From Albidovulum sp. (GTDB taxonomy: Bacteria; Pseudomonadota; Alphaproteobacteria; Rhodobacterales; Rhodobacteraceae): a stretch of 49,159 nucleotides of DNA. The stretch lies in NCBI GenBank assembly GCA_041739655.1, contig JBGSNN010000462.1, forward strand, positions 1-49,159, read 5' to 3'. Numbering within the stretch: the stretch's first letter is position 1; each line of letters begins with the position of its first letter. Positions 1 through 49,159 of this stretch are shown here, in pieces. The notes beneath the pieces were generated by a model. That model made no database searches. It was not told the origin of the DNA and saw nothing but the letters and a program-made list of their open reading frames with translations. A program made the position numbers and the translations under genes.

Positions 1-386
1 GCCGCCCCCGCCGCCATCGCGATGCGGCCCGCGTCGTCGAGGAACAGCGACCGATGCAGATTGGTCAGCCAGCGCTCGATCGGGCCGGGATCGGCCGAAG
101 CAACCCCCTGTCCGGTTGCCGGGTCGATCACCGCGGCACCCGGCGCATCCTGTTCGAACCAGTAGGCGGTAATTCGTCCTGATGGCGCGCGGCGGATCTG
201 CTCGACCCCAGGATACACCGCCCGGATGCGTGTCGCGAGGTCGGCGACGGAGAGGCCGGCCTCGGCCTGCGGCGCGGCGAGACGCTCGGCCGCGGGAAAG
301 ACCGACAGCGCCGCGCCGCTGAGCGCAAGCAGTGTGATGATGGCAAGGGCCAAGAGCCCCGGCCAACGATGGAGCGCGCGGATCAT
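1..386 (-). CDS. PepSY-associated TM helix domain protein (N-terminal part; runs off the window edge)
   Basis: Not in the ORF track; translated by hand from ATG at 386 (AAGGA RBS upstream): MIRALHRWPGLLALAIITLLALSGAALSVFP...WLTNLHRSLFL. LHRW/LHRSL are the PepSY_TM helix motifs; lies just downstream of DUF2271. Confidence 0.8.
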   Translation of the reverse strand, partial: MIRALHRWPGLLALAIITLLALSGAALSVFPAAERLAAPQAEAGLSVADLATRIRAVYPGVEQIRRAPSGRITAYWFEQDAPGAAVIDPATGQGVASADPGPIERWLTNLHRSLFLDDAGRIAMAAGA

Positions 387-398
387 GGCCCGGTTTCC

Positions 399-869
399 TT
401 ACATCTTGTAGGCGAAGCTGGCGATGTAGCGGCGCCCGCCAACGGGTGTGCCCGCACCGGCGCTGGTCAAAGGCACCGCGATCTCGTTCGGGCTCTCACT
501 CATGTTCTCGACCGCACTATCGATGTGGAGCGTATAGCCCGCATCAATCAGCGCGTCGGCCAGGTTGAGGGTGATCTCCAGCGTCCGGCCAGCCCCGACG
601 CTGGCGCCCGTGATGCCGTTGATCTGGGCCGGATCACCGCCCGTGGCGCGATACCAGTCGGTCAGGTGCTTGTAGTATTTTGACTTGCCCCCGGCCATCC
701 AGAGGCTGCCCACATAGGCGCCGGAGGGGTCGGTGACGTAAAGCGCGAGATAGGCGCCGTCACCGCCATAGTTTTTGAGCGTCGTCGTCAGTGTGACAGG
801 GCGCGCCATGGCAAGGCCCGGAAGGGTCAATGCCGTGGTCAGCGCGAGGGCTGCGAGAACAGATTTCAT
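399..869 (-). CDS. DUF2271 domain periplasmic protein
   Basis: Start re-assigned to MKSVLAALAL (signal peptide). Motifs YGGDGAYLALYV, LWMAGGKSKYY, GITGASVGAG, HIDSAVE are typical of DUF2271. Confidence 0.8.
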   Translation of the reverse strand: MKSVLAALALTTALTLPGLAMARPVTLTTTLKNYGGDGAYLALYVTDPSGAYVGSLWMAGGKSKYYKHLTDWYRATGGDPAQINGITGASVGAGRTLEITLNLADALIDAGYTLHIDSAVENMSESPNEIAVPLTSAGAGTPVGGRRYIASFAYKM

Positions 870-909
870 GAGTGTCTTGCCTTTGCGATTGGAAGAACGA
901 ATGCCGGGT

Positions 910-1251
910 TCAGTTGACCTGAACTTGTGGCGCCGCGCCGTTTCCGAAGAGCCCGTTTGACGGCGGGGCGACACTGCCCGCCGGTGCCGGGTTGCGCGCG
1001 CTGCCAGCGCAATCATCGTCGTCGCAGTCGTCATCTTCTTCATCGTCATCATCGTGGCCAGGACGGGATCGATGGTCATCATCGTCGTTGTCCGCCAGGA
1101 TGATGGGCGGCGTCGCCGGTTCGGTACCAGCGGTGGCCCTGATCGGAAGGGCGTCGGCGTCGGTGACGCTTCTGATCGCGGCCCAAGCTGGCAATCCGAC
1201 GGCTGCAGTCAGGGCTGTCGACGCGATGAGGGCGGAAATGATGGTTTTCAT
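910..1251 (-). CDS. Small secreted protein with Asp/Glu-rich low-complexity tract
   Basis: AAGGAG RBS, signal peptide MKTIISALIASTALTAAVGLPAWA, tract DNDDDDH...DDDDEEDDDCDDDDC, C-terminus NPAPAGSVAPPSNGLFGNG; first gene of the PepSY/DUF2271 operon. Confidence 0.7.
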   Translation of the reverse strand: MKTIISALIASTALTAAVGLPAWAAIRSVTDADALPIRATAGTEPATPPIILADNDDDDHRSRPGHDDDDEEDDDCDDDDCAGSARNPAPAGSVAPPSNGLFGNGAAPQVQVN

Positions 1252-1295
1252 GGGGGGTCTCCTTAGATCCGATGCGACCAACTTGCGGACGTCAC

Positions 1296-1347
1296 CTGAG
1301 GTCTTCCTGACAGAGTCGGGCTTTCTGGTTCAGCTTGCTGTCAGGAA
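1296..1347. promoter_or_regulatory. Two oppositely oriented CTGA(C/G/A) tandem boxes with 11-bp period (OmpR/PhoB-family-like sites)
   Basis: CTGAG-N6-CTGAC on + (1296-1311) and CTGAC-N6-CTGAA on - (1344-1329); TTCCTGACAG (1304-1313) and CTGTCAGGAA (1338-1347) form a 10-bp inverted repeat. Confidence 0.45.
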
Positions 1348-1487
1348 AGGCCGCCCTTTGACGGGCGCGCTTGGCGTGCTCGGCCGTGGCAGCTGGCCGA
1401 CATGCTTGATGGAATCCTTCGGGGCGCCGCGCATTCGAGGACGCTGTGCCCGCAAACGGGCATCCGCGCGTTTACCGACGAAAGGCC

Positions 1488-2495
1488 TTAGCCTCGACCG
1501 CGCGGTGCTGTCGTGCTGGAGCGAACGACCAGTTCAACGGGCAGGACGGTATCCTCTGCGCCGATTTCGCCTGCCAGCATGGCGAGAAGACGCTCGGCGG
1601 CAAGGCGGCCGATCTCCGTCCGCGGCTGGCGGATCGTCGTGAGCGGCGGGGAAAGATGGGCGACGAGTTCGATGTCGTCGAAGCCTACCACGGACACATC
1701 GCGCGGCACTGCAAGGCCATGCCGCTGCACCTCGCCAATAAAGCTGCAGGCCATCGCATCCGACGCCAGGAAGAGCGCGGTCGGCCGGGTCGACGCAGGT
1801 TTCGCCAGCCAGGCCACGGCAGCGTTCCGGCCGGAGTCGAGACTGAAATCACCGATGTAGAGCGCGTCCGGAGCAAGGGGAATCCCAAGGCTGGACAGAG
1901 CGGCCTCGGCACCGCTCAGGCGCGCCTCGGTCAGGACGTTGCCGCGCGGCCCTGTGACATGACCGATGCGCCGGTGGCCAAGATCGGCAAGATGCGCGGT
2001 CGCCAGCGCCGCTGCTGCGCGATTGTCGATCTTGACGCGCGGCGCGGCAAGGCCCGGCACCCATTCGCAGGCCTCCACGACCGGCAGGCGCCCGCGCAGC
2101 GATTCGGCGGGCAGGGTGCCGTCGAGCACGATCAGCCCATCGGCCCGCGACGGCTCGGCATAGTCGAGAAGCCTGTCTGCCCCGGCAGTCTGCGTATCGG
2201 CCACCAGAAGGTTGTATCCCGCCGGACCAAGAACCGAGGCGATGCCCGAGAGGATCTGCGAAAAGAACGGATTGGCGAGGTTCGGAACCAGCGCCAGGAT
2301 TCCACCGGTTCGCTGGTGGCGCAGATTCCGCGCTGTGTGGTTGAGCCGATACCCCGTGCGGGCGATCGCCGCCTCGACTGCCGCGCGCGTCTCGTCGCTG
2401 ACGAGGCCGGGATTGCTGATGGCGCGGCTGACCGTGGCGGTTGATACGCCCGCAATCCGGGCAACGTCGCTGATCCTGGGCCGGTCGAGTTTCAT
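1488..2495 (-). CDS. LacI-family transcriptional regulator
   Basis: RISDVARIAGVSTATVSRAI HTH; VSVVGFDD, PPLTTIRQP, LVVRSST. Start at MKLDRP after a GAGG RBS. Confidence 0.95.
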   Translation of the reverse strand: MKLDRPRISDVARIAGVSTATVSRAISNPGLVSDETRAAVEAAIARTGYRLNHTARNLRHQRTGGILALVPNLANPFFSQILSGIASVLGPAGYNLLVADTQTAGADRLLDYAEPSRADGLIVLDGTLPAESLRGRLPVVEACEWVPGLAAPRVKIDNRAAAALATAHLADLGHRRIGHVTGPRGNVLTEARLSGAEAALSSLGIPLAPDALYIGDFSLDSGRNAAVAWLAKPASTRPTALFLASDAMACSFIGEVQRHGLAVPRDVSVVGFDDIELVAHLSPPLTTIRQPRTEIGRLAAERLLAMLAGEIGAEDTVLPVELVVRSSTTAPRGRG

Positions 2496-2556
2496 GGCCT
2501 CTCTTACGCTTTGCGCCTTTTCCACTCAATCGCGATTCCTGTCTCAGGAATCATAT

Positions 2557-2601
2557 TGCAATCGATTACATTGCCGTCTTAACCTGATGTAACCGATTTC
2601 A
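2557..2601. promoter_or_regulatory. Two LacI-type operators in the divergent promoter
   Basis: TGCAATCGATTACA (2557-2570) and TGTAACCGATTTCA (2588-2601) fit the TGnAAnCGnTTnCA LacI palindrome. Confidence 0.7.
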
Positions 2602-2624
2602 TCCGCTGCCTGTGGGAGGAGCCT

Positions 2625-3683
2625 ATGCGGACGATCAAAGGGCCCGCCCTTTTCCTTGCGCAATTCGCCGGCGATGACGCGCCGTTCAATTCCTGGGCGT
2701 CGATCACCAGATGGGCCGCCGACTGCGGCTATCTTGGCGTGCAGGTTCCGACCCTCGATGCTCGCCTGATCGACCTCGATCAGGCGTCGGCGTCCAGAGG
2801 CTATTGTGACGACTGGGCAGGACAGGCGCAGGCGAATGGCGTCGCGGTGACCGAGTTTTCGACGCATCTGCAAGGGCAACTGGTCGCAGTCCACCCCGCC
2901 TATGACACGATGTTCGACGCCTTCGCGCCCGCTTCGCTGCACGGCAAGCCGAAGGAGCGGACGGATTGGGCGGTCGAGCAGGTTAAAAAGACCCTCACCG
3001 CTTCGAAACACCTTGGCCTGACCGCAATGGCGTCTTTTTCAGGCGCGCTCGCCTGGCCCTATGTCTACCCTTGGCCGCAGCGCCCCGCGGGGCTGATCGA
3101 CGAAGCCTTTGACGAGCTGGCGCGTCGTTGGCGCCCGATCCTTGATCATGCAGACGACTGTGGTGTCGATGTCTGCTTTGAGATCCATCCAGGGGAGGAT
3201 CTGCACGACGGCGACAGCTACGAGATGTTCCTCGACCGCGTCGGCGGCCATGCGCGGGCCTGCATGCTCTACGATCCGTCGCACTATGTCCTGCAGCAAC
3301 TCGACTACATCGACCATCTCGACATCTATCGCGACCGCATCCGCATGTTCCATGTGAAGGATGCGGAGTTCAATCCGACCGGGCGCAAGGGTGTCTATGG
3401 CGGCTATCAGGCTTGGGTCGACCGCGCCGGTCGCTTCCGAAGCCTCGGCGACGGGCAGGTGGATTTCGGCGCGATCTTCTCGAAGCTCGCCGCGATGGAT
3501 TTTCCCGGCTGGGCCGTTGTGGAATGGGAGTGCTGCCTCAAGCACCCTGAGGATGGCGCGCGCGAGGGGGCAGAGTTCGTCCGGTCGCACATCATCCGCG
3601 TGACGGAACGCGCCTTTGACGATTTCGCGGCATCGCGGACCGACCGCGCAGCGAACCGGCGGCTTCTGGGGCTGGAGGACTAA
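2625..3683 (+). CDS. Sugar phosphate isomerase/epimerase (xylose isomerase-like TIM barrel, AP-endonuclease-2 family)
   Basis: KGPALFLAQF N-terminus; metal ligands FEIHPGE, YDPSH, FHVKDAE, VVEWEC. Confidence 0.9.
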   Translation: MRTIKGPALFLAQFAGDDAPFNSWASITRWAADCGYLGVQVPTLDARLIDLDQASASRGYCDDWAGQAQANGVAVTEFSTHLQGQLVAVHPAYDTMFDAFAPASLHGKPKERTDWAVEQVKKTLTASKHLGLTAMASFSGALAWPYVYPWPQRPAGLIDEAFDELARRWRPILDHADDCGVDVCFEIHPGEDLHDGDSYEMFLDRVGGHARACMLYDPSHYVLQQLDYIDHLDIYRDRIRMFHVKDAEFNPTGRKGVYGGYQAWVDRAGRFRSLGDGQVDFGAIFSKLAAMDFPGWAVVEWECCLKHPEDGAREGAEFVRSHIIRVTERAFDDFAASRTDRAANRRLLGLED

Positions 3684-3686
3684 GGC

Positions 3687-4817
3687 ATGGACCCGATCCG
3701 GTTGGGCATGGTGGGGGGGGGACAGGGTGCCTTCATCGGCGCGACCCATCGTATCGCCGCGCGGCTGGACGGCGACTTTCGTCTGATCGCGGCGGCGCTT
3801 TCCTCCGATCCCGGCCGGGCGATGGCCTCGGGCGCCGACCTCGGGCTTGACCCGGCGCGGACCTACACGGATTTCCGGGTGATGGCTGCGCGCGAGGCGC
3901 GGCTGCGGGACGGGATCGAGGCCGTCGCCATCGTGACACCCAACCATATGCACGCGGCGCCGGCGATCGAATTCCTGAAGCGCGGCATTCATGTCATTTG
4001 CGACAAGCCCCTGACCGCGACGCTGACCGACGCGAAGAGGCTCTCTGCCGTCGCGGCCAAGGCGAATGCGCTTTTCATCCTCACCCACAACTACACAGGT
4101 TATCCACTTATCCGTCAGGCCCGTGCGATGGTGGCGCGGGGCGATCTGGGGCAGATCCGGCTGGTGCAGGTCGAATATGCGCAGGACTGGCTGACCCACG
4201 AGGTACACTCAAAACAGGCCGATTGGCGAACTGATCCGGCGCGTTCCGGCATTGGCGGCGCGCTCGGCGATATCGGTACGCACGCCTACAACCTCGCCGC
4301 TTTCGTGTCGGGGATGGAGCCTGAGGCGCTGGCTGCCGATATTTCCTCGTTCGTTCCGGGACGGCAACTGGACGACAATGCGCATGTGCTGCTCCGCTAT
4401 GCCAGCGGCGCAAAAGGGATGCTCTGGGCCAGTCAGGTTGCGCCCGGCAATGAGAACGGCCTTCGTCTGCGCATCTACGGCGATGCCGGCGGGCTGGAGT
4501 GGTCGCAGGAAGCGCCCAACCAGCTCTGGTTCACGCCCTACGGTCAGCCGAAGCAGATGCTGACGCGGATGGGTGCGGGCACCCTGCCTGAGGCGCTCCG
4601 TGTTTCTCGCGTACCGTCGGGGCACCCGGAGGGCTATCTTGAAGCCTTCGCCACGATCTACGTCGAGGCGGCCCGCGCGATCCGCGCCCATCAGGCGGGC
4701 AATCCGCAGCCGGATGATGTCCTGTTCCCGACCATCGCCGATGGCCTCGCCGGCATGAGGTTCGTCGCCGCCTGCGTCACATCCGCCACGCGCAGATCGG
4801 CTTGGGTCAGCCTATGA
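3687..4817 (+). CDS. Gfo/Idh/MocA family oxidoreductase
   Basis: [12 protein letters not shown] Rossmann motif, [23 protein letters not shown]. Confidence 0.92.
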
Positions 4818-6310
4818 CGCCGACCCTAGCGCTTCACGATGTCCACAAGAGCTTCGGTCCGATCGAGGTTCTGCATGGCGTCGATTTCGCGCTGATGCCC
4901 GGCGAGGTCCACGCCTTGATCGGCGAAAACGGTGCCGGCAAGTCCACGATCATGAAGATCCTTGGCGGCTTTCTCGCGCCGACCTCCGGGGTGGTGCTTA
5001 TTGACGGCCAACCCGTCACTTACCGGTCGGGTGCGGAGGCCGAGGCCCAGGGCGTCGTCGTCATCCATCAGGAATTCAACCTTGCCGCCGATCTCACCGT
5101 GACCGAGAACATCTACCTCGGACGCGAGATTGGTGGCCTGTTTCTGGACCACAAGGCGATGCGGGCGGGCACGCAGGCGCTGCTTGACCAGATGGAAACC
5201 CATGTCAGCCCGGAGGCCCGCATCCGCGACCTGCCGGTCTCGGACCGGCAGATGGTCGAGATCGCCAAGGCCCTGTCGCGGAATGCCCGCGTTCTCATCA
5301 TGGACGAGCCCTCTGCCGTCCTGACCCACCGCGAGGTGCATATCCTCTTCGGCCAGATCGAGCGGTTGCGCGCGGCGGGCGTGGCGCTTCTCTTTACATC
5401 CCACCGCCTGGACGAGGTCAGCCACATCGCCGACCGGATCACCGTGCTGCGCGACGGGGCGGTCGTGCGCCGCGCCGAGCGGGGCGAACTGACCGAGGAC
5501 GGCATGGCCACAGCGATGGTCGGGCGCGATCTCAAGGATATCTTTCCGCCAAAGCGGGACGGCTTCGGCCCGGTCGTGTTTGAGGTTCGCGATTTCGTTG
5601 TCCCGCCGCTCGTCGAAGGCGTGACACTGAGCCTGAGGCGCGGCGAGGTGCTGGGGATTTCCGGCCTTGTCGGGTCCGGGCGCACTGAACTGGCCGAGGG
5701 TCTTGTCGGGCTCAGGCCGCATCACGGACGCATCGCACGCCATGGGACCGAGGTTCACATCCGCTCGGTTTCAGAGGCGGCCGCGCATGGCATCGCCTAT
5801 CTGACCGAAGACCGCAAGGAACGCGGGCTTCTCGTGGAAAAGTCGCTGCGCGAGAACCTGACCCTTCCGATCTTGCGGACCATCGGAGCCCCGCTTCTGT
5901 CGCGCGAAAAGGAAGAGCGCGCCCTGACCAAGGCCATCGCGGATTTCGACATCCGCGCGCCCGCGCGGGAAATGAAGGTCGGCAATCTCTCCGGCGGCAA
6001 TCAACAGAAGCTTTTGCTTGCCAAGACGATGCTTCCCGATCCGGAGGTCGTGATCGTCGACGAGCCGACGCGCGGCATCGACATCGGCACCAAAAGCCAG
6101 ATCTACGCCTTTATCGACATGCTCGCCCGCAACGGGCACAGCGTCATCGTCATCTCATCGGACATGCCGGAAATCCTCGGCCTCTCTGACCGGGTTCTGG
6201 TGATGCGGCAGGGGCGCCTGGTCGCGGTGCTGGACGGTGACGAGATCAACGAAACCGCCGTGGTCCGGGCAGTCATGGGAACGAGCGAAAGGATGACCGA
6301 GGATGCCTAA
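4814..6310 (+). CDS. Sugar ABC transporter ATP-binding protein (CUT2, two NBDs)
   Basis: GENGAGKST Walker [22 protein letters not shown]; ATGA overlap with the upstream gene. Confidence 0.95.
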
Positions 6311-7280
6311 GGGCGGCATGACGTTGACGACGCTTGGGCCTGTGGCGGCACTGATCGTCCTGGTTCTTCTCGGGGCGTTCCTCAATTCGAACTTCCTGTC
6401 GGCAGGGAACATCACCAACGTGCTGGCCCGCTCTGCGTTCATCGGGATGATCGCGGTGGGAATGACCTTCGTCATCACCTCGGGCGGGCTTGATCTTTCC
6501 GTCGGCTCGATGGCCGCCTTCATTGCCGGGATGATGATCCTTGCCATGAACGCGATGCTGCCGACCTTCGGCGTCGGAATCCCGTTGGTCCTTGCCGGCA
6601 TGGGCGTGGCGCTTCTGGTCGGTCTTCTCGCCGGGCTAACCAACGGCCTTCTCATCACGCGGGCGCGGATCGAACCCTTCATCGTGACTCTTGGCACGAT
6701 GGGGATCTTCCGCTCTCTTGTCACCTGGATCGCCGATGGCGGTACGCTTTCGCTCGATTTCGAGGCGCGGCAGTTCTATCGGCCGGTCTATTATGGCGGT
6801 GTGCTTGGCGTCGCCTGGCCGATCATCGTGTTCGCGCTGATCGCGATCGCCGGTGAAATCGCCATGCGCCAGACCCGCTTCGGCCGCTACTGCGAGGCAA
6901 TCGGGTCGAACGACAAGGTTGCACGCTATTCTGCGGTCAACGTCGAGCGTGTGCGGCTGATGACCTATGTCGCCCTCGGGCTTCTGGTTGGGCTGGCCAC
7001 CATCCTCTACGTCCCGCGCCTTGGATCGGCTTCGGGCTCGACCGGACTTCTCTGGGAACTTGAGGCCATCGCCGCTGTGATCATCGGCGGCACCGCGCTG
7101 AAAGGTGGCTCTGGCCGGGTCTGGGGGACGGTGGTTGGCGTCCTGATCCTCAGCCTCATCGACAACATCCTCAATCTCGCCGACCTCGTCTCGCCGTATC
7201 TGAACGGCGCGATCCAGGGCGTCATCATCGTGCTCGCCGTTGTTCTGCAACGCGGGAAATCAGCCGCCGAGGGGCGGTAA
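6303..7280 (+). CDS. Sugar ABC transporter permease (RbsC-like)
   Basis: [37 protein letters not shown]; multiple TM segments. Confidence 0.95.
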
Positions 7281-7321
7281 CAGGCTCGTCGCCAAATGGC
7301 GACATTTCAGGGAGGAAGACC

Positions 7322-8284
7322 ATGAAACGCAGAGAGTTCTTCGGCGCAACGGCGGCAATGGCCGTGACGGCGGGGCTGGCGGCCACCGTCACACTGGCAC
7401 AGGACAAGACCTACACCATCGGCGTGTCGATCCCATCGGCCACGCATGGTTTCATGGGTGGCCTGAACTGGCACGCACAGGAAACCATCAAGCGGCTTGA
7501 GGCGACCTATCCACAGCTCAAGTTCGTGCTGGCGACGGCAGGCGAGGCCGGCAAGCAGGTCAACGATCTTGAGGACATGATGGCGACCCGGAATATCGAC
7601 GGCCTCGTCGTGCTGCCGTTCGAGAGCGAGCCTCTGACCGGCCCGGTCAAGGCCGTCAAGGACGCCGGGAAGTGGGTCACCGTCGTTGACCGCGGCCTCT
7701 CCGTCGAAGGGATCGAGGATCTCTACGTTGCGGGGGACAACACCGCCTTTGGCCGCACTGCAGGCGAGTACTTCAAGGCCAACCTGCCCTCGGACGCCAA
7801 GATTGTCGTCCTGCGCGGTATTCCGACCACGATCGACAATGAGCGGGTAGATGCCTTTCAGAAAGCCATCGACGGATCGGGGATCGAGATCGTCGATATG
7901 CAACACGGCAACTGGAACCGGGATGACGCCTTCACCGTCATGCAGGATTTCCTGTCGAAACACGCCAAGATCGACGCCGTCTGGGCGGCGGATGACGATA
8001 TGGCCGTCGGCGTGATGGAGGCCATCGCCCAAGCCGGTCGCGAAAAGGAAATGTGGATCATCGGCGGTGCCGGGATGAAGGAAATCGTCAAGCGGATCAT
8101 GGACAAGGACCCGCAGGTGCCTGTCGATGTCACCTATCCTCCCGCGCTGATTTCTGCCGCGATCGAGATCACGGCGCTGCGCTTCGTCTCGGACACTCCG
8201 GTCTATGGCCGTTTCATCATCGGCTCGACCCTCATCACGCCGGAAAACGCCGAACGGTTCTACTTCCCCGACAGCCCGTTCTGA
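7322..8284 (+). CDS. Sugar ABC transporter substrate-binding protein (RbsB-like), Tat-like leader
   Basis: GGAGG RBS; MKRREFFG...TLA leader; VVDRG, VAGDN, GNWNRD, AADDDMA. Confidence 0.92.
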   Translation: MKRREFFGATAAMAVTAGLAATVTLAQDKTYTIGVSIPSATHGFMGGLNWHAQETIKRLEATYPQLKFVLATAGEAGKQVNDLEDMMATRNIDGLVVLPFESEPLTGPVKAVKDAGKWVTVVDRGLSVEGIEDLYVAGDNTAFGRTAGEYFKANLPSDAKIVVLRGIPTTIDNERVDAFQKAIDGSGIEIVDMQHGNWNRDDAFTVMQDFLSKHAKIDAVWAADDDMAVGVMEAIAQAGREKEMWIIGGAGMKEIVKRIMDKDPQVPVDVTYPPALISAAIEITALRFVSDTPVYGRFIIGSTLITPENAERFYFPDSPF

Positions 8285-8299
8285 CCGACCGGAAGCACA

Positions 8300-8330
8300 G
8301 GTGGGGCGGCCGATGTCGCGCCGCCCCACC
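8300..8330 (+). terminator. GC-rich hairpin at the end of the ABC operon (no U-tract)
   Basis: GGTGGGGCGGC-N9-GCCGCCCCACC, 11-bp perfect stem. Confidence 0.45.
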
Positions 8331-8406
8331 GTCGCTTGTGACTCGGGATCGCCCGCGCACCAACACGCGATCAACTCGCTCAGGATACGTCAGGATCGCT
8401 CTGCAT

Positions 8407-8420
8407 TCCAATCGGTTGAA
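8407..8420. promoter_or_regulatory. Degenerate LacI operator upstream of the second LacI gene
   Basis: TCCAATCGGTTGAA matches 11/14 positions of TGCAACCGGTTGCA at 14631-14644. Confidence 0.4.
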
Positions 8421-8503
8421 CCTTGTGGGGCAATCATTTCTGTTCTTTCAGATCGCCGGGCCTGTAGAGTGCGCAGAGTGGAGCAGCGATACATGATCAG
8501 GTC

Positions 8504-9493
8504 ATGGCAGTAACCCTGAGGGAGGTGGCGGCGCGCGCGGGCGTATCGCGGTCGGCCGTGTCCCGGACCTTCACGCCCGGGGCCTCTGTCTCGCCGGGTA
8601 CCCGGGCCAAGGTGGAAAAGGCTGCCAATGAACTCGGTTACGCGCCGAATGCCTTGGCGTCGAGCCTGACCACCGGTCGGACGAAGCTGATCGGGTTGGT
8701 TGTGAACAACTTCCGCAATCCGCTGATCCTCGAAGTTTTCGATCTCTTCACACGCAAGCTTCAGGAGCGGGGTCTGCGGCCGTTGTTGGTGAATCTCAGC
8801 GCCGCGACCGATTCCGCCGCCTCGGTGAAGATGCTGCGGCAATACTCGGTCGATGGGGTCATCGTGGCTTCCTCGACGCTGCCCTCCAGCTTTGCCGTAT
8901 CGGTCAGGACTGCGGGCTTGCCTGTCGTTCATGCGTTTGGACGCTATGCGCTTTCACCCGAAGTGCATGTCGTCGGCATCGACAACGTTGCCTGCGGGCG
9001 AATGGCGGCCGAGGCGCTGATCCGGCACGGCTACCGCCGCCTGGCCTTCCTGGGCGGACCCGAGACCGCAACATCAACTCAGGACCGGGCGGCAGGGTTT
9101 CTTGGTGCGCTTGCCGGTCATCCCGGGATCAGCGTGAGCGTGAGCTACGCCAGCGCCTATACGTTCGATGCTGGCCGGGCGGAAATGGCACGCCTTGTCG
9201 CGTCGAACCCTGCCGAAGCCTATTTCTGCGGCGACGATCTGCTGGCGGTCGGCGCGTTGAGCGCCATCGAGGAGGCAGGCCTTGCTGTGCCGGCCGACAT
9301 CGGGCTGATCGGGCTCAATGACATGGAAATGGCGCGCTGGCAGAACATCGCGCTGACGACGATCCGTCAGCCGGTGGCCGAGATCATCGACGCGGCCATC
9401 GAACTGGTGGTGGCGACGATCGAAACGCCGGACTGTCACCCTGAGACCCGGTTGTTTCCATGCCGCCTGATCGAGCGCCGGACACTGCGCTAG
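8504..9493 (+). CDS. LacI-family transcriptional regulator
   Basis: VTLREVAARAGVSRSAVSRTF HTH; LTTIRQP; LIERRTLR. Confidence 0.95.
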   Translation: MAVTLREVAARAGVSRSAVSRTFTPGASVSPGTRAKVEKAANELGYAPNALASSLTTGRTKLIGLVVNNFRNPLILEVFDLFTRKLQERGLRPLLVNLSAATDSAASVKMLRQYSVDGVIVASSTLPSSFAVSVRTAGLPVVHAFGRYALSPEVHVVGIDNVACGRMAAEALIRHGYRRLAFLGGPETATSTQDRAAGFLGALAGHPGISVSVSYASAYTFDAGRAEMARLVASNPAEAYFCGDDLLAVGALSAIEEAGLAVPADIGLIGLNDMEMARWQNIALTTIRQPVAEIIDAAIELVVATIETPDCHPETRLFPCRLIERRTLR

Positions 9494-9500
9494 ATCTTTA

Positions 9501-9737
9501 TCAGGACCGCCAGGTTGCCCCGAGCAGAGGACCCGTCTTGGCACCCTTGAACGCGGTTCCTGAATCAGATTAGGTGACGTAGAGCTGACGCCAGCCGGCG
9601 GAGAGATAGAGACCCTCACTCATCTGATAGTTTGCGGTCACCGCCACCTGCGCGCAGAGCGGGGCCAGAGTTGCGGCCCCTGCAAGGATGGCGCCCGCAA
9701 CCAGCGAAGCAAGGAGATCGCTTGGTTGCCGGGGCAT
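9501..9737 (-). pseudogene. Remnant of an outer-membrane beta-barrel gene (internal deletion plus in-frame stop)
   Basis: Hand translation from ATG 9737 (AAGGAG RBS, TGATG coupling to the amidohydrolase): MPRQPSDLLASLVAGAILAGAATLAPLCAQ-VAVTANYQMSEGLYLSAGWRQLYVT*SDSGTAFKGAKTGPLLGATWRS*. This is a signal peptide fused directly to the final amphipathic strands of a barrel; TAA at 9570-9572 is in frame. Confidence 0.7.
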
Positions 9738-11197
9738 CAAAGTGTCTCCTTGAAAACACGTCCGCCCTTCATGCCAAGCCGCAGGTTGTTCGTTGGATCG
9801 GCGAGGAAGTCGATGCTGGTCTCGGGATCGCCGTCCCAGACGAGGATATCGGCGAGCGCGCCTTCGGCGATCACGCCCAGAGGCCCGTCATAGGGGGCGC
9901 GTTCGCCCGACATTGCGAGAAGTTCGCCGGCCGCACCGGTGGCCATGTGCAGCGCCTCGAGCGGGGACATGAACCGCGCGAGCTTCGTCAAATTCTTACC
10001 CTGCTTGACCGAGCCGCCAGGGTTCATCAGGATATCTGTGCCGAAGGCCATGTTGACGCCCTCGGAGCGTCCCATCTCGAAGGCGCGCACCGTTCCGTTG
10101 GAAACTTCTTCGGATTTCTGCTGCTGAATCGGGTTGCTCCACGGATTGGAATCCTCGTCCTGCAAGAAAGGCTGGATGGACCACCATGCCCCTTCCTCGC
10201 GCATCATCCGAACCGAATCCAGATCGGCCAGTTGTCCGTGCTCGATCGACTTGACGCCCGCGCGAAGCGCCCGCTGGATGCCCTGCGGCGTGTAGACATG
10301 GGAAGAGACATAGGTGCCCCAGTCGGCGGCGGCGCGCACGGCGACCTCCATCTCTTCCTGCAGAAACTGCACGCCGTCGAGCGGGTCGTAGAGCGAGGCC
10401 ACACCGCCGCCGGCCATGATCTTGATCTGGCTCGCGCCCTTCATGAGCTGTTCGCGCGCGCGGCGCAGCACCTCGTCCGCGCCGTCGGCGATTGCCGCGA
10501 CCCCGGTGCTTTCGGTGTAGTCTGGGGCATTCGCATGCATCCGGGGCAGCGAGTTGAGCAACCGGAAATCGCCGTGGCCTCCGCTCTGCGAGATCATGGC
10601 GCCCGAGGGGAAGATGCGCGGTCCGGCGACAATGCCGTTGTCGATCGCCATCTTGAGACCAAAGACGGGTCCACCGAGGTCGCGGATGGTGGTGAAGCCC
10701 CGCATCAGCGTTGCACCCGCTTCTTGTCCCGCAACAAGGTGCACAAAGGAGATGTCCTGCGTCAGTGCCGCCAATTGGCTGACGCTGACAAGCGTGGCGT
10801 GCCAGTGGCAGTCAATCAGGCCAGGCGTGACGGAGCGGCCGCCGCAGTCGATGACATCCGCCTCTGCCGGGCCGGTGCCCGTGGCGGGAAGGCCGGTAAT
10901 CCGGCCGCCTTCGATCACGATGTCACGCCCGGTCTGCATCGACAGTGTGGTGCCGTCGAAGAACCGCAGATTGGTGAGAACGACCGGCCGCCCCGGTGTC
11001 TGCGCGCGCAGTTCCCGTGGGGCGAGGCCGAAGCCTGCAAACATCCCGACCACGGCAGCACTTCCGCCAAGGAACTGGCGGCGGGAAATATCCGCTTCGA
11101 TCCGCTGCATTGCGGCCTGGGTTTCGGGCGCGCCGCACAGGCATGGATTGATCGGGGCAACCCCAAGTTCGATCGCTTCGCAGCAGGACATGCACAT
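9737..11197 (-). CDS. Tat-exported metal-dependent amidohydrolase (Xaa-Pro dipeptidase-like subfamily)
   Basis: Start at MCMSCC; SRRQFLGG Tat motif; PGLIDCHWH, GFTTIRDLGG, QIKIMAGGGV, SIEHG, AFGTD, GALAD. Confidence 0.88.
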   Translation of the reverse strand: MCMSCCEAIELGVAPINPCLCGAPETQAAMQRIEADISRRQFLGGSAAVVGMFAGFGLAPRELRAQTPGRPVVLTNLRFFDGTTLSMQTGRDIVIEGGRITGLPATGTGPAEADVIDCGGRSVTPGLIDCHWHATLVSVSQLAALTQDISFVHLVAGQEAGATLMRGFTTIRDLGGPVFGLKMAIDNGIVAGPRIFPSGAMISQSGGHGDFRLLNSLPRMHANAPDYTESTGVAAIADGADEVLRRAREQLMKGASQIKIMAGGGVASLYDPLDGVQFLQEEMEVAVRAAADWGTYVSSHVYTPQGIQRALRAGVKSIEHGQLADLDSVRMMREEGAWWSIQPFLQDEDSNPWSNPIQQQKSEEVSNGTVRAFEMGRSEGVNMAFGTDILMNPGGSVKQGKNLTKLARFMSPLEALHMATGAAGELLAMSGERAPYDGPLGVIAEGALADILVWDGDPETSIDFLADPTNNLRLGMKGGRVFKETL

Positions 11198-11237
11198 ATC
11201 TGCAAACGCCTTTTCTATCTGGAGATTACCTCTTAGC

Positions 11238-11263
11238 TGACAAGCTGATATCTGATTTGTCAA
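11238..11263 (-). promoter_or_regulatory. Putative -35 (TTGACA) inside an inverted repeat upstream of the amidohydrolase
   Basis: Minus strand reads TTGACAAATCAGATATCAGCTTGTCA: TGACAA-N13-TTGTCA. Confidence 0.4.
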
Positions 11264-11410
11264 CTCTGCCTGCACTTGATCTTTGCTTCAGGTTCGCGGC
11301 CGGTGCTCAGTTGGGGACCGCAATTGGCGGGTGTCACGCCAGATGCCTCGGCCAAGTGGCTCAAAGCATTTCGGCAGCGCCGCAATGGAACACCAGAGGC
11401 TATCCGTCAG

Positions 11411-12568
11411 CTAGCGGAACATTGGCGGGCGGGCATCCACCCAGGCGCCGCCCCGCTTGCCACTTTCGGCCACCGCGAACACCGCCCCCATAGAGCGCAG
11501 TCCGTCTTCGGCGCGGGGAAAGAGGTCCGCCGCCGGATCGGGTGCGCGGCCCTCCTTCTGTGCCGTGATTGCTTCGGCCAGATCCTTGTAGATGTTCGCG
11601 AAGGCGAGCGGCATCCCCTCGGCGTGGCCGATCGTGACGCGGCTCGACCTGTCGGCTTCGGGCGACAGGCCCGACTCGCCACGCTCGATCACCTGAAGCC
11701 GCTGCCCCAGCGGCATGAAGTAGAGTTGGTTCGGCTGCTCCTGCGCCCAGCGAAGCCCACCCTTTTCGCCAAAGACCTGAAGCGTCAGCCCGTGCTGCCG
11801 CCCGATGGCGATGGACGAGGTCCAGAGCCGTCCGACCGCCCCGCCGTCGAACCGCAGGTTCACCTGCGCATCGTCTTCCAGAACCCGCGAGGCGATGCAC
11901 GAGACGGTGTCGGCCGCAAGCCGCGACACCTGCTGACCAATCACGAAGCTCGCCATGTGCAGCGCATGGATGCCGCAATCGGCGAACTGGGCCGAGATGC
12001 CAGCCTGCGCCGGGTCATAGCGCCAGCGCACGCGCGGATTGTCGGCATCGGCGGCATCCGCATGGTGGCCATGGGCGAACTCCGCCACCACCATCCGCAC
12101 CGCGCCGAGGTCGCCCCGCGCCACCATGGCCCGCATGTGACGGACCAGCGAATAGCCGGTGTAGCCGTAGTTCACCGCGCAAATGCGCCCGGTTTCACGC
12201 GCAAGGCCGACGATCTCCTCGCCTTCCTCGACGGTCATGGTCATCGGCTTTTCGCACAGCACATGGAAGCCGTCGGCCAGGAAGGCCCTCGCGATTTCGA
12301 AATGAGTGGCGTTCGGCGTGGCCACGGTCACCAGGTCCACCCGGTCGCTGCGGCTCTTTTCACCCGCGAGCATCTCGCGCCAGTCGCCATAGGACCGGTC
12401 CGCCGCCAGCCCCAGCCTCTGACCATAGGCGCGCCCCGCCTCTGGCCGGTGATCCAGGGCGCCGGCGACGAAATCATAAAGTCCGTCCAGTCGCGCGCCA
12501 AGCCGGTGCGCCGGACCGATCTGGCTGCCCTCGCCGCCGCCGATCAGGCCCCATTTCAACTGTGCCAT
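11411..12568 (-). CDS. Gfo/Idh/MocA family oxidoreductase
   Basis: GLIGGGEGSQIG, VATPNATH, LCEKP, DCGIH. Confidence 0.92.
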   Translation of the reverse strand: MAQLKWGLIGGGEGSQIGPAHRLGARLDGLYDFVAGALDHRPEAGRAYGQRLGLAADRSYGDWREMLAGEKSRSDRVDLVTVATPNATHFEIARAFLADGFHVLCEKPMTMTVEEGEEIVGLARETGRICAVNYGYTGYSLVRHMRAMVARGDLGAVRMVVAEFAHGHHADAADADNPRVRWRYDPAQAGISAQFADCGIHALHMASFVIGQQVSRLAADTVSCIASRVLEDDAQVNLRFDGGAVGRLWTSSIAIGRQHGLTLQVFGEKGGLRWAQEQPNQLYFMPLGQRLQVIERGESGLSPEADRSSRVTIGHAEGMPLAFANIYKDLAEAITAQKEGRAPDPAADLFPRAEDGLRSMGAVFAVAESGKRGGAWVDARPPMFR

Positions 12569-12577
12569 GCTGATCCC

Positions 12578-13468
12578 CTAAAATCCGATGGAAGAAAGGT
12601 ACTCGCGGTTCCGCCGCGCGTCGTCGATCGGGCTGACGTCCAGAGTCGGGTCACAATCTTGCTCGACGGTGCACCAGCCTTCGAAACCCGCGTCCAGCAG
12701 GACTTGCCGGACAGCCGGAAAGCCTACATCGCCCTTGCCTAGGTTGCAGAAGATGCCCTGACCGCAGGCATCATAGAAGCCGGTGCCTTTTTCAATCGCA
12801 TCGGCCTTCACCACCGGGTCGATATCCTTGAAGTGCATGTAGGAAATCCGGCCGATATGTCGCTTCATGAAAGCAACGGGATCGAACCCCGCATAGGAAT
12901 GGTGGCCGGTGTCGAAGCAGATGTTCAGGATGCTGTCGTCAACCTCGCTCAGCAACCGCTCTAGCTCCGGCTCGAAGTCGATGAAGCCGGCGGCATGGGC
13001 GTGGATGCCGACGGTCAGGCCATAGTCCTCGGCCCCAAGCCTCGCGACCTTGGCGATCCGGTCGCGGAAGGCGGCCCATTCGGCGGCGTCCATCTGTTCA
13101 GCGGCGTCAACCCGGCCCGCCGTGGGTGCGCGGCGGGGCGAGATGCTGTCGATCAGCACCAGATGCTTTGCGCCATGCGCCGTCAGCGCTTTACAGGTGC
13201 GGACCGAGGCATCCATCACGTCGTCCCACTTCGCGGGATCGTGGAATGGGCGGAAGACCACGCCGCCGATCAGCTCCAGCCCGTTTTCGGCCAAGGCCTC
13301 GCCAAGGATCGCCGGGTCTTCCGGCATAAAGCCGATCGGCCCAAGCTCGATCCCCTTATAGCCGGCAGCGGCGCAATCAGACAGCACCTGACGCCACGGG
13401 GGATTGCGCGGGTCGTCTGCAAATTCCACGCCCCAGGAACAGGGCGCATTGCCGATACGGATGGTCAT
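12578..13468 (-). CDS. IolE/MocC-like TIM-barrel protein (putative inosose dehydratase)
   Basis: IGNAPCSWG, GIELGP, IHAHA, FDTGH, MHFKD, TVEQD; located in the iol cluster. Confidence 0.8.
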   Translation of the reverse strand: MTIRIGNAPCSWGVEFADDPRNPPWRQVLSDCAAAGYKGIELGPIGFMPEDPAILGEALAENGLELIGGVVFRPFHDPAKWDDVMDASVRTCKALTAHGAKHLVLIDSISPRRAPTAGRVDAAEQMDAAEWAAFRDRIAKVARLGAEDYGLTVGIHAHAAGFIDFEPELERLLSEVDDSILNICFDTGHHSYAGFDPVAFMKRHIGRISYMHFKDIDPVVKADAIEKGTGFYDACGQGIFCNLGKGDVGFPAVRQVLLDAGFEGWCTVEQDCDPTLDVSPIDDARRNREYLSSIGF

Positions 13469-13481
13469 TTGATCCTCATGC

Positions 13482-14603
13482 CTAAAGAACGTCGTGCGGG
13501 ACGGTGTGCCAGCGGCCGTCGTCCGATGCCTTGAAAGCAGTATCGATGACCTGGCTTACGGCCAGACCGTCGCGAAAGGTGGGCGAGACGGGTTTGCCGG
13601 TGGCGATGGCCTGCAGGAAGTCCCGCGCTTCGATGATGATCTGATCCTGATAGCCGGTGCCATGGCCCGGGCCCTGGCAGAAGGCGGCATAGTCCGGATG
13701 CTCCGGCCCGGTCAGGATGCGGGTGAAACCGCGCTGTGCCTCTGGCCCTTCGGCCCGGTAGAGCCAGACGGCGTTCTGATCTTCCTGATCAAAGCGGATC
13801 GCACCCTTTGTGCCATGAATTTCATAGGCATAGCCCATCTTGCGGCCCGTGGCGACTCGGCTGACGAACAGGTGTCCCATCACACCGCTGGCAAAGCGAA
13901 GCATCATCTGCGCCTGATCGTCATTGTCCACCGCTACCGGGCCGCTCGGACCGGGGCGGGTGGCGTGAACCGTTTCGATCCGGGCGGAAAGCTCGGCCAC
14001 CGGGCCCATGAGCGCCAGCAGACAGTTGATCGGATGCGGGGACAGATCGCCCATGCAGCCGTTCGCCCGGCCAGAAGTGCGCCATGTCGCGGGCAAGGAC
14101 GGGTCGGCCAGAAAATCCTCTGTGTGCTCTCCGCGGAACCAGGTGATCTTTCCGATTGCGCCTTCGGCTAGCAGTTGCCGGACGAACTGCGTTGCAGGCG
14201 TGCGGACATAGTTGAAGCCGATCATGTTCGGCAGGCCCGAGGCTTCTGCCGCCGCAACCATGGCCTTGGCGTCATCCAGCGACGCCCCCAGCGGTTTTTC
14301 ACAGAACACCGGCTTACCAGCGGCAAAGGCTGCTTCGGCAATCGCGCAGTGGGTGGACTGGGGCGAGGCGATGACGACCGCCCGCACCTTGGGATCGGCG
14401 ACAAGGTCCCGCCAGTCGGCGGTTGCGCGGGCAAAGCCATAGGCGCGACGGTATCGCTCTGCCGACTCGGCACTTGAGGCCGCAATCACTTCCAGCTGCG
14501 GCCGCAGGGCCGTGTCAAACACCGCGCCGACGGCAGACAGGGCGACCGCATGTGCCTTGCCCATGTAGCCTCCGCCGACCAACCCGATCCCGATCTCTGT
14601 CAT
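13482..14603 (-). CDS. Gfo/Idh/MocA dehydrogenase, scyllo-inositol/levoglucosan dehydrogenase-like subfamily
   Basis: Start MTEIGIG after GGAG; GGGYMGKAH, FCEKP, GFNY, GFTRILTGP..P....F..GPGHG. Confidence 0.88.
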   Translation of the reverse strand: MTEIGIGLVGGGYMGKAHAVALSAVGAVFDTALRPQLEVIAASSAESAERYRRAYGFARATADWRDLVADPKVRAVVIASPQSTHCAIAEAAFAAGKPVFCEKPLGASLDDAKAMVAAAEASGLPNMIGFNYVRTPATQFVRQLLAEGAIGKITWFRGEHTEDFLADPSLPATWRTSGRANGCMGDLSPHPINCLLALMGPVAELSARIETVHATRPGPSGPVAVDNDDQAQMMLRFASGVMGHLFVSRVATGRKMGYAYEIHGTKGAIRFDQEDQNAVWLYRAEGPEAQRGFTRILTGPEHPDYAAFCQGPGHGTGYQDQIIIEARDFLQAIATGKPVSPTFRDGLAVSQVIDTAFKASDDGRWHTVPHDVL

Positions 14604-14629
14604 TGTCCGCCTTCTCCGCAATGCCAGCA

Positions 14630-14645
14630 TTGCAACCGGTTGCAA
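14630..14645. promoter_or_regulatory. Perfect 16-bp LacI-type operator in the divergent iol promoter
   Basis: TTGCAACCGGTTGCAA is a perfect palindrome. Confidence 0.8.
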
Positions 14646-14712
14646 AAGATGTATCGTTACTCCTCAGGGCGCGCAAGTGCCGTCTGTGGGCTCACGAACG
14701 TGAGGGGATGTC

Positions 14713-16584
14713 ATGACAGGACCGGACGGCAGCATCAGGCTGACTGTGGCGCAGGCCATCGTGCGCTGGCTGATGAACCAGTTCATCGAGATTGCCGGGC
14801 AGGAGGTCCGTATCTGCGGCGGCGGCTTCGGCATTTTCGGCCACGGCAACGTGCCCTGTCTGGGCGAGGCGCTCTATCCGGTGCGGGATGACATGCCGCT
14901 CTATCGCGGGCAAAACGAACAAAGCATGGGTTTTGCCGCCGCCGCCTATGCCAAGTACCACCTGCGCCGCCGCTTCATGTTCTGCACCGCCAGCGCAGGG
15001 CCGGGGACGGCGAACCTCTTGACCGCCGCTGCGCTGGCCCATGCCAACCGTCTGCCGATGTTGATGTTGTGCGGCGACACCTTCCTGACCCGTCTGCCGG
15101 ACCCGGTGCTGCAACAGTTGGAGCATTTCGGCAACCCGGCCCTTGGCCTGAATGACGCCTTCCGTGCCGTCAGCCGCTACTGGGACCGGATCTCCCACCC
15201 TGCACAAGTGCTGCAAACGCTGCCCGCCGCGCTGGCCACCATGCTCGACCCGGCCGATTGCGGCCCGGCCTTCCTTGGCCTGCCGCAGGATGTGCAGGGC
15301 TGGGCCTACGACTACCCTGTTCAGTTCTTCGCGCGCCGCGTCCACCGCATCCGCCGCCAATCCCCCGATGTGGCCGAGATGGCCGAGGCCGCGGCCCTTT
15401 TGCGCGCCGCCAAGCGCCCGGTGATCGTGGCCGGTGGCGGCGTGCAATACTCCGGCGCCGTCGCGGAACTGACCGCCTTTGCCGAGGTGCATGGCATCCC
15501 CGTAGTGGAAACCATCGCCGGCCGGGCGAACCTGCTGGCCGACCATCCGCTGAACATCGGCCCCTTGGGCGTCACCGGTTCGGACAGCGCCAACACCGTC
15601 GCCGGGGCCGCCGATGTGGTGCTGGCCGTCGGCACCCGGTTGCAGGATTTCACCACCGGGTCCTGGACTGTCTTTGCCCCGGACGCCCGCCTGATCGGGA
15701 TGAACGCCGGGCGGCATGACGCGGCCAAGCATCAGTCGCTGGCCGTGGTGGGTGACGCGAAACTAGGTCTTCTGGCGCTGGATGCGGCGCTTGGCACCCA
15801 TCGCGCCGCCGCGGACTGGACCGCCAGGGCCCAAGCCGAGCGCAAGACATGGGACGCCTACGTTGCCGGGAACGTGTCGCATGGGAACCGCCCCAACTCC
15901 TACGCCCAGGCGATCGGCGTGGTGAATACGCTGTGCCACCCGCGTGACCGGGTGGTGACGGCGGCGGGTGGCCTGCCAGCCGAGGTGACAGCCAACTGGC
16001 GTACGCTTGGCGTCGGCACGGTGGATGTGGAGTTCGGCTTTTCCTGCATGGGCTATGAGATTGCCGGCGGCTGGGGCGCGCGCATCGCCCAGACGCAGGT
16101 CGAGCCTGACCGCGACACAATCGTTTTCGTCGGGGATGGAAGCTACCTTCTAATGAACTCCGATATCTATTCCTCGGTCCTGACGGGGATGAAACTGATC
16201 GTTCTGGTCTTGGACAATGGCGGCTTTGCCGTCATCAACAAGCTGCAAAACAACACCGGGCAAGAGAGCTTCAACAACCTGATCGCCGATTGCCCGACGG
16301 TGCCCGACCCCTTCACCGTGGATTTCGAGTCCCACGCCCGCGCTATGGGGGCCAATGCCGAAACCGTGGCGAACCCGGCGGAACTGGCCGATGCCTTCCA
16401 GCGCGCCAAGGCCGCGACAAAGACCAGCGTGATCGTGATGCAAGTCGATCCCTATGAGGGCTGGACCACGCAAGGCCACGCCTGGTGGGAGATCGGCACG
16501 GCGGAAGTGTCCGCCACCGCCAACGTCCGCGACAAGCATGCCGAGGTCGAAGCCGGCCGCGCGGCCCAAAGGCGGGGCGTCTGA
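14713..16584 (+). CDS. iolD: 3D-(3,5/4)-trihydroxycyclohexane-1,2-dione acylhydrolase (ThDP-dependent)
   Basis: RLTVAQAIVR, GIFGHGNV, QNEQSM, GPGTAN, PDPVLQQLE, EFGFSCMGYEIAG, VGDGSYL...LDN. Confidence 0.92.
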   Translation: MTGPDGSIRLTVAQAIVRWLMNQFIEIAGQEVRICGGGFGIFGHGNVPCLGEALYPVRDDMPLYRGQNEQSMGFAAAAYAKYHLRRRFMFCTASAGPGTANLLTAAALAHANRLPMLMLCGDTFLTRLPDPVLQQLEHFGNPALGLNDAFRAVSRYWDRISHPAQVLQTLPAALATMLDPADCGPAFLGLPQDVQGWAYDYPVQFFARRVHRIRRQSPDVAEMAEAAALLRAAKRPVIVAGGGVQYSGAVAELTAFAEVHGIPVVETIAGRANLLADHPLNIGPLGVTGSDSANTVAGAADVVLAVGTRLQDFTTGSWTVFAPDARLIGMNAGRHDAAKHQSLAVVGDAKLGLLALDAALGTHRAAADWTARAQAERKTWDAYVAGNVSHGNRPNSYAQAIGVVNTLCHPRDRVVTAAGGLPAEVTANWRTLGVGTVDVEFGFSCMGYEIAGGWGARIAQTQVEPDRDTIVFVGDGSYLLMNSDIYSSVLTGMKLIVLVLDNGGFAVINKLQNNTGQESFNNLIADCPTVPDPFTVDFESHARAMGANAETVANPAELADAFQRAKAATKTSVIVMQVDPYEGWTTQGHAWWEIGTAEVSATANVRDKHAEVEAGRAAQRRGV

Positions 16585-17561
16585 TGGCCGATCTGGCACG
16601 CCTTTCGGCGCGGAACTTCCTTGTCGTCGGTCGGGCCGGGATGGACCTTTACGCCGACCCGCCCGGCACGCGGACGGAGGATGCCACCCGCTTCACCGCC
16701 GCCCTTGGCGGATCGTCAGCCAATATCGCCGTGGCGCTGACCCGGCAGGGATGCCGCGCAGCGCTGGTCACCAGCGTTTCCGACGATGCGGTGGGCCGTT
16801 TCTGCCTGAACCAGCTTGACGCCTATGGCGTGGACCGCAGCCATGTGCGTTCGGTCGCTGGCGAACAGCGCAACTCGCTCGCGGTGGTAGAAACGCGGCT
16901 GGAGAATTGCCAATCCGTCATCTACCGCAATAATGCTGCCGATTTTGCGATGGTTGATGCCGATGTCGAAGCGATCGACTATCCCGGCTTCTCCGCCCTC
17001 ATCACCACCGGCACTGTCCTTGCCGCCGAGCCGTCCCGCTCTGCCGCCTTCCGCGCCTTCGATCTGGCCCGTGCCGCCGGTCTGCCCTTGATCTTCGACG
17101 TGGATTACAGGCCTTATTCCTGGCCTTCTGCGCAAGTCGCCTCGGACGTCTATTCCTGCGCTGGGGCCATGTGTGACGTGATCGTCGGCAATGACGTGGA
17201 ATTCGGCTTCATGGCTGGCCACCCCGACCGCGGGGTCGAAAAAGCCCGCAGCCTGATTGGCGAGGGCGCGCAGATTGTCGTCTACAAGATGGGCGAAAAA
17301 GGCGCGGTCACCATCACCCGCGACGGCGAGTTTGCAACCGGCATTTACCCCACGCAGGCCCTGAAACCCACCGGCGCGGGCGACAGCTTTCTTGGTGCCT
17401 TCATCGCCGGGCTGGCGAACGGCCTGCCGGTCAGAACTTCCGTACTGCGCGGCTCTGCCGCTGCGGCGATGGTCGTCGCCCGCGTCGGCTGCGCGCCCGC
17501 TATGCCAACCAGCGCCGAACTTGACGCCTTCCTTGGCCAAGCTCCCGGCCCGACCCCGTAA
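16584..17561 (+). CDS. iolC: 5-dehydro-2-deoxygluconokinase (PfkB family, no DUF2090 extension)
   Basis: GRAGMDLY, GGSSANIA, FDVDYRPYSW, GAGDSF, GCAPAMP; TGATG coupling with iolD. Confidence 0.85.
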   Translation: MADLARLSARNFLVVGRAGMDLYADPPGTRTEDATRFTAALGGSSANIAVALTRQGCRAALVTSVSDDAVGRFCLNQLDAYGVDRSHVRSVAGEQRNSLAVVETRLENCQSVIYRNNAADFAMVDADVEAIDYPGFSALITTGTVLAAEPSRSAAFRAFDLARAAGLPLIFDVDYRPYSWPSAQVASDVYSCAGAMCDVIVGNDVEFGFMAGHPDRGVEKARSLIGEGAQIVVYKMGEKGAVTITRDGEFATGIYPTQALKPTGAGDSFLGAFIAGLANGLPVRTSVLRGSAAAAMVVARVGCAPAMPTSAELDAFLGQAPGPTP

Positions 17562-17571
17562 AGGATCCCCC

Positions 17572-18411
17572 ATGCACATCGCCCCCCATGACAACCAGAA
17601 CCGCGCCATCGTCGATAGGGAGGATGCGCTGGTCCCGCTGGTGTATTTCAACATCGTAAAGCTGAAGGCGGGCGAGACCTTCGACTACCGCACACCGGGC
17701 TATGAAACCTGCGTCGTGCCCGCCACCGGCACCGTGACGGTGGAAACCATGGGCGAAACCTTCGCCGCTATCGGCAACCGCGGCGTTGACGTCTGGGATG
17801 GGGAACCCGAGGGTGTCTATGTCCCGTCCGACACCGGCGCGCGGATCACCGCGCTGACCGACACCGAGGTCTTCATCGCCGGGGCGCAATACGCCGAGAC
17901 TCTGCGCCCCTTCGCGGTGCGCGCCGCTGATATCGACCTTGTGCAGTACGGATCGGACGACACGAAAACCCATCGCAAGATCAAGCACATTCTGGGGGCT
18001 GCCTATCACGACAGGGTCGGCCGCCTGCTGGTGTCCGAGCTTTATACAGTCGGCGCGGGTGGCTGGTCGGGGTTCCCGAGCCACAAACACGACACCGACC
18101 GATTGCCCGAAGAAACCCGCCACGACGAATGCTACAACTTCCGCTTCCGGCCTGACTACGGCTCGGGCCTCCAGATGCTGCAACGGGTGGATAACGAACC
18201 CGGTGACGCCTATCACATCATGAACCGCTCCACGGTTCTGATCGACAAGGGCTATCACCCCTGCTGCGTGCTGCCGGGCTATGAGATGTATTATTTCACC
18301 ATCCTTGCCGGCGAAAGTCAGCGCAGCCTGAAGCAGTATTTCCAGCCCACCCATGCCGAGCAACTGCACACGATCCCTGGCATCATGGACATGGTGGCCA
18401 AGTTCAAATGA
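17572..18411 (+). CDS. iolB: 5-deoxy-glucuronate isomerase (KduI/IolB family)
   Basis: Start MHIAPHD; LLVSE, GGWSGFPSHKHD, ECYNFRF, KGYHP. Confidence 0.88.
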   Translation: MHIAPHDNQNRAIVDREDALVPLVYFNIVKLKAGETFDYRTPGYETCVVPATGTVTVETMGETFAAIGNRGVDVWDGEPEGVYVPSDTGARITALTDTEVFIAGAQYAETLRPFAVRAADIDLVQYGSDDTKTHRKIKHILGAAYHDRVGRLLVSELYTVGAGGWSGFPSHKHDTDRLPEETRHDECYNFRFRPDYGSGLQMLQRVDNEPGDAYHIMNRSTVLIDKGYHPCCVLPGYEMYYFTILAGESQRSLKQYFQPTHAEQLHTIPGIMDMVAKFK

Positions 18412-19247
18412 CGCTTGCGACCCTGGCACAGGTCCTGCAACCGGCGCTGCGGGAGGGCTATGCCGTCCCCGGCCTCGTCTGCCTCGGCTGGGAGGACATG
18501 CGCGCCTATGTGGACGCCGCCGAAGCGGAACGTGCGCCGGTCATCCTGCAAGCCGGGCCGGGCTGCCGCGAACACACGCCCCTGCCGATCCTTGGCAAGA
18601 TGTTCCGCCATCTGGCCGAAGGTGCCAGCGTCCCCGTCGTGGCCCATCTGGATCATGGATACTCGCTGGACGACTGCCGCGCTGCGCTCGACGCGGGCTT
18701 TAGCTCGCTGATGTTTGACGGATCGAAGCTGCCGCTCCAGCAGAACATCGACGCGACGGCGATTGTGGCGGAACTGGCCCATTCGGCAGGCGTATCCTGC
18801 GAAGGCGAAATCGGCTTCGTCGGATATGCGGATGGTGCGGCTTCTGCCGGCACCGACCCCGAAGAGGCCGCCCGTTTTGCTGATGCGACCGGTGTTGACG
18901 CCATGGCGATCTCCATCGGCAACCTGCACCTGCAACAAGGCCCCGGCCACGGGCTTGATCTTGTCCGCCTGAGCGCGATCGAGGCCTTGACCACGGTCCC
19001 GTTGGTCATCCACGGCGGCTCCGGCGTTCCTTTGGCGCAACGCGCCGCGCTTGCAGCCACATCCCATGTCACCAAGTTCAACATAGGCACTGAGTTGCGC
19101 ATGGCCTTCGGCACCGCCCTCAGGGCCGCCGTCAATCGCGACCCATCGCGGTTTGACCGCATCGCGATCCTGAGGGACACCCACGCCGCAGTTTTCGACG
19201 CGGCCAGGGCTGTGCTGCGCAATCTGGGCGCCTCAGGTCGCGCTTGA
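18408..19247 (+). CDS. Class II aldolase (FBA/IolJ-like)
   Basis: HLDHG, SLMFDGS, EGEIG, GNLH, VIHGGSG, KFNIGT. Confidence 0.88.
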   Translation: MTLATLAQVLQPALREGYAVPGLVCLGWEDMRAYVDAAEAERAPVILQAGPGCREHTPLPILGKMFRHLAEGASVPVVAHLDHGYSLDDCRAALDAGFSSLMFDGSKLPLQQNIDATAIVAELAHSAGVSCEGEIGFVGYADGAASAGTDPEEAARFADATGVDAMAISIGNLHLQQGPGHGLDLVRLSAIEALTTVPLVIHGGSGVPLAQRAALAATSHVTKFNIGTELRMAFGTALRAAVNRDPSRFDRIAILRDTHAAVFDAARAVLRNLGASGRA

Positions 19248-19390
19248 CGGCGGGGGAGGTGGCATACCAAGAGATCAATCTCAACGTCCCTGTGTGCTGC
19301 AAAGTTTCCGCTCCGCAAACAATCGCCACAGTATTGCCCGGTTTGCGTTGTTCTAAGAGCAGTACAGACGAGTCAGGCGCAGAAATCCCC

Positions 19391-20092
19391 ATGAATGAAG
19401 CATCAGAATTTGATGGCTATGTCGAGCAATACGACAAGGATCACCGTGCCAGCATAAAGCTCTCCGGCGAAGAGCCGGGATACTTTGCCGACTACAAGAT
19501 CCGCACCCTGCGTCACCTCGCGACCACATGGCAACTTTCGGCGCCGCGCATTCTGGACTTCGGCGCGGGTATCGGTGCGTCTGTACCCGCCTTCAGGACA
19601 TACTTTCCCGACGAGACCGTTACCCTGGCCGATGTCTCCGAGGCCAGCCTTCGCTTCGCCCGAGAAACGCACGGCGATCGGGAGGCACAGATCGCAATCC
19701 GCGATGGCCGGATCGCGGTTGAGAGCGGAAGCTTCGATGTTGTCTTCACCGCCTGTGTCTTTCATCATATCCCGCATGACGAACACAACGCTTGGCTCTC
19801 GGAACTGAGGCGCATTGTTCGGCCGGGCGGCCGCATCGTGATCTTCGAGCACAATCCGCTTAACCCGCTGACGCTTCATGCGGTGCGTACCTGTCCGTTC
19901 GACGTGAACGCGCACCTCATCAAGGCCGGAGAGATGCGTCGCAGGGTGACGGCAGCGGGCTGGCAGAGTGCCAAGGTGGACTTTCACGTCTTTTTCCCGG
20001 CCGCGCTGTCGGCACTGCGCCCTCTGGAGCAGCACCTGAAGTGGTGCCCGTTGGGCGCGCAGTATGCCTGCCACGCCAAGGCGCCAGAGTGA
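19391..20092 (+). CDS. Class I SAM-dependent methyltransferase
   Basis: ILDFGAGIG, FDVVFTACVFHH, RPGGRIVIFEHNPLNP; start at MNEASEFD. Confidence 0.88.
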   Translation: MNEASEFDGYVEQYDKDHRASIKLSGEEPGYFADYKIRTLRHLATTWQLSAPRILDFGAGIGASVPAFRTYFPDETVTLADVSEASLRFARETHGDREAQIAIRDGRIAVESGSFDVVFTACVFHHIPHDEHNAWLSELRRIVRPGGRIVIFEHNPLNPLTLHAVRTCPFDVNAHLIKAGEMRRRVTAAGWQSAKVDFHVFFPAALSALRPLEQHLKWCPLGAQYACHAKAPE

Positions 20093-20137
20093 GTGGTTGA
20101 ACGGATGCGCGCGGCACCGGCCGCCGAGAGGGATCGA

Positions 20138-21142
20138 ATGCTGGATTCAACCAAATCAGCCGAAGGGACCGGAGCATCCGTCGCGGTGACCCCCCGGGAT
20201 ATTCCGACGCTTGATATCGTGATCCCCTGCTACAACGAACAGGAGGTCCTTCCGGTCCTGCTTGACCGTCTCGGCCGACTTGGCGAGGAACTGGTGGCAC
20301 AGCGCCGTGTCGTAACGGCGCCACGGCTGATCCTTGTTGACGATGGGTCATCAGACGCGACCTGGAACCTCATCAAGGGCGCGACAGCGGTGCTTGGCGT
20401 CCGCCTGTCGCGCAATCACGGCCATCAGGCCGCGCTGATTGCCGGGCTGACGCACGCCACAGCCGACGTCGTCATCAGCATGGATGCCGATTTGCAGGAC
20501 GACCCCGCCGTCGTCGGTGAGATGATCGACGCCTACAGGAACGGTGCCGAGGTCGTTTACGGCGTGCGTGCGCTGCGCGAGCAGGACACGCATTTCAAGC
20601 GTGGAACGGCCCAGACCTACTATAAGATCCTGTCCGCGCTTGGCGTAGATATCATTCCCGACCACGCCGATTTCCGGCTGATGAGCCGCAAGGCACTTGC
20701 TTTGCTTTGGGAGTTCCCCGAGCGCAATCTCTTCCTGCGGGCCCTTGTCCGGCAGATCGGTCTCAGTTCGGCCAACGTCTACTACAACCGGATGGAGCGC
20801 GCTGGCGGTCACAGCAAGTACGATCTTCCCCGGATGGTCGGATTTGCGCTTGAGGGCGTCACGTCCTTCTCGATCCGACCGCTGCGGCTTATCGCATGGA
20901 TCGGATTCGCGATTGCGACCGTCGCAATCTTCGCGTCGGTCTACGCCCTCGTCGGATGGCTGCTAGGTGCCGTGGTGCCGGGCTGGACCTCGATCGTTCT
21001 GCCCATCTACATCCTCGGCGGCGCGCATTTGCTAGCCCTCGGAATTGTGGGCGAATATGTCGGGAAGATATATCTCGAGGTGAAGCAGCGGCCACGATTC
21101 ATCGTTGACGAACTATCCGTCCCGAGCGCCGGAGAGTCGTGA
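20138..21142 (+). CDS. GT2 polyprenol-phosphate glycosyltransferase (GtrB/ArnC-like)
   Basis: VIPCYNE, VDDGSSD, LSRNHGHQAAL, MDADLQD, DFRLMSR, two C-terminal TMs, GEYVGKIYLEVKQRP. Confidence 0.92.
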   Translation: MLDSTKSAEGTGASVAVTPRDIPTLDIVIPCYNEQEVLPVLLDRLGRLGEELVAQRRVVTAPRLILVDDGSSDATWNLIKGATAVLGVRLSRNHGHQAALIAGLTHATADVVISMDADLQDDPAVVGEMIDAYRNGAEVVYGVRALREQDTHFKRGTAQTYYKILSALGVDIIPDHADFRLMSRKALALLWEFPERNLFLRALVRQIGLSSANVYYNRMERAGGHSKYDLPRMVGFALEGVTSFSIRPLRLIAWIGFAIATVAIFASVYALVGWLLGAVVPGWTSIVLPIYILGGAHLLALGIVGEYVGKIYLEVKQRPRFIVDELSVPSAGES

Positions 21143-21146
21143 TCCG

Positions 21147-22697
21147 ATGACCGTAATCCCTGATAGTCCGACCTCGCGATCCTTGCAGCTTTCACGCTAC
21201 GCGCCAGTCGCGGCGTTTCTCGCGGTTTCGCTGGCAGTCGCGGCGCCGATCCTGATCCATGCCGCGCTTCCGGGCGTGGACCTACCCAATCATATCGCCC
21301 GCTACGCGATCATGGCTGATCCGACTGGACCGCTCGGCAAATACTATTCGGTGCCGGGCTACGCCGCCGTGCCGAATTCAGCGGTCGATCTCATCTGGCT
21401 TATGACCGGAATGAGCGGCGACCCGATCCGCTTTGCCAATGCAATCTTTGCACTCTATGCGGTCAACTTCGTCGCTTCGGTCATGGTGCTGTCGCGTGTG
21501 CTCCAAGGGCACTGGACCGTGTGGCCCGTCGTCTCGGGCTTTCTGGTCTATAACGGAGCCTTCTTCTGGGGCTTCCAGAACTACCTGTTCTCGGTCCCGT
21601 TTGCGATCTACGGGCTTGCCCTCTGGATTGCGACCGAGCGTCAGCCGACCGCTTTCCGTCTTCTGATCTTTCTGCCCTTTGCCGCCGGGCTCTATCTCAT
21701 GCATCTGTTCGCGTTTGTGGCCCTGGCGCTTCTGGCCTTTGCGCGGGAGCTCCAGGAACTCATCGCGGCAGGGTCGAACTGGACGCGGAGACTTCTTGAA
21801 CGCATCGCGATGGCAGTTCCGTTCCTGCTGCCCATCATCTGGATGCTCTCCGGGCCGACTGGCGAGCAAGGCACCCATACAAGCTTCGGTGACCTCGGCG
21901 AACGGATCGAGGCGTTGCGCTCGCCTGTCAGCACCCGGGCACTTGACGAAGCGCCTTTCATGACGTCGGTCGGGCTTTGCGGCCTTGCGATCCTGGTCCT
22001 CTGTCTCCTGACGGTGTTCCGGCGGGGCGGACCGCGGTTGGTTGCGAACCGTCAGATCGTGGCACCAGCCCTCGTCCTGCTCGTGGCCGCGGTCGCGGCG
22101 CCGATGTGGTTGAACGGCGTTGCCTATGTGCAGATCAGGTTGCCATTCGTCGTCCTTGCGGTGCTGATTGCCGGAACCTCGTGGCGCGGCATTTCCCCGC
22201 GCCAGGGAGCGATTCTGGTCGCTGTTTTTGCAACTCTGATCGGCGTTCGCTCAATCCAATTCGAGCAGTACGCCGCGCTGAATGACCGCGAGATTCACGA
22301 TCTTGAGACGGTTCTCGCAGAGCTTCCCCCCGGAAGCAGGTTGCTGCCGCTCAGGGCGCCGGGTCAACAGGGCATGCGACGGCTCTGGCAAGCGCAGGCC
22401 TATGCAGTGACACTCCGGCAGAGTTTCGTGCCGACGCTCTTTCTGGGGGTCCATGCGCTGAATGTGCGGCCGGAGTGGCTGGAGTATACCAATCCGGCGC
22501 TGTTTGCGATCGACCTGAGACGCATTCTTGTGCCACGGTCCGAACGGCCTCGGACACAGGGTACCTTCTGGAAGGACTGGGAGGACGTTTTCACATATGC
22601 CCTTGTGCTGGACGCTTTCGACCCGGCCTTGATAGCGGATCAGCCGCTGAGGACGGTGGCCCGATCCGGTCGCTTTACCCTTCTCAAGATCGAATGA
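21147..22697 (+). CDS. Polytopic membrane protein, probable GT-C-type periplasmic glycosyltransferase
   Basis: Many TM segments, first-loop DLPNH motif, soluble C-terminal domain; directly follows the GtrB-like gene. Confidence 0.55.
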   Translation: MTVIPDSPTSRSLQLSRYAPVAAFLAVSLAVAAPILIHAALPGVDLPNHIARYAIMADPTGPLGKYYSVPGYAAVPNSAVDLIWLMTGMSGDPIRFANAIFALYAVNFVASVMVLSRVLQGHWTVWPVVSGFLVYNGAFFWGFQNYLFSVPFAIYGLALWIATERQPTAFRLLIFLPFAAGLYLMHLFAFVALALLAFARELQELIAAGSNWTRRLLERIAMAVPFLLPIIWMLSGPTGEQGTHTSFGDLGERIEALRSPVSTRALDEAPFMTSVGLCGLAILVLCLLTVFRRGGPRLVANRQIVAPALVLLVAAVAAPMWLNGVAYVQIRLPFVVLAVLIAGTSWRGISPRQGAILVAVFATLIGVRSIQFEQYAALNDREIHDLETVLAELPPGSRLLPLRAPGQQGMRRLWQAQAYAVTLRQSFVPTLFLGVHALNVRPEWLEYTNPALFAIDLRRILVPRSERPRTQGTFWKDWEDVFTYALVLDAFDPALIADQPLRTVARSGRFTLLKIE

Positions 22698-22898
22698 CAC
22701 TGGCGCGCCTTGACGCTGCCATCGGGAAACCGGCGCGACTTCGCTGAGCGCGGATCGAAGCGAAGTGAGGCATGAAAAGCGCAAAACACTGCCGCCAGCC
22801 GTTTTCATTTGGCTTATCCGCCGTGCCGTGGCATCGACGCAGTCGAACCGGGACAGACGCGCCCCGGCCGGACATGCAGATTTCGGACAGACCGCAGA

Positions 22899-24302
22899 AT
22901 GCTGAAGAAAGCCTTCCTCGTTGTCGGCGGCAACGCCTTCGGCTCGGCCCTTCTCCTGTTGCGCAACCTCATTGTCGCGCGGCTCGTCAGTCCGCATGAC
23001 TATGGCATCGCCTCGACCTTCGCGATCAGCATGTCGATTGTCGAAATGCTGTCCTATGTCGGGCTCAATCAGCTCATGGTGGTGGACAAGGACGGCGACG
23101 ACGACCGCTTTCAGCGTGCCATGCAGGGCTTTCAGGTGATGCGCGGCCTGATATCCAGCCTGATCCTGTTCGCGATTGCCCATCCGTATGCGGATTTCCT
23201 CGGGATACCTGAGCTTGCCTGGGCCTATCAGATCATCGCCCTGATCCCTCTGGCGAACGGATTGCAGCATTTCGACATGCACCGCCTGAAGCGGCATCTC
23301 AACTTCCGCCCGTCCATCGCAACGCAGTCGATCCCGCCGCTGATTTCGGTCCTGCTGATCTGGCCCATCGCAATGGTCTATGACGATTACCGGATCATGC
23401 TGGTGTCGCTGTTCGTGCAGGCAGGAACAATGGTGATCCTGTCGCATATCATGGCCGAACGGCCGTATCGGCTGACCCTTGATGTCGCGCTCATCAAGAA
23501 GGCGACGGTCTTCGGCTGGCCGCTTCTGGTCAACGGCATCCTTCTCTTTGGGGTGTTCAACGGCGAAAGGCTGATCGTCGGGCGCGAACTCGGGATGGCG
23601 CAGCTTGCCGTCTTTTCGATGGCGATCACGCTGACGCTGACGCCGACGCTGGTCCTTGGCGGCGCGGCGCAGAGCCTGTTCCTGCCCAAACTGACGAAGG
23701 CGCGGGACGATGCCGGGGCCTTCAACTGGTTCGCCGTCGCTTCGGTCGAGGGCGGGCTGGCCATCGGGCTTCTGTCGCTTCTTGGCACCGTGCTGTTCGG
23801 CGGTCCGATCGTGCACCTGCTGCTTGGCGCAAAATACGAGGCGATGCTGACGATCCTGGTTCCGATGGCGGTGATGCAGGCGGTGCGTGTGGCCAAGACC
23901 GGCGCCTCCACCGTGGCGCTGGCCAAGGGCCGGTCGGGCAATTCGGCGGTGGCGAACATCTTCCGGGTCATCTCGCTGCCACTGTCCTGGTACGCGGTGG
24001 TGCAGACCGGGTCAGTCTATACCATCCTCGCGATCGCCATGGCGGCCGAGGCGCTGGGCTACATCGCGTCGCTCTATCTGGCGGCGCATCGTACCGGGCT
24101 CTTGCTCAGGCCGGTGATCCTGCCGTCGGTTCTCTTCACGCTGGCCTGTGTCGCGGCGCTGATCGACGAGCGGTTTCTGACGCAGCAAACCGGATGGGGT
24201 GCCAACCTGCACTGGACGCGCTGGGTGGTGGCAGCGATGATCCTCGCGGCGCTCGCCTCGATGTCGGGCCTGCGCGGCTATCTTGTCCGGCACTTTCGCT
24301 AG
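22899..24302 (+). CDS. wzx: Oligosaccharide flippase (Wzx/PST family)
   Basis: [31 protein letters not shown]; roughly 12-14 TMs. Confidence 0.85.
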
Positions 24303-24847
24303 ACGCCGCCGCGCATCTTCACGACCTTGGCAGGGACACCCACGGCGATCGCACCCGCGGGCACATCCCTCGTCACGACCGAGCCTGCGCCGATCACCGC
24401 ACCATCACCGATCGTGATGCCCGCGGTCAGGATCGCCCGGGTGCCGATCCAGCAGTCGGCACCGATGACGATGTCTCGCTCAATCATCTCCTGATCGGTG
24501 ATGCGCTTGTCCGCGGCAAGGCCATAGTCGGCGGCGGTGGCGAAAACCTCGGGGCCAAAGGTGGTACGGGCGCCGACCTTGATCCAGCTTTTGCTTTTGC
24601 CGGCCCAAAGCGAGCATCGCGCGCCGATCTGCACCTGATCGCCCAGCGCGATCCGCTCGGCATTGGCGAAGGACACATTCGGTGCAATCCGTACGTCGCG
24701 CCCGAGCATGAGAAGTCGGCGCGGGGCGACATGGGTGTAGCCGTAGTAGTGCATGAGGCGGAAGGGATGCAGCAGGACACCCGGATCAAGGAACGATCCG
24801 ACCGCGCGTTTCAGCCTTGTCAGTACGCTCCGCTGCCGCACGGCCAT
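24299..24847 (-). CDS. Left-handed beta-helix acyltransferase (maltose/galactoside O-acetyltransferase-like)
   Basis: Start MAVRQR after GGGAG; hexapeptides [30 protein letters not shown]. Confidence 0.9.
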
Positions 24848-24959
24848 CGCAATCTCCCGCTCATCGGGCGCCGTGCGCATTTCTGCGTGGCGGCGCAAGT
24901 GCCAAATTGCTACCACGTTCGGGCGACAGAGCAAACGCAAGCGGACGGACCCTGAGGCC

Positions 24960-25979
24960 ATGACAACCGGAACCTGCCCCATCGGCACTGTCATCGTCGC
25001 CTTCAACGCCAGCGATGTCATCATCGGCTGCGTCGAGAGCCTGCTGGCGCAGCGCCACGGGCGCCCCAAGATCGTGGTGGTGGACAATGCCTCCGCCGAC
25101 GACACGGTGGCGGTGCTGCGGCATTGGGCCGCGCGGCATCCCGAGGTCGCGTTCCGCGAGTTTGCCTCGGGCGAGCGACCGTCGCACGGCGAGGCGGGCG
25201 AAGTGACCCTGCTGCATTCGACGGTCAACCGGGGCTTTGCAGGGGGCGTGAACCTTGGCCTCGCGCTTCTGGCGCCGATGCCTGAGATCGGGCATTTCTG
25301 GGTGCTGAACCCGGATGCGTTCGCCGACCCGGATGCGACGAAGGCGATCATGGCGGCAGCCGCCGCAAGTCCCGGCTATGCGCTGATGGGGGGGCGGGTC
25401 TGCTATGCCGACCCGAAGACCCGCATCCAGATCGACGGCGGCACGCTGAACCGCTGGACCGGGGTCAGCGGCAACGTCAACCTTGGCCATGATGCCGACA
25501 CGACCGCGCTGCCCAAGGCCGAGGATCTCGATTTCATCACCGGGGCAAACATGGTCGCCTCGCGTCGGTTCTATGAGGCCGCCGGGCCGATGGCCGAGGA
25601 TTACTTTCTCTACTACGAGGAGGCGGATTGGGCGATGCGGCGGGGCGCGATGCCGCTGGTCGTGGCACCGGGCTTCACCGTCTATCACCACGCCGGGACC
25701 GCCATCGGGTCGCCCACGCTCGACCGCATGGCCTCGCCCTTCTCGTTCTGGTTCAAGTATCGCGGGCGAACGATGTTCATCCGCCGCTTCAACCCCCTCG
25801 CCTTGCCGGTGGCGCTCGCCTATGCCGCCGCCAAGGCGCTTCAGATCGCGCTGAAGGGCGCGCGGCCGCAAGCCGATGCGTTGCTGCGGGGCGCGCTCTG
25901 TCTCGAGCCGCCACGCGAGGTCCGTGACCGGCTGTCGCCGGAGGCGCAGAAGATCGCGTTTGGCCGTGCGCTGGAGTAG
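24960..25979 (+). CDS. GT2 glycosyltransferase (rhamnosyltransferase-like)
   Basis: [29 protein letters not shown]. Confidence 0.9.
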
Positions 25980-26844
25980 CACCGGGCTGTTGGCGTTGGG
26001 GATTGCCGTCGGCCACGCCGCAGCGCAGGAACTGCGGCCGGTGGCACGCTTCGTCTGGACGCTGAACGATGCGGATTTTGGCGGTTTTTCTGGCCTCGTC
26101 GTCACTGATGCCGGGCGTACGCTCTGGGCTGTGAGCGATCGTGGCACGCTCTGGCGCGCCGAGATCGAGCGCGACGTCGAAGGCCGCATCACCGGCCTCG
26201 GCGCACCTTGGCATGACCGCTTCCTGGACAATCAGGGCAAGCCCGTCAGCGGGTTTACGTCTGACTCCGAGGCGATCGCCGCGGCGCCGGACGGCGGTTT
26301 CTTCATCGGCTATGAGAGCTATTCCCGTGTGACTGGCCTTAACCCGCCCGATATGCGGCCAACGCCGCTTCACGCCTTTGAGCGCTTCAAGACCGAGTGG
26401 AACAACGAGGGCTTTGAAGGCCTCGCGCGGCGCGGCGACGGATCTCTTCTGGCGGTCGTGGAGCGCCGGGATGCGACTGCGGGCGGCTACCGGACCTACA
26501 TCGGGCGCGGCCATGACTGGCGGCCCGGACCGATCCTGAAGACCGCCCCCGGTTTCGGCGCCTCCGACCTTGCGATCGACGCGGATGGGGCGCTTTGGTT
26601 GCTGGAGCGTCGGCTGACCTGGCTCGGTCAGTTCGAGACCCGTATCTCTACCTGCGCGGATGCGAATGGGGGTGCGGTGGACTGTGATCCGGTGATCCTG
26701 CCGGGGTCGGCCGAACTTGGCAACATGGAAGGTCTTTCGGTCTGGCACGACGCCGATGGCCGCCGGTTCATCAGCCTGATTTCCGACGACAATTTCAGCA
26801 TGCTCAGTTCGACGGCAATCGTGGAATACGAAATCCTCCGCTGA
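25966..26844 (+). CDS. Esterase-like activity of phytase family protein (secreted beta-propeller)
   Basis: GTG start with signal peptide; FGGFSGL, VSDRG, DSEAI, NEGFEGL, LLER, NMEGL, LISDDNF. Confidence 0.85.
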   Translation: MRWSSTGLLALGIAVGHAAAQELRPVARFVWTLNDADFGGFSGLVVTDAGRTLWAVSDRGTLWRAEIERDVEGRITGLGAPWHDRFLDNQGKPVSGFTSDSEAIAAAPDGGFFIGYESYSRVTGLNPPDMRPTPLHAFERFKTEWNNEGFEGLARRGDGSLLAVVERRDATAGGYRTYIGRGHDWRPGPILKTAPGFGASDLAIDADGALWLLERRLTWLGQFETRISTCADANGGAVDCDPVILPGSAELGNMEGLSVWHDADGRRFISLISDDNFSMLSSTAIVEYEILR

Positions 26845-27027
26845 GGCGGATTGTGCACGCGGCAGCCGCGACAGAGCGTGCTGCGGGAAATTCGCTTTGC
26901 CAAGGCCAAGGCGCTCGGCTAGAACGGGCGCGGAATTGAGGCGGGGGCATTCAGGGAATTCCGGGCGGGAGGCACGCTTTGCCGACCGTCGAAAAGTAAC
27001 GGAACCGATGCGAGCGCGAGGTTTGCA

Positions 27028-28344
27028 GTGAAGATCGCAGTTTTTGGCCTGGGCTACGTCGGCATCGTGTCGGCCGCCTGTCTGGCGCGTGACGGTCACG
27101 AGGTGATCGGCGTCGATCCGCAGCCGACGAAGGTTGACCTCGTCAATGGCGGCAAGCCGCCGATCATCGAAAAGAACGTCGGCGAGTTGATCGCCGAGGC
27201 GGTCGAGACCGGCAAGCTGCGCGCGACGACATCGCCCGCCGAGGCGGTGGCCTTTGCCGATCTGAGCCTCGTCTGCGTCGGCACACCGTCACGCAAGAAC
27301 GGCAGCCTTGAGACCGATGCTGTTGCCCGTGTGTGCGAGGAGATCGGCGCCGCCATTGCCGCGAAGGGCAAGCCGCACACGGTCGTCATTCGGTCCACGA
27401 TCCTGCCCGGAACGATGCGGGGAATCGTCATCCCGACGCTGGAAAAAGCCGTGGGTGCCAGGGCGAAGGACTTGCTGCGCATCGCCAACAACCCGGAATT
27501 CCTGCGGGAATCGACGGCCGTCTATGACTATGACAACCCGCCGAAGACGGTTGTCGGATCGGAAGATGCCGCTGTGGCGCAGGCGGTTCTCGACCTCTAC
27601 GCCGACCTGCCTGGACCGAAGATCGCGACCCGGCTCGAAGTTGGCGAGATGGTGAAATATGCCGACAACTCCTGGCACGCGGTCAAGGTGGCCTTCGCCA
27701 ACGAGATCGGCAACATCGCCAAGGCCCTGGATGTCGATAGCTGGGAAGTGATGGACATCTTCTGTCAGGACACCAAGCTGAACATCTCGCCCTACTACAT
27801 GAAGCCAGGGTTTGCCTTCGGCGGATCCTGCCTGCCGAAGGACGTGCGCGCGCTGACCTTCAAGGGCCGCGACCTTGACCTGGACCTGCCGCTTCTGAAC
27901 TCGCTGATCCCGACCAACGTTGGCCAGGTGGATCGCGCCGTCGAGATGATCGCCGACTATGGCGCGAGAAACGTCGCCTTCCTCGGCATCAGCTTCAAGG
28001 CCGGCACCGACGACCTGCGCGAAAGCCCGCAGGTGACTCTGGTCGAGCGGCTGATCGGCAAGGGCTTCAACCTGCGCATCTATGACAGGAACGTGCATCT
28101 GTCGCGTCTTCTGGGCGCGAACCGGGCCTATATCGAAGGCGCCATTCCGCATATCGCGGAAATCCTGTCGGACGATATGGACGCGGTTCTGGCGCATGGC
28201 GACCTCATCATCATCGGCAACCCCGCGCCGGAGTTCAAGTTTCTGGGCGAAAAGGTGCGCGCCGGTCAAAAGGTGCTGGATCTGGTGCGTATCCCCGGCC
28301 TTCAGGCCGAACTGGGGGAGCGTTACAGTGGCATCAACTGGTAA
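27028..28344 (+). CDS. UDP-glucose/GDP-mannose 6-dehydrogenase, AlgD-like
   Basis: FGLGYVG, CVGTPS, NPEFLRESTA, PGFAFGGSCLPKDVRAL, SFKAGTDDLRESP, C-terminal GINW. Confidence 0.92.
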   Translation: MKIAVFGLGYVGIVSAACLARDGHEVIGVDPQPTKVDLVNGGKPPIIEKNVGELIAEAVETGKLRATTSPAEAVAFADLSLVCVGTPSRKNGSLETDAVARVCEEIGAAIAAKGKPHTVVIRSTILPGTMRGIVIPTLEKAVGARAKDLLRIANNPEFLRESTAVYDYDNPPKTVVGSEDAAVAQAVLDLYADLPGPKIATRLEVGEMVKYADNSWHAVKVAFANEIGNIAKALDVDSWEVMDIFCQDTKLNISPYYMKPGFAFGGSCLPKDVRALTFKGRDLDLDLPLLNSLIPTNVGQVDRAVEMIADYGARNVAFLGISFKAGTDDLRESPQVTLVERLIGKGFNLRIYDRNVHLSRLLGANRAYIEGAIPHIAEILSDDMDAVLAHGDLIIIGNPAPEFKFLGEKVRAGQKVLDLVRIPGLQAELGERYSGINW

Positions 28345-29560
28345 GCCCGCGACCGATCAGCGCGGACGTGGCCGCCGCATCCTGATCGTCGTCGAGAACC
28401 TGCCTGTGCCCTTTGATCGCCGCGTCTGGGCCGAGGCGACGACACTGGCCGCGCATGGCTACACCGTTTCGGTCATCTCGCCCAAGGGCAAGGGGTTCGA
28501 GGCAGAGTACGAGCTTCTCGATGGCGTCCATGTCTATCGCCACGATCTGCCGCCCGAAGGCAATTCCGCCGCTGGGTATCTGCGCGAATATGGCTCGGCC
28601 CTGTCGAACGAGCTTCGTCTGGCGCTGAAGGTGAAGCGCGAGCGCGGCATCGACATCCTGCACGGCTGCAATCCGCCCGACCTGATCTTCCTTGTCGCGT
28701 GGGTGATGCGGCTGTTCGGCGTGCGCTACCTTTTTGACCACCACGACATCTGCCCGGAACTCTACGAGGCGAAGTTCGACAAGCGCGGCGTTCTGTGGAG
28801 GGCGATGCGCCTTTTCGAGTGGCTGACCTTCAAAACCGCGACCGTGTCGATCGCCACCAACGAAAGCTATGCCGAGATCGCGCGGCGGCGCGGCGGGATG
28901 AAGGCCGCAGATGTGTTCGTCGTCCGCTCGGGCCCGAAGATCGAGAAGCTGGAGTTGCGGCCGCCGCGCGAGGAGCTGAAGAAGGGCGCCAGATACCTCA
29001 TCGGCTACGTCGGTGTGATCGGTCAGCAGGAAGGCCTGGACCTTCTGGTGGCGAGTGCAGACCACATGATCCGCAAGATGGGCCGGACCGACGTGCATTT
29101 CGGCATCGTCGGCGGCGGCCCGGCACTCGAGGAGGTGCAGGCCGAAGTGCGGGCGCGCGGGCTGGAGGGCTATTTCACCTTCACCGGCCGCGCGCCGGAC
29201 GATATGCTGCTCGACATGCTCAACACCGCCGATGTCTGCGTGAACCCGGACCGGGTGTCGCCAATGAACGACCTTTCGACCATGAACAAGATCATGGAGT
29301 ACATGACGCTGGCCAAGCCCATCGTGCAGTATGAGCTGAAAGAGGGCCGCGCCTCGGCGGCTGAGGCATCGCTTTACGCCCGTCCGAACGACACCGTGGA
29401 TTTCGCCGAAAAGGTCGTGAGCCTGCTCGACGATCCCGAAAAGCGGGCGGCGATGGGCCGGATCGGGCGCGACCGGGTGCAGGTGGCGCTGAGTTGGGCG
29501 CATTCGGTGCCGAACCTGCTCGCGGCCTATGACCGCGCCTTTGCCAAGATCGGCAAGTAA
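28328..29560 (+). CDS. GT4 glycosyltransferase
   Basis: IVENLPVPFDRRVW, HGCNPPD, FDHHD, MNKIMEYM; GTG start overlaps the upstream stop. Confidence 0.9.
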   Translation: MASTGKPATDQRGRGRRILIVVENLPVPFDRRVWAEATTLAAHGYTVSVISPKGKGFEAEYELLDGVHVYRHDLPPEGNSAAGYLREYGSALSNELRLALKVKRERGIDILHGCNPPDLIFLVAWVMRLFGVRYLFDHHDICPELYEAKFDKRGVLWRAMRLFEWLTFKTATVSIATNESYAEIARRRGGMKAADVFVVRSGPKIEKLELRPPREELKKGARYLIGYVGVIGQQEGLDLLVASADHMIRKMGRTDVHFGIVGGGPALEEVQAEVRARGLEGYFTFTGRAPDDMLLDMLNTADVCVNPDRVSPMNDLSTMNKIMEYMTLAKPIVQYELKEGRASAAEASLYARPNDTVDFAEKVVSLLDDPEKRAAMGRIGRDRVQVALSWAHSVPNLLAAYDRAFAKIGK

Positions 29561-29562
29561 TC

Positions 29563-30219
29563 TCAGGCCCGCCGCGACAGCATAAGGGCAGCGCAGAGCA
29601 CACCCGCGACGAACCCGCCGAGATGCGCCTGCCAGGCGAGGGTGCCGGCCATAGCCCACCAAAGGGCCAGGTTCAGAAGGGCGATCGCCCCGGCCGACTG
29701 CAGCACCGGCAGGATGCTGCGGTGCCGCTGGCGAAGTTGTGCTGCAGTCAAGACCAGGAACGCCGCCGCCAGCCCGAAGATCGCCCCCGAAGCGCCGACC
29801 ATCGGCGCGCCGTCAGAGGTCAGCCAGCCGAAGGCCAGCCCGCCGCCGATCTGCGACAGGGCGTAGAGCAGGAGAAACGATCCGGTGCCGAAGCGCGGCG
29901 CGAGGACCGCGCCGAAGGCGATCAGCGTCGCCATGTTGAGCGCGAGATGCGACAGCCCGCCATGAAGAAAGCCGTAGGTCGCGAACATGGCGACGGTCTG
30001 GCCGGGATAGCTCGGCTGCCAACCGTGCATCAGTCCGGACCAGAAGGCACCGTATTGATAGGCCGTCAGCCGCCAATCGGGGTGCCCCCAGATCCCCAGA
30101 TCGGCAAGCGTCAGAGCTGCCTCGGGAAGCGCCGAGGCACCGACCAGTAGCCAGACGACGGCGGGAACCGCACGGCGTGACGGGGCGCGGGTCGTGGCCA
30201 ACGGGTCAGAACGGGACAA
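29563..30219 (-). CDS. Rhomboid intramembrane serine protease
   Basis: [18 protein letters not shown] (catalytic Ser), AHLGG (catalytic His); start uncertain, overlaps the end of xrtD. Confidence 0.88.
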
Positions 30220-31804
30220 AACGCGGGAGGGTTTTCAGGCTCATCCGCATGAAGGCCATGAGCCGCGCCTCGGCTTCGGCTTCAGTCTCGTCGGGGCCGA
30301 TGGGGGTGACATAGCGGACCAGCGCGCCATCGGTCCGCCCGATCAGGAGACTGTCCTTTAGGACACTCAGTTTGGCCCTGAAGTCGTTCGACAACCGTCG
30401 CCCGCGCCCCTCGAACCAGTAGAACACGAGCTGTTTCGACAGCCCTTTCTGGATCACCGCGCGGTTTGCGGCGAAGGTGCCATAGCCTTCCGCCGTCAGA
30501 TCGAGCGGCACCTCCTCAAGGCTGAACACCTCCCACCCGCCGGTCGGCAGGCAGACCTCGGGGGAATGGATACCCTGACCTTCGGTCTGCTTGTCATACC
30601 ACGCCACGAAGAAGGCCACCGCCTGCGGCGCGTCAGGGCTTTGGTAGATCGCGTTCAAATAGTCGTCGGCGGCGAGGACGCGTTCGATGTTGGGCTCAAG
30701 CTGTTCGGTATAGCTTTGCCAGCTTCCGACCTGCCGGGGAAAAAGCGCGAGCGGGTCGCGCGTGGGCGCCTCAATGGTCTGCGCCGGCAGAAACTGCCAC
30801 GCGGCGGAGACGGCGGCGGTCAGGATCACCGCCACCAGAAGACCGGCCGTGGCACGGATGCCGAAGACCCGTGCGAGGACCCCGCCCATGCCTTCGAAAT
30901 CAAGGTCGATGGCGTCGGACAGCGACAGCGGCGTGGGGGCGAGACGCTGCAGCGCCATCGCCATCAGGAAGAGGATGCCAACGCAGATGAGGAAGATCAC
31001 CCAGCCTTCGAAGAAATGCAGGAACCCCTCTGCCTGCTCGATGCCGTAGCGGTCCACCAGAACCCCGATGACGCCGATACGGACGGAGTTCATCAGGACG
31101 GTCAGCGGTGCGGCGGACAGCAGGAGCACGATCTTGTGCCAGAAGGGGCCGCGATAGAGGATCGCGAAGAGATAGGAGAAGCTGAGGATCGGGAACAGGT
31201 AGCGCAGGCCCGAACAGGCCTCGGCGACCTGCAGCTTGTAGACGCCAAGGTCGATCACGTTGCCTTCGAGATAGACGGCGACGCCCGCAAGGCTGACCAG
31301 AAAGACCCCGATCTCGGAAGAGACGGTTTGAAGGAAGATTGTAAGCTTCCAGTAAAGGATCTGCGGCAGCGGCAGCATGAAAACCAGATGCACGACCGGC
31401 AACATGTGACGTCGCCCACGATCCCATCCGAAGATGGTCAGAACGACGCCACCGACCCAGATGATGAAGGCATAGGTCACGATGTCCGGCACGCGCATCA
31501 GATTGCCGAGCGCGGCCAGAGCCAGCCCGCCGGTCAGGATGGCAAGCCCTGGCCAGCGGCGGCGCGCGGGCCCGGGCGCCGGCATGCGGCGCAGTTCGCG
31601 AAGGAAGAGGTAGAGCGAGATCAGAGGGATCAGCGGGCCATGGCTGTACTCGGCCGTCGACCACGCCGCCGCAAGCGACACGAACCCGATCCAGAAGATC
31701 GGCAACGAGGCCAGGAGAAGCGCAACAAACATCCCGACCCCTGGCAGGTTTGCTGACACTGCTAGACGCGGTGCGACTGCGTCAGGCATCGGGCTTTGGG
31801 TCAT
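30206..31804 (-). CDS. xrtD: Exosortase D (VPLPA-CTERM-specific) with C-terminal EpsI domain
   Basis: [19 protein letters not shown] (Cys), NSVRI (Arg), LHFFEG (His), EpsI motif [18 protein letters not shown]. Confidence 0.92.
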
Positions 31805-31958
31805 GCGCGGGATCGTCCGAAATCGTCATGCGGGGACAAGCTACCCAATTTGCAGCGGAAATGCGACACTCAACACCGCAGACGCACTGAACTTTGCGTC
31901 ATCACGCGCATTTTGGTTCCAAACCCCGCGCGAAACGCTGATCCGCGCCGGGATTGCA

Positions 31959-33443
31959 TCAGGGTCGGTAACTAAAGGTCCGGTCCAGCGTCAGGAAAAT
32001 GGAGTTCGACTGCGCATCACCCGTGTTGTCGGAGCGGTGCCGCAGTTGCAACCCGCCGGTCAGGCCCCAGTCCTGTGTCAGTGCGTGCGAGTAGGAGGCC
32101 AGAAGGTCGGCTCGATTGGTTTCGTTGAAACCCGGGATCGAGTCGGCCGATTCAGAGCGGCCCCAGTTCAGCCCGAAATTGATCTGCGAGACATTGTTGA
32201 TGGCATAGCTGTAGTTCACGCCGACCCGCGTGTTGAACACATCCTGGTTCAGGCCGTTGGTGGTGACACTGCGCCCCGCGGTGACGGAGATGTCGCTCGA
32301 CCGCAGGGTATGGGTATAGGCGAGCGAACCGGACGGACGGTTGTTGCCAGCAGGCGTTTGGGTCATGCCGACCGTCGCCGACAGTGTTCCCGAGGCAAGT
32401 TGAAAGTCGCGCCCGAGGGTGACGATGTTGCGCGTGCCGTTCTGGTTAACCGTCGATGTGAAGCCGCCGAATATCGACCCATTGGCCAGAGTCTGGGTGA
32501 GTTGTACATTGCTGGTTCCGCCGGACCGAACGGCGCGGCCGCCGGTCGTGTCGGTGGTAACCTCGGTGTAGCCCACCTGGGCATCGAGTGTGAGGACCGG
32601 ATTGATGTCCATCACCGCCCCGATCGCATAGTCGATCGTCTCGCGCTCGGTGAGCACCGAATCCTCAGCATCGTATTCGGTGATGCCGACGGTGCCCCGA
32701 AGTTGCACGAGTGGCGAGACCTTCATCGTCACGGTCGCCGTGGCGCTGTCCGTCACCTGATCGAAGAGAGTAGGGCTTACCGCCTCGGCCGTCGCATCGT
32801 AGGTGCGCGAGTCATGCTTCGCGGAGAACTGGAATCCGAGGGGATCATTGATCCCCGTCACGAAGGTCGCCCCCAGCGTCTGCCAAGTGACGACGCCACC
32901 GCCGCCGATCAGCTGACCAAGCGCCTGTTCTTCCTGCTCGACCTGAAACGGGTTGAGAAACTCACGGTCTGCGCTGCGATATCGGCCGTCCAACGAAAGA
33001 GTGCTGTTCAGGCCGTTGAGCGTGTACCGCAAGCGCACGGTCGGATCCTCGAACCCGCTGATCGTCCGACCGGGAATTTGTGCAAAGCGCAGAACCGTCG
33101 ACGCGTCGAGGGTGAGGGTCTGCGTTGGCGCGATGTTCGACAGACCGAACGTTAGGGTATTGTCCCAGATCGTCGAGGACCCACCGCTAGTGTTGGACAG
33201 CTTGAAGTTGTCGTCGAAGCTGAGATCGCTCGAGATCCCGAAATCGAACTGAAGCCCGCCGGTGTTCTGCAGGCCGGTCGCGGCCTGAACCGTCGTGCCA
33301 CCGCTGGCCTGCGGCGTCACGACCGGCGCCGTCGTCGTCCCCGGCGCAGCAATACCCCCCACCTGCTGCGGGAGGGCGCTGTTTGGCATCAATGTCGAGA
33401 GGGCCGCGATTACCGCGATCTTTTTACTGCTCGTCCCCACCAC
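31959..33443 (-). CDS. Outer-membrane beta-barrel protein associated with EPS export
   Basis: Signal peptide, amphipathic strands throughout, C-terminal IFLTLDRTFSYRP; co-oriented downstream of wza. Confidence 0.75.
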   Translation of the reverse strand: MVGTSSKKIAVIAALSTLMPNSALPQQVGGIAAPGTTTAPVVTPQASGGTTVQAATGLQNTGGLQFDFGISSDLSFDDNFKLSNTSGGSSTIWDNTLTFGLSNIAPTQTLTLDASTVLRFAQIPGRTISGFEDPTVRLRYTLNGLNSTLSLDGRYRSADREFLNPFQVEQEEQALGQLIGGGGVVTWQTLGATFVTGINDPLGFQFSAKHDSRTYDATAEAVSPTLFDQVTDSATATVTMKVSPLVQLRGTVGITEYDAEDSVLTERETIDYAIGAVMDINPVLTLDAQVGYTEVTTDTTGGRAVRSGGTSNVQLTQTLANGSIFGGFTSTVNQNGTRNIVTLGRDFQLASGTLSATVGMTQTPAGNNRPSGSLAYTHTLRSSDISVTAGRSVTTNGLNQDVFNTRVGVNYSYAINNVSQINFGLNWGRSESADSIPGFNETNRADLLASYSHALTQDWGLTGGLQLRHRSDNTGDAQSNSIFLTLDRTFSYRP

Positions 33444-33457
33444 GCGATTTGCCCTTT

Positions 33458-34090
33458 TTATTCGAAGAGTTTTCGCTCCGGCGCCACAATGACATCACCA
33501 TCCCGAAGCACGATCACCGGCGCCTGTACCCCGGCTTGTACTGCTTTGTAGTTGTAGTTGTACACCGTTTCAGTCCCGGTCTTCTTGTTCGGCCGACGCA
33601 ACTGGATACGTTTTGTCGCCGCAAAGCGGCTCAGGCCGCCCGTCTCGGCAAGAAACTGCAAGATCGTCGTGCCGGATTTCACGTCGATCTTGCCTTGGGT
33701 ATTGAACTCGCCCATCGCGTAGACCGACACGGTGTCGTAGGGCTGATAGTTGGCTGCGACCGACTGTGCGGCGGCATTGTTCAACGCGCTCGTCACCGGG
33801 TTCAACTGACCGACCGAGAGATAGACGGTTGGCGGGGCGGCGAAGTTCGATGCCAATGCAGTCGAAATCGCACTCTTCATCGCCTCGACGCTCTTGCCGG
33901 AGGCCCGCACCGAACCAACGAGTGGCAGGCTGATCGTGCCATCGGGCAAAACCATCAGGCTGCGATTGAGGCTTGGATCCTCAAGCACCTCCATTTGCAG
34001 CACATCGCCCGGCTGGATGCGATAGCCCTGCGCCAGCGCGGCGGGGGCAAGAAGAGCGGCCAGGATGAGGCCGAGAAGGGTTCTGAGCAT
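33458..34090 (-). CDS. wza: Polysaccharide export (OPX) protein, short form
   Basis: YRIQPGDVL, VLPDGTISLPLVG, SLBB domain, LRDGDVIVAP; type I signal peptide with no lipobox. Confidence 0.9.
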   Translation of the reverse strand: MLRTLLGLILAALLAPAALAQGYRIQPGDVLQMEVLEDPSLNRSLMVLPDGTISLPLVGSVRASGKSVEAMKSAISTALASNFAAPPTVYLSVGQLNPVTSALNNAAAQSVAANYQPYDTVSVYAMGEFNTQGKIDVKSGTTILQFLAETGGLSRFAATKRIQLRRPNKKTGTETVYNYNYKAVQAGVQAPVIVLRDGDVIVAPERKLFE

Positions 34091-34220
34091 AGTAACACCC
34101 CGAGTTTCGAATCGTAGCAATCCTATGCCTACATGTTGCTTTATCAAACTGTTAACTCCCATTCCTCATTCATTCCACCCTGCGTAAAGCACATCGTGCC
34201 CGTTCAGCAACACAGGTCGG

Positions 34221-36674
34221 TCAGTTGCTGATAGTGACTCCTGCCGCTTCAAGAGCGTCGATTTCGGTCTGCGCCGCCGCAACGAAGTCCGGGCGCGGCC
34301 CGTCGGACGGGATCAGTGTCATCATGCGGTTGAACTGCGCCAGCGCCTCGCGTTGCTTGCGCTGTGCAAGATAGACCATGGCGAGATGATATTGGACCGA
34401 TGCGTCTTCGGGCAGCCCGGCCGCCGCCTTGACGAGTTCCGCTTCCGCCTCGTCATGGCTGCCGCGCAGGTAGGCGATCCAGCCGTAGGTATCCTGAAAC
34501 GCCGGGACCGTGCTGCCGCGCAGACGCCGGGCGATCAGTTCGGCGCGGTTGAGGCTGTCGGGATCGTTGCCGTGAACTGACAGAAGGCTCGCCAGATTGT
34601 TCGCGACGATCGGGTTGCCGCTGTTTTCCTTGTAGAGCCCCTCGTAGATTTCGATGGCGCCGGTATAGTCGCCCTTGCGCTCCAGCACCCCGGCCTTGGC
34701 CCACTTCAGTTCCGGCTGATCGGGGGCAGTTTCCTGCGCCTTGGCGATCAGCGCCTCGGTCTCTGTCGTCCTCTGCGGATCGGAGGCGACGATGCGGACC
34801 AGCGCAAGCCAGGCCTGAACACGCGTTGCATCGTCTTCGACGAGCGTGCGCATGGTGGCTTCGGCGACCTTCAGATTGCCGACCAGAAGCTGGACCGATC
34901 CGTTGATGAACTGCAACTCAGGGTCATCGGGCGCTTCGTGCAACATCTGGTTGGCATAGGCGAGGGCACGGTCGATGCGATCATTCGCGATGTAGGTCCT
35001 GAGAAGCGCGACGCGGGTGCCAAGATCGGCGTTGCCGCCGTCAACCAGGCCCTGAAGATAGCCGATGGCCTCATCGCCTTTTTGCTGTCCGCTCAGCGCC
35101 GCGGCGCGAAGCGTCACGGCGGCGCTGCGTTCATTCGCACCAGTGCCGGCCGCAAGCTGGTCGGCGACGGCATTGGCGCGGGGCCAGTCCTGCATGGCGA
35201 CGTAAATCTGCCCGAGCGGGATCAGAAGGCCTGCATTGCCGGGCGACAGGCGGAGTGCGTCAATGATGACGCTTTCGGCCTGCACAAGCTTGTTGTCGGT
35301 GGCGAGGAACTGGGCATATCGCAGCGATTCATCCGGCGCACGGTTGGACGCATTGACCGCGAGTGACAACATCTCGCGCATCAGGTCGCGGTTGCCGTCG
35401 CGCTCATAGGCCTGCGCCATGAGGGTCATCAAGGCGGCATCGTTGGGGTTGTCGTCGATCGCCTCGCGCAGGATCGCGATGGCGTCACCCACCTTGTCGT
35501 CGCGGATGAACCATGTCGCTTTCAATTTCAGCGCTTCGACGGCGCCGGAATCCTCGGCCAGGACTTCGTCCACCAGCCCGTGCGCCTCGTCTTCCTGGCC
35601 TGTCGCGGTCAGCATCCGGGCCAGACCCATCTTGATGCGCCGCGCATCGTCCGCATCCTTGCTGGATTGCAGCACGCTGCGCATGTCCGCAATCGCCTTG
35701 TCGCGCTCGCCGAGGTCAAAGAGAAAGCCCGCGCGGGCAGAGCGGAAGATTGGCGTCGTGGCTCCGCCCGCGATGACAGTGTCAAGCTCATCGACGGCGA
35801 TCTTGGTGGAGCGGTGCTCGGCCAGGAACCGGATCAGGGCGAAGACAGGTTCCACTTCCGGCGCCGCGAGGTCGATGCGGCCGCGCAGATGCGTCTCAGC
35901 CTTGTCCAGCAATCCGCGCGCTACATACCAGCGGACGAGCGTTTCGCTCATCTCCGGCGCGTCCGGAAAGCGGGCGACCATGTCGAGAAGCCCCTGTTCC
36001 ACCGCCTTCTCATCCCCGAGCGCGGACAGGACGGCCATGCGCTGGGCGAAAAGCTGGCGGTCTTTCGGCTCCAGCATGATCGCGGCGTCGATTTCGGCGA
36101 GGGCGGCGTTGAAGCTCTGCGCGCGCAGCAGATCGTCGATTGCAACGCGGCGCAAGAGGATGTTCTCAGGCAGTCTATCACGCAGGTCGCGCACCCGCTT
36201 CATCGCATCGACGATGCCGGCCGAGTCATTCGCCTCGGTCGCTGCGCCATAATCGGCAGCGGCCTTGATGGCAAGAAGCTCGGGATTTCCTGGGGCAAGA
36301 CTGACCGCCGGGGTGACATAACGCTGGGCCACGTCCCAGTCGCCGTTTGCCACAGCCATTCCAGACAGGGCCTGAAGCGCCTCGAGGTCGTCGGGATATT
36401 GCTCGATCAGCCGCAGATACTGCGAGAAGGATTCGCGCAGGTTGCCTCTGTCGCGTTCGACATGGGCATATGCGCGGCGCGCCTCCTTGTGCTCTGCGTT
36501 GAACTTGAAGACGTTGCGGAACTCGATCAGTGCGCGGTCGACATCGCCCTTCTCAAGATAGGCCACCCCGGACTGATAGAACTTTTCGGCGCGATCCTTG
36601 GCGGAATCGCAAGCCGCAAGCGCCATCAGGCTGACCGCGAGCACGGTCGAAACCAGGGTCCTCCGAAGGGTCAT
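34221..36674 (-). CDS. TPR-repeat lipoprotein (PrsT-like, exosortase system)
   Basis: Lipobox LAAC; tandem TPRs; NNLASLL...DTYGWI motif near the C-terminus. Confidence 0.85.
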   Translation of the reverse strand: MTLRRTLVSTVLAVSLMALAACDSAKDRAEKFYQSGVAYLEKGDVDRALIEFRNVFKFNAEHKEARRAYAHVERDRGNLRESFSQYLRLIEQYPDDLEALQALSGMAVANGDWDVAQRYVTPAVSLAPGNPELLAIKAAADYGAATEANDSAGIVDAMKRVRDLRDRLPENILLRRVAIDDLLRAQSFNAALAEIDAAIMLEPKDRQLFAQRMAVLSALGDEKAVEQGLLDMVARFPDAPEMSETLVRWYVARGLLDKAETHLRGRIDLAAPEVEPVFALIRFLAEHRSTKIAVDELDTVIAGGATTPIFRSARAGFLFDLGERDKAIADMRSVLQSSKDADDARRIKMGLARMLTATGQEDEAHGLVDEVLAEDSGAVEALKLKATWFIRDDKVGDAIAILREAIDDNPNDAALMTLMAQAYERDGNRDLMREMLSLAVNASNRAPDESLRYAQFLATDNKLVQAESVIIDALRLSPGNAGLLIPLGQIYVAMQDWPRANAVADQLAAGTGANERSAAVTLRAAALSGQQKGDEAIGYLQGLVDGGNADLGTRVALLRTYIANDRIDRALAYANQMLHEAPDDPELQFINGSVQLLVGNLKVAEATMRTLVEDDATRVQAWLALVRIVASDPQRTTETEALIAKAQETAPDQPELKWAKAGVLERKGDYTGAIEIYEGLYKENSGNPIVANNLASLLSVHGNDPDSLNRAELIARRLRGSTVPAFQDTYGWIAYLRGSHDEAEAELVKAAAGLPEDASVQYHLAMVYLAQRKQREALAQFNRMMTLIPSDGPRPDFVAAAQTEIDALEAAGVTISN

Positions 36675-36788
36675 CAACTTCCTCTTATGCGCTTGCATCA
36701 CGGCAGATAAGCGAAGACCGCGGCGCGAATATGGCAACAGTGTCAGTTACAGAAGGGTGTTTGCACAAAAAACAGCACCAACGTCAAC

Positions 36789-37478
36789 TCAATAGCCCGT
36801 TCCCCTCAGAACGACACTCACGGTTGCCCAGAGAAGCCAGAGATCGTTTCGAAACGACAGAGTCTCATCGTACTCGGTGTCATATTCGGCCCGCTTGGAA
36901 AAGGCGCTTTCGTTGCGGTCCGAGACCTGCCAAATCCCGGTGATGCCGGGGCGCAAGCGGTAGTAGGACAGGCCATGATAGAGCGGGCGTTGGCTCGGCA
37001 TCATCGGGCGTGGCCCGACGAGGGACATGTCGCCGATCAGTACGTTCCAGAGCTGTGGCAGTTCATCGAGCGACGTCTTGCGCAGAAAACGGCCGAAACG
37101 GGTGATCCGCGGATCGGATTTGAGTTTTTGCGTACTGTTCCATTCCAGCCGGGCTTCGGCATTCCGCGACAGATATTCCTCAAGCATCGCGTCGGCATTC
37201 GGCACCATGCTGCGCAGCTTCAGCATCCGGAAATTGCGTCCGCCACGCCCGACCCGATCGTTCCAGTAGAATGGGTTTGATCCATCGAAGGAGACTATCA
37301 GTGCCATCAGGATGATCAGGGGTGCAACCACAACTCCGCTGATCACGACCGCCGAGATATCGAACAGCCGCTTCAGGTAGTTGCGATAGAGGCCGGAACG
37401 GAAAGGAACAGTCACCAAGCCCACCGGAGCGCTCGCCATATCAATTTCGTCTGACAATTCATTCAACTGAAGCGTCAT
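36789..37478 (-). CDS. Priming sugar transferase (small phosphoglycosyl transferase)
   Basis: KRLFDI, KLRSM, DPRITRFGRFLRKTSLDELPQLWNVL.GDMSLVGPRP, RPGITG.WQV. Confidence 0.95.
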   Translation of the reverse strand: MTLQLNELSDEIDMASAPVGLVTVPFRSGLYRNYLKRLFDISAVVISGVVVAPLIILMALIVSFDGSNPFYWNDRVGRGGRNFRMLKLRSMVPNADAMLEEYLSRNAEARLEWNSTQKLKSDPRITRFGRFLRKTSLDELPQLWNVLIGDMSLVGPRPMMPSQRPLYHGLSYYRLRPGITGIWQVSDRNESAFSKRAEYDTEYDETLSFRNDLWLLWATVSVVLRGTGY

Positions 37479-37952
37479 ACGCTCACTCCGCTCGCATCAC
37501 CGCTTACCCCCCGACACGCCGACAAGAGACGTGTCAAACATCACAAGAACCTATAGTGTGGCAGCATCACTGTTTGCCTGCATAGCATTTTCTGCAACGT
37601 GGCGAAAACAACAAATCCAACGGCGTTCGCAGGTACGCGTCATTGCGCCGCCCCGGTGGCCGATTCCCGCCCGTTTTATGCGTCCAGCCCAAGATATTGA
37701 GAATATTCCGTTTCCTAACAGGCAACAGAGGATGAGTTCGGTCCGGTTTTGTGCGAGCCCTGCCGCGGCGCAGCGTCACGCATCCGGTCGATTCGCGGGC
37801 TTGCGCGGCAACACTCTGGCGCGCGGCGAAACTCTGCCATTAATCTGCCGAAGTTCTGGGACAGTTACCCCGTGAACTCGACCCGAAAAAGGGGTATCAG
37901 TCTTGCAAGTGGGGCGATATTTCCTACCTGCCTTCGGAAGATGGATTGTTGA

Positions 37953-38843
37953 ATGAACAAGGTCGTGGAGACCGGAGCGGAAGAAACCAGCAGCGTCGGC
38001 TTCTACATGGATTTCTTCGGATTCCGCGAGCGTCCGTTCACGCTCGTTCCCGATCCAGATTTCCTGTTTTGGTCGGCGCAGCACCGGCGTGCCTATTCGG
38101 TGCTCGAATTCGGCATTCTCTCGCGCGCGCCGATCACGCTTGTGACCGGTGGTGTCGGCTGCGGCAAGACCACCCTCCTGCGCGAGCTTCTGCGTCAGTT
38201 TGGCTCTAAGGTGACAGTCGGGCTGATCTCGAACGCGCAGGGTGGCCGGGGTGAACTGATCCAGTGGGTGCTGAATGCGCTCGACGTGCCGTTCGACCCA
38301 CACGCGACCTATGTCCAGCTCTTCCAGCAGCTTCAGGACTACCTTATAGAGGAATACGCCGCCGGCCACCGTGTCGTCCTCATCTTCGATGAGGCGCAGA
38401 ACCTGTCTCGCGAAAGCCTTGAGGAACTGCGGATGCTGACCAATATCAACTCCGGCAAGGATGAGATCATTCAGCTCGTGCTCGTCGGTCAGCCGGAACT
38501 GCGGGAACTGGTGCTCGATCCCTCGCTCAGGCAGCTCGCGCAACGGATCGCCGCCAGCTTCCACCTCTTGCCGCTGGACGAAAAATCCGTCGCGGAACTG
38601 ATCGCGCACCGGCTTCGGGCCGCAGGCGGGACCGGGGAGGAGATCAGACCCGACGCCGCGCGCATGATCTACCGGCATACCCATGGTGTGCCGCGTCTGG
38701 TCAATCAATTGTCAGACATGTCGCTGCTCTATGCTTGGAGCATGGACCATCATCATGTAGACGAACACGTCGTGCAGTCCGTCCTGGACGATGGCGTGTT
38801 TTTCGCGGCACAGATCGCGGCGGAAGAAGAGAAGCGGAAATGA
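37953..38843 (+). CDS. ExeA-like AAA ATPase of exosortase/EPS loci
   Basis: FGFRERPFTLVPDPDF, GGVGCGKTT, IFDEAQ, LVGQPEL, GVPRLVN. Confidence 0.9.
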   Translation: MNKVVETGAEETSSVGFYMDFFGFRERPFTLVPDPDFLFWSAQHRRAYSVLEFGILSRAPITLVTGGVGCGKTTLLRELLRQFGSKVTVGLISNAQGGRGELIQWVLNALDVPFDPHATYVQLFQQLQDYLIEEYAAGHRVVLIFDEAQNLSRESLEELRMLTNINSGKDEIIQLVLVGQPELRELVLDPSLRQLAQRIAASFHLLPLDEKSVAELIAHRLRAAGGTGEEIRPDAARMIYRHTHGVPRLVNQLSDMSLLYAWSMDHHHVDEHVVQSVLDDGVFFAAQIAAEEEKRK

Positions 38844-40372
38844 ACCTCGACCTGTCCTTCTATTTTGCGGTCTTTCTGAGACGTATTCACTACTTCATTC
38901 TCGTCTTCGCACTGGTCACGGCCTCCGCGCTTGCGGCCGCCTATCTGTTGCCGGCGGTCTATACGGCGCGGGCGACGCTGATCGTGGAAAGCCCGCAGAT
39001 TCCGGGACAGTTGCTGCCGCCCAGCGTTCAGGCTCAGGCGCTGGAGAAGCTCCAGATCGCGCAGAAGAATCTGATGCGCCGCGTCAATCTTCTGGACATC
39101 GCGCAGAAGCTTAAGGTTTTTAAAGATATCGACAAGATGAGCCCGGACCAGATCGTTCAGGCGATGGCCGACAATACCCGTATCAACAACTTCGCCGCGA
39201 GGGGCGCGGCGACGATCATGAACATCGAGTTCGATGGTCAGACCGGCCCAAAGGCTGCCGCAGTCGTCAATGAATACGTCACGATCGTGCTTTCCGACGA
39301 CGCGCAGACGCGCAAGACCAACGCAGAAGGTTCAGTCGCATTCTTCGAAGCTGAGAAAAAGCGTCTGGATGGTGAGTTGAGCGCGATGAGTGCGAAGCTG
39401 CTCGCCTTCCAAAACGAAAACAAGGACGCGCTGCCCAATACGCTCGCGTATCGCCTGAGCCAGCAGCAGCTTCTACAGGATCGTCTGGCGGTCGCGGAAC
39501 GCGATATTGCGACGCTCAGGGACCAGAAGGCCCGGATGATCGCACTTTTCGAGGCGACCGGGCAGTTGAGTGGCACCACGGTCAACCAGACGCCCGAGGC
39601 CCGACAGCTCGATGCGCTTCGGCAGCAACTGAACTCCTCGCTTGCCTTGCTTTCGCCGACCAATCCAAAGGTAAAGCAACTTCAGGCGCAGATTGACCAG
39701 CTTTCCAAGGTGGTCGAGGCGCAGCAGGTTCCGCCCGGCGCCGCAGGAACGCCGATGTCGCCGCTTGATATCCAGATCGCGACGATTGATACGCAGATCG
39801 CGGCGCTGGACGAGCAGCGCAAGCAGCTTATCGAACAGCTTGCCGCCCTGAAGGACTCGATCGACCGCACGCCCGCCAACCAGATCGCGCTCGATGCCAT
39901 GACCCGCGATTTTCAGAATATCCAGGCGCAATACAACTCGGCGGTCCAAAAGCAGGCGCAGGCATCGAACAACGAACAGGTCGAGCTTTTGTCCAAGGGC
40001 GAGCGGATCACTGTGGTCGAAGCTGCGAGCGCGCCGGATACGCCGACCAAACCCGACCGCATGAAGATCGCAGCGGGCGGTGTCGGCGCCGGGATTCTGC
40101 TGGGCGGTGGCCTGATCTTCCTTCTGGAGCTCCTGAACCGCTCGGTCCGGCGGCCCAAGGACCTCGTCAAGAGTTTCGGGATCGTGCCGCTGGTCACGAT
40201 CCCCTACATGCGCACGCCATCGGAGATGATGAAGCGCCGCAGTGGCTTTGTCGCGTTGCTTCTGCTGGCGGTGGTGGGCATTCCGGCGGCGATCTACGCG
40301 GTTCATGTCTATGTTGCCCCGCTTGACTATATCTTCGGCAAGGTCGCCGAAAAGCTTGGCCTGAGGCTCTGA
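38840..40372 (+). CDS. Polysaccharide co-polymerase (GumC / Wzc N-terminal part)
   Basis: N-terminal TM, LPAVYTARA, long coiled coil, GERITVVEAA..P..P.KP, C-terminal TMs. Confidence 0.9.
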   Translation: MNLDLSFYFAVFLRRIHYFILVFALVTASALAAAYLLPAVYTARATLIVESPQIPGQLLPPSVQAQALEKLQIAQKNLMRRVNLLDIAQKLKVFKDIDKMSPDQIVQAMADNTRINNFAARGAATIMNIEFDGQTGPKAAAVVNEYVTIVLSDDAQTRKTNAEGSVAFFEAEKKRLDGELSAMSAKLLAFQNENKDALPNTLAYRLSQQQLLQDRLAVAERDIATLRDQKARMIALFEATGQLSGTTVNQTPEARQLDALRQQLNSSLALLSPTNPKVKQLQAQIDQLSKVVEAQQVPPGAAGTPMSPLDIQIATIDTQIAALDEQRKQLIEQLAALKDSIDRTPANQIALDAMTRDFQNIQAQYNSAVQKQAQASNNEQVELLSKGERITVVEAASAPDTPTKPDRMKIAAGGVGAGILLGGGLIFLLELLNRSVRRPKDLVKSFGIVPLVTIPYMRTPSEMMKRRSGFVALLLLAVVGIPAAIYAVHVYVAPLDYIFGKVAEKLGLRL

Positions 40373-40414
40373 GCGCGGTCCGGCACGATGCTGAATTCGG
40401 AAGGTTGATTGAGA

Positions 40415-41233
40415 ATGGAAAAACTCGAAGCGGCACTGGCGAAGGCGCGTGAAATGCGCCGCAGCGCGCTCGGCGGCCCCGAGGCACCGCGCGGCAAGGC
40501 GGCGCCCGCGCAGGTGCCGTCGGAATGGGCGGCCCTGCCCGAGATCGTGCTGCCAGAGGGCAATGCCGAACGGTACCGCATCACCGCGTTGACGAGCGGC
40601 AAGTTCGCGGCACCCTACGACATGCTGCGTTCGCGCACGATCCGCACGATGAAAGACAAGGGTTGGAGCCGCCTGGCGATCACATCGCCCGAGGCTGGCT
40701 GCGGCAAATCGACCGTCTCGCTGAACCTAGCGCTGTCGCTCTCGCGTCACAAGGATCTCAGGGTGGTTCTGATGGATTTCGACTTCCGGCGCCCCTCGCT
40801 GCACCGCACCCTGGGCCACAAGCCGGAAAAATCGCTGCATGAGTTCCTCGACGGCAAGGCCGCTTTCGAGGACTGCGCGGTTCGTATGGGCGAGAACCTG
40901 ATTATCGCTCTGAACGCGACTGTCAGCAGCCATCCCGCAGAGCTTTTGCAGAGCCAGGCGACGCGCGATGCGCTCGACGCCGTTGAGCGGCGCTGGCGTC
41001 CCGATGTGATGCTGTTCGACATGTCTCCGATGCTGGCAAGCGACGACAATGTGGGATTTCTCAACAATGTGGATTGCGCGCTTCTCGTCGCCGCAGCGGA
41101 AAGCACGACATTGCCCAATATCGATATCTGCGAGAAGGAAATCGCCAGCCTGACCAATGTCCTTGGCGTCGTCCTCAACAAGTGCCGCTACGCTGACGAT
41201 TCTGTAGGCTACGACTATGGCAGCTATCAATAG
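40415..41233 (+). CDS. CpsD/CapB-family BY tyrosine kinase
   Basis: ITSPEAGCGKS, DFDFRRP, LFDMSP, GVVLN, Tyr-rich tail YADDSVGYDYGSYQ. Confidence 0.92.
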   Translation: MEKLEAALAKAREMRRSALGGPEAPRGKAAPAQVPSEWAALPEIVLPEGNAERYRITALTSGKFAAPYDMLRSRTIRTMKDKGWSRLAITSPEAGCGKSTVSLNLALSLSRHKDLRVVLMDFDFRRPSLHRTLGHKPEKSLHEFLDGKAAFEDCAVRMGENLIIALNATVSSHPAELLQSQATRDALDAVERRWRPDVMLFDMSPMLASDDNVGFLNNVDCALLVAAAESTTLPNIDICEKEIASLTNVLGVVLNKCRYADDSVGYDYGSYQ

Positions 41234-41280
41234 GACGACAAGGCAGTTGCCATCAGCGGAGGGGCAGCCCTGACAAAATG

Positions 41281-41306
41281 AAAAGGCCGGGCGACTGCCC
41301 GGCCTT
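41281..41306 (-). terminator. Intrinsic terminator of the VPLPA-CTERM gene
   Basis: AAGGCCGGGC-GACT-GCCCGGCCTT hairpin with a T-rich run on the minus strand; sits between convergent genes. Confidence 0.7.
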
Positions 41307-41326
41307 GTTAGTTGCAGTCAGTTCCT

Positions 41327-41998
41327 TCAAGCTGCCTTGCGCCTACGACGCAGAGCAGCAAGGCCACCGAGACCGCCAAGCAACAGCAGGCCTGCCGCGG
41401 GGACCGGGACCGGCGCAAGGCCTATACCCGCCAACGCACCATCTGCGAAGCCGACATTGTCGTTGGTGCTGAGGATTGTGAAGAAGATCTCACTCACCAG
41501 GATCGGCGCGAAAGTCGAGGAGGCAAAGCCGCCGCGGTTGTTGCCGATCACATCCGTCGCGTAGGTCGATACGATCGGGAAACCGCCGTTGATGGAGGAC
41601 ATCGCCACTTCCTGCGATGAGCCGTCCTTGGCGACGAAGAGATCGAGGAAGTAGAGCGCGTTCACCAGCACCGGCGCGCTGAAAGACACGCGGATCCACT
41701 CTTGGCTTCCGTTCGCGAAGGTCGTGATCTCATCGTCCTTCACTCCGACGCCATATCCGTCGGTCTGGAATGCCAGACCCGAGGCCTGCGTCGCGGCGGT
41801 CGATTTGCCGTCGAACGCCTGAGAGTTGTTCAGCGGACCGCTCGCGGTCATGTTCCACGACACCGAACCACCGAACAGCGACCCGCTGGCACCCGTTGAT
41901 GCCTTCGTGAAGTCGATCGAATAAGCATTTGCCGCAGCGGCACCCACCGCCATCGCAGCGCCAGCAATTGCGCCAGCCATCATCTTGTACCCGAACAT
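41327..41998 (-). CDS. VPLPA-CTERM sorting domain protein (XrtD substrate)
   Basis: Signal peptide; C-terminus PVPVPAAGLLLLGGLGGLAALRRRRKAA (motif, TM, basic tail). Confidence 0.92.
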   Translation of the reverse strand: MFGYKMMAGAIAGAAMAVGAAAANAYSIDFTKASTGASGSLFGGSVSWNMTASGPLNNSQAFDGKSTAATQASGLAFQTDGYGVGVKDDEITTFANGSQEWIRVSFSAPVLVNALYFLDLFVAKDGSSQEVAMSSINGGFPIVSTYATDVIGNNRGGFASSTFAPILVSEIFFTILSTNDNVGFADGALAGIGLAPVPVPAAGLLLLGGLGGLAALRRRRKAA

Positions 41999-42350
41999 AA
42001 CCACCCCTTCCGAAAATTAGTCAGCAAGCTCCATCCTGAGTACTTTACCACATTTAGCGTGGGGGGGAACACGCGAGTGCCACAATTCTTCCTTTTTCTG
42101 GCTCCCCCTGCCAGATTTCAACCATAGCGTGTTTTCCTAGTCTTTTATTAGCCTTAAGGGGTGCATTTGAGCAAACTCACCCAGAAGGCGAAACATATTC
42201 TCGCCACAATTCCGGGACGGTCTTTGCCAGATTGCGGCATCGTTTCCAAATCGTGGAAAGGCTAAAGTGGCGTCAGATCGCGATTGCAGCGTCGCAGCGA
42301 AGTTGTCAGACCGGAAAGGCAACCTCGAAGCGCGAATCCGAGCCTGAAAC

Positions 42351-43226
42351 ATGACCTCAAACCACGTTGTCATCATTCCCCACTTCAATGATTCGCGGCG
42401 CCTGACGCGCTGCCTGACGGCGCTGACCGCGGAGGACTGCAAGGGTGTAGAGATCCTCGTCGTTGACAACGCCTCGACCGAACCGCTCGACGCGATCGCA
42501 GCCCGCTTTCCCGGCGTGCGATTCGTGACCGAGCCGCTGGCGGGCGCGGCCAACGCCCGCAATCGTGGCGTGGCGGACAGCACCGCGCCGAACCTCTTCT
42601 TTCTCGACGCCGATTGCGTGCCGGCTCCGGGCTGGATCGCCGCTGCCAAGGCGTCGGTCGGCCGCGCGGACCTTGTCGGCGGGGCGATCGATGTGTTCGA
42701 CGAGACCCCGCCACCGCGCAGCGGCGCGGAGGCCTTCGAGACGGTTTTTGCCTTCAACTACAAAGACTATATCGAGCGCAAGGGCTTTTCCGTCACCGCC
42801 AACCTGCTCACGACACGCCCGGTCTTCGAGACGGTCGGCCCCTTCGTTCACGGGCTTTCGGAGGATGCCGAGTGGTGTCTTCGCGCGCGCGACAAGGGCT
42901 TTCGTCTGGTGCTTGCCGAAGACCTGCGCGTGGCGCATCCGACGCGGTCGGACTGGCCGGCCCTGAAGAAGAAGTGGCGGCGCATCACGCGCGAGATGTT
43001 CGGTCTGCACATGGCGGGGCATCCCGGTCTGATCGGGCGCGCGCTCTGGTTTCTCCGTGCCTGGGCGGTCGCCGCAAGCGGCCTTGTCCATCTGCCGAAG
43101 GTGCTGGCCCATCCGCGTCTCAGGGACGCGGGCGAGCGTTGGCGCGGCGCGCTGACGCTCCTGCGCCTCAGGTTGCTGCGCGCGGGCTGGATGATGGCTC
43201 AGGCCCTCGGCCTCAGCGGGCGCTGA
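42351..43226 (+). CDS. GT2 glycosyltransferase
   Basis: VIIPHFN, VVDNAS, GAANARNRG, FLDAD, SEDAEW. Confidence 0.9.
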   Translation: MTSNHVVIIPHFNDSRRLTRCLTALTAEDCKGVEILVVDNASTEPLDAIAARFPGVRFVTEPLAGAANARNRGVADSTAPNLFFLDADCVPAPGWIAAAKASVGRADLVGGAIDVFDETPPPRSGAEAFETVFAFNYKDYIERKGFSVTANLLTTRPVFETVGPFVHGLSEDAEWCLRARDKGFRLVLAEDLRVAHPTRSDWPALKKKWRRITREMFGLHMAGHPGLIGRALWFLRAWAVAASGLVHLPKVLAHPRLRDAGERWRGALTLLRLRLLRAGWMMAQALGLSGR

Positions 43227-43408
43227 CCGCTCGGCTGTTGGGGCGTTCGCAGCACTGCCGACTTCTTAATCCCGGCCGACGGAAACTGTGGCGCTTCTGA
43301 GCGGCCGGTCCGGTCGCTTGCACTGCCACGATGCCGCCCGCCGTGTCCTGCCTTTCTTGTCGGAAAGTCGTGGCCAAGGGTGGCGATTTGCCTTGGAGGC
43401 CCTGAAGA

Positions 43409-43669
43409 ATGGACAAATTTTCTGACTATCCGACGAACCTGACCGCGCCGGGCCGGGATGCGTCATCCGTCGCGCCGGACGACCTGAACGACCTGCCGGT
43501 CACGCCGCGCGCGCTTTTTGTCGGCCAGGGCGGTATCGTGACCGTCCGGATGGCAGGCGGTCAGGACGTGTCGTTCGAGAACGTGCAGGGCGGGACAATC
43601 CTGCCGATCCGCGCGCGCCGCGTGATGGCGACAGGAACCACGGCCAGCGCGATGATCGCGCTTTGGTAA
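43409..43669 (+). CDS. ghsA: GTA/phage head-spike base protein (RcGTA rcc01079/GhsA family)
   Basis: 86 aa, GGAGG RBS; MDKF...L.APG...V.PDD.NDL..TPRALFVGQGG.V.V...G.ILPIRARRVMATGTTA follows the rcc01079 family pattern as I recall it. Confidence 0.85.
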   Translation: MDKFSDYPTNLTAPGRDASSVAPDDLNDLPVTPRALFVGQGGIVTVRMAGGQDVSFENVQGGTILPIRARRVMATGTTASAMIALW

Positions 43670-43686
43670 TTAGACGCACCGCAGCG

Positions 43687-43724
43687 AAGAAAAACGGCGC
43701 GGGTCTCCGCGCCGTTCTTTTTTT
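43687..43724. terminator. Bidirectional intrinsic terminator
   Basis: A-rich run, AACGGCGCGG-GTCT-CCGCGCCGTT stem, then CTTTTTTT; lies between the convergent ghsA-like and spike-like genes. Confidence 0.85.
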
Positions 43725-43742
43725 GACCTGCGATCCTGGTGC

Positions 43743-45983
43743 TCAGATCGCGTTCGCCCCCAGTTTCCAGGCATCGGCGTTGGCAAGTGCCGCCGGCCCG
43801 GTGATCGCCTTGTAGGGGGCGGCGGCGGGCAGGGTGCCCGCGCCCGTGACGCTGTGCCAGACGCGCGCGTATTCCACATCACCGATGAATTGCAGCGTGG
43901 CGTTGTTCCGGGCAAGGAAGCTGAGCGCCCGGTTGCTCTGGAAGACGCCATTGCCATTGGTGATGAAGGGAACGGTGGCGACGACGCTGCCGTTGATCGC
44001 GACGATGACGTTGTGGGCCACATGGTCCGTAGCGACGACCAGATCGTACCATACGCCAGCCGCGATGCCGGCCGCCAGAATGTAGTTGTTCAAAGTCTTT
44101 ACTCCTGCGCCGTCCTTCACGTTCAACCGCAGGCTGCCGCTGTTCATCAGTTCCACATCGCAACTGATCGCGGCTTGCGCGAAGAGAATGACGGTCCCGC
44201 TGCTTGGCAGTGCCGGAACCCGGAACCGCGCCGCAAAGGTGATCCCGGTGACCCCCGCAGGCACATTGACGGGGTCGAGGAAGTAGGGACCCGTGGCCCC
44301 CGTCGCAAAGCTCGCCGCGGTTGCGGGCAGCGTGTTGGCCAGCACCGAAGTGTCCGGCATCGCGCTGACCGGAATACCATCGAGCCCAGCGACGCCGAAA
44401 TCGACGATCGGCAGGTTCTTCCAGACCTCGGCGCTGTAGTCCTCGGGGAACTTCAGCGCGCCGCTCGCGCCGCCCTCGCCGAAACGCAGCACATCGGCAT
44501 GTGTGAAGACGCCCGCATTAGGGAAGATCCTGACCCGGCCCGCAACGATCTGCGTCGATTGCGCGGGCTGGCCATTGATCTGGAAGCCCATGACGGTGGT
44601 CCAGTGCGCAAAGCTTGCACCAAGCGCCGCTTCTCCGCGCGCCAGCCGCGTTGTCGTGACCGGTCCGGCCGAGGACCAGACCTCGACCCAGGCCCCCGAC
44701 GGCTCCCAAAGAGCGTTGTCGAAGACCGGCACCGGCCAGCCGACAAGTCCAGCCGATTGCAGGATTGCCGCCGCGGTGAGCCGCGCAAAGGCCTGCCGGC
44801 CGTCCGCCGTCACGCCCGAAGGATGCGCATAGTCGGTCCAGCCGCCCGCGCCGTCGTCGGTGCCGTTGACATAGGTCAGGGGCTCAAGCCCGCGCGGCAG
44901 GAACATGGTCGCGTCGGGCAGTTGCAGCATCGCCCGCCAGCTTGCCCGCGCGGCCTGCTTGTTGACAAGGTTGGCCTGCGCCGCGCCGCCGACATAGTGG
45001 GTCGCATCGACCAGATCGGCGTCGATGTCGAACCGGTGCGGGCCGTAGGGAACCCATCGGGTATGGGCGTAGTCGTAAATCTCGCCGAACCAGTGGTCGG
45101 CATGATAGCTCAGGCCGGACCCGTAGTTGACCGTCCCAGGGATGGTGACTGCCGCGCCAGCGGTCGTCTTGCCCGAGAACAGCGGAAACAGTGCCTCGCC
45201 GTAGCTGGCACCAAGGCTGCTCGGTGCGGCAAACCATGACATGGCGGCAAGTCCGACGTGCTGGCCGTCCGCCGTCGCGAAGTCGTGCAATGCCTTGTCG
45301 GTAGCCCACGACCGCGCGGGATCGCTGTCGTTCACCAGCGCGCGCGGATCGGTGCCCGAGACGGTCTGGAAGATGACCGCGAATTTCTCGCCAGGCCGGG
45401 CGGAAATCAGCGTGTCTGCAAGGGCCGCCACGGCGGAGGTGTAAGGCGCGCCCTGACGCACGAAATGCTGCTGCGGCGTCGTGGCGGCGCCAAAGATGAT
45501 CTGCACCGCCTCATCGTCCGCGACGGTCGGCGCTGGAGCCAGATCCTGAAAGGTCGACAGAATCCGCTCGGGTTCGGACTGGCCCCAGATCGCAATGACA
45601 TGGCCGACACCAAAGCGGGTGTTGCCCTGGGCGCTGACCACGGGTGTCGCCTTCAGCCGCACCTGTGGCCGATACCATGAGGCGGAGCGCGGCACCGTCA
45701 TGGTGCCGCTCCAGATCCCGGCGCCGTCAATGGTCGCGACATCAGCCCAGGCGGTCGAGGTGAGCCCTCCGTCATCGACGGACTGCGCCCGCGCTTCGAC
45801 GATCTCGCCCGCCGTGCCGGTGCCCGTCAATGCGACGACCGCGCTGTTGCGGCCGAAGCCCGCACCACTGTCGAAGAGCGTCCGGTCGCGCGAAAACGCG
45901 GTGACCGAGACGGTGCCGAGGGCGATCGGCGGCGTGCCCTGGCCCGAGCTCTGGGTAATCGATAGCGCAGATAGTGAGATCAT
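43743..45983 (-). CDS. Putative head-spike fibre: N-terminal docking peptide, SASA/SGNH esterase-like domain, C-terminal LamG/ConA-like lectin
   Basis: Start re-assigned to MISLSALSIT (GGGGA RBS), 746 aa, no signal peptide or TM; VGHVIAIWGQSE (SASA block I), DYAHP (D-x-x-H), LamG-like WYDLVV...INGSVV...FIGDVEYARVW. Confidence 0.6.
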   Translation of the reverse strand: MISLSALSITQSSGQGTPPIALGTVSVTAFSRDRTLFDSGAGFGRNSAVVALTGTGTAGEIVEARAQSVDDGGLTSTAWADVATIDGAGIWSGTMTVPRSASWYRPQVRLKATPVVSAQGNTRFGVGHVIAIWGQSEPERILSTFQDLAPAPTVADDEAVQIIFGAATTPQQHFVRQGAPYTSAVAALADTLISARPGEKFAVIFQTVSGTDPRALVNDSDPARSWATDKALHDFATADGQHVGLAAMSWFAAPSSLGASYGEALFPLFSGKTTAGAAVTIPGTVNYGSGLSYHADHWFGEIYDYAHTRWVPYGPHRFDIDADLVDATHYVGGAAQANLVNKQAARASWRAMLQLPDATMFLPRGLEPLTYVNGTDDGAGGWTDYAHPSGVTADGRQAFARLTAAAILQSAGLVGWPVPVFDNALWEPSGAWVEVWSSAGPVTTTRLARGEAALGASFAHWTTVMGFQINGQPAQSTQIVAGRVRIFPNAGVFTHADVLRFGEGGASGALKFPEDYSAEVWKNLPIVDFGVAGLDGIPVSAMPDTSVLANTLPATAASFATGATGPYFLDPVNVPAGVTGITFAARFRVPALPSSGTVILFAQAAISCDVELMNSGSLRLNVKDGAGVKTLNNYILAAGIAAGVWYDLVVATDHVAHNVIVAINGSVVATVPFITNGNGVFQSNRALSFLARNNATLQFIGDVEYARVWHSVTGAGTLPAAAPYKAITGPAALANADAWKLGANAI

Positions 45984-46204
45984 GTGGTGTCCCCGCTGGC
46001 GGAACGGACGCCACAGGCAAAGCCGGCCAGACCGGAAGACCATCGGCGCTCGTCCGGTGGATGGCGCCGGGGGCGGCCCCGCCCATGCGCCGGATCGCGC
46101 CTGCGGCAGGGACCGCCCCGACAACTTGCGTCTGGTGAGATAGCATTGCGCGGACTGGCGTTGCGATCGCTCACCCTTGGGCGTGCGGGCGGTTAAGACG
46201 TTGC

Positions 46205-46894
46205 TCAGCGGCAGCTCGGCCCGAAGGATCGGGCGATATAGGCTGCAAGCGCGGGGACGATCACCCGCGCTTCTGCCGCTGCGGCGGGATGCAGCCCGTC
46301 GGGCAGGTCGGTCGCCCGCGGATCGTTCAGCCAGCGTGTTCTGCCATCGAAAAAGCCGACGCCTTCAGCGGCTGCAACAGCGCGTGGGACCTCGGAGTAG
46401 CGGCCAAGGAACGGCCGCTGCCACCGGCGCAGACCGCGTACCGGGTTGGTTGACATCAGCACCACGGCCGCACCGGGCCTGGCCTCTCTCAGCGCGGCGA
46501 CGATCCCGCGCAGGTTCTCCTCGGAGCGGTCGAGCGCTGTTCCGTCGAAGAGATCAGCATCATTGACCGAGAATTCGACCAGAACCAGATCAGGCAGTTG
46601 CGCCGCCACCGCCGCCACCTGGCCCAGTCCCCAGTCCGAACTGGCGCCCGCCTTGGCGACGCTGGTCAGGTTGACGGCAACGCCAAGACAGGTCGTCAGG
46701 TCTCGCGCCACTTGATCCGGCCAGACCCCGTTCTGCGTCAGGCTTGTGCCCAGCGCCACGATCCGCAGAACGCCCGCGGGCAGCGCCCGTTCCGTCAGGG
46801 GAAGATCCTGCGGTGTGGTGCCATCGTTGGAGGAGAGAAAGAGATGGGCCAGGATCGCGCAACCGGCGAGAAGCGCGACCCCCCGGCGCCGCAT
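46205..46894 (-). CDS. SGNH/GDSL hydrolase family protein, N-terminal anchor or signal
   Basis: ALGTSLT, AGASS, EFSVND, DGLHP. Confidence 0.88.
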   Translation of the reverse strand: MRRRGVALLAGCAILAHLFLSSNDGTTPQDLPLTERALPAGVLRIVALGTSLTQNGVWPDQVARDLTTCLGVAVNLTSVAKAGASSDWGLGQVAAVAAQLPDLVLVEFSVNDADLFDGTALDRSEENLRGIVAALREARPGAAVVLMSTNPVRGLRRWQRPFLGRYSEVPRAVAAAEGVGFFDGRTRWLNDPRATDLPDGLHPAAAAEARVIVPALAAYIARSFGPSCR

Positions 46895-46896
46895 CT

Positions 46897-47406
46897 TCAG
46901 GCGAGGCCCTGTTCGGCCAGTGCGCTTTCCCGCGCGTCCGCGTCGCTGAAGCGACCGTAGGCGCCGACCTCGATCCCCGAGCGGATTACCTTCGCCGGAT
47001 TGCCCGCGACGATCGACCGGGGCGGCACCGATTTCGTCACGACCGAACCCGCGCCGACGACGCAGTTGTCGCCGATCTCCACCCCCGGCAGGATCAGGCT
47101 TCGCCCGCCGATGAAGCAGTTCTCGCCGATCCGCGTGTGCAGATAGAGACCGCGTGTACGGTCATGCGTCAGCAAGCGCGATTCAAAGGCGACATAGGAC
47201 TGCGCGCCAACGTGGATGCCAACAGGAAAGGTCCGGTCGAACTTTGCCGACAGCGAAAACTGCGCGGTCGGATGAATGTCCATCTTCCAGACCCGGACCA
47301 GATAGGCGCGCTTGATGTCCACCAGAAGGTTGCGGAGCCCGCCAAGCCGGTTCAGCCCGCGTTTCTTCGCCTTCTGCATCGGTTGCGCGGTTGCGCCGTC
47401 GCTCAT
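46897..47406 (-). CDS. Left-handed beta-helix acyltransferase (O-acetyltransferase-like)
   Basis: Start MSDGATAQ after GGAGG; [36 protein letters not shown]. Confidence 0.9.
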
Positions 47407-47971
47407 GCCCGTCGTGCCTCCATGTTGATCCGCGCTCCCTCGTTCGATCGTACCGCCGTCGTCCGAATGCCATTTGCGCACATCGAACCAGACCAAGGGC
47501 GGCCAGGCCGCCCGCAACTGGTGGTCAGGCAGAGCGTTGCCCGGTTTCGCAAACCTGGATTGGGCAACGCCTGACCGTCCCCCAGCATGAAAGGAGCCTA
47601 CAGGAAGAAGAAGTGGAAGGGCTAGATGATGCCGAAATAAAGCCTGACGGGCGCTCAGCCGGTATTGTTGAGCCCGAGAATAGAGCCCATCGTTTGGATA
47701 CAATGTCGACTTTTAGGCTGTAGAGGCGCGAAAGCCTGAACACTGAACGAACTCGAGGCCGATGTCGGATTGCAATTTGCGGTATTAGCGCTATGCCGGA
47801 ACCTGGCCCCCGTGGTGCGAGACGCGATTAGCCAGCCGCGCTTGCCGAACGCGGGATGCACCCGGCGACAGGCCATCCGAGTCGCCGCAACGATAGTGAG
47901 AATTCCGAGTGACGCGGGCCATCAGCATCTCTGCTTCGTTTTCGCCCGTTGAGGCATTGCAATCCGATGCC

Positions 47972-49117
47972 ATGGCAGAGGCAATACGCCCGAATCCACG
48001 CCTTCGCACCCTTCTCGCCGCGCCGGTCGAACGCTCGGGCATCAGTCACACCTGCTGGTCGATTCTTCAGGCCGCCGCCGAGGTTGGCCATACCCCGACG
48101 CTGCACGCCGCGTTCGTGCGTCGTGGTTCGCCTGCCGCCTTTCCGGTGACAACGGTCCTGCCCGGACCCGCGACCCTCTTGCCCTTTGATCTTCTCAAGC
48201 CGCTGGCGCAGGCCGCGCTTCACGCCCGCTTCCTGTCGTCGCTCGCTGCCGGCGACGTGGCCTATCTTTGGCCGGGCGTCCCGCTGCGCACCTTCAAGGC
48301 TGTCGCGCGGCGCGGCATTCCCATCGTGACCGAGGCGGTCAACACCCGGATGGCCGTGGCGCGGGATATTCTCGACGCCGCCTATGACGCGCTCGGCGCG
48401 GCGCCGGAGCACGGGATTACCGACGCGCGTATCGCCATGCAGGAGGAACGCAACGCGCTCTGCGCCGCCATCTTCGCGCCGAGCGCCGGTGTCGAGGCGT
48501 CATATCGTGCGACAGGCTATGCGGCCCGCGTCGTCCCTGCGGGTTTTGGAACCTGGGTGCCGGCGGACCTGCCGCAGCGCCTGCCTGCGCCGGGCCGACC
48601 GGTGCGTTTCCTCTTCGTCGGACGCGATGACGTGCGCAAGGGCCTGCATCGCCTGCTCGAGGCCTGGCGAGAGCCGCCCGCCGACGCGGAACTTCGGATC
48701 GTCGGGGAGATTTCGCCGCTGATCCGGCGGCTCTTTGCGGATGTCCTGAACCTGCCCTCGGTCTCTGCGGGCGGGTTTCGCGCCGATATGACCGCAGAGT
48801 ACCGCGCCGCAGATGTCGCTGTCCTGCCCTCGTTTGAGGAAGGCGATCCGATCGTGACCTATGAGGCGGCAGCCCACGGCCTGCCGGTGATCGCCTCGGT
48901 CCCCGGCGCGGGCCGTTTCGGGGCCGAGACCGGAGTCGTGGAGATCGTTGATCCGCAGGATCTCGGGGAGCTCCGTGCCGCACTGGCGACCTATGCGTCG
49001 GATGAGGAACTGCGCCGCGAGAAGGGCGCACTCAGCCGTGCGGCGTCGCTGGCCTATGACTGGTCGCGGGTCGCGCCGGCCCGGCTCGACCGGCTCTTCG
49101 CCTTTCTCGCGCGCTGA
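47972..49117 (+). CDS. GT4 glycosyltransferase
   Basis: FLFVGR...KGL, ADVAVLPSFEEG...YEAAAHGLPVIAS, YDW. Confidence 0.88.
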   Translation: MAEAIRPNPRLRTLLAAPVERSGISHTCWSILQAAAEVGHTPTLHAAFVRRGSPAAFPVTTVLPGPATLLPFDLLKPLAQAALHARFLSSLAAGDVAYLWPGVPLRTFKAVARRGIPIVTEAVNTRMAVARDILDAAYDALGAAPEHGITDARIAMQEERNALCAAIFAPSAGVEASYRATGYAARVVPAGFGTWVPADLPQRLPAPGRPVRFLFVGRDDVRKGLHRLLEAWREPPADAELRIVGEISPLIRRLFADVLNLPSVSAGGFRADMTAEYRAADVAVLPSFEEGDPIVTYEAAAHGLPVIASVPGAGRFGAETGVVEIVDPQDLGELRAALATYASDEELRREKGALSRAASLAYDWSRVAPARLDRLFAFLAR

Positions 49118-49159
49118 CCCGTGGCGCTTTCGGCGCCCAGATGCACCTCGCCGCGCGCC

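What the first reader, a model, noticed from the sequence alone, without database searches (positions are those of the whole stretch)
43409..45983. Gene-transfer-agent head-spike pair embedded in the capsule locus: candidate lock-and-key cassette
Seen: an isolated virion-type gene (86-aa GhsA/rcc01079-like spike base) sits among glycosyltransferases with no other phage genes in the window. It converges on a 746-aa protein across a shared bidirectional terminator. That protein has no signal peptide and starts with a short alternating-hydrophobic peptide (MISLSALSIT) followed by a flexible SSGQGTPP linker. Established (from memory): in Rhodobacter capsulatus GhsA forms the pentameric base on RcGTA capsid vertices, and GhsB (rcc01080, N-terminus about MIALGLGLGL) docks into it and binds the recipient capsule; those genes also adjoin capsule genes, so co-location alone is not new. 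Inference: here a much longer and apparently non-homologous fibre replaces GhsB, in convergent orientation and in an exosortase-D type locus. Capsule type and GTA receptor-binding module would then be inherited and swapped together, giving capsule-type-restricted (kin-biased) gene transfer.
Basis: partly seen in the sequence, partly recalled or inferred. Interest (0 to 1): 0.9.

Follow-up and report, generated by a model that had tools for sequence, protein, structure and literature searches.

The report
Esterase-tipped gene-transfer-agent head spike
Inside a capsule gene cluster sits the socket gene for the head spikes of a virus-like gene transfer particle, facing a large gene that likely encodes the plug-in fibre, predicted to strip acetyl groups off capsule sugars; the proposed swapping of fibre together with capsule type was not seen.

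Summary
43409-43669 is a true GhsA/Rcc01079 spike base, the only copy found, in an XrtD exopolysaccharide locus. The genome also has an RcGTA-like cluster, gafA and the endolysin elsewhere. The convergent 746-aa protein is not a GhsB homologue. It is predicted as a short hydrophobic peptide, a flexible linker, a CE20/SIAE-like SGNH acetylesterase with invariant Ser136/Asp384/His387, and a LamG domain. Genomic evidence that it is the fibre: in three other loci its homologues sit directly behind ghsA with GhsB-like starts, and a phage contig fuses the module to a capsid cement domain. Across the family, the slot behind ghsA holds 22 sequence groups, most starting with the docking-type peptide. 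Against: this protein's own peptide is out of register by one residue and scores weakly, and it has its own promoter-like site. Binding is untested. The lock-and-key swap is not supported in this genus: the fibre follows vertical descent while neighbouring capsule-modifying genes come and go. Family-wide co-variation is weak. The scan noted a similar esterase fibre before in a sphingomonad. Verdict: new variant of a known kind.

The parts
43409..43669 (+). GhsA/Rcc01079-family head-spike base, 86 aa; the only copy found in the genome
   Evidence: NF048002 110.7 bits vs cut-off 28; 6tb9 E 3.9e-11; fold match to 6tb9 and 8cjz; single copy
43266..43269 (+). TTAA, CtrA-half-site-like, 143 nt upstream of ghsA (inferred; TTAA is also common upstream of other locus genes)
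   Evidence: 17 of 19 genus ghsA upstream regions vs 2 of 18 to 12 of 18 for other locus genes; half-sites proposed for ghsA in PMC9638019 (passage)
43687..43724 (.). Hairpin with A-tract and T-tract flanks between the convergent genes; likely bidirectional intrinsic terminator
43743..45983 (-). 746-aa candidate head-spike fibre: peptide, linker, SGNH acetylesterase module, LamG domain
45954..45983 (-). Residues 1-10: conserved hydrophobic N-terminal peptide, candidate docking plug, one residue out of register relative to GhsB
   Evidence: columns 2/4/7/9 are 96/91/92/88% hydrophobic in 77 homologues vs 1-22% in the linker; weak PSSM score
45915..45953 (-). Residues 11-23: variable Pro/Gly/Ser-rich linker, low model confidence
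44346..45914 (-). Residues 24-546: beta-sandwich, SGNH domain, beta-sandwich; CE20/SIAE-like predicted O-acetylesterase with invariant G134-Q135-S136 and D384-x-x-H387-P388
   Evidence: 7kmm Z 18.6, rmsd 5.9, 398 aligned; Foldseek E 5.5e-14; invariant columns
43746..44321 (-). Residues 555-746: LamG/concanavalin-like domain, likely glycan-binding; the most variable domain in the genus
   Evidence: PF13385 27.9 bits vs cut-off 27.6; Z about 17 to pentraxin/LamG; mean distance 0.435 vs 0.261 for the SGNH domain
46140..46164 (-). Conserved promoter-like element GCAAC-N14-TGnTA upstream of the fibre gene
   Evidence: 19 of 19 loci with invariant spacing; differs from the GTA-operon promoter
45984..46060 (-). 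Conserved leader blocks (CCGGACGAG and a hairpin over the ribosome-binding site); possible cis-regulatory RNA, function unknown
   Evidence: 18 of 18 loci carry the first block; no Rfam match here at E<=5
30206..43226 (.). Context: XrtD exosortase, Wza, PrsT-like TPR protein, sugar transferase, ATPase, Wzz/Wzc, VPLPA-CTERM protein, GT2
46205..49117 (.). Context: GDSL/SGNH protein, hexapeptide-repeat O-acetyltransferase, GT4

Best explanation
The 86-aa gene encodes the GhsA-type base for the head spikes of this bacterium's RcGTA-like particle, and the convergent 746-aa protein is likely the fibre that plugs into it in place of GhsB, predicted to be a capsule O-acetylesterase with a lectin-like tip. 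Steps: (1) shown: GhsA family membership and a GTA gene set elsewhere in the genome; (2) inferred from the RcGTA structure: five bases would cap each capsid vertex; (3) inferred from homologue context: residues 1-10 would dock in the pentamer and the linker would hold the body out flexibly; (4) predicted: the LamG domain would bind, and the Ser-His-Asp site would deacetylate, an acetylated surface polysaccharide, most simply the one made by this locus, giving reversible attachment and passage through the capsule as in phage G7C-type esterase spikes. In this genus the pair is a stable, vertically inherited resident of the locus rather than a frequently swapped cassette.
For: GTA genes in the genome: capsid protein vs RcGTA Rcc01687 E 6.3e-197; portal to tail tube, g11-g16 and the g1 end on three contigs; gafA domain 209 bits; endolysin. 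No other fibre candidate was found: NF048003 is below cut-off, and of 47 slot proteins from other genomes only the two of this family and one HTH protein hit the genome. Homologues in the canonical slot: L104 (761 aa, 45% identical over 743 residues, start overlapping the ghsA stop, begins MIGVGIGVG), L052 (1385 aa) and a second G275 copy 28 nt behind ghsA. Unlinked homologues also keep GhsB-like starts (G263, G268). 15 of 16 family genomes with this module have ghsA, against 110 of 300 overall; kin are not independent. The slot is promiscuous: 47 of 100 ghsA loci have a coupled ORF, in 22 sequence groups; 34 of 45 score in the top 5% of 1210 background N-termini in a leave-one-out motif test; 10 are NF048003, 4 SASA, 2 GDSL-like (one under cut-off). 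Virion use of the module: fused to a cement domain between portal and capsid genes in L288, and behind a tail protein in L287. Esterase: invariant residues in 77 homologues and fold match. An O-acetyltransferase or acyltransferase lies in 16 of 19 genus loci.
Against: This protein's own peptide ranks only in the top 22% of background ungapped and the top 5-9% with one gap; 23 of 77 homologues reach the top 5%. It offers four hydrophobic residues, not five. A few homologues begin with a different, non-plug sequence (for example P0110, P0119), and paralogues in four genus genomes lack the peptide. The gene is not coupled to ghsA, and its promoter-like site shares nothing evident with the GTA-operon, lysis or ghsA upstream regions. 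RcGTA base Glu12, which helps attach the base to the capsid (PMC7296036, passage), is Thr here. Esterase-type slot proteins are not enriched beside O-acetyltransferases (2 of 8 vs 8 of 37). Block I reads GQSE rather than GQSN, no QGE block III is visible in the consensus, and active-site geometry was not measured. The genome is 85% complete, so another fibre could be missing.
Confidence: 0.62

Rival explanations
1. The 746-aa protein descends from a spike fibre but in this genus has become a cell-side polysaccharide-modifying esterase that no longer docks on GTA heads; ghsA is an orphan or uses a fibre missing from the assembly.
For: Out-of-register, weak-scoring peptide; own conserved promoter-like site unlike GTA promoters; neighbours are a GDSL protein and an O-acetyltransferase; G317 keeps ghsA and the GTA capsid gene without this protein; many family ghsA loci have no adjacent fibre.
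Against: No export signal is evident. The hydrophobic pattern is kept at 88-96% beside a freely varying linker. The gene is adjacent to ghsA in 18 of 19 genus loci. GhsB-type genes pass the cut-off in only 1 of 24 genus genomes, so no alternative fibre is evident.
Confidence: 0.17
2. One reading: base, fibre and capsule genes form a lock-and-key cassette that is swapped as a unit and restricts gene transfer to cells of the same capsule type.
For: ghsA lies within 8 kb of polysaccharide genes in 51 of 80 family loci vs 4 of 61 control windows of the own genome (profiles were trained on these loci). Pairs of loci with related fibres share a capsule gene at >=45% identity in 3 of 12 cases vs 9 of 339 (permutation p 0.009, not corrected for kinship). 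The fibre tree resembles the Wzz tree. The one genus locus without the fibre has a divergent capsule locus.
Against: No fibre replacement is seen within the genus although modifying genes vary. The fibre tracks the unlinked capsid gene (rho 0.66), and its residual correlation with locus genes (0.17-0.46) is no higher than that of ghsA with four of the same five genes, as plain linkage predicts. 9 of 12 related-fibre pairs share no capsule gene; 29 of 80 family loci have no detected capsule gene; several fibres are unlinked. In R. capsulatus the spike is not obligatory for transfer, and the tail fibre also binds capsule (PMC10218006, passages).
Confidence: 0.13
3. The protein is made with the GTA programme but acts mainly off the particle, released at lysis to deacetylate and loosen matrix, or decorates prophage heads.
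For: A loosely attached, biofilm-degrading RcGTA tailspike is reported (10.64898/2026.07.19.739414, abstract start and passages); ghsA homologues occur in 104 phage records; the weak peptide could mean loose attachment.
Against: The genome shows one HK97 capsid gene, the GTA one; co-induction with lysis is not shown; the conserved plug-plus-linker layout argues for docking.
Confidence: 0.08

Closest known systems
RcGTA head spike GhsA/GhsB (Rcc01079/Rcc01080; PDB 6TB9; PMC7296036, PMC5026251, PMC10218006)
   Same: Same base family, ectopic locus beside capsule genes, GTA cluster elsewhere, partner with a short hydrophobic N-terminal peptide and a flexible link.
   Different: The partner is 746 aa rather than 325, has no NF048003 match, is convergent with its own promoter-like site rather than coupled, has a peptide out of register, and carries a predicted esterase; base Glu12 is Thr.
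CE20 acetylesterase XacXaeA (7KMM; PMC8245568, PMC12313940) and sialic acid esterase SIAE (8F9O)
   Same: Beta-sandwich / SGNH / beta-sandwich layout over residues 24-546 (Z 17-18.6); GQS nucleophile motif and a C-terminal Asp/His motif.
   Different: 10-14% identity; GQSEP rather than GQSNM; DxxH rather than DxH; no 180-residue ancillary domain; extra LamG domain and N-terminal plug; substrate unknown.
Phage SGNH deacetylase receptor-binding proteins (G7C gp63.1; Klebsiella prophage fibres; PMC10743462, PMC13123978)
   Same: Virion-borne removal of O-acetyl groups from a surface polysaccharide as a recognition strategy.
   Different: Those are tail spikes or tail fibres of phages; this would be a head-vertex fibre of a host-encoded gene transfer agent.
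Carin-1 phage spike base (PDB 8CJZ)
   Same: Same base fold.
   Different: A phage capsid; its partner was not compared here.

Membership tests
GhsA / Rcc01079 spike base | Scores above the NF048002 cut-off over the full length | tested here: met
   110.7 vs 28 bits, 85 of 85 positions
GhsA / Rcc01079 spike base | Six-strand jelly-roll like 6tb9 | tested here: met
   best Foldseek hit 6tb9, TM 0.75
GhsA / Rcc01079 spike base | Glu12 that co-ordinates the cation at the RcGTA capsid vertex | tested here: not met
   Thr at that position; a feature of RcGTA itself, not of the family model
GhsA / Rcc01079 spike base | Pentamer on capsid vertices | not testable with these tools
   needs particles; the complex tool takes at most four copies
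RcGTA-like gene transfer agent in this genome | Head-tail cluster, gafA and lysis gene present at separate loci | tested here: met
   the cluster is split over three contigs and most of the terminase gene falls in an assembly gap
RcGTA-like gene transfer agent in this genome | Particles are made and transfer DNA | not testable with these tools
   experimental
GhsB / Rcc01080 family (NF048003) | Sequence match to the fibre domain model | tested here: not met
   no match for the 746-aa protein
GhsB-like functional class (plug-in head fibre) | Strictly alternating five-residue hydrophobic N-terminal plug | tested here: inconclusive
   four hydrophobic positions with a one-residue shift; top 22% ungapped, top 5-9% gapped; strict in 24 of 77 homologues
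GhsB-like functional class (plug-in head fibre) | Encoded directly behind ghsA in one operon | tested here: not met
   convergent here; met by homologues L104, L052 and the second G275 copy
GhsB-like functional class (plug-in head fibre) | Binds the base pentamer and the capsule | not testable with these tools
   experimental
SGNH hydrolase (acetylesterase type) | SGNH fold with block I Ser and block V Asp/His conserved | tested here: met
CE20 | GQSNM block I, DxH block V and an inserted ancillary domain | tested here: not met
   GQSEP, DxxH, no such insert (motifs from PMC12313940 passages)
SGNH hydrolase (acetylesterase type) | O-acetylesterase activity | not testable with these tools
   needs an assay

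The most novel reading that the evidence does not exclude
The GTA head spike is a plug-and-play socket: one conserved base accepts many unrelated cargo proteins through a ten-residue plug, several of them independently recruited O-acetylesterases. GTA heads in this genus walk through an acetylated capsule by deacetylating it, and because the fibre gene rides inside the capsule locus, gene transfer is biased to cells that make a matching capsule.
Probability: 0.22. Interest if true: 0.8.

Novelty: new variant of a known kind. Interest (0 to 1): 0.55.

Why it matters
Hynes et al. 2016 (PMC5026251, passages) found rcc01079 in 9 of 21 Rhodobacterales genomes but rcc01080 only in R. capsulatus, leaving most bases without a known fibre. 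The slot survey here offers an explanation: unrelated proteins that share only an N-terminal plug. It also names the candidate fibre for a genus of culturable bacteria. An enzyme on a GTA head vertex would change the picture of the head spike from passive lectin to active capsule modifier. It would also make the open question of what sets GTA recipient range testable by a Ser136 mutant and by exchanging fibres between laboratory strains. Searches for 'gene transfer agent' + 'acetylesterase' + 'capsule' and for 'head fiber' + 'capsid' + 'deacetylase' + 'phage' + 'SGNH' found 0 papers in the held library. Subscription papers, including Westbye 2016, were not searched or read.

Tried and rejected
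Complex prediction of four bases plus fibre residues 1-30 gave 'no answer' (score 0.02, controls not folded). It is evidence neither way, and the native five-copy ring was not modelled. No RNA holder was listed for the locus. Sequence search of the PDB with the fibre found nothing, and its profile found nothing below E 0.7; annotated phage records gave no match. Profile comparison with a SASA-type slot protein (L077) gave no match, so the two esterase types are not detectably related by sequence. A shared GafA-type motif was sought and not found: the GTA-operon promoter is TTGACT-N17-TATACC-like, the fibre's element also occurs in unrelated genomes of the order and class, and an 11-mer shared with the GTA leader is absent from lysis and DUF2793 leaders. 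The published GafA sites are in a figure that could not be read. The first distance analysis used a wrong RpoB frame and two divergent capsid genes, probably from prophages; RpoB was fixed and G315 dropped, and G301 dropped, whose numbers are the ones used. The RpoB tree (12 genomes) is too poorly resolved to test whether the whole locus moved. The weak NF048003 hit on the VPLPA-CTERM protein (17-19 bits vs cut-off 36) was rejected as noise. Longer starts at 46124 and 46043 were rejected by homologue alignment. The Pa223 preprint describes an unrelated spike.
Full report
Observation. The 86-aa ORF at 43409-43669(+) is a GhsA/Rcc01079-family spike base: NF048002 110.7 bits against a cut-off of 28, E 3.9e-11 to the RcGTA base in 6tb9, and 6tb9 as best fold match. 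It is the only copy found. It lies in an XrtD/VPLPA-CTERM exopolysaccharide locus, and 39 other window ORFs gave no head, tail or lysis family. The 746-aa ORF at 43743-45983(-) converges on it across a hairpin with A/T flanks. Named homologues come from Albidovulum/Defluviimonas and relatives. The genome is 85% complete, in 493 contigs.

A GTA to carry the spike. The single HK97 capsid gene matches RcGTA Rcc01687 at E 6.3e-197. Portal to tail tube, g11-g16 and the g1 end lie on contigs C324, C415 and C84; gafA is on C237 and the endolysin on C186. No GhsB-family gene passes the cut-off; only 1 of 24 genus genomes has one.

Anatomy of the large protein. The model (77 sequences, mean pLDDT 90) has a low-confidence first 20 residues. 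Residues 24-546 match CE20 and SIAE acetylesterases (7kmm E 5.5e-14; Z 18.6, rmsd 5.9, 398 aligned), and 555-746 form a LamG domain. G134-Q135-S136 and D384, H387, P388 are invariant in all 77 aligned homologues, matching the block I and block V motifs described in PMC12313940 (passages). It works like these enzymes by prediction but fails CE20's defining motifs.

Is it the fibre? I fetched 100 ghsA loci: 20 from the relatives draw and 80 of the 128 other places listed, chosen by score and available flank. In 47 of 100, an ATG ORF starts within -8 to +5 nt of the ghsA stop; they run from 115 to 1554 aa and fall in 22 single-linkage groups. Ten are NF048003, four SASA, two GDSL-like, two of this family, one a BNR glycosylhydrolase and one an unrelated HTH protein. 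A motif trained on 45 of them, leaving out this family, recovers 34 of 45 in the top 5% of 1210 background starts. A three-fold alternation pattern occurs in 21 of 47 vs 8 of 1192 background starts. So the slot is defined by the plug, not by the body. Homologues of the window protein sit in that slot in L104, L052 and the second G275 copy. Unlinked copies in G263 and G268 keep GhsB-like starts. Fifteen of 16 family genomes with the module have ghsA, against 110 of 300 overall (only three candidates were scored per genome and kin are not independent). Three viral contigs carry the module: one fused to a cement domain between portal and capsid genes, one behind a tail protein, and one in a long Ig-domain protein before an endolysin.

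Evidence against. The window protein's own peptide has hydrophobic residues at 2, 4, 7 and 9, whereas GhsB uses five alternating ones (PMC7296036, passages). It ranks in the top 22% ungapped and the top 5-9% with one gap. The shifted form is conserved (38 of 77 homologues; the pattern was read off these sequences, so its absence from background is partly circular). In a fast, untested tree it nests among strictly alternating forms. The gene has its own conserved promoter-like element (19 of 19) with no evident link to GTA promoters. Base Glu12 is Thr.

Lock and key. Linkage of ghsA to polysaccharide genes is family-wide: 51 of 80 loci have at least one within 8 kb and 43 have at least two, against 4 and 1 of 61 control windows. 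The R. capsulatus case is published (PMC5026251, PMC10218006; passages). Swapping together is not shown. In the genus ghsA is found in 21 of 24 genomes and the fibre in 22 of 24, and the pair is fixed in 18 of 19 loci while GDSL, acetyltransferase, acyltransferase, GT2 and Wzy-like neighbours vary. Fibre distance follows the unlinked capsid gene (rho 0.66, n 15, p 0.001). Partial correlations with locus genes are 0.17-0.46 and are matched or exceeded by ghsA for four of the five genes, so linkage explains them. Across genera, related fibres share a capsule gene in 3 of 12 pairs vs 9 of 339 (p 0.009, uncorrected for kinship), and esterase fibres are not enriched beside acetyltransferases (2 of 8 vs 8 of 37).

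Mechanism. Most likely GhsA pentamers cap the capsid vertices (inferred from 6tb9), the peptide docks in them (inferred), and the LamG and esterase domains engage and deacetylate an acetylated surface polysaccharide (predicted), as esterase tail spikes do for phage G7C and Klebsiella prophages (PMC10743462, PMC13123978; passages). None of these steps is shown experimentally here.

Novelty. The base and its capsule-locus position are known. A non-homologous, convergently encoded, esterase-bearing fibre was not found in the held library. The scan's own unchecked notes report a coupled esterase fibre in a sphingomonad capsule locus and varied fibres in phages, read after my own tests. Papers were seen as search listings and passages only, plus the text of one supplement (PMC9638019), whose Figure S7 sequences could not be seen and bear on the promoter question. 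Westbye 2016 was not read. Verdict: new variant of a known kind, interest 0.55.

Noticed in passing
window 45984-46060 (- strand): Conserved leader of the fibre gene: a CCGGACGAG block (18 of 18 allowing two variants) whose GGA can pair with the same TCC that otherwise forms a hairpin over the ribosome-binding site; a possible translational switch with no Rfam match.
   Followed up: partly
window 46047-46057 and G000:C84 near 564: The fibre leader block is the reverse complement, at 10 of 11 bases, of a conserved stretch in the GTA-operon leader; the 11-mer occurs 6 times in the genome. A post hoc match, absent from lysis and ghsA leaders.
   Followed up: partly
L029:7467-9509 and equivalents: A secreted-looking beta-helix protein (PF13229) lies divergently upstream of ghsA in 15 of 19 genus loci but is missing from this window; a possible polysaccharide lyase.
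   Followed up: no
L030 / G317: Keeps ghsA and the GTA capsid gene but lacks the fibre and has a strongly divergent capsule locus; no fibre was found with the queries used.
   Followed up: partly
L298-L301 (G008, G312, G318, G324): Paralogues of about 1000 aa with the esterase module interrupted by an insert and no plug peptide.
   Followed up: no
L288:1615-3801: Phage contig in which the same esterase module is fused to a Phage_cement_2 domain inside the head gene block, a second way of putting it on a capsid.
   Followed up: partly
L072, L074, L088, L102, L115: A Cys/Asp-containing variant of the plug peptide (MK-x-x-CDLS type) in several slot proteins.
   Followed up: no
L117:8175-12836 and L100:6265-7866: Slot proteins with a BNR-repeat glycosylhydrolase domain (1554 aa) and a weak CBM5/12 match, suggesting further enzyme or binding cargo types.
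   Followed up: no
window 2625-19247: Sugar catabolism cluster that looks like myo-inositol use (TIM-barrel, oxidoreductase, ABC transporter, LacI, TPP enzyme, PfkB kinase, IolB/KduI, aldolase); the pathway name is recalled, the domains are.
   Followed up: no
L258-L284 upstream regions: A TTAA about 50 nt before the GTA endolysin start in all 23 upstream regions extracted (two offsets longer because the start was mis-picked), consistent with the proposed CtrA half-site.
   Followed up: no
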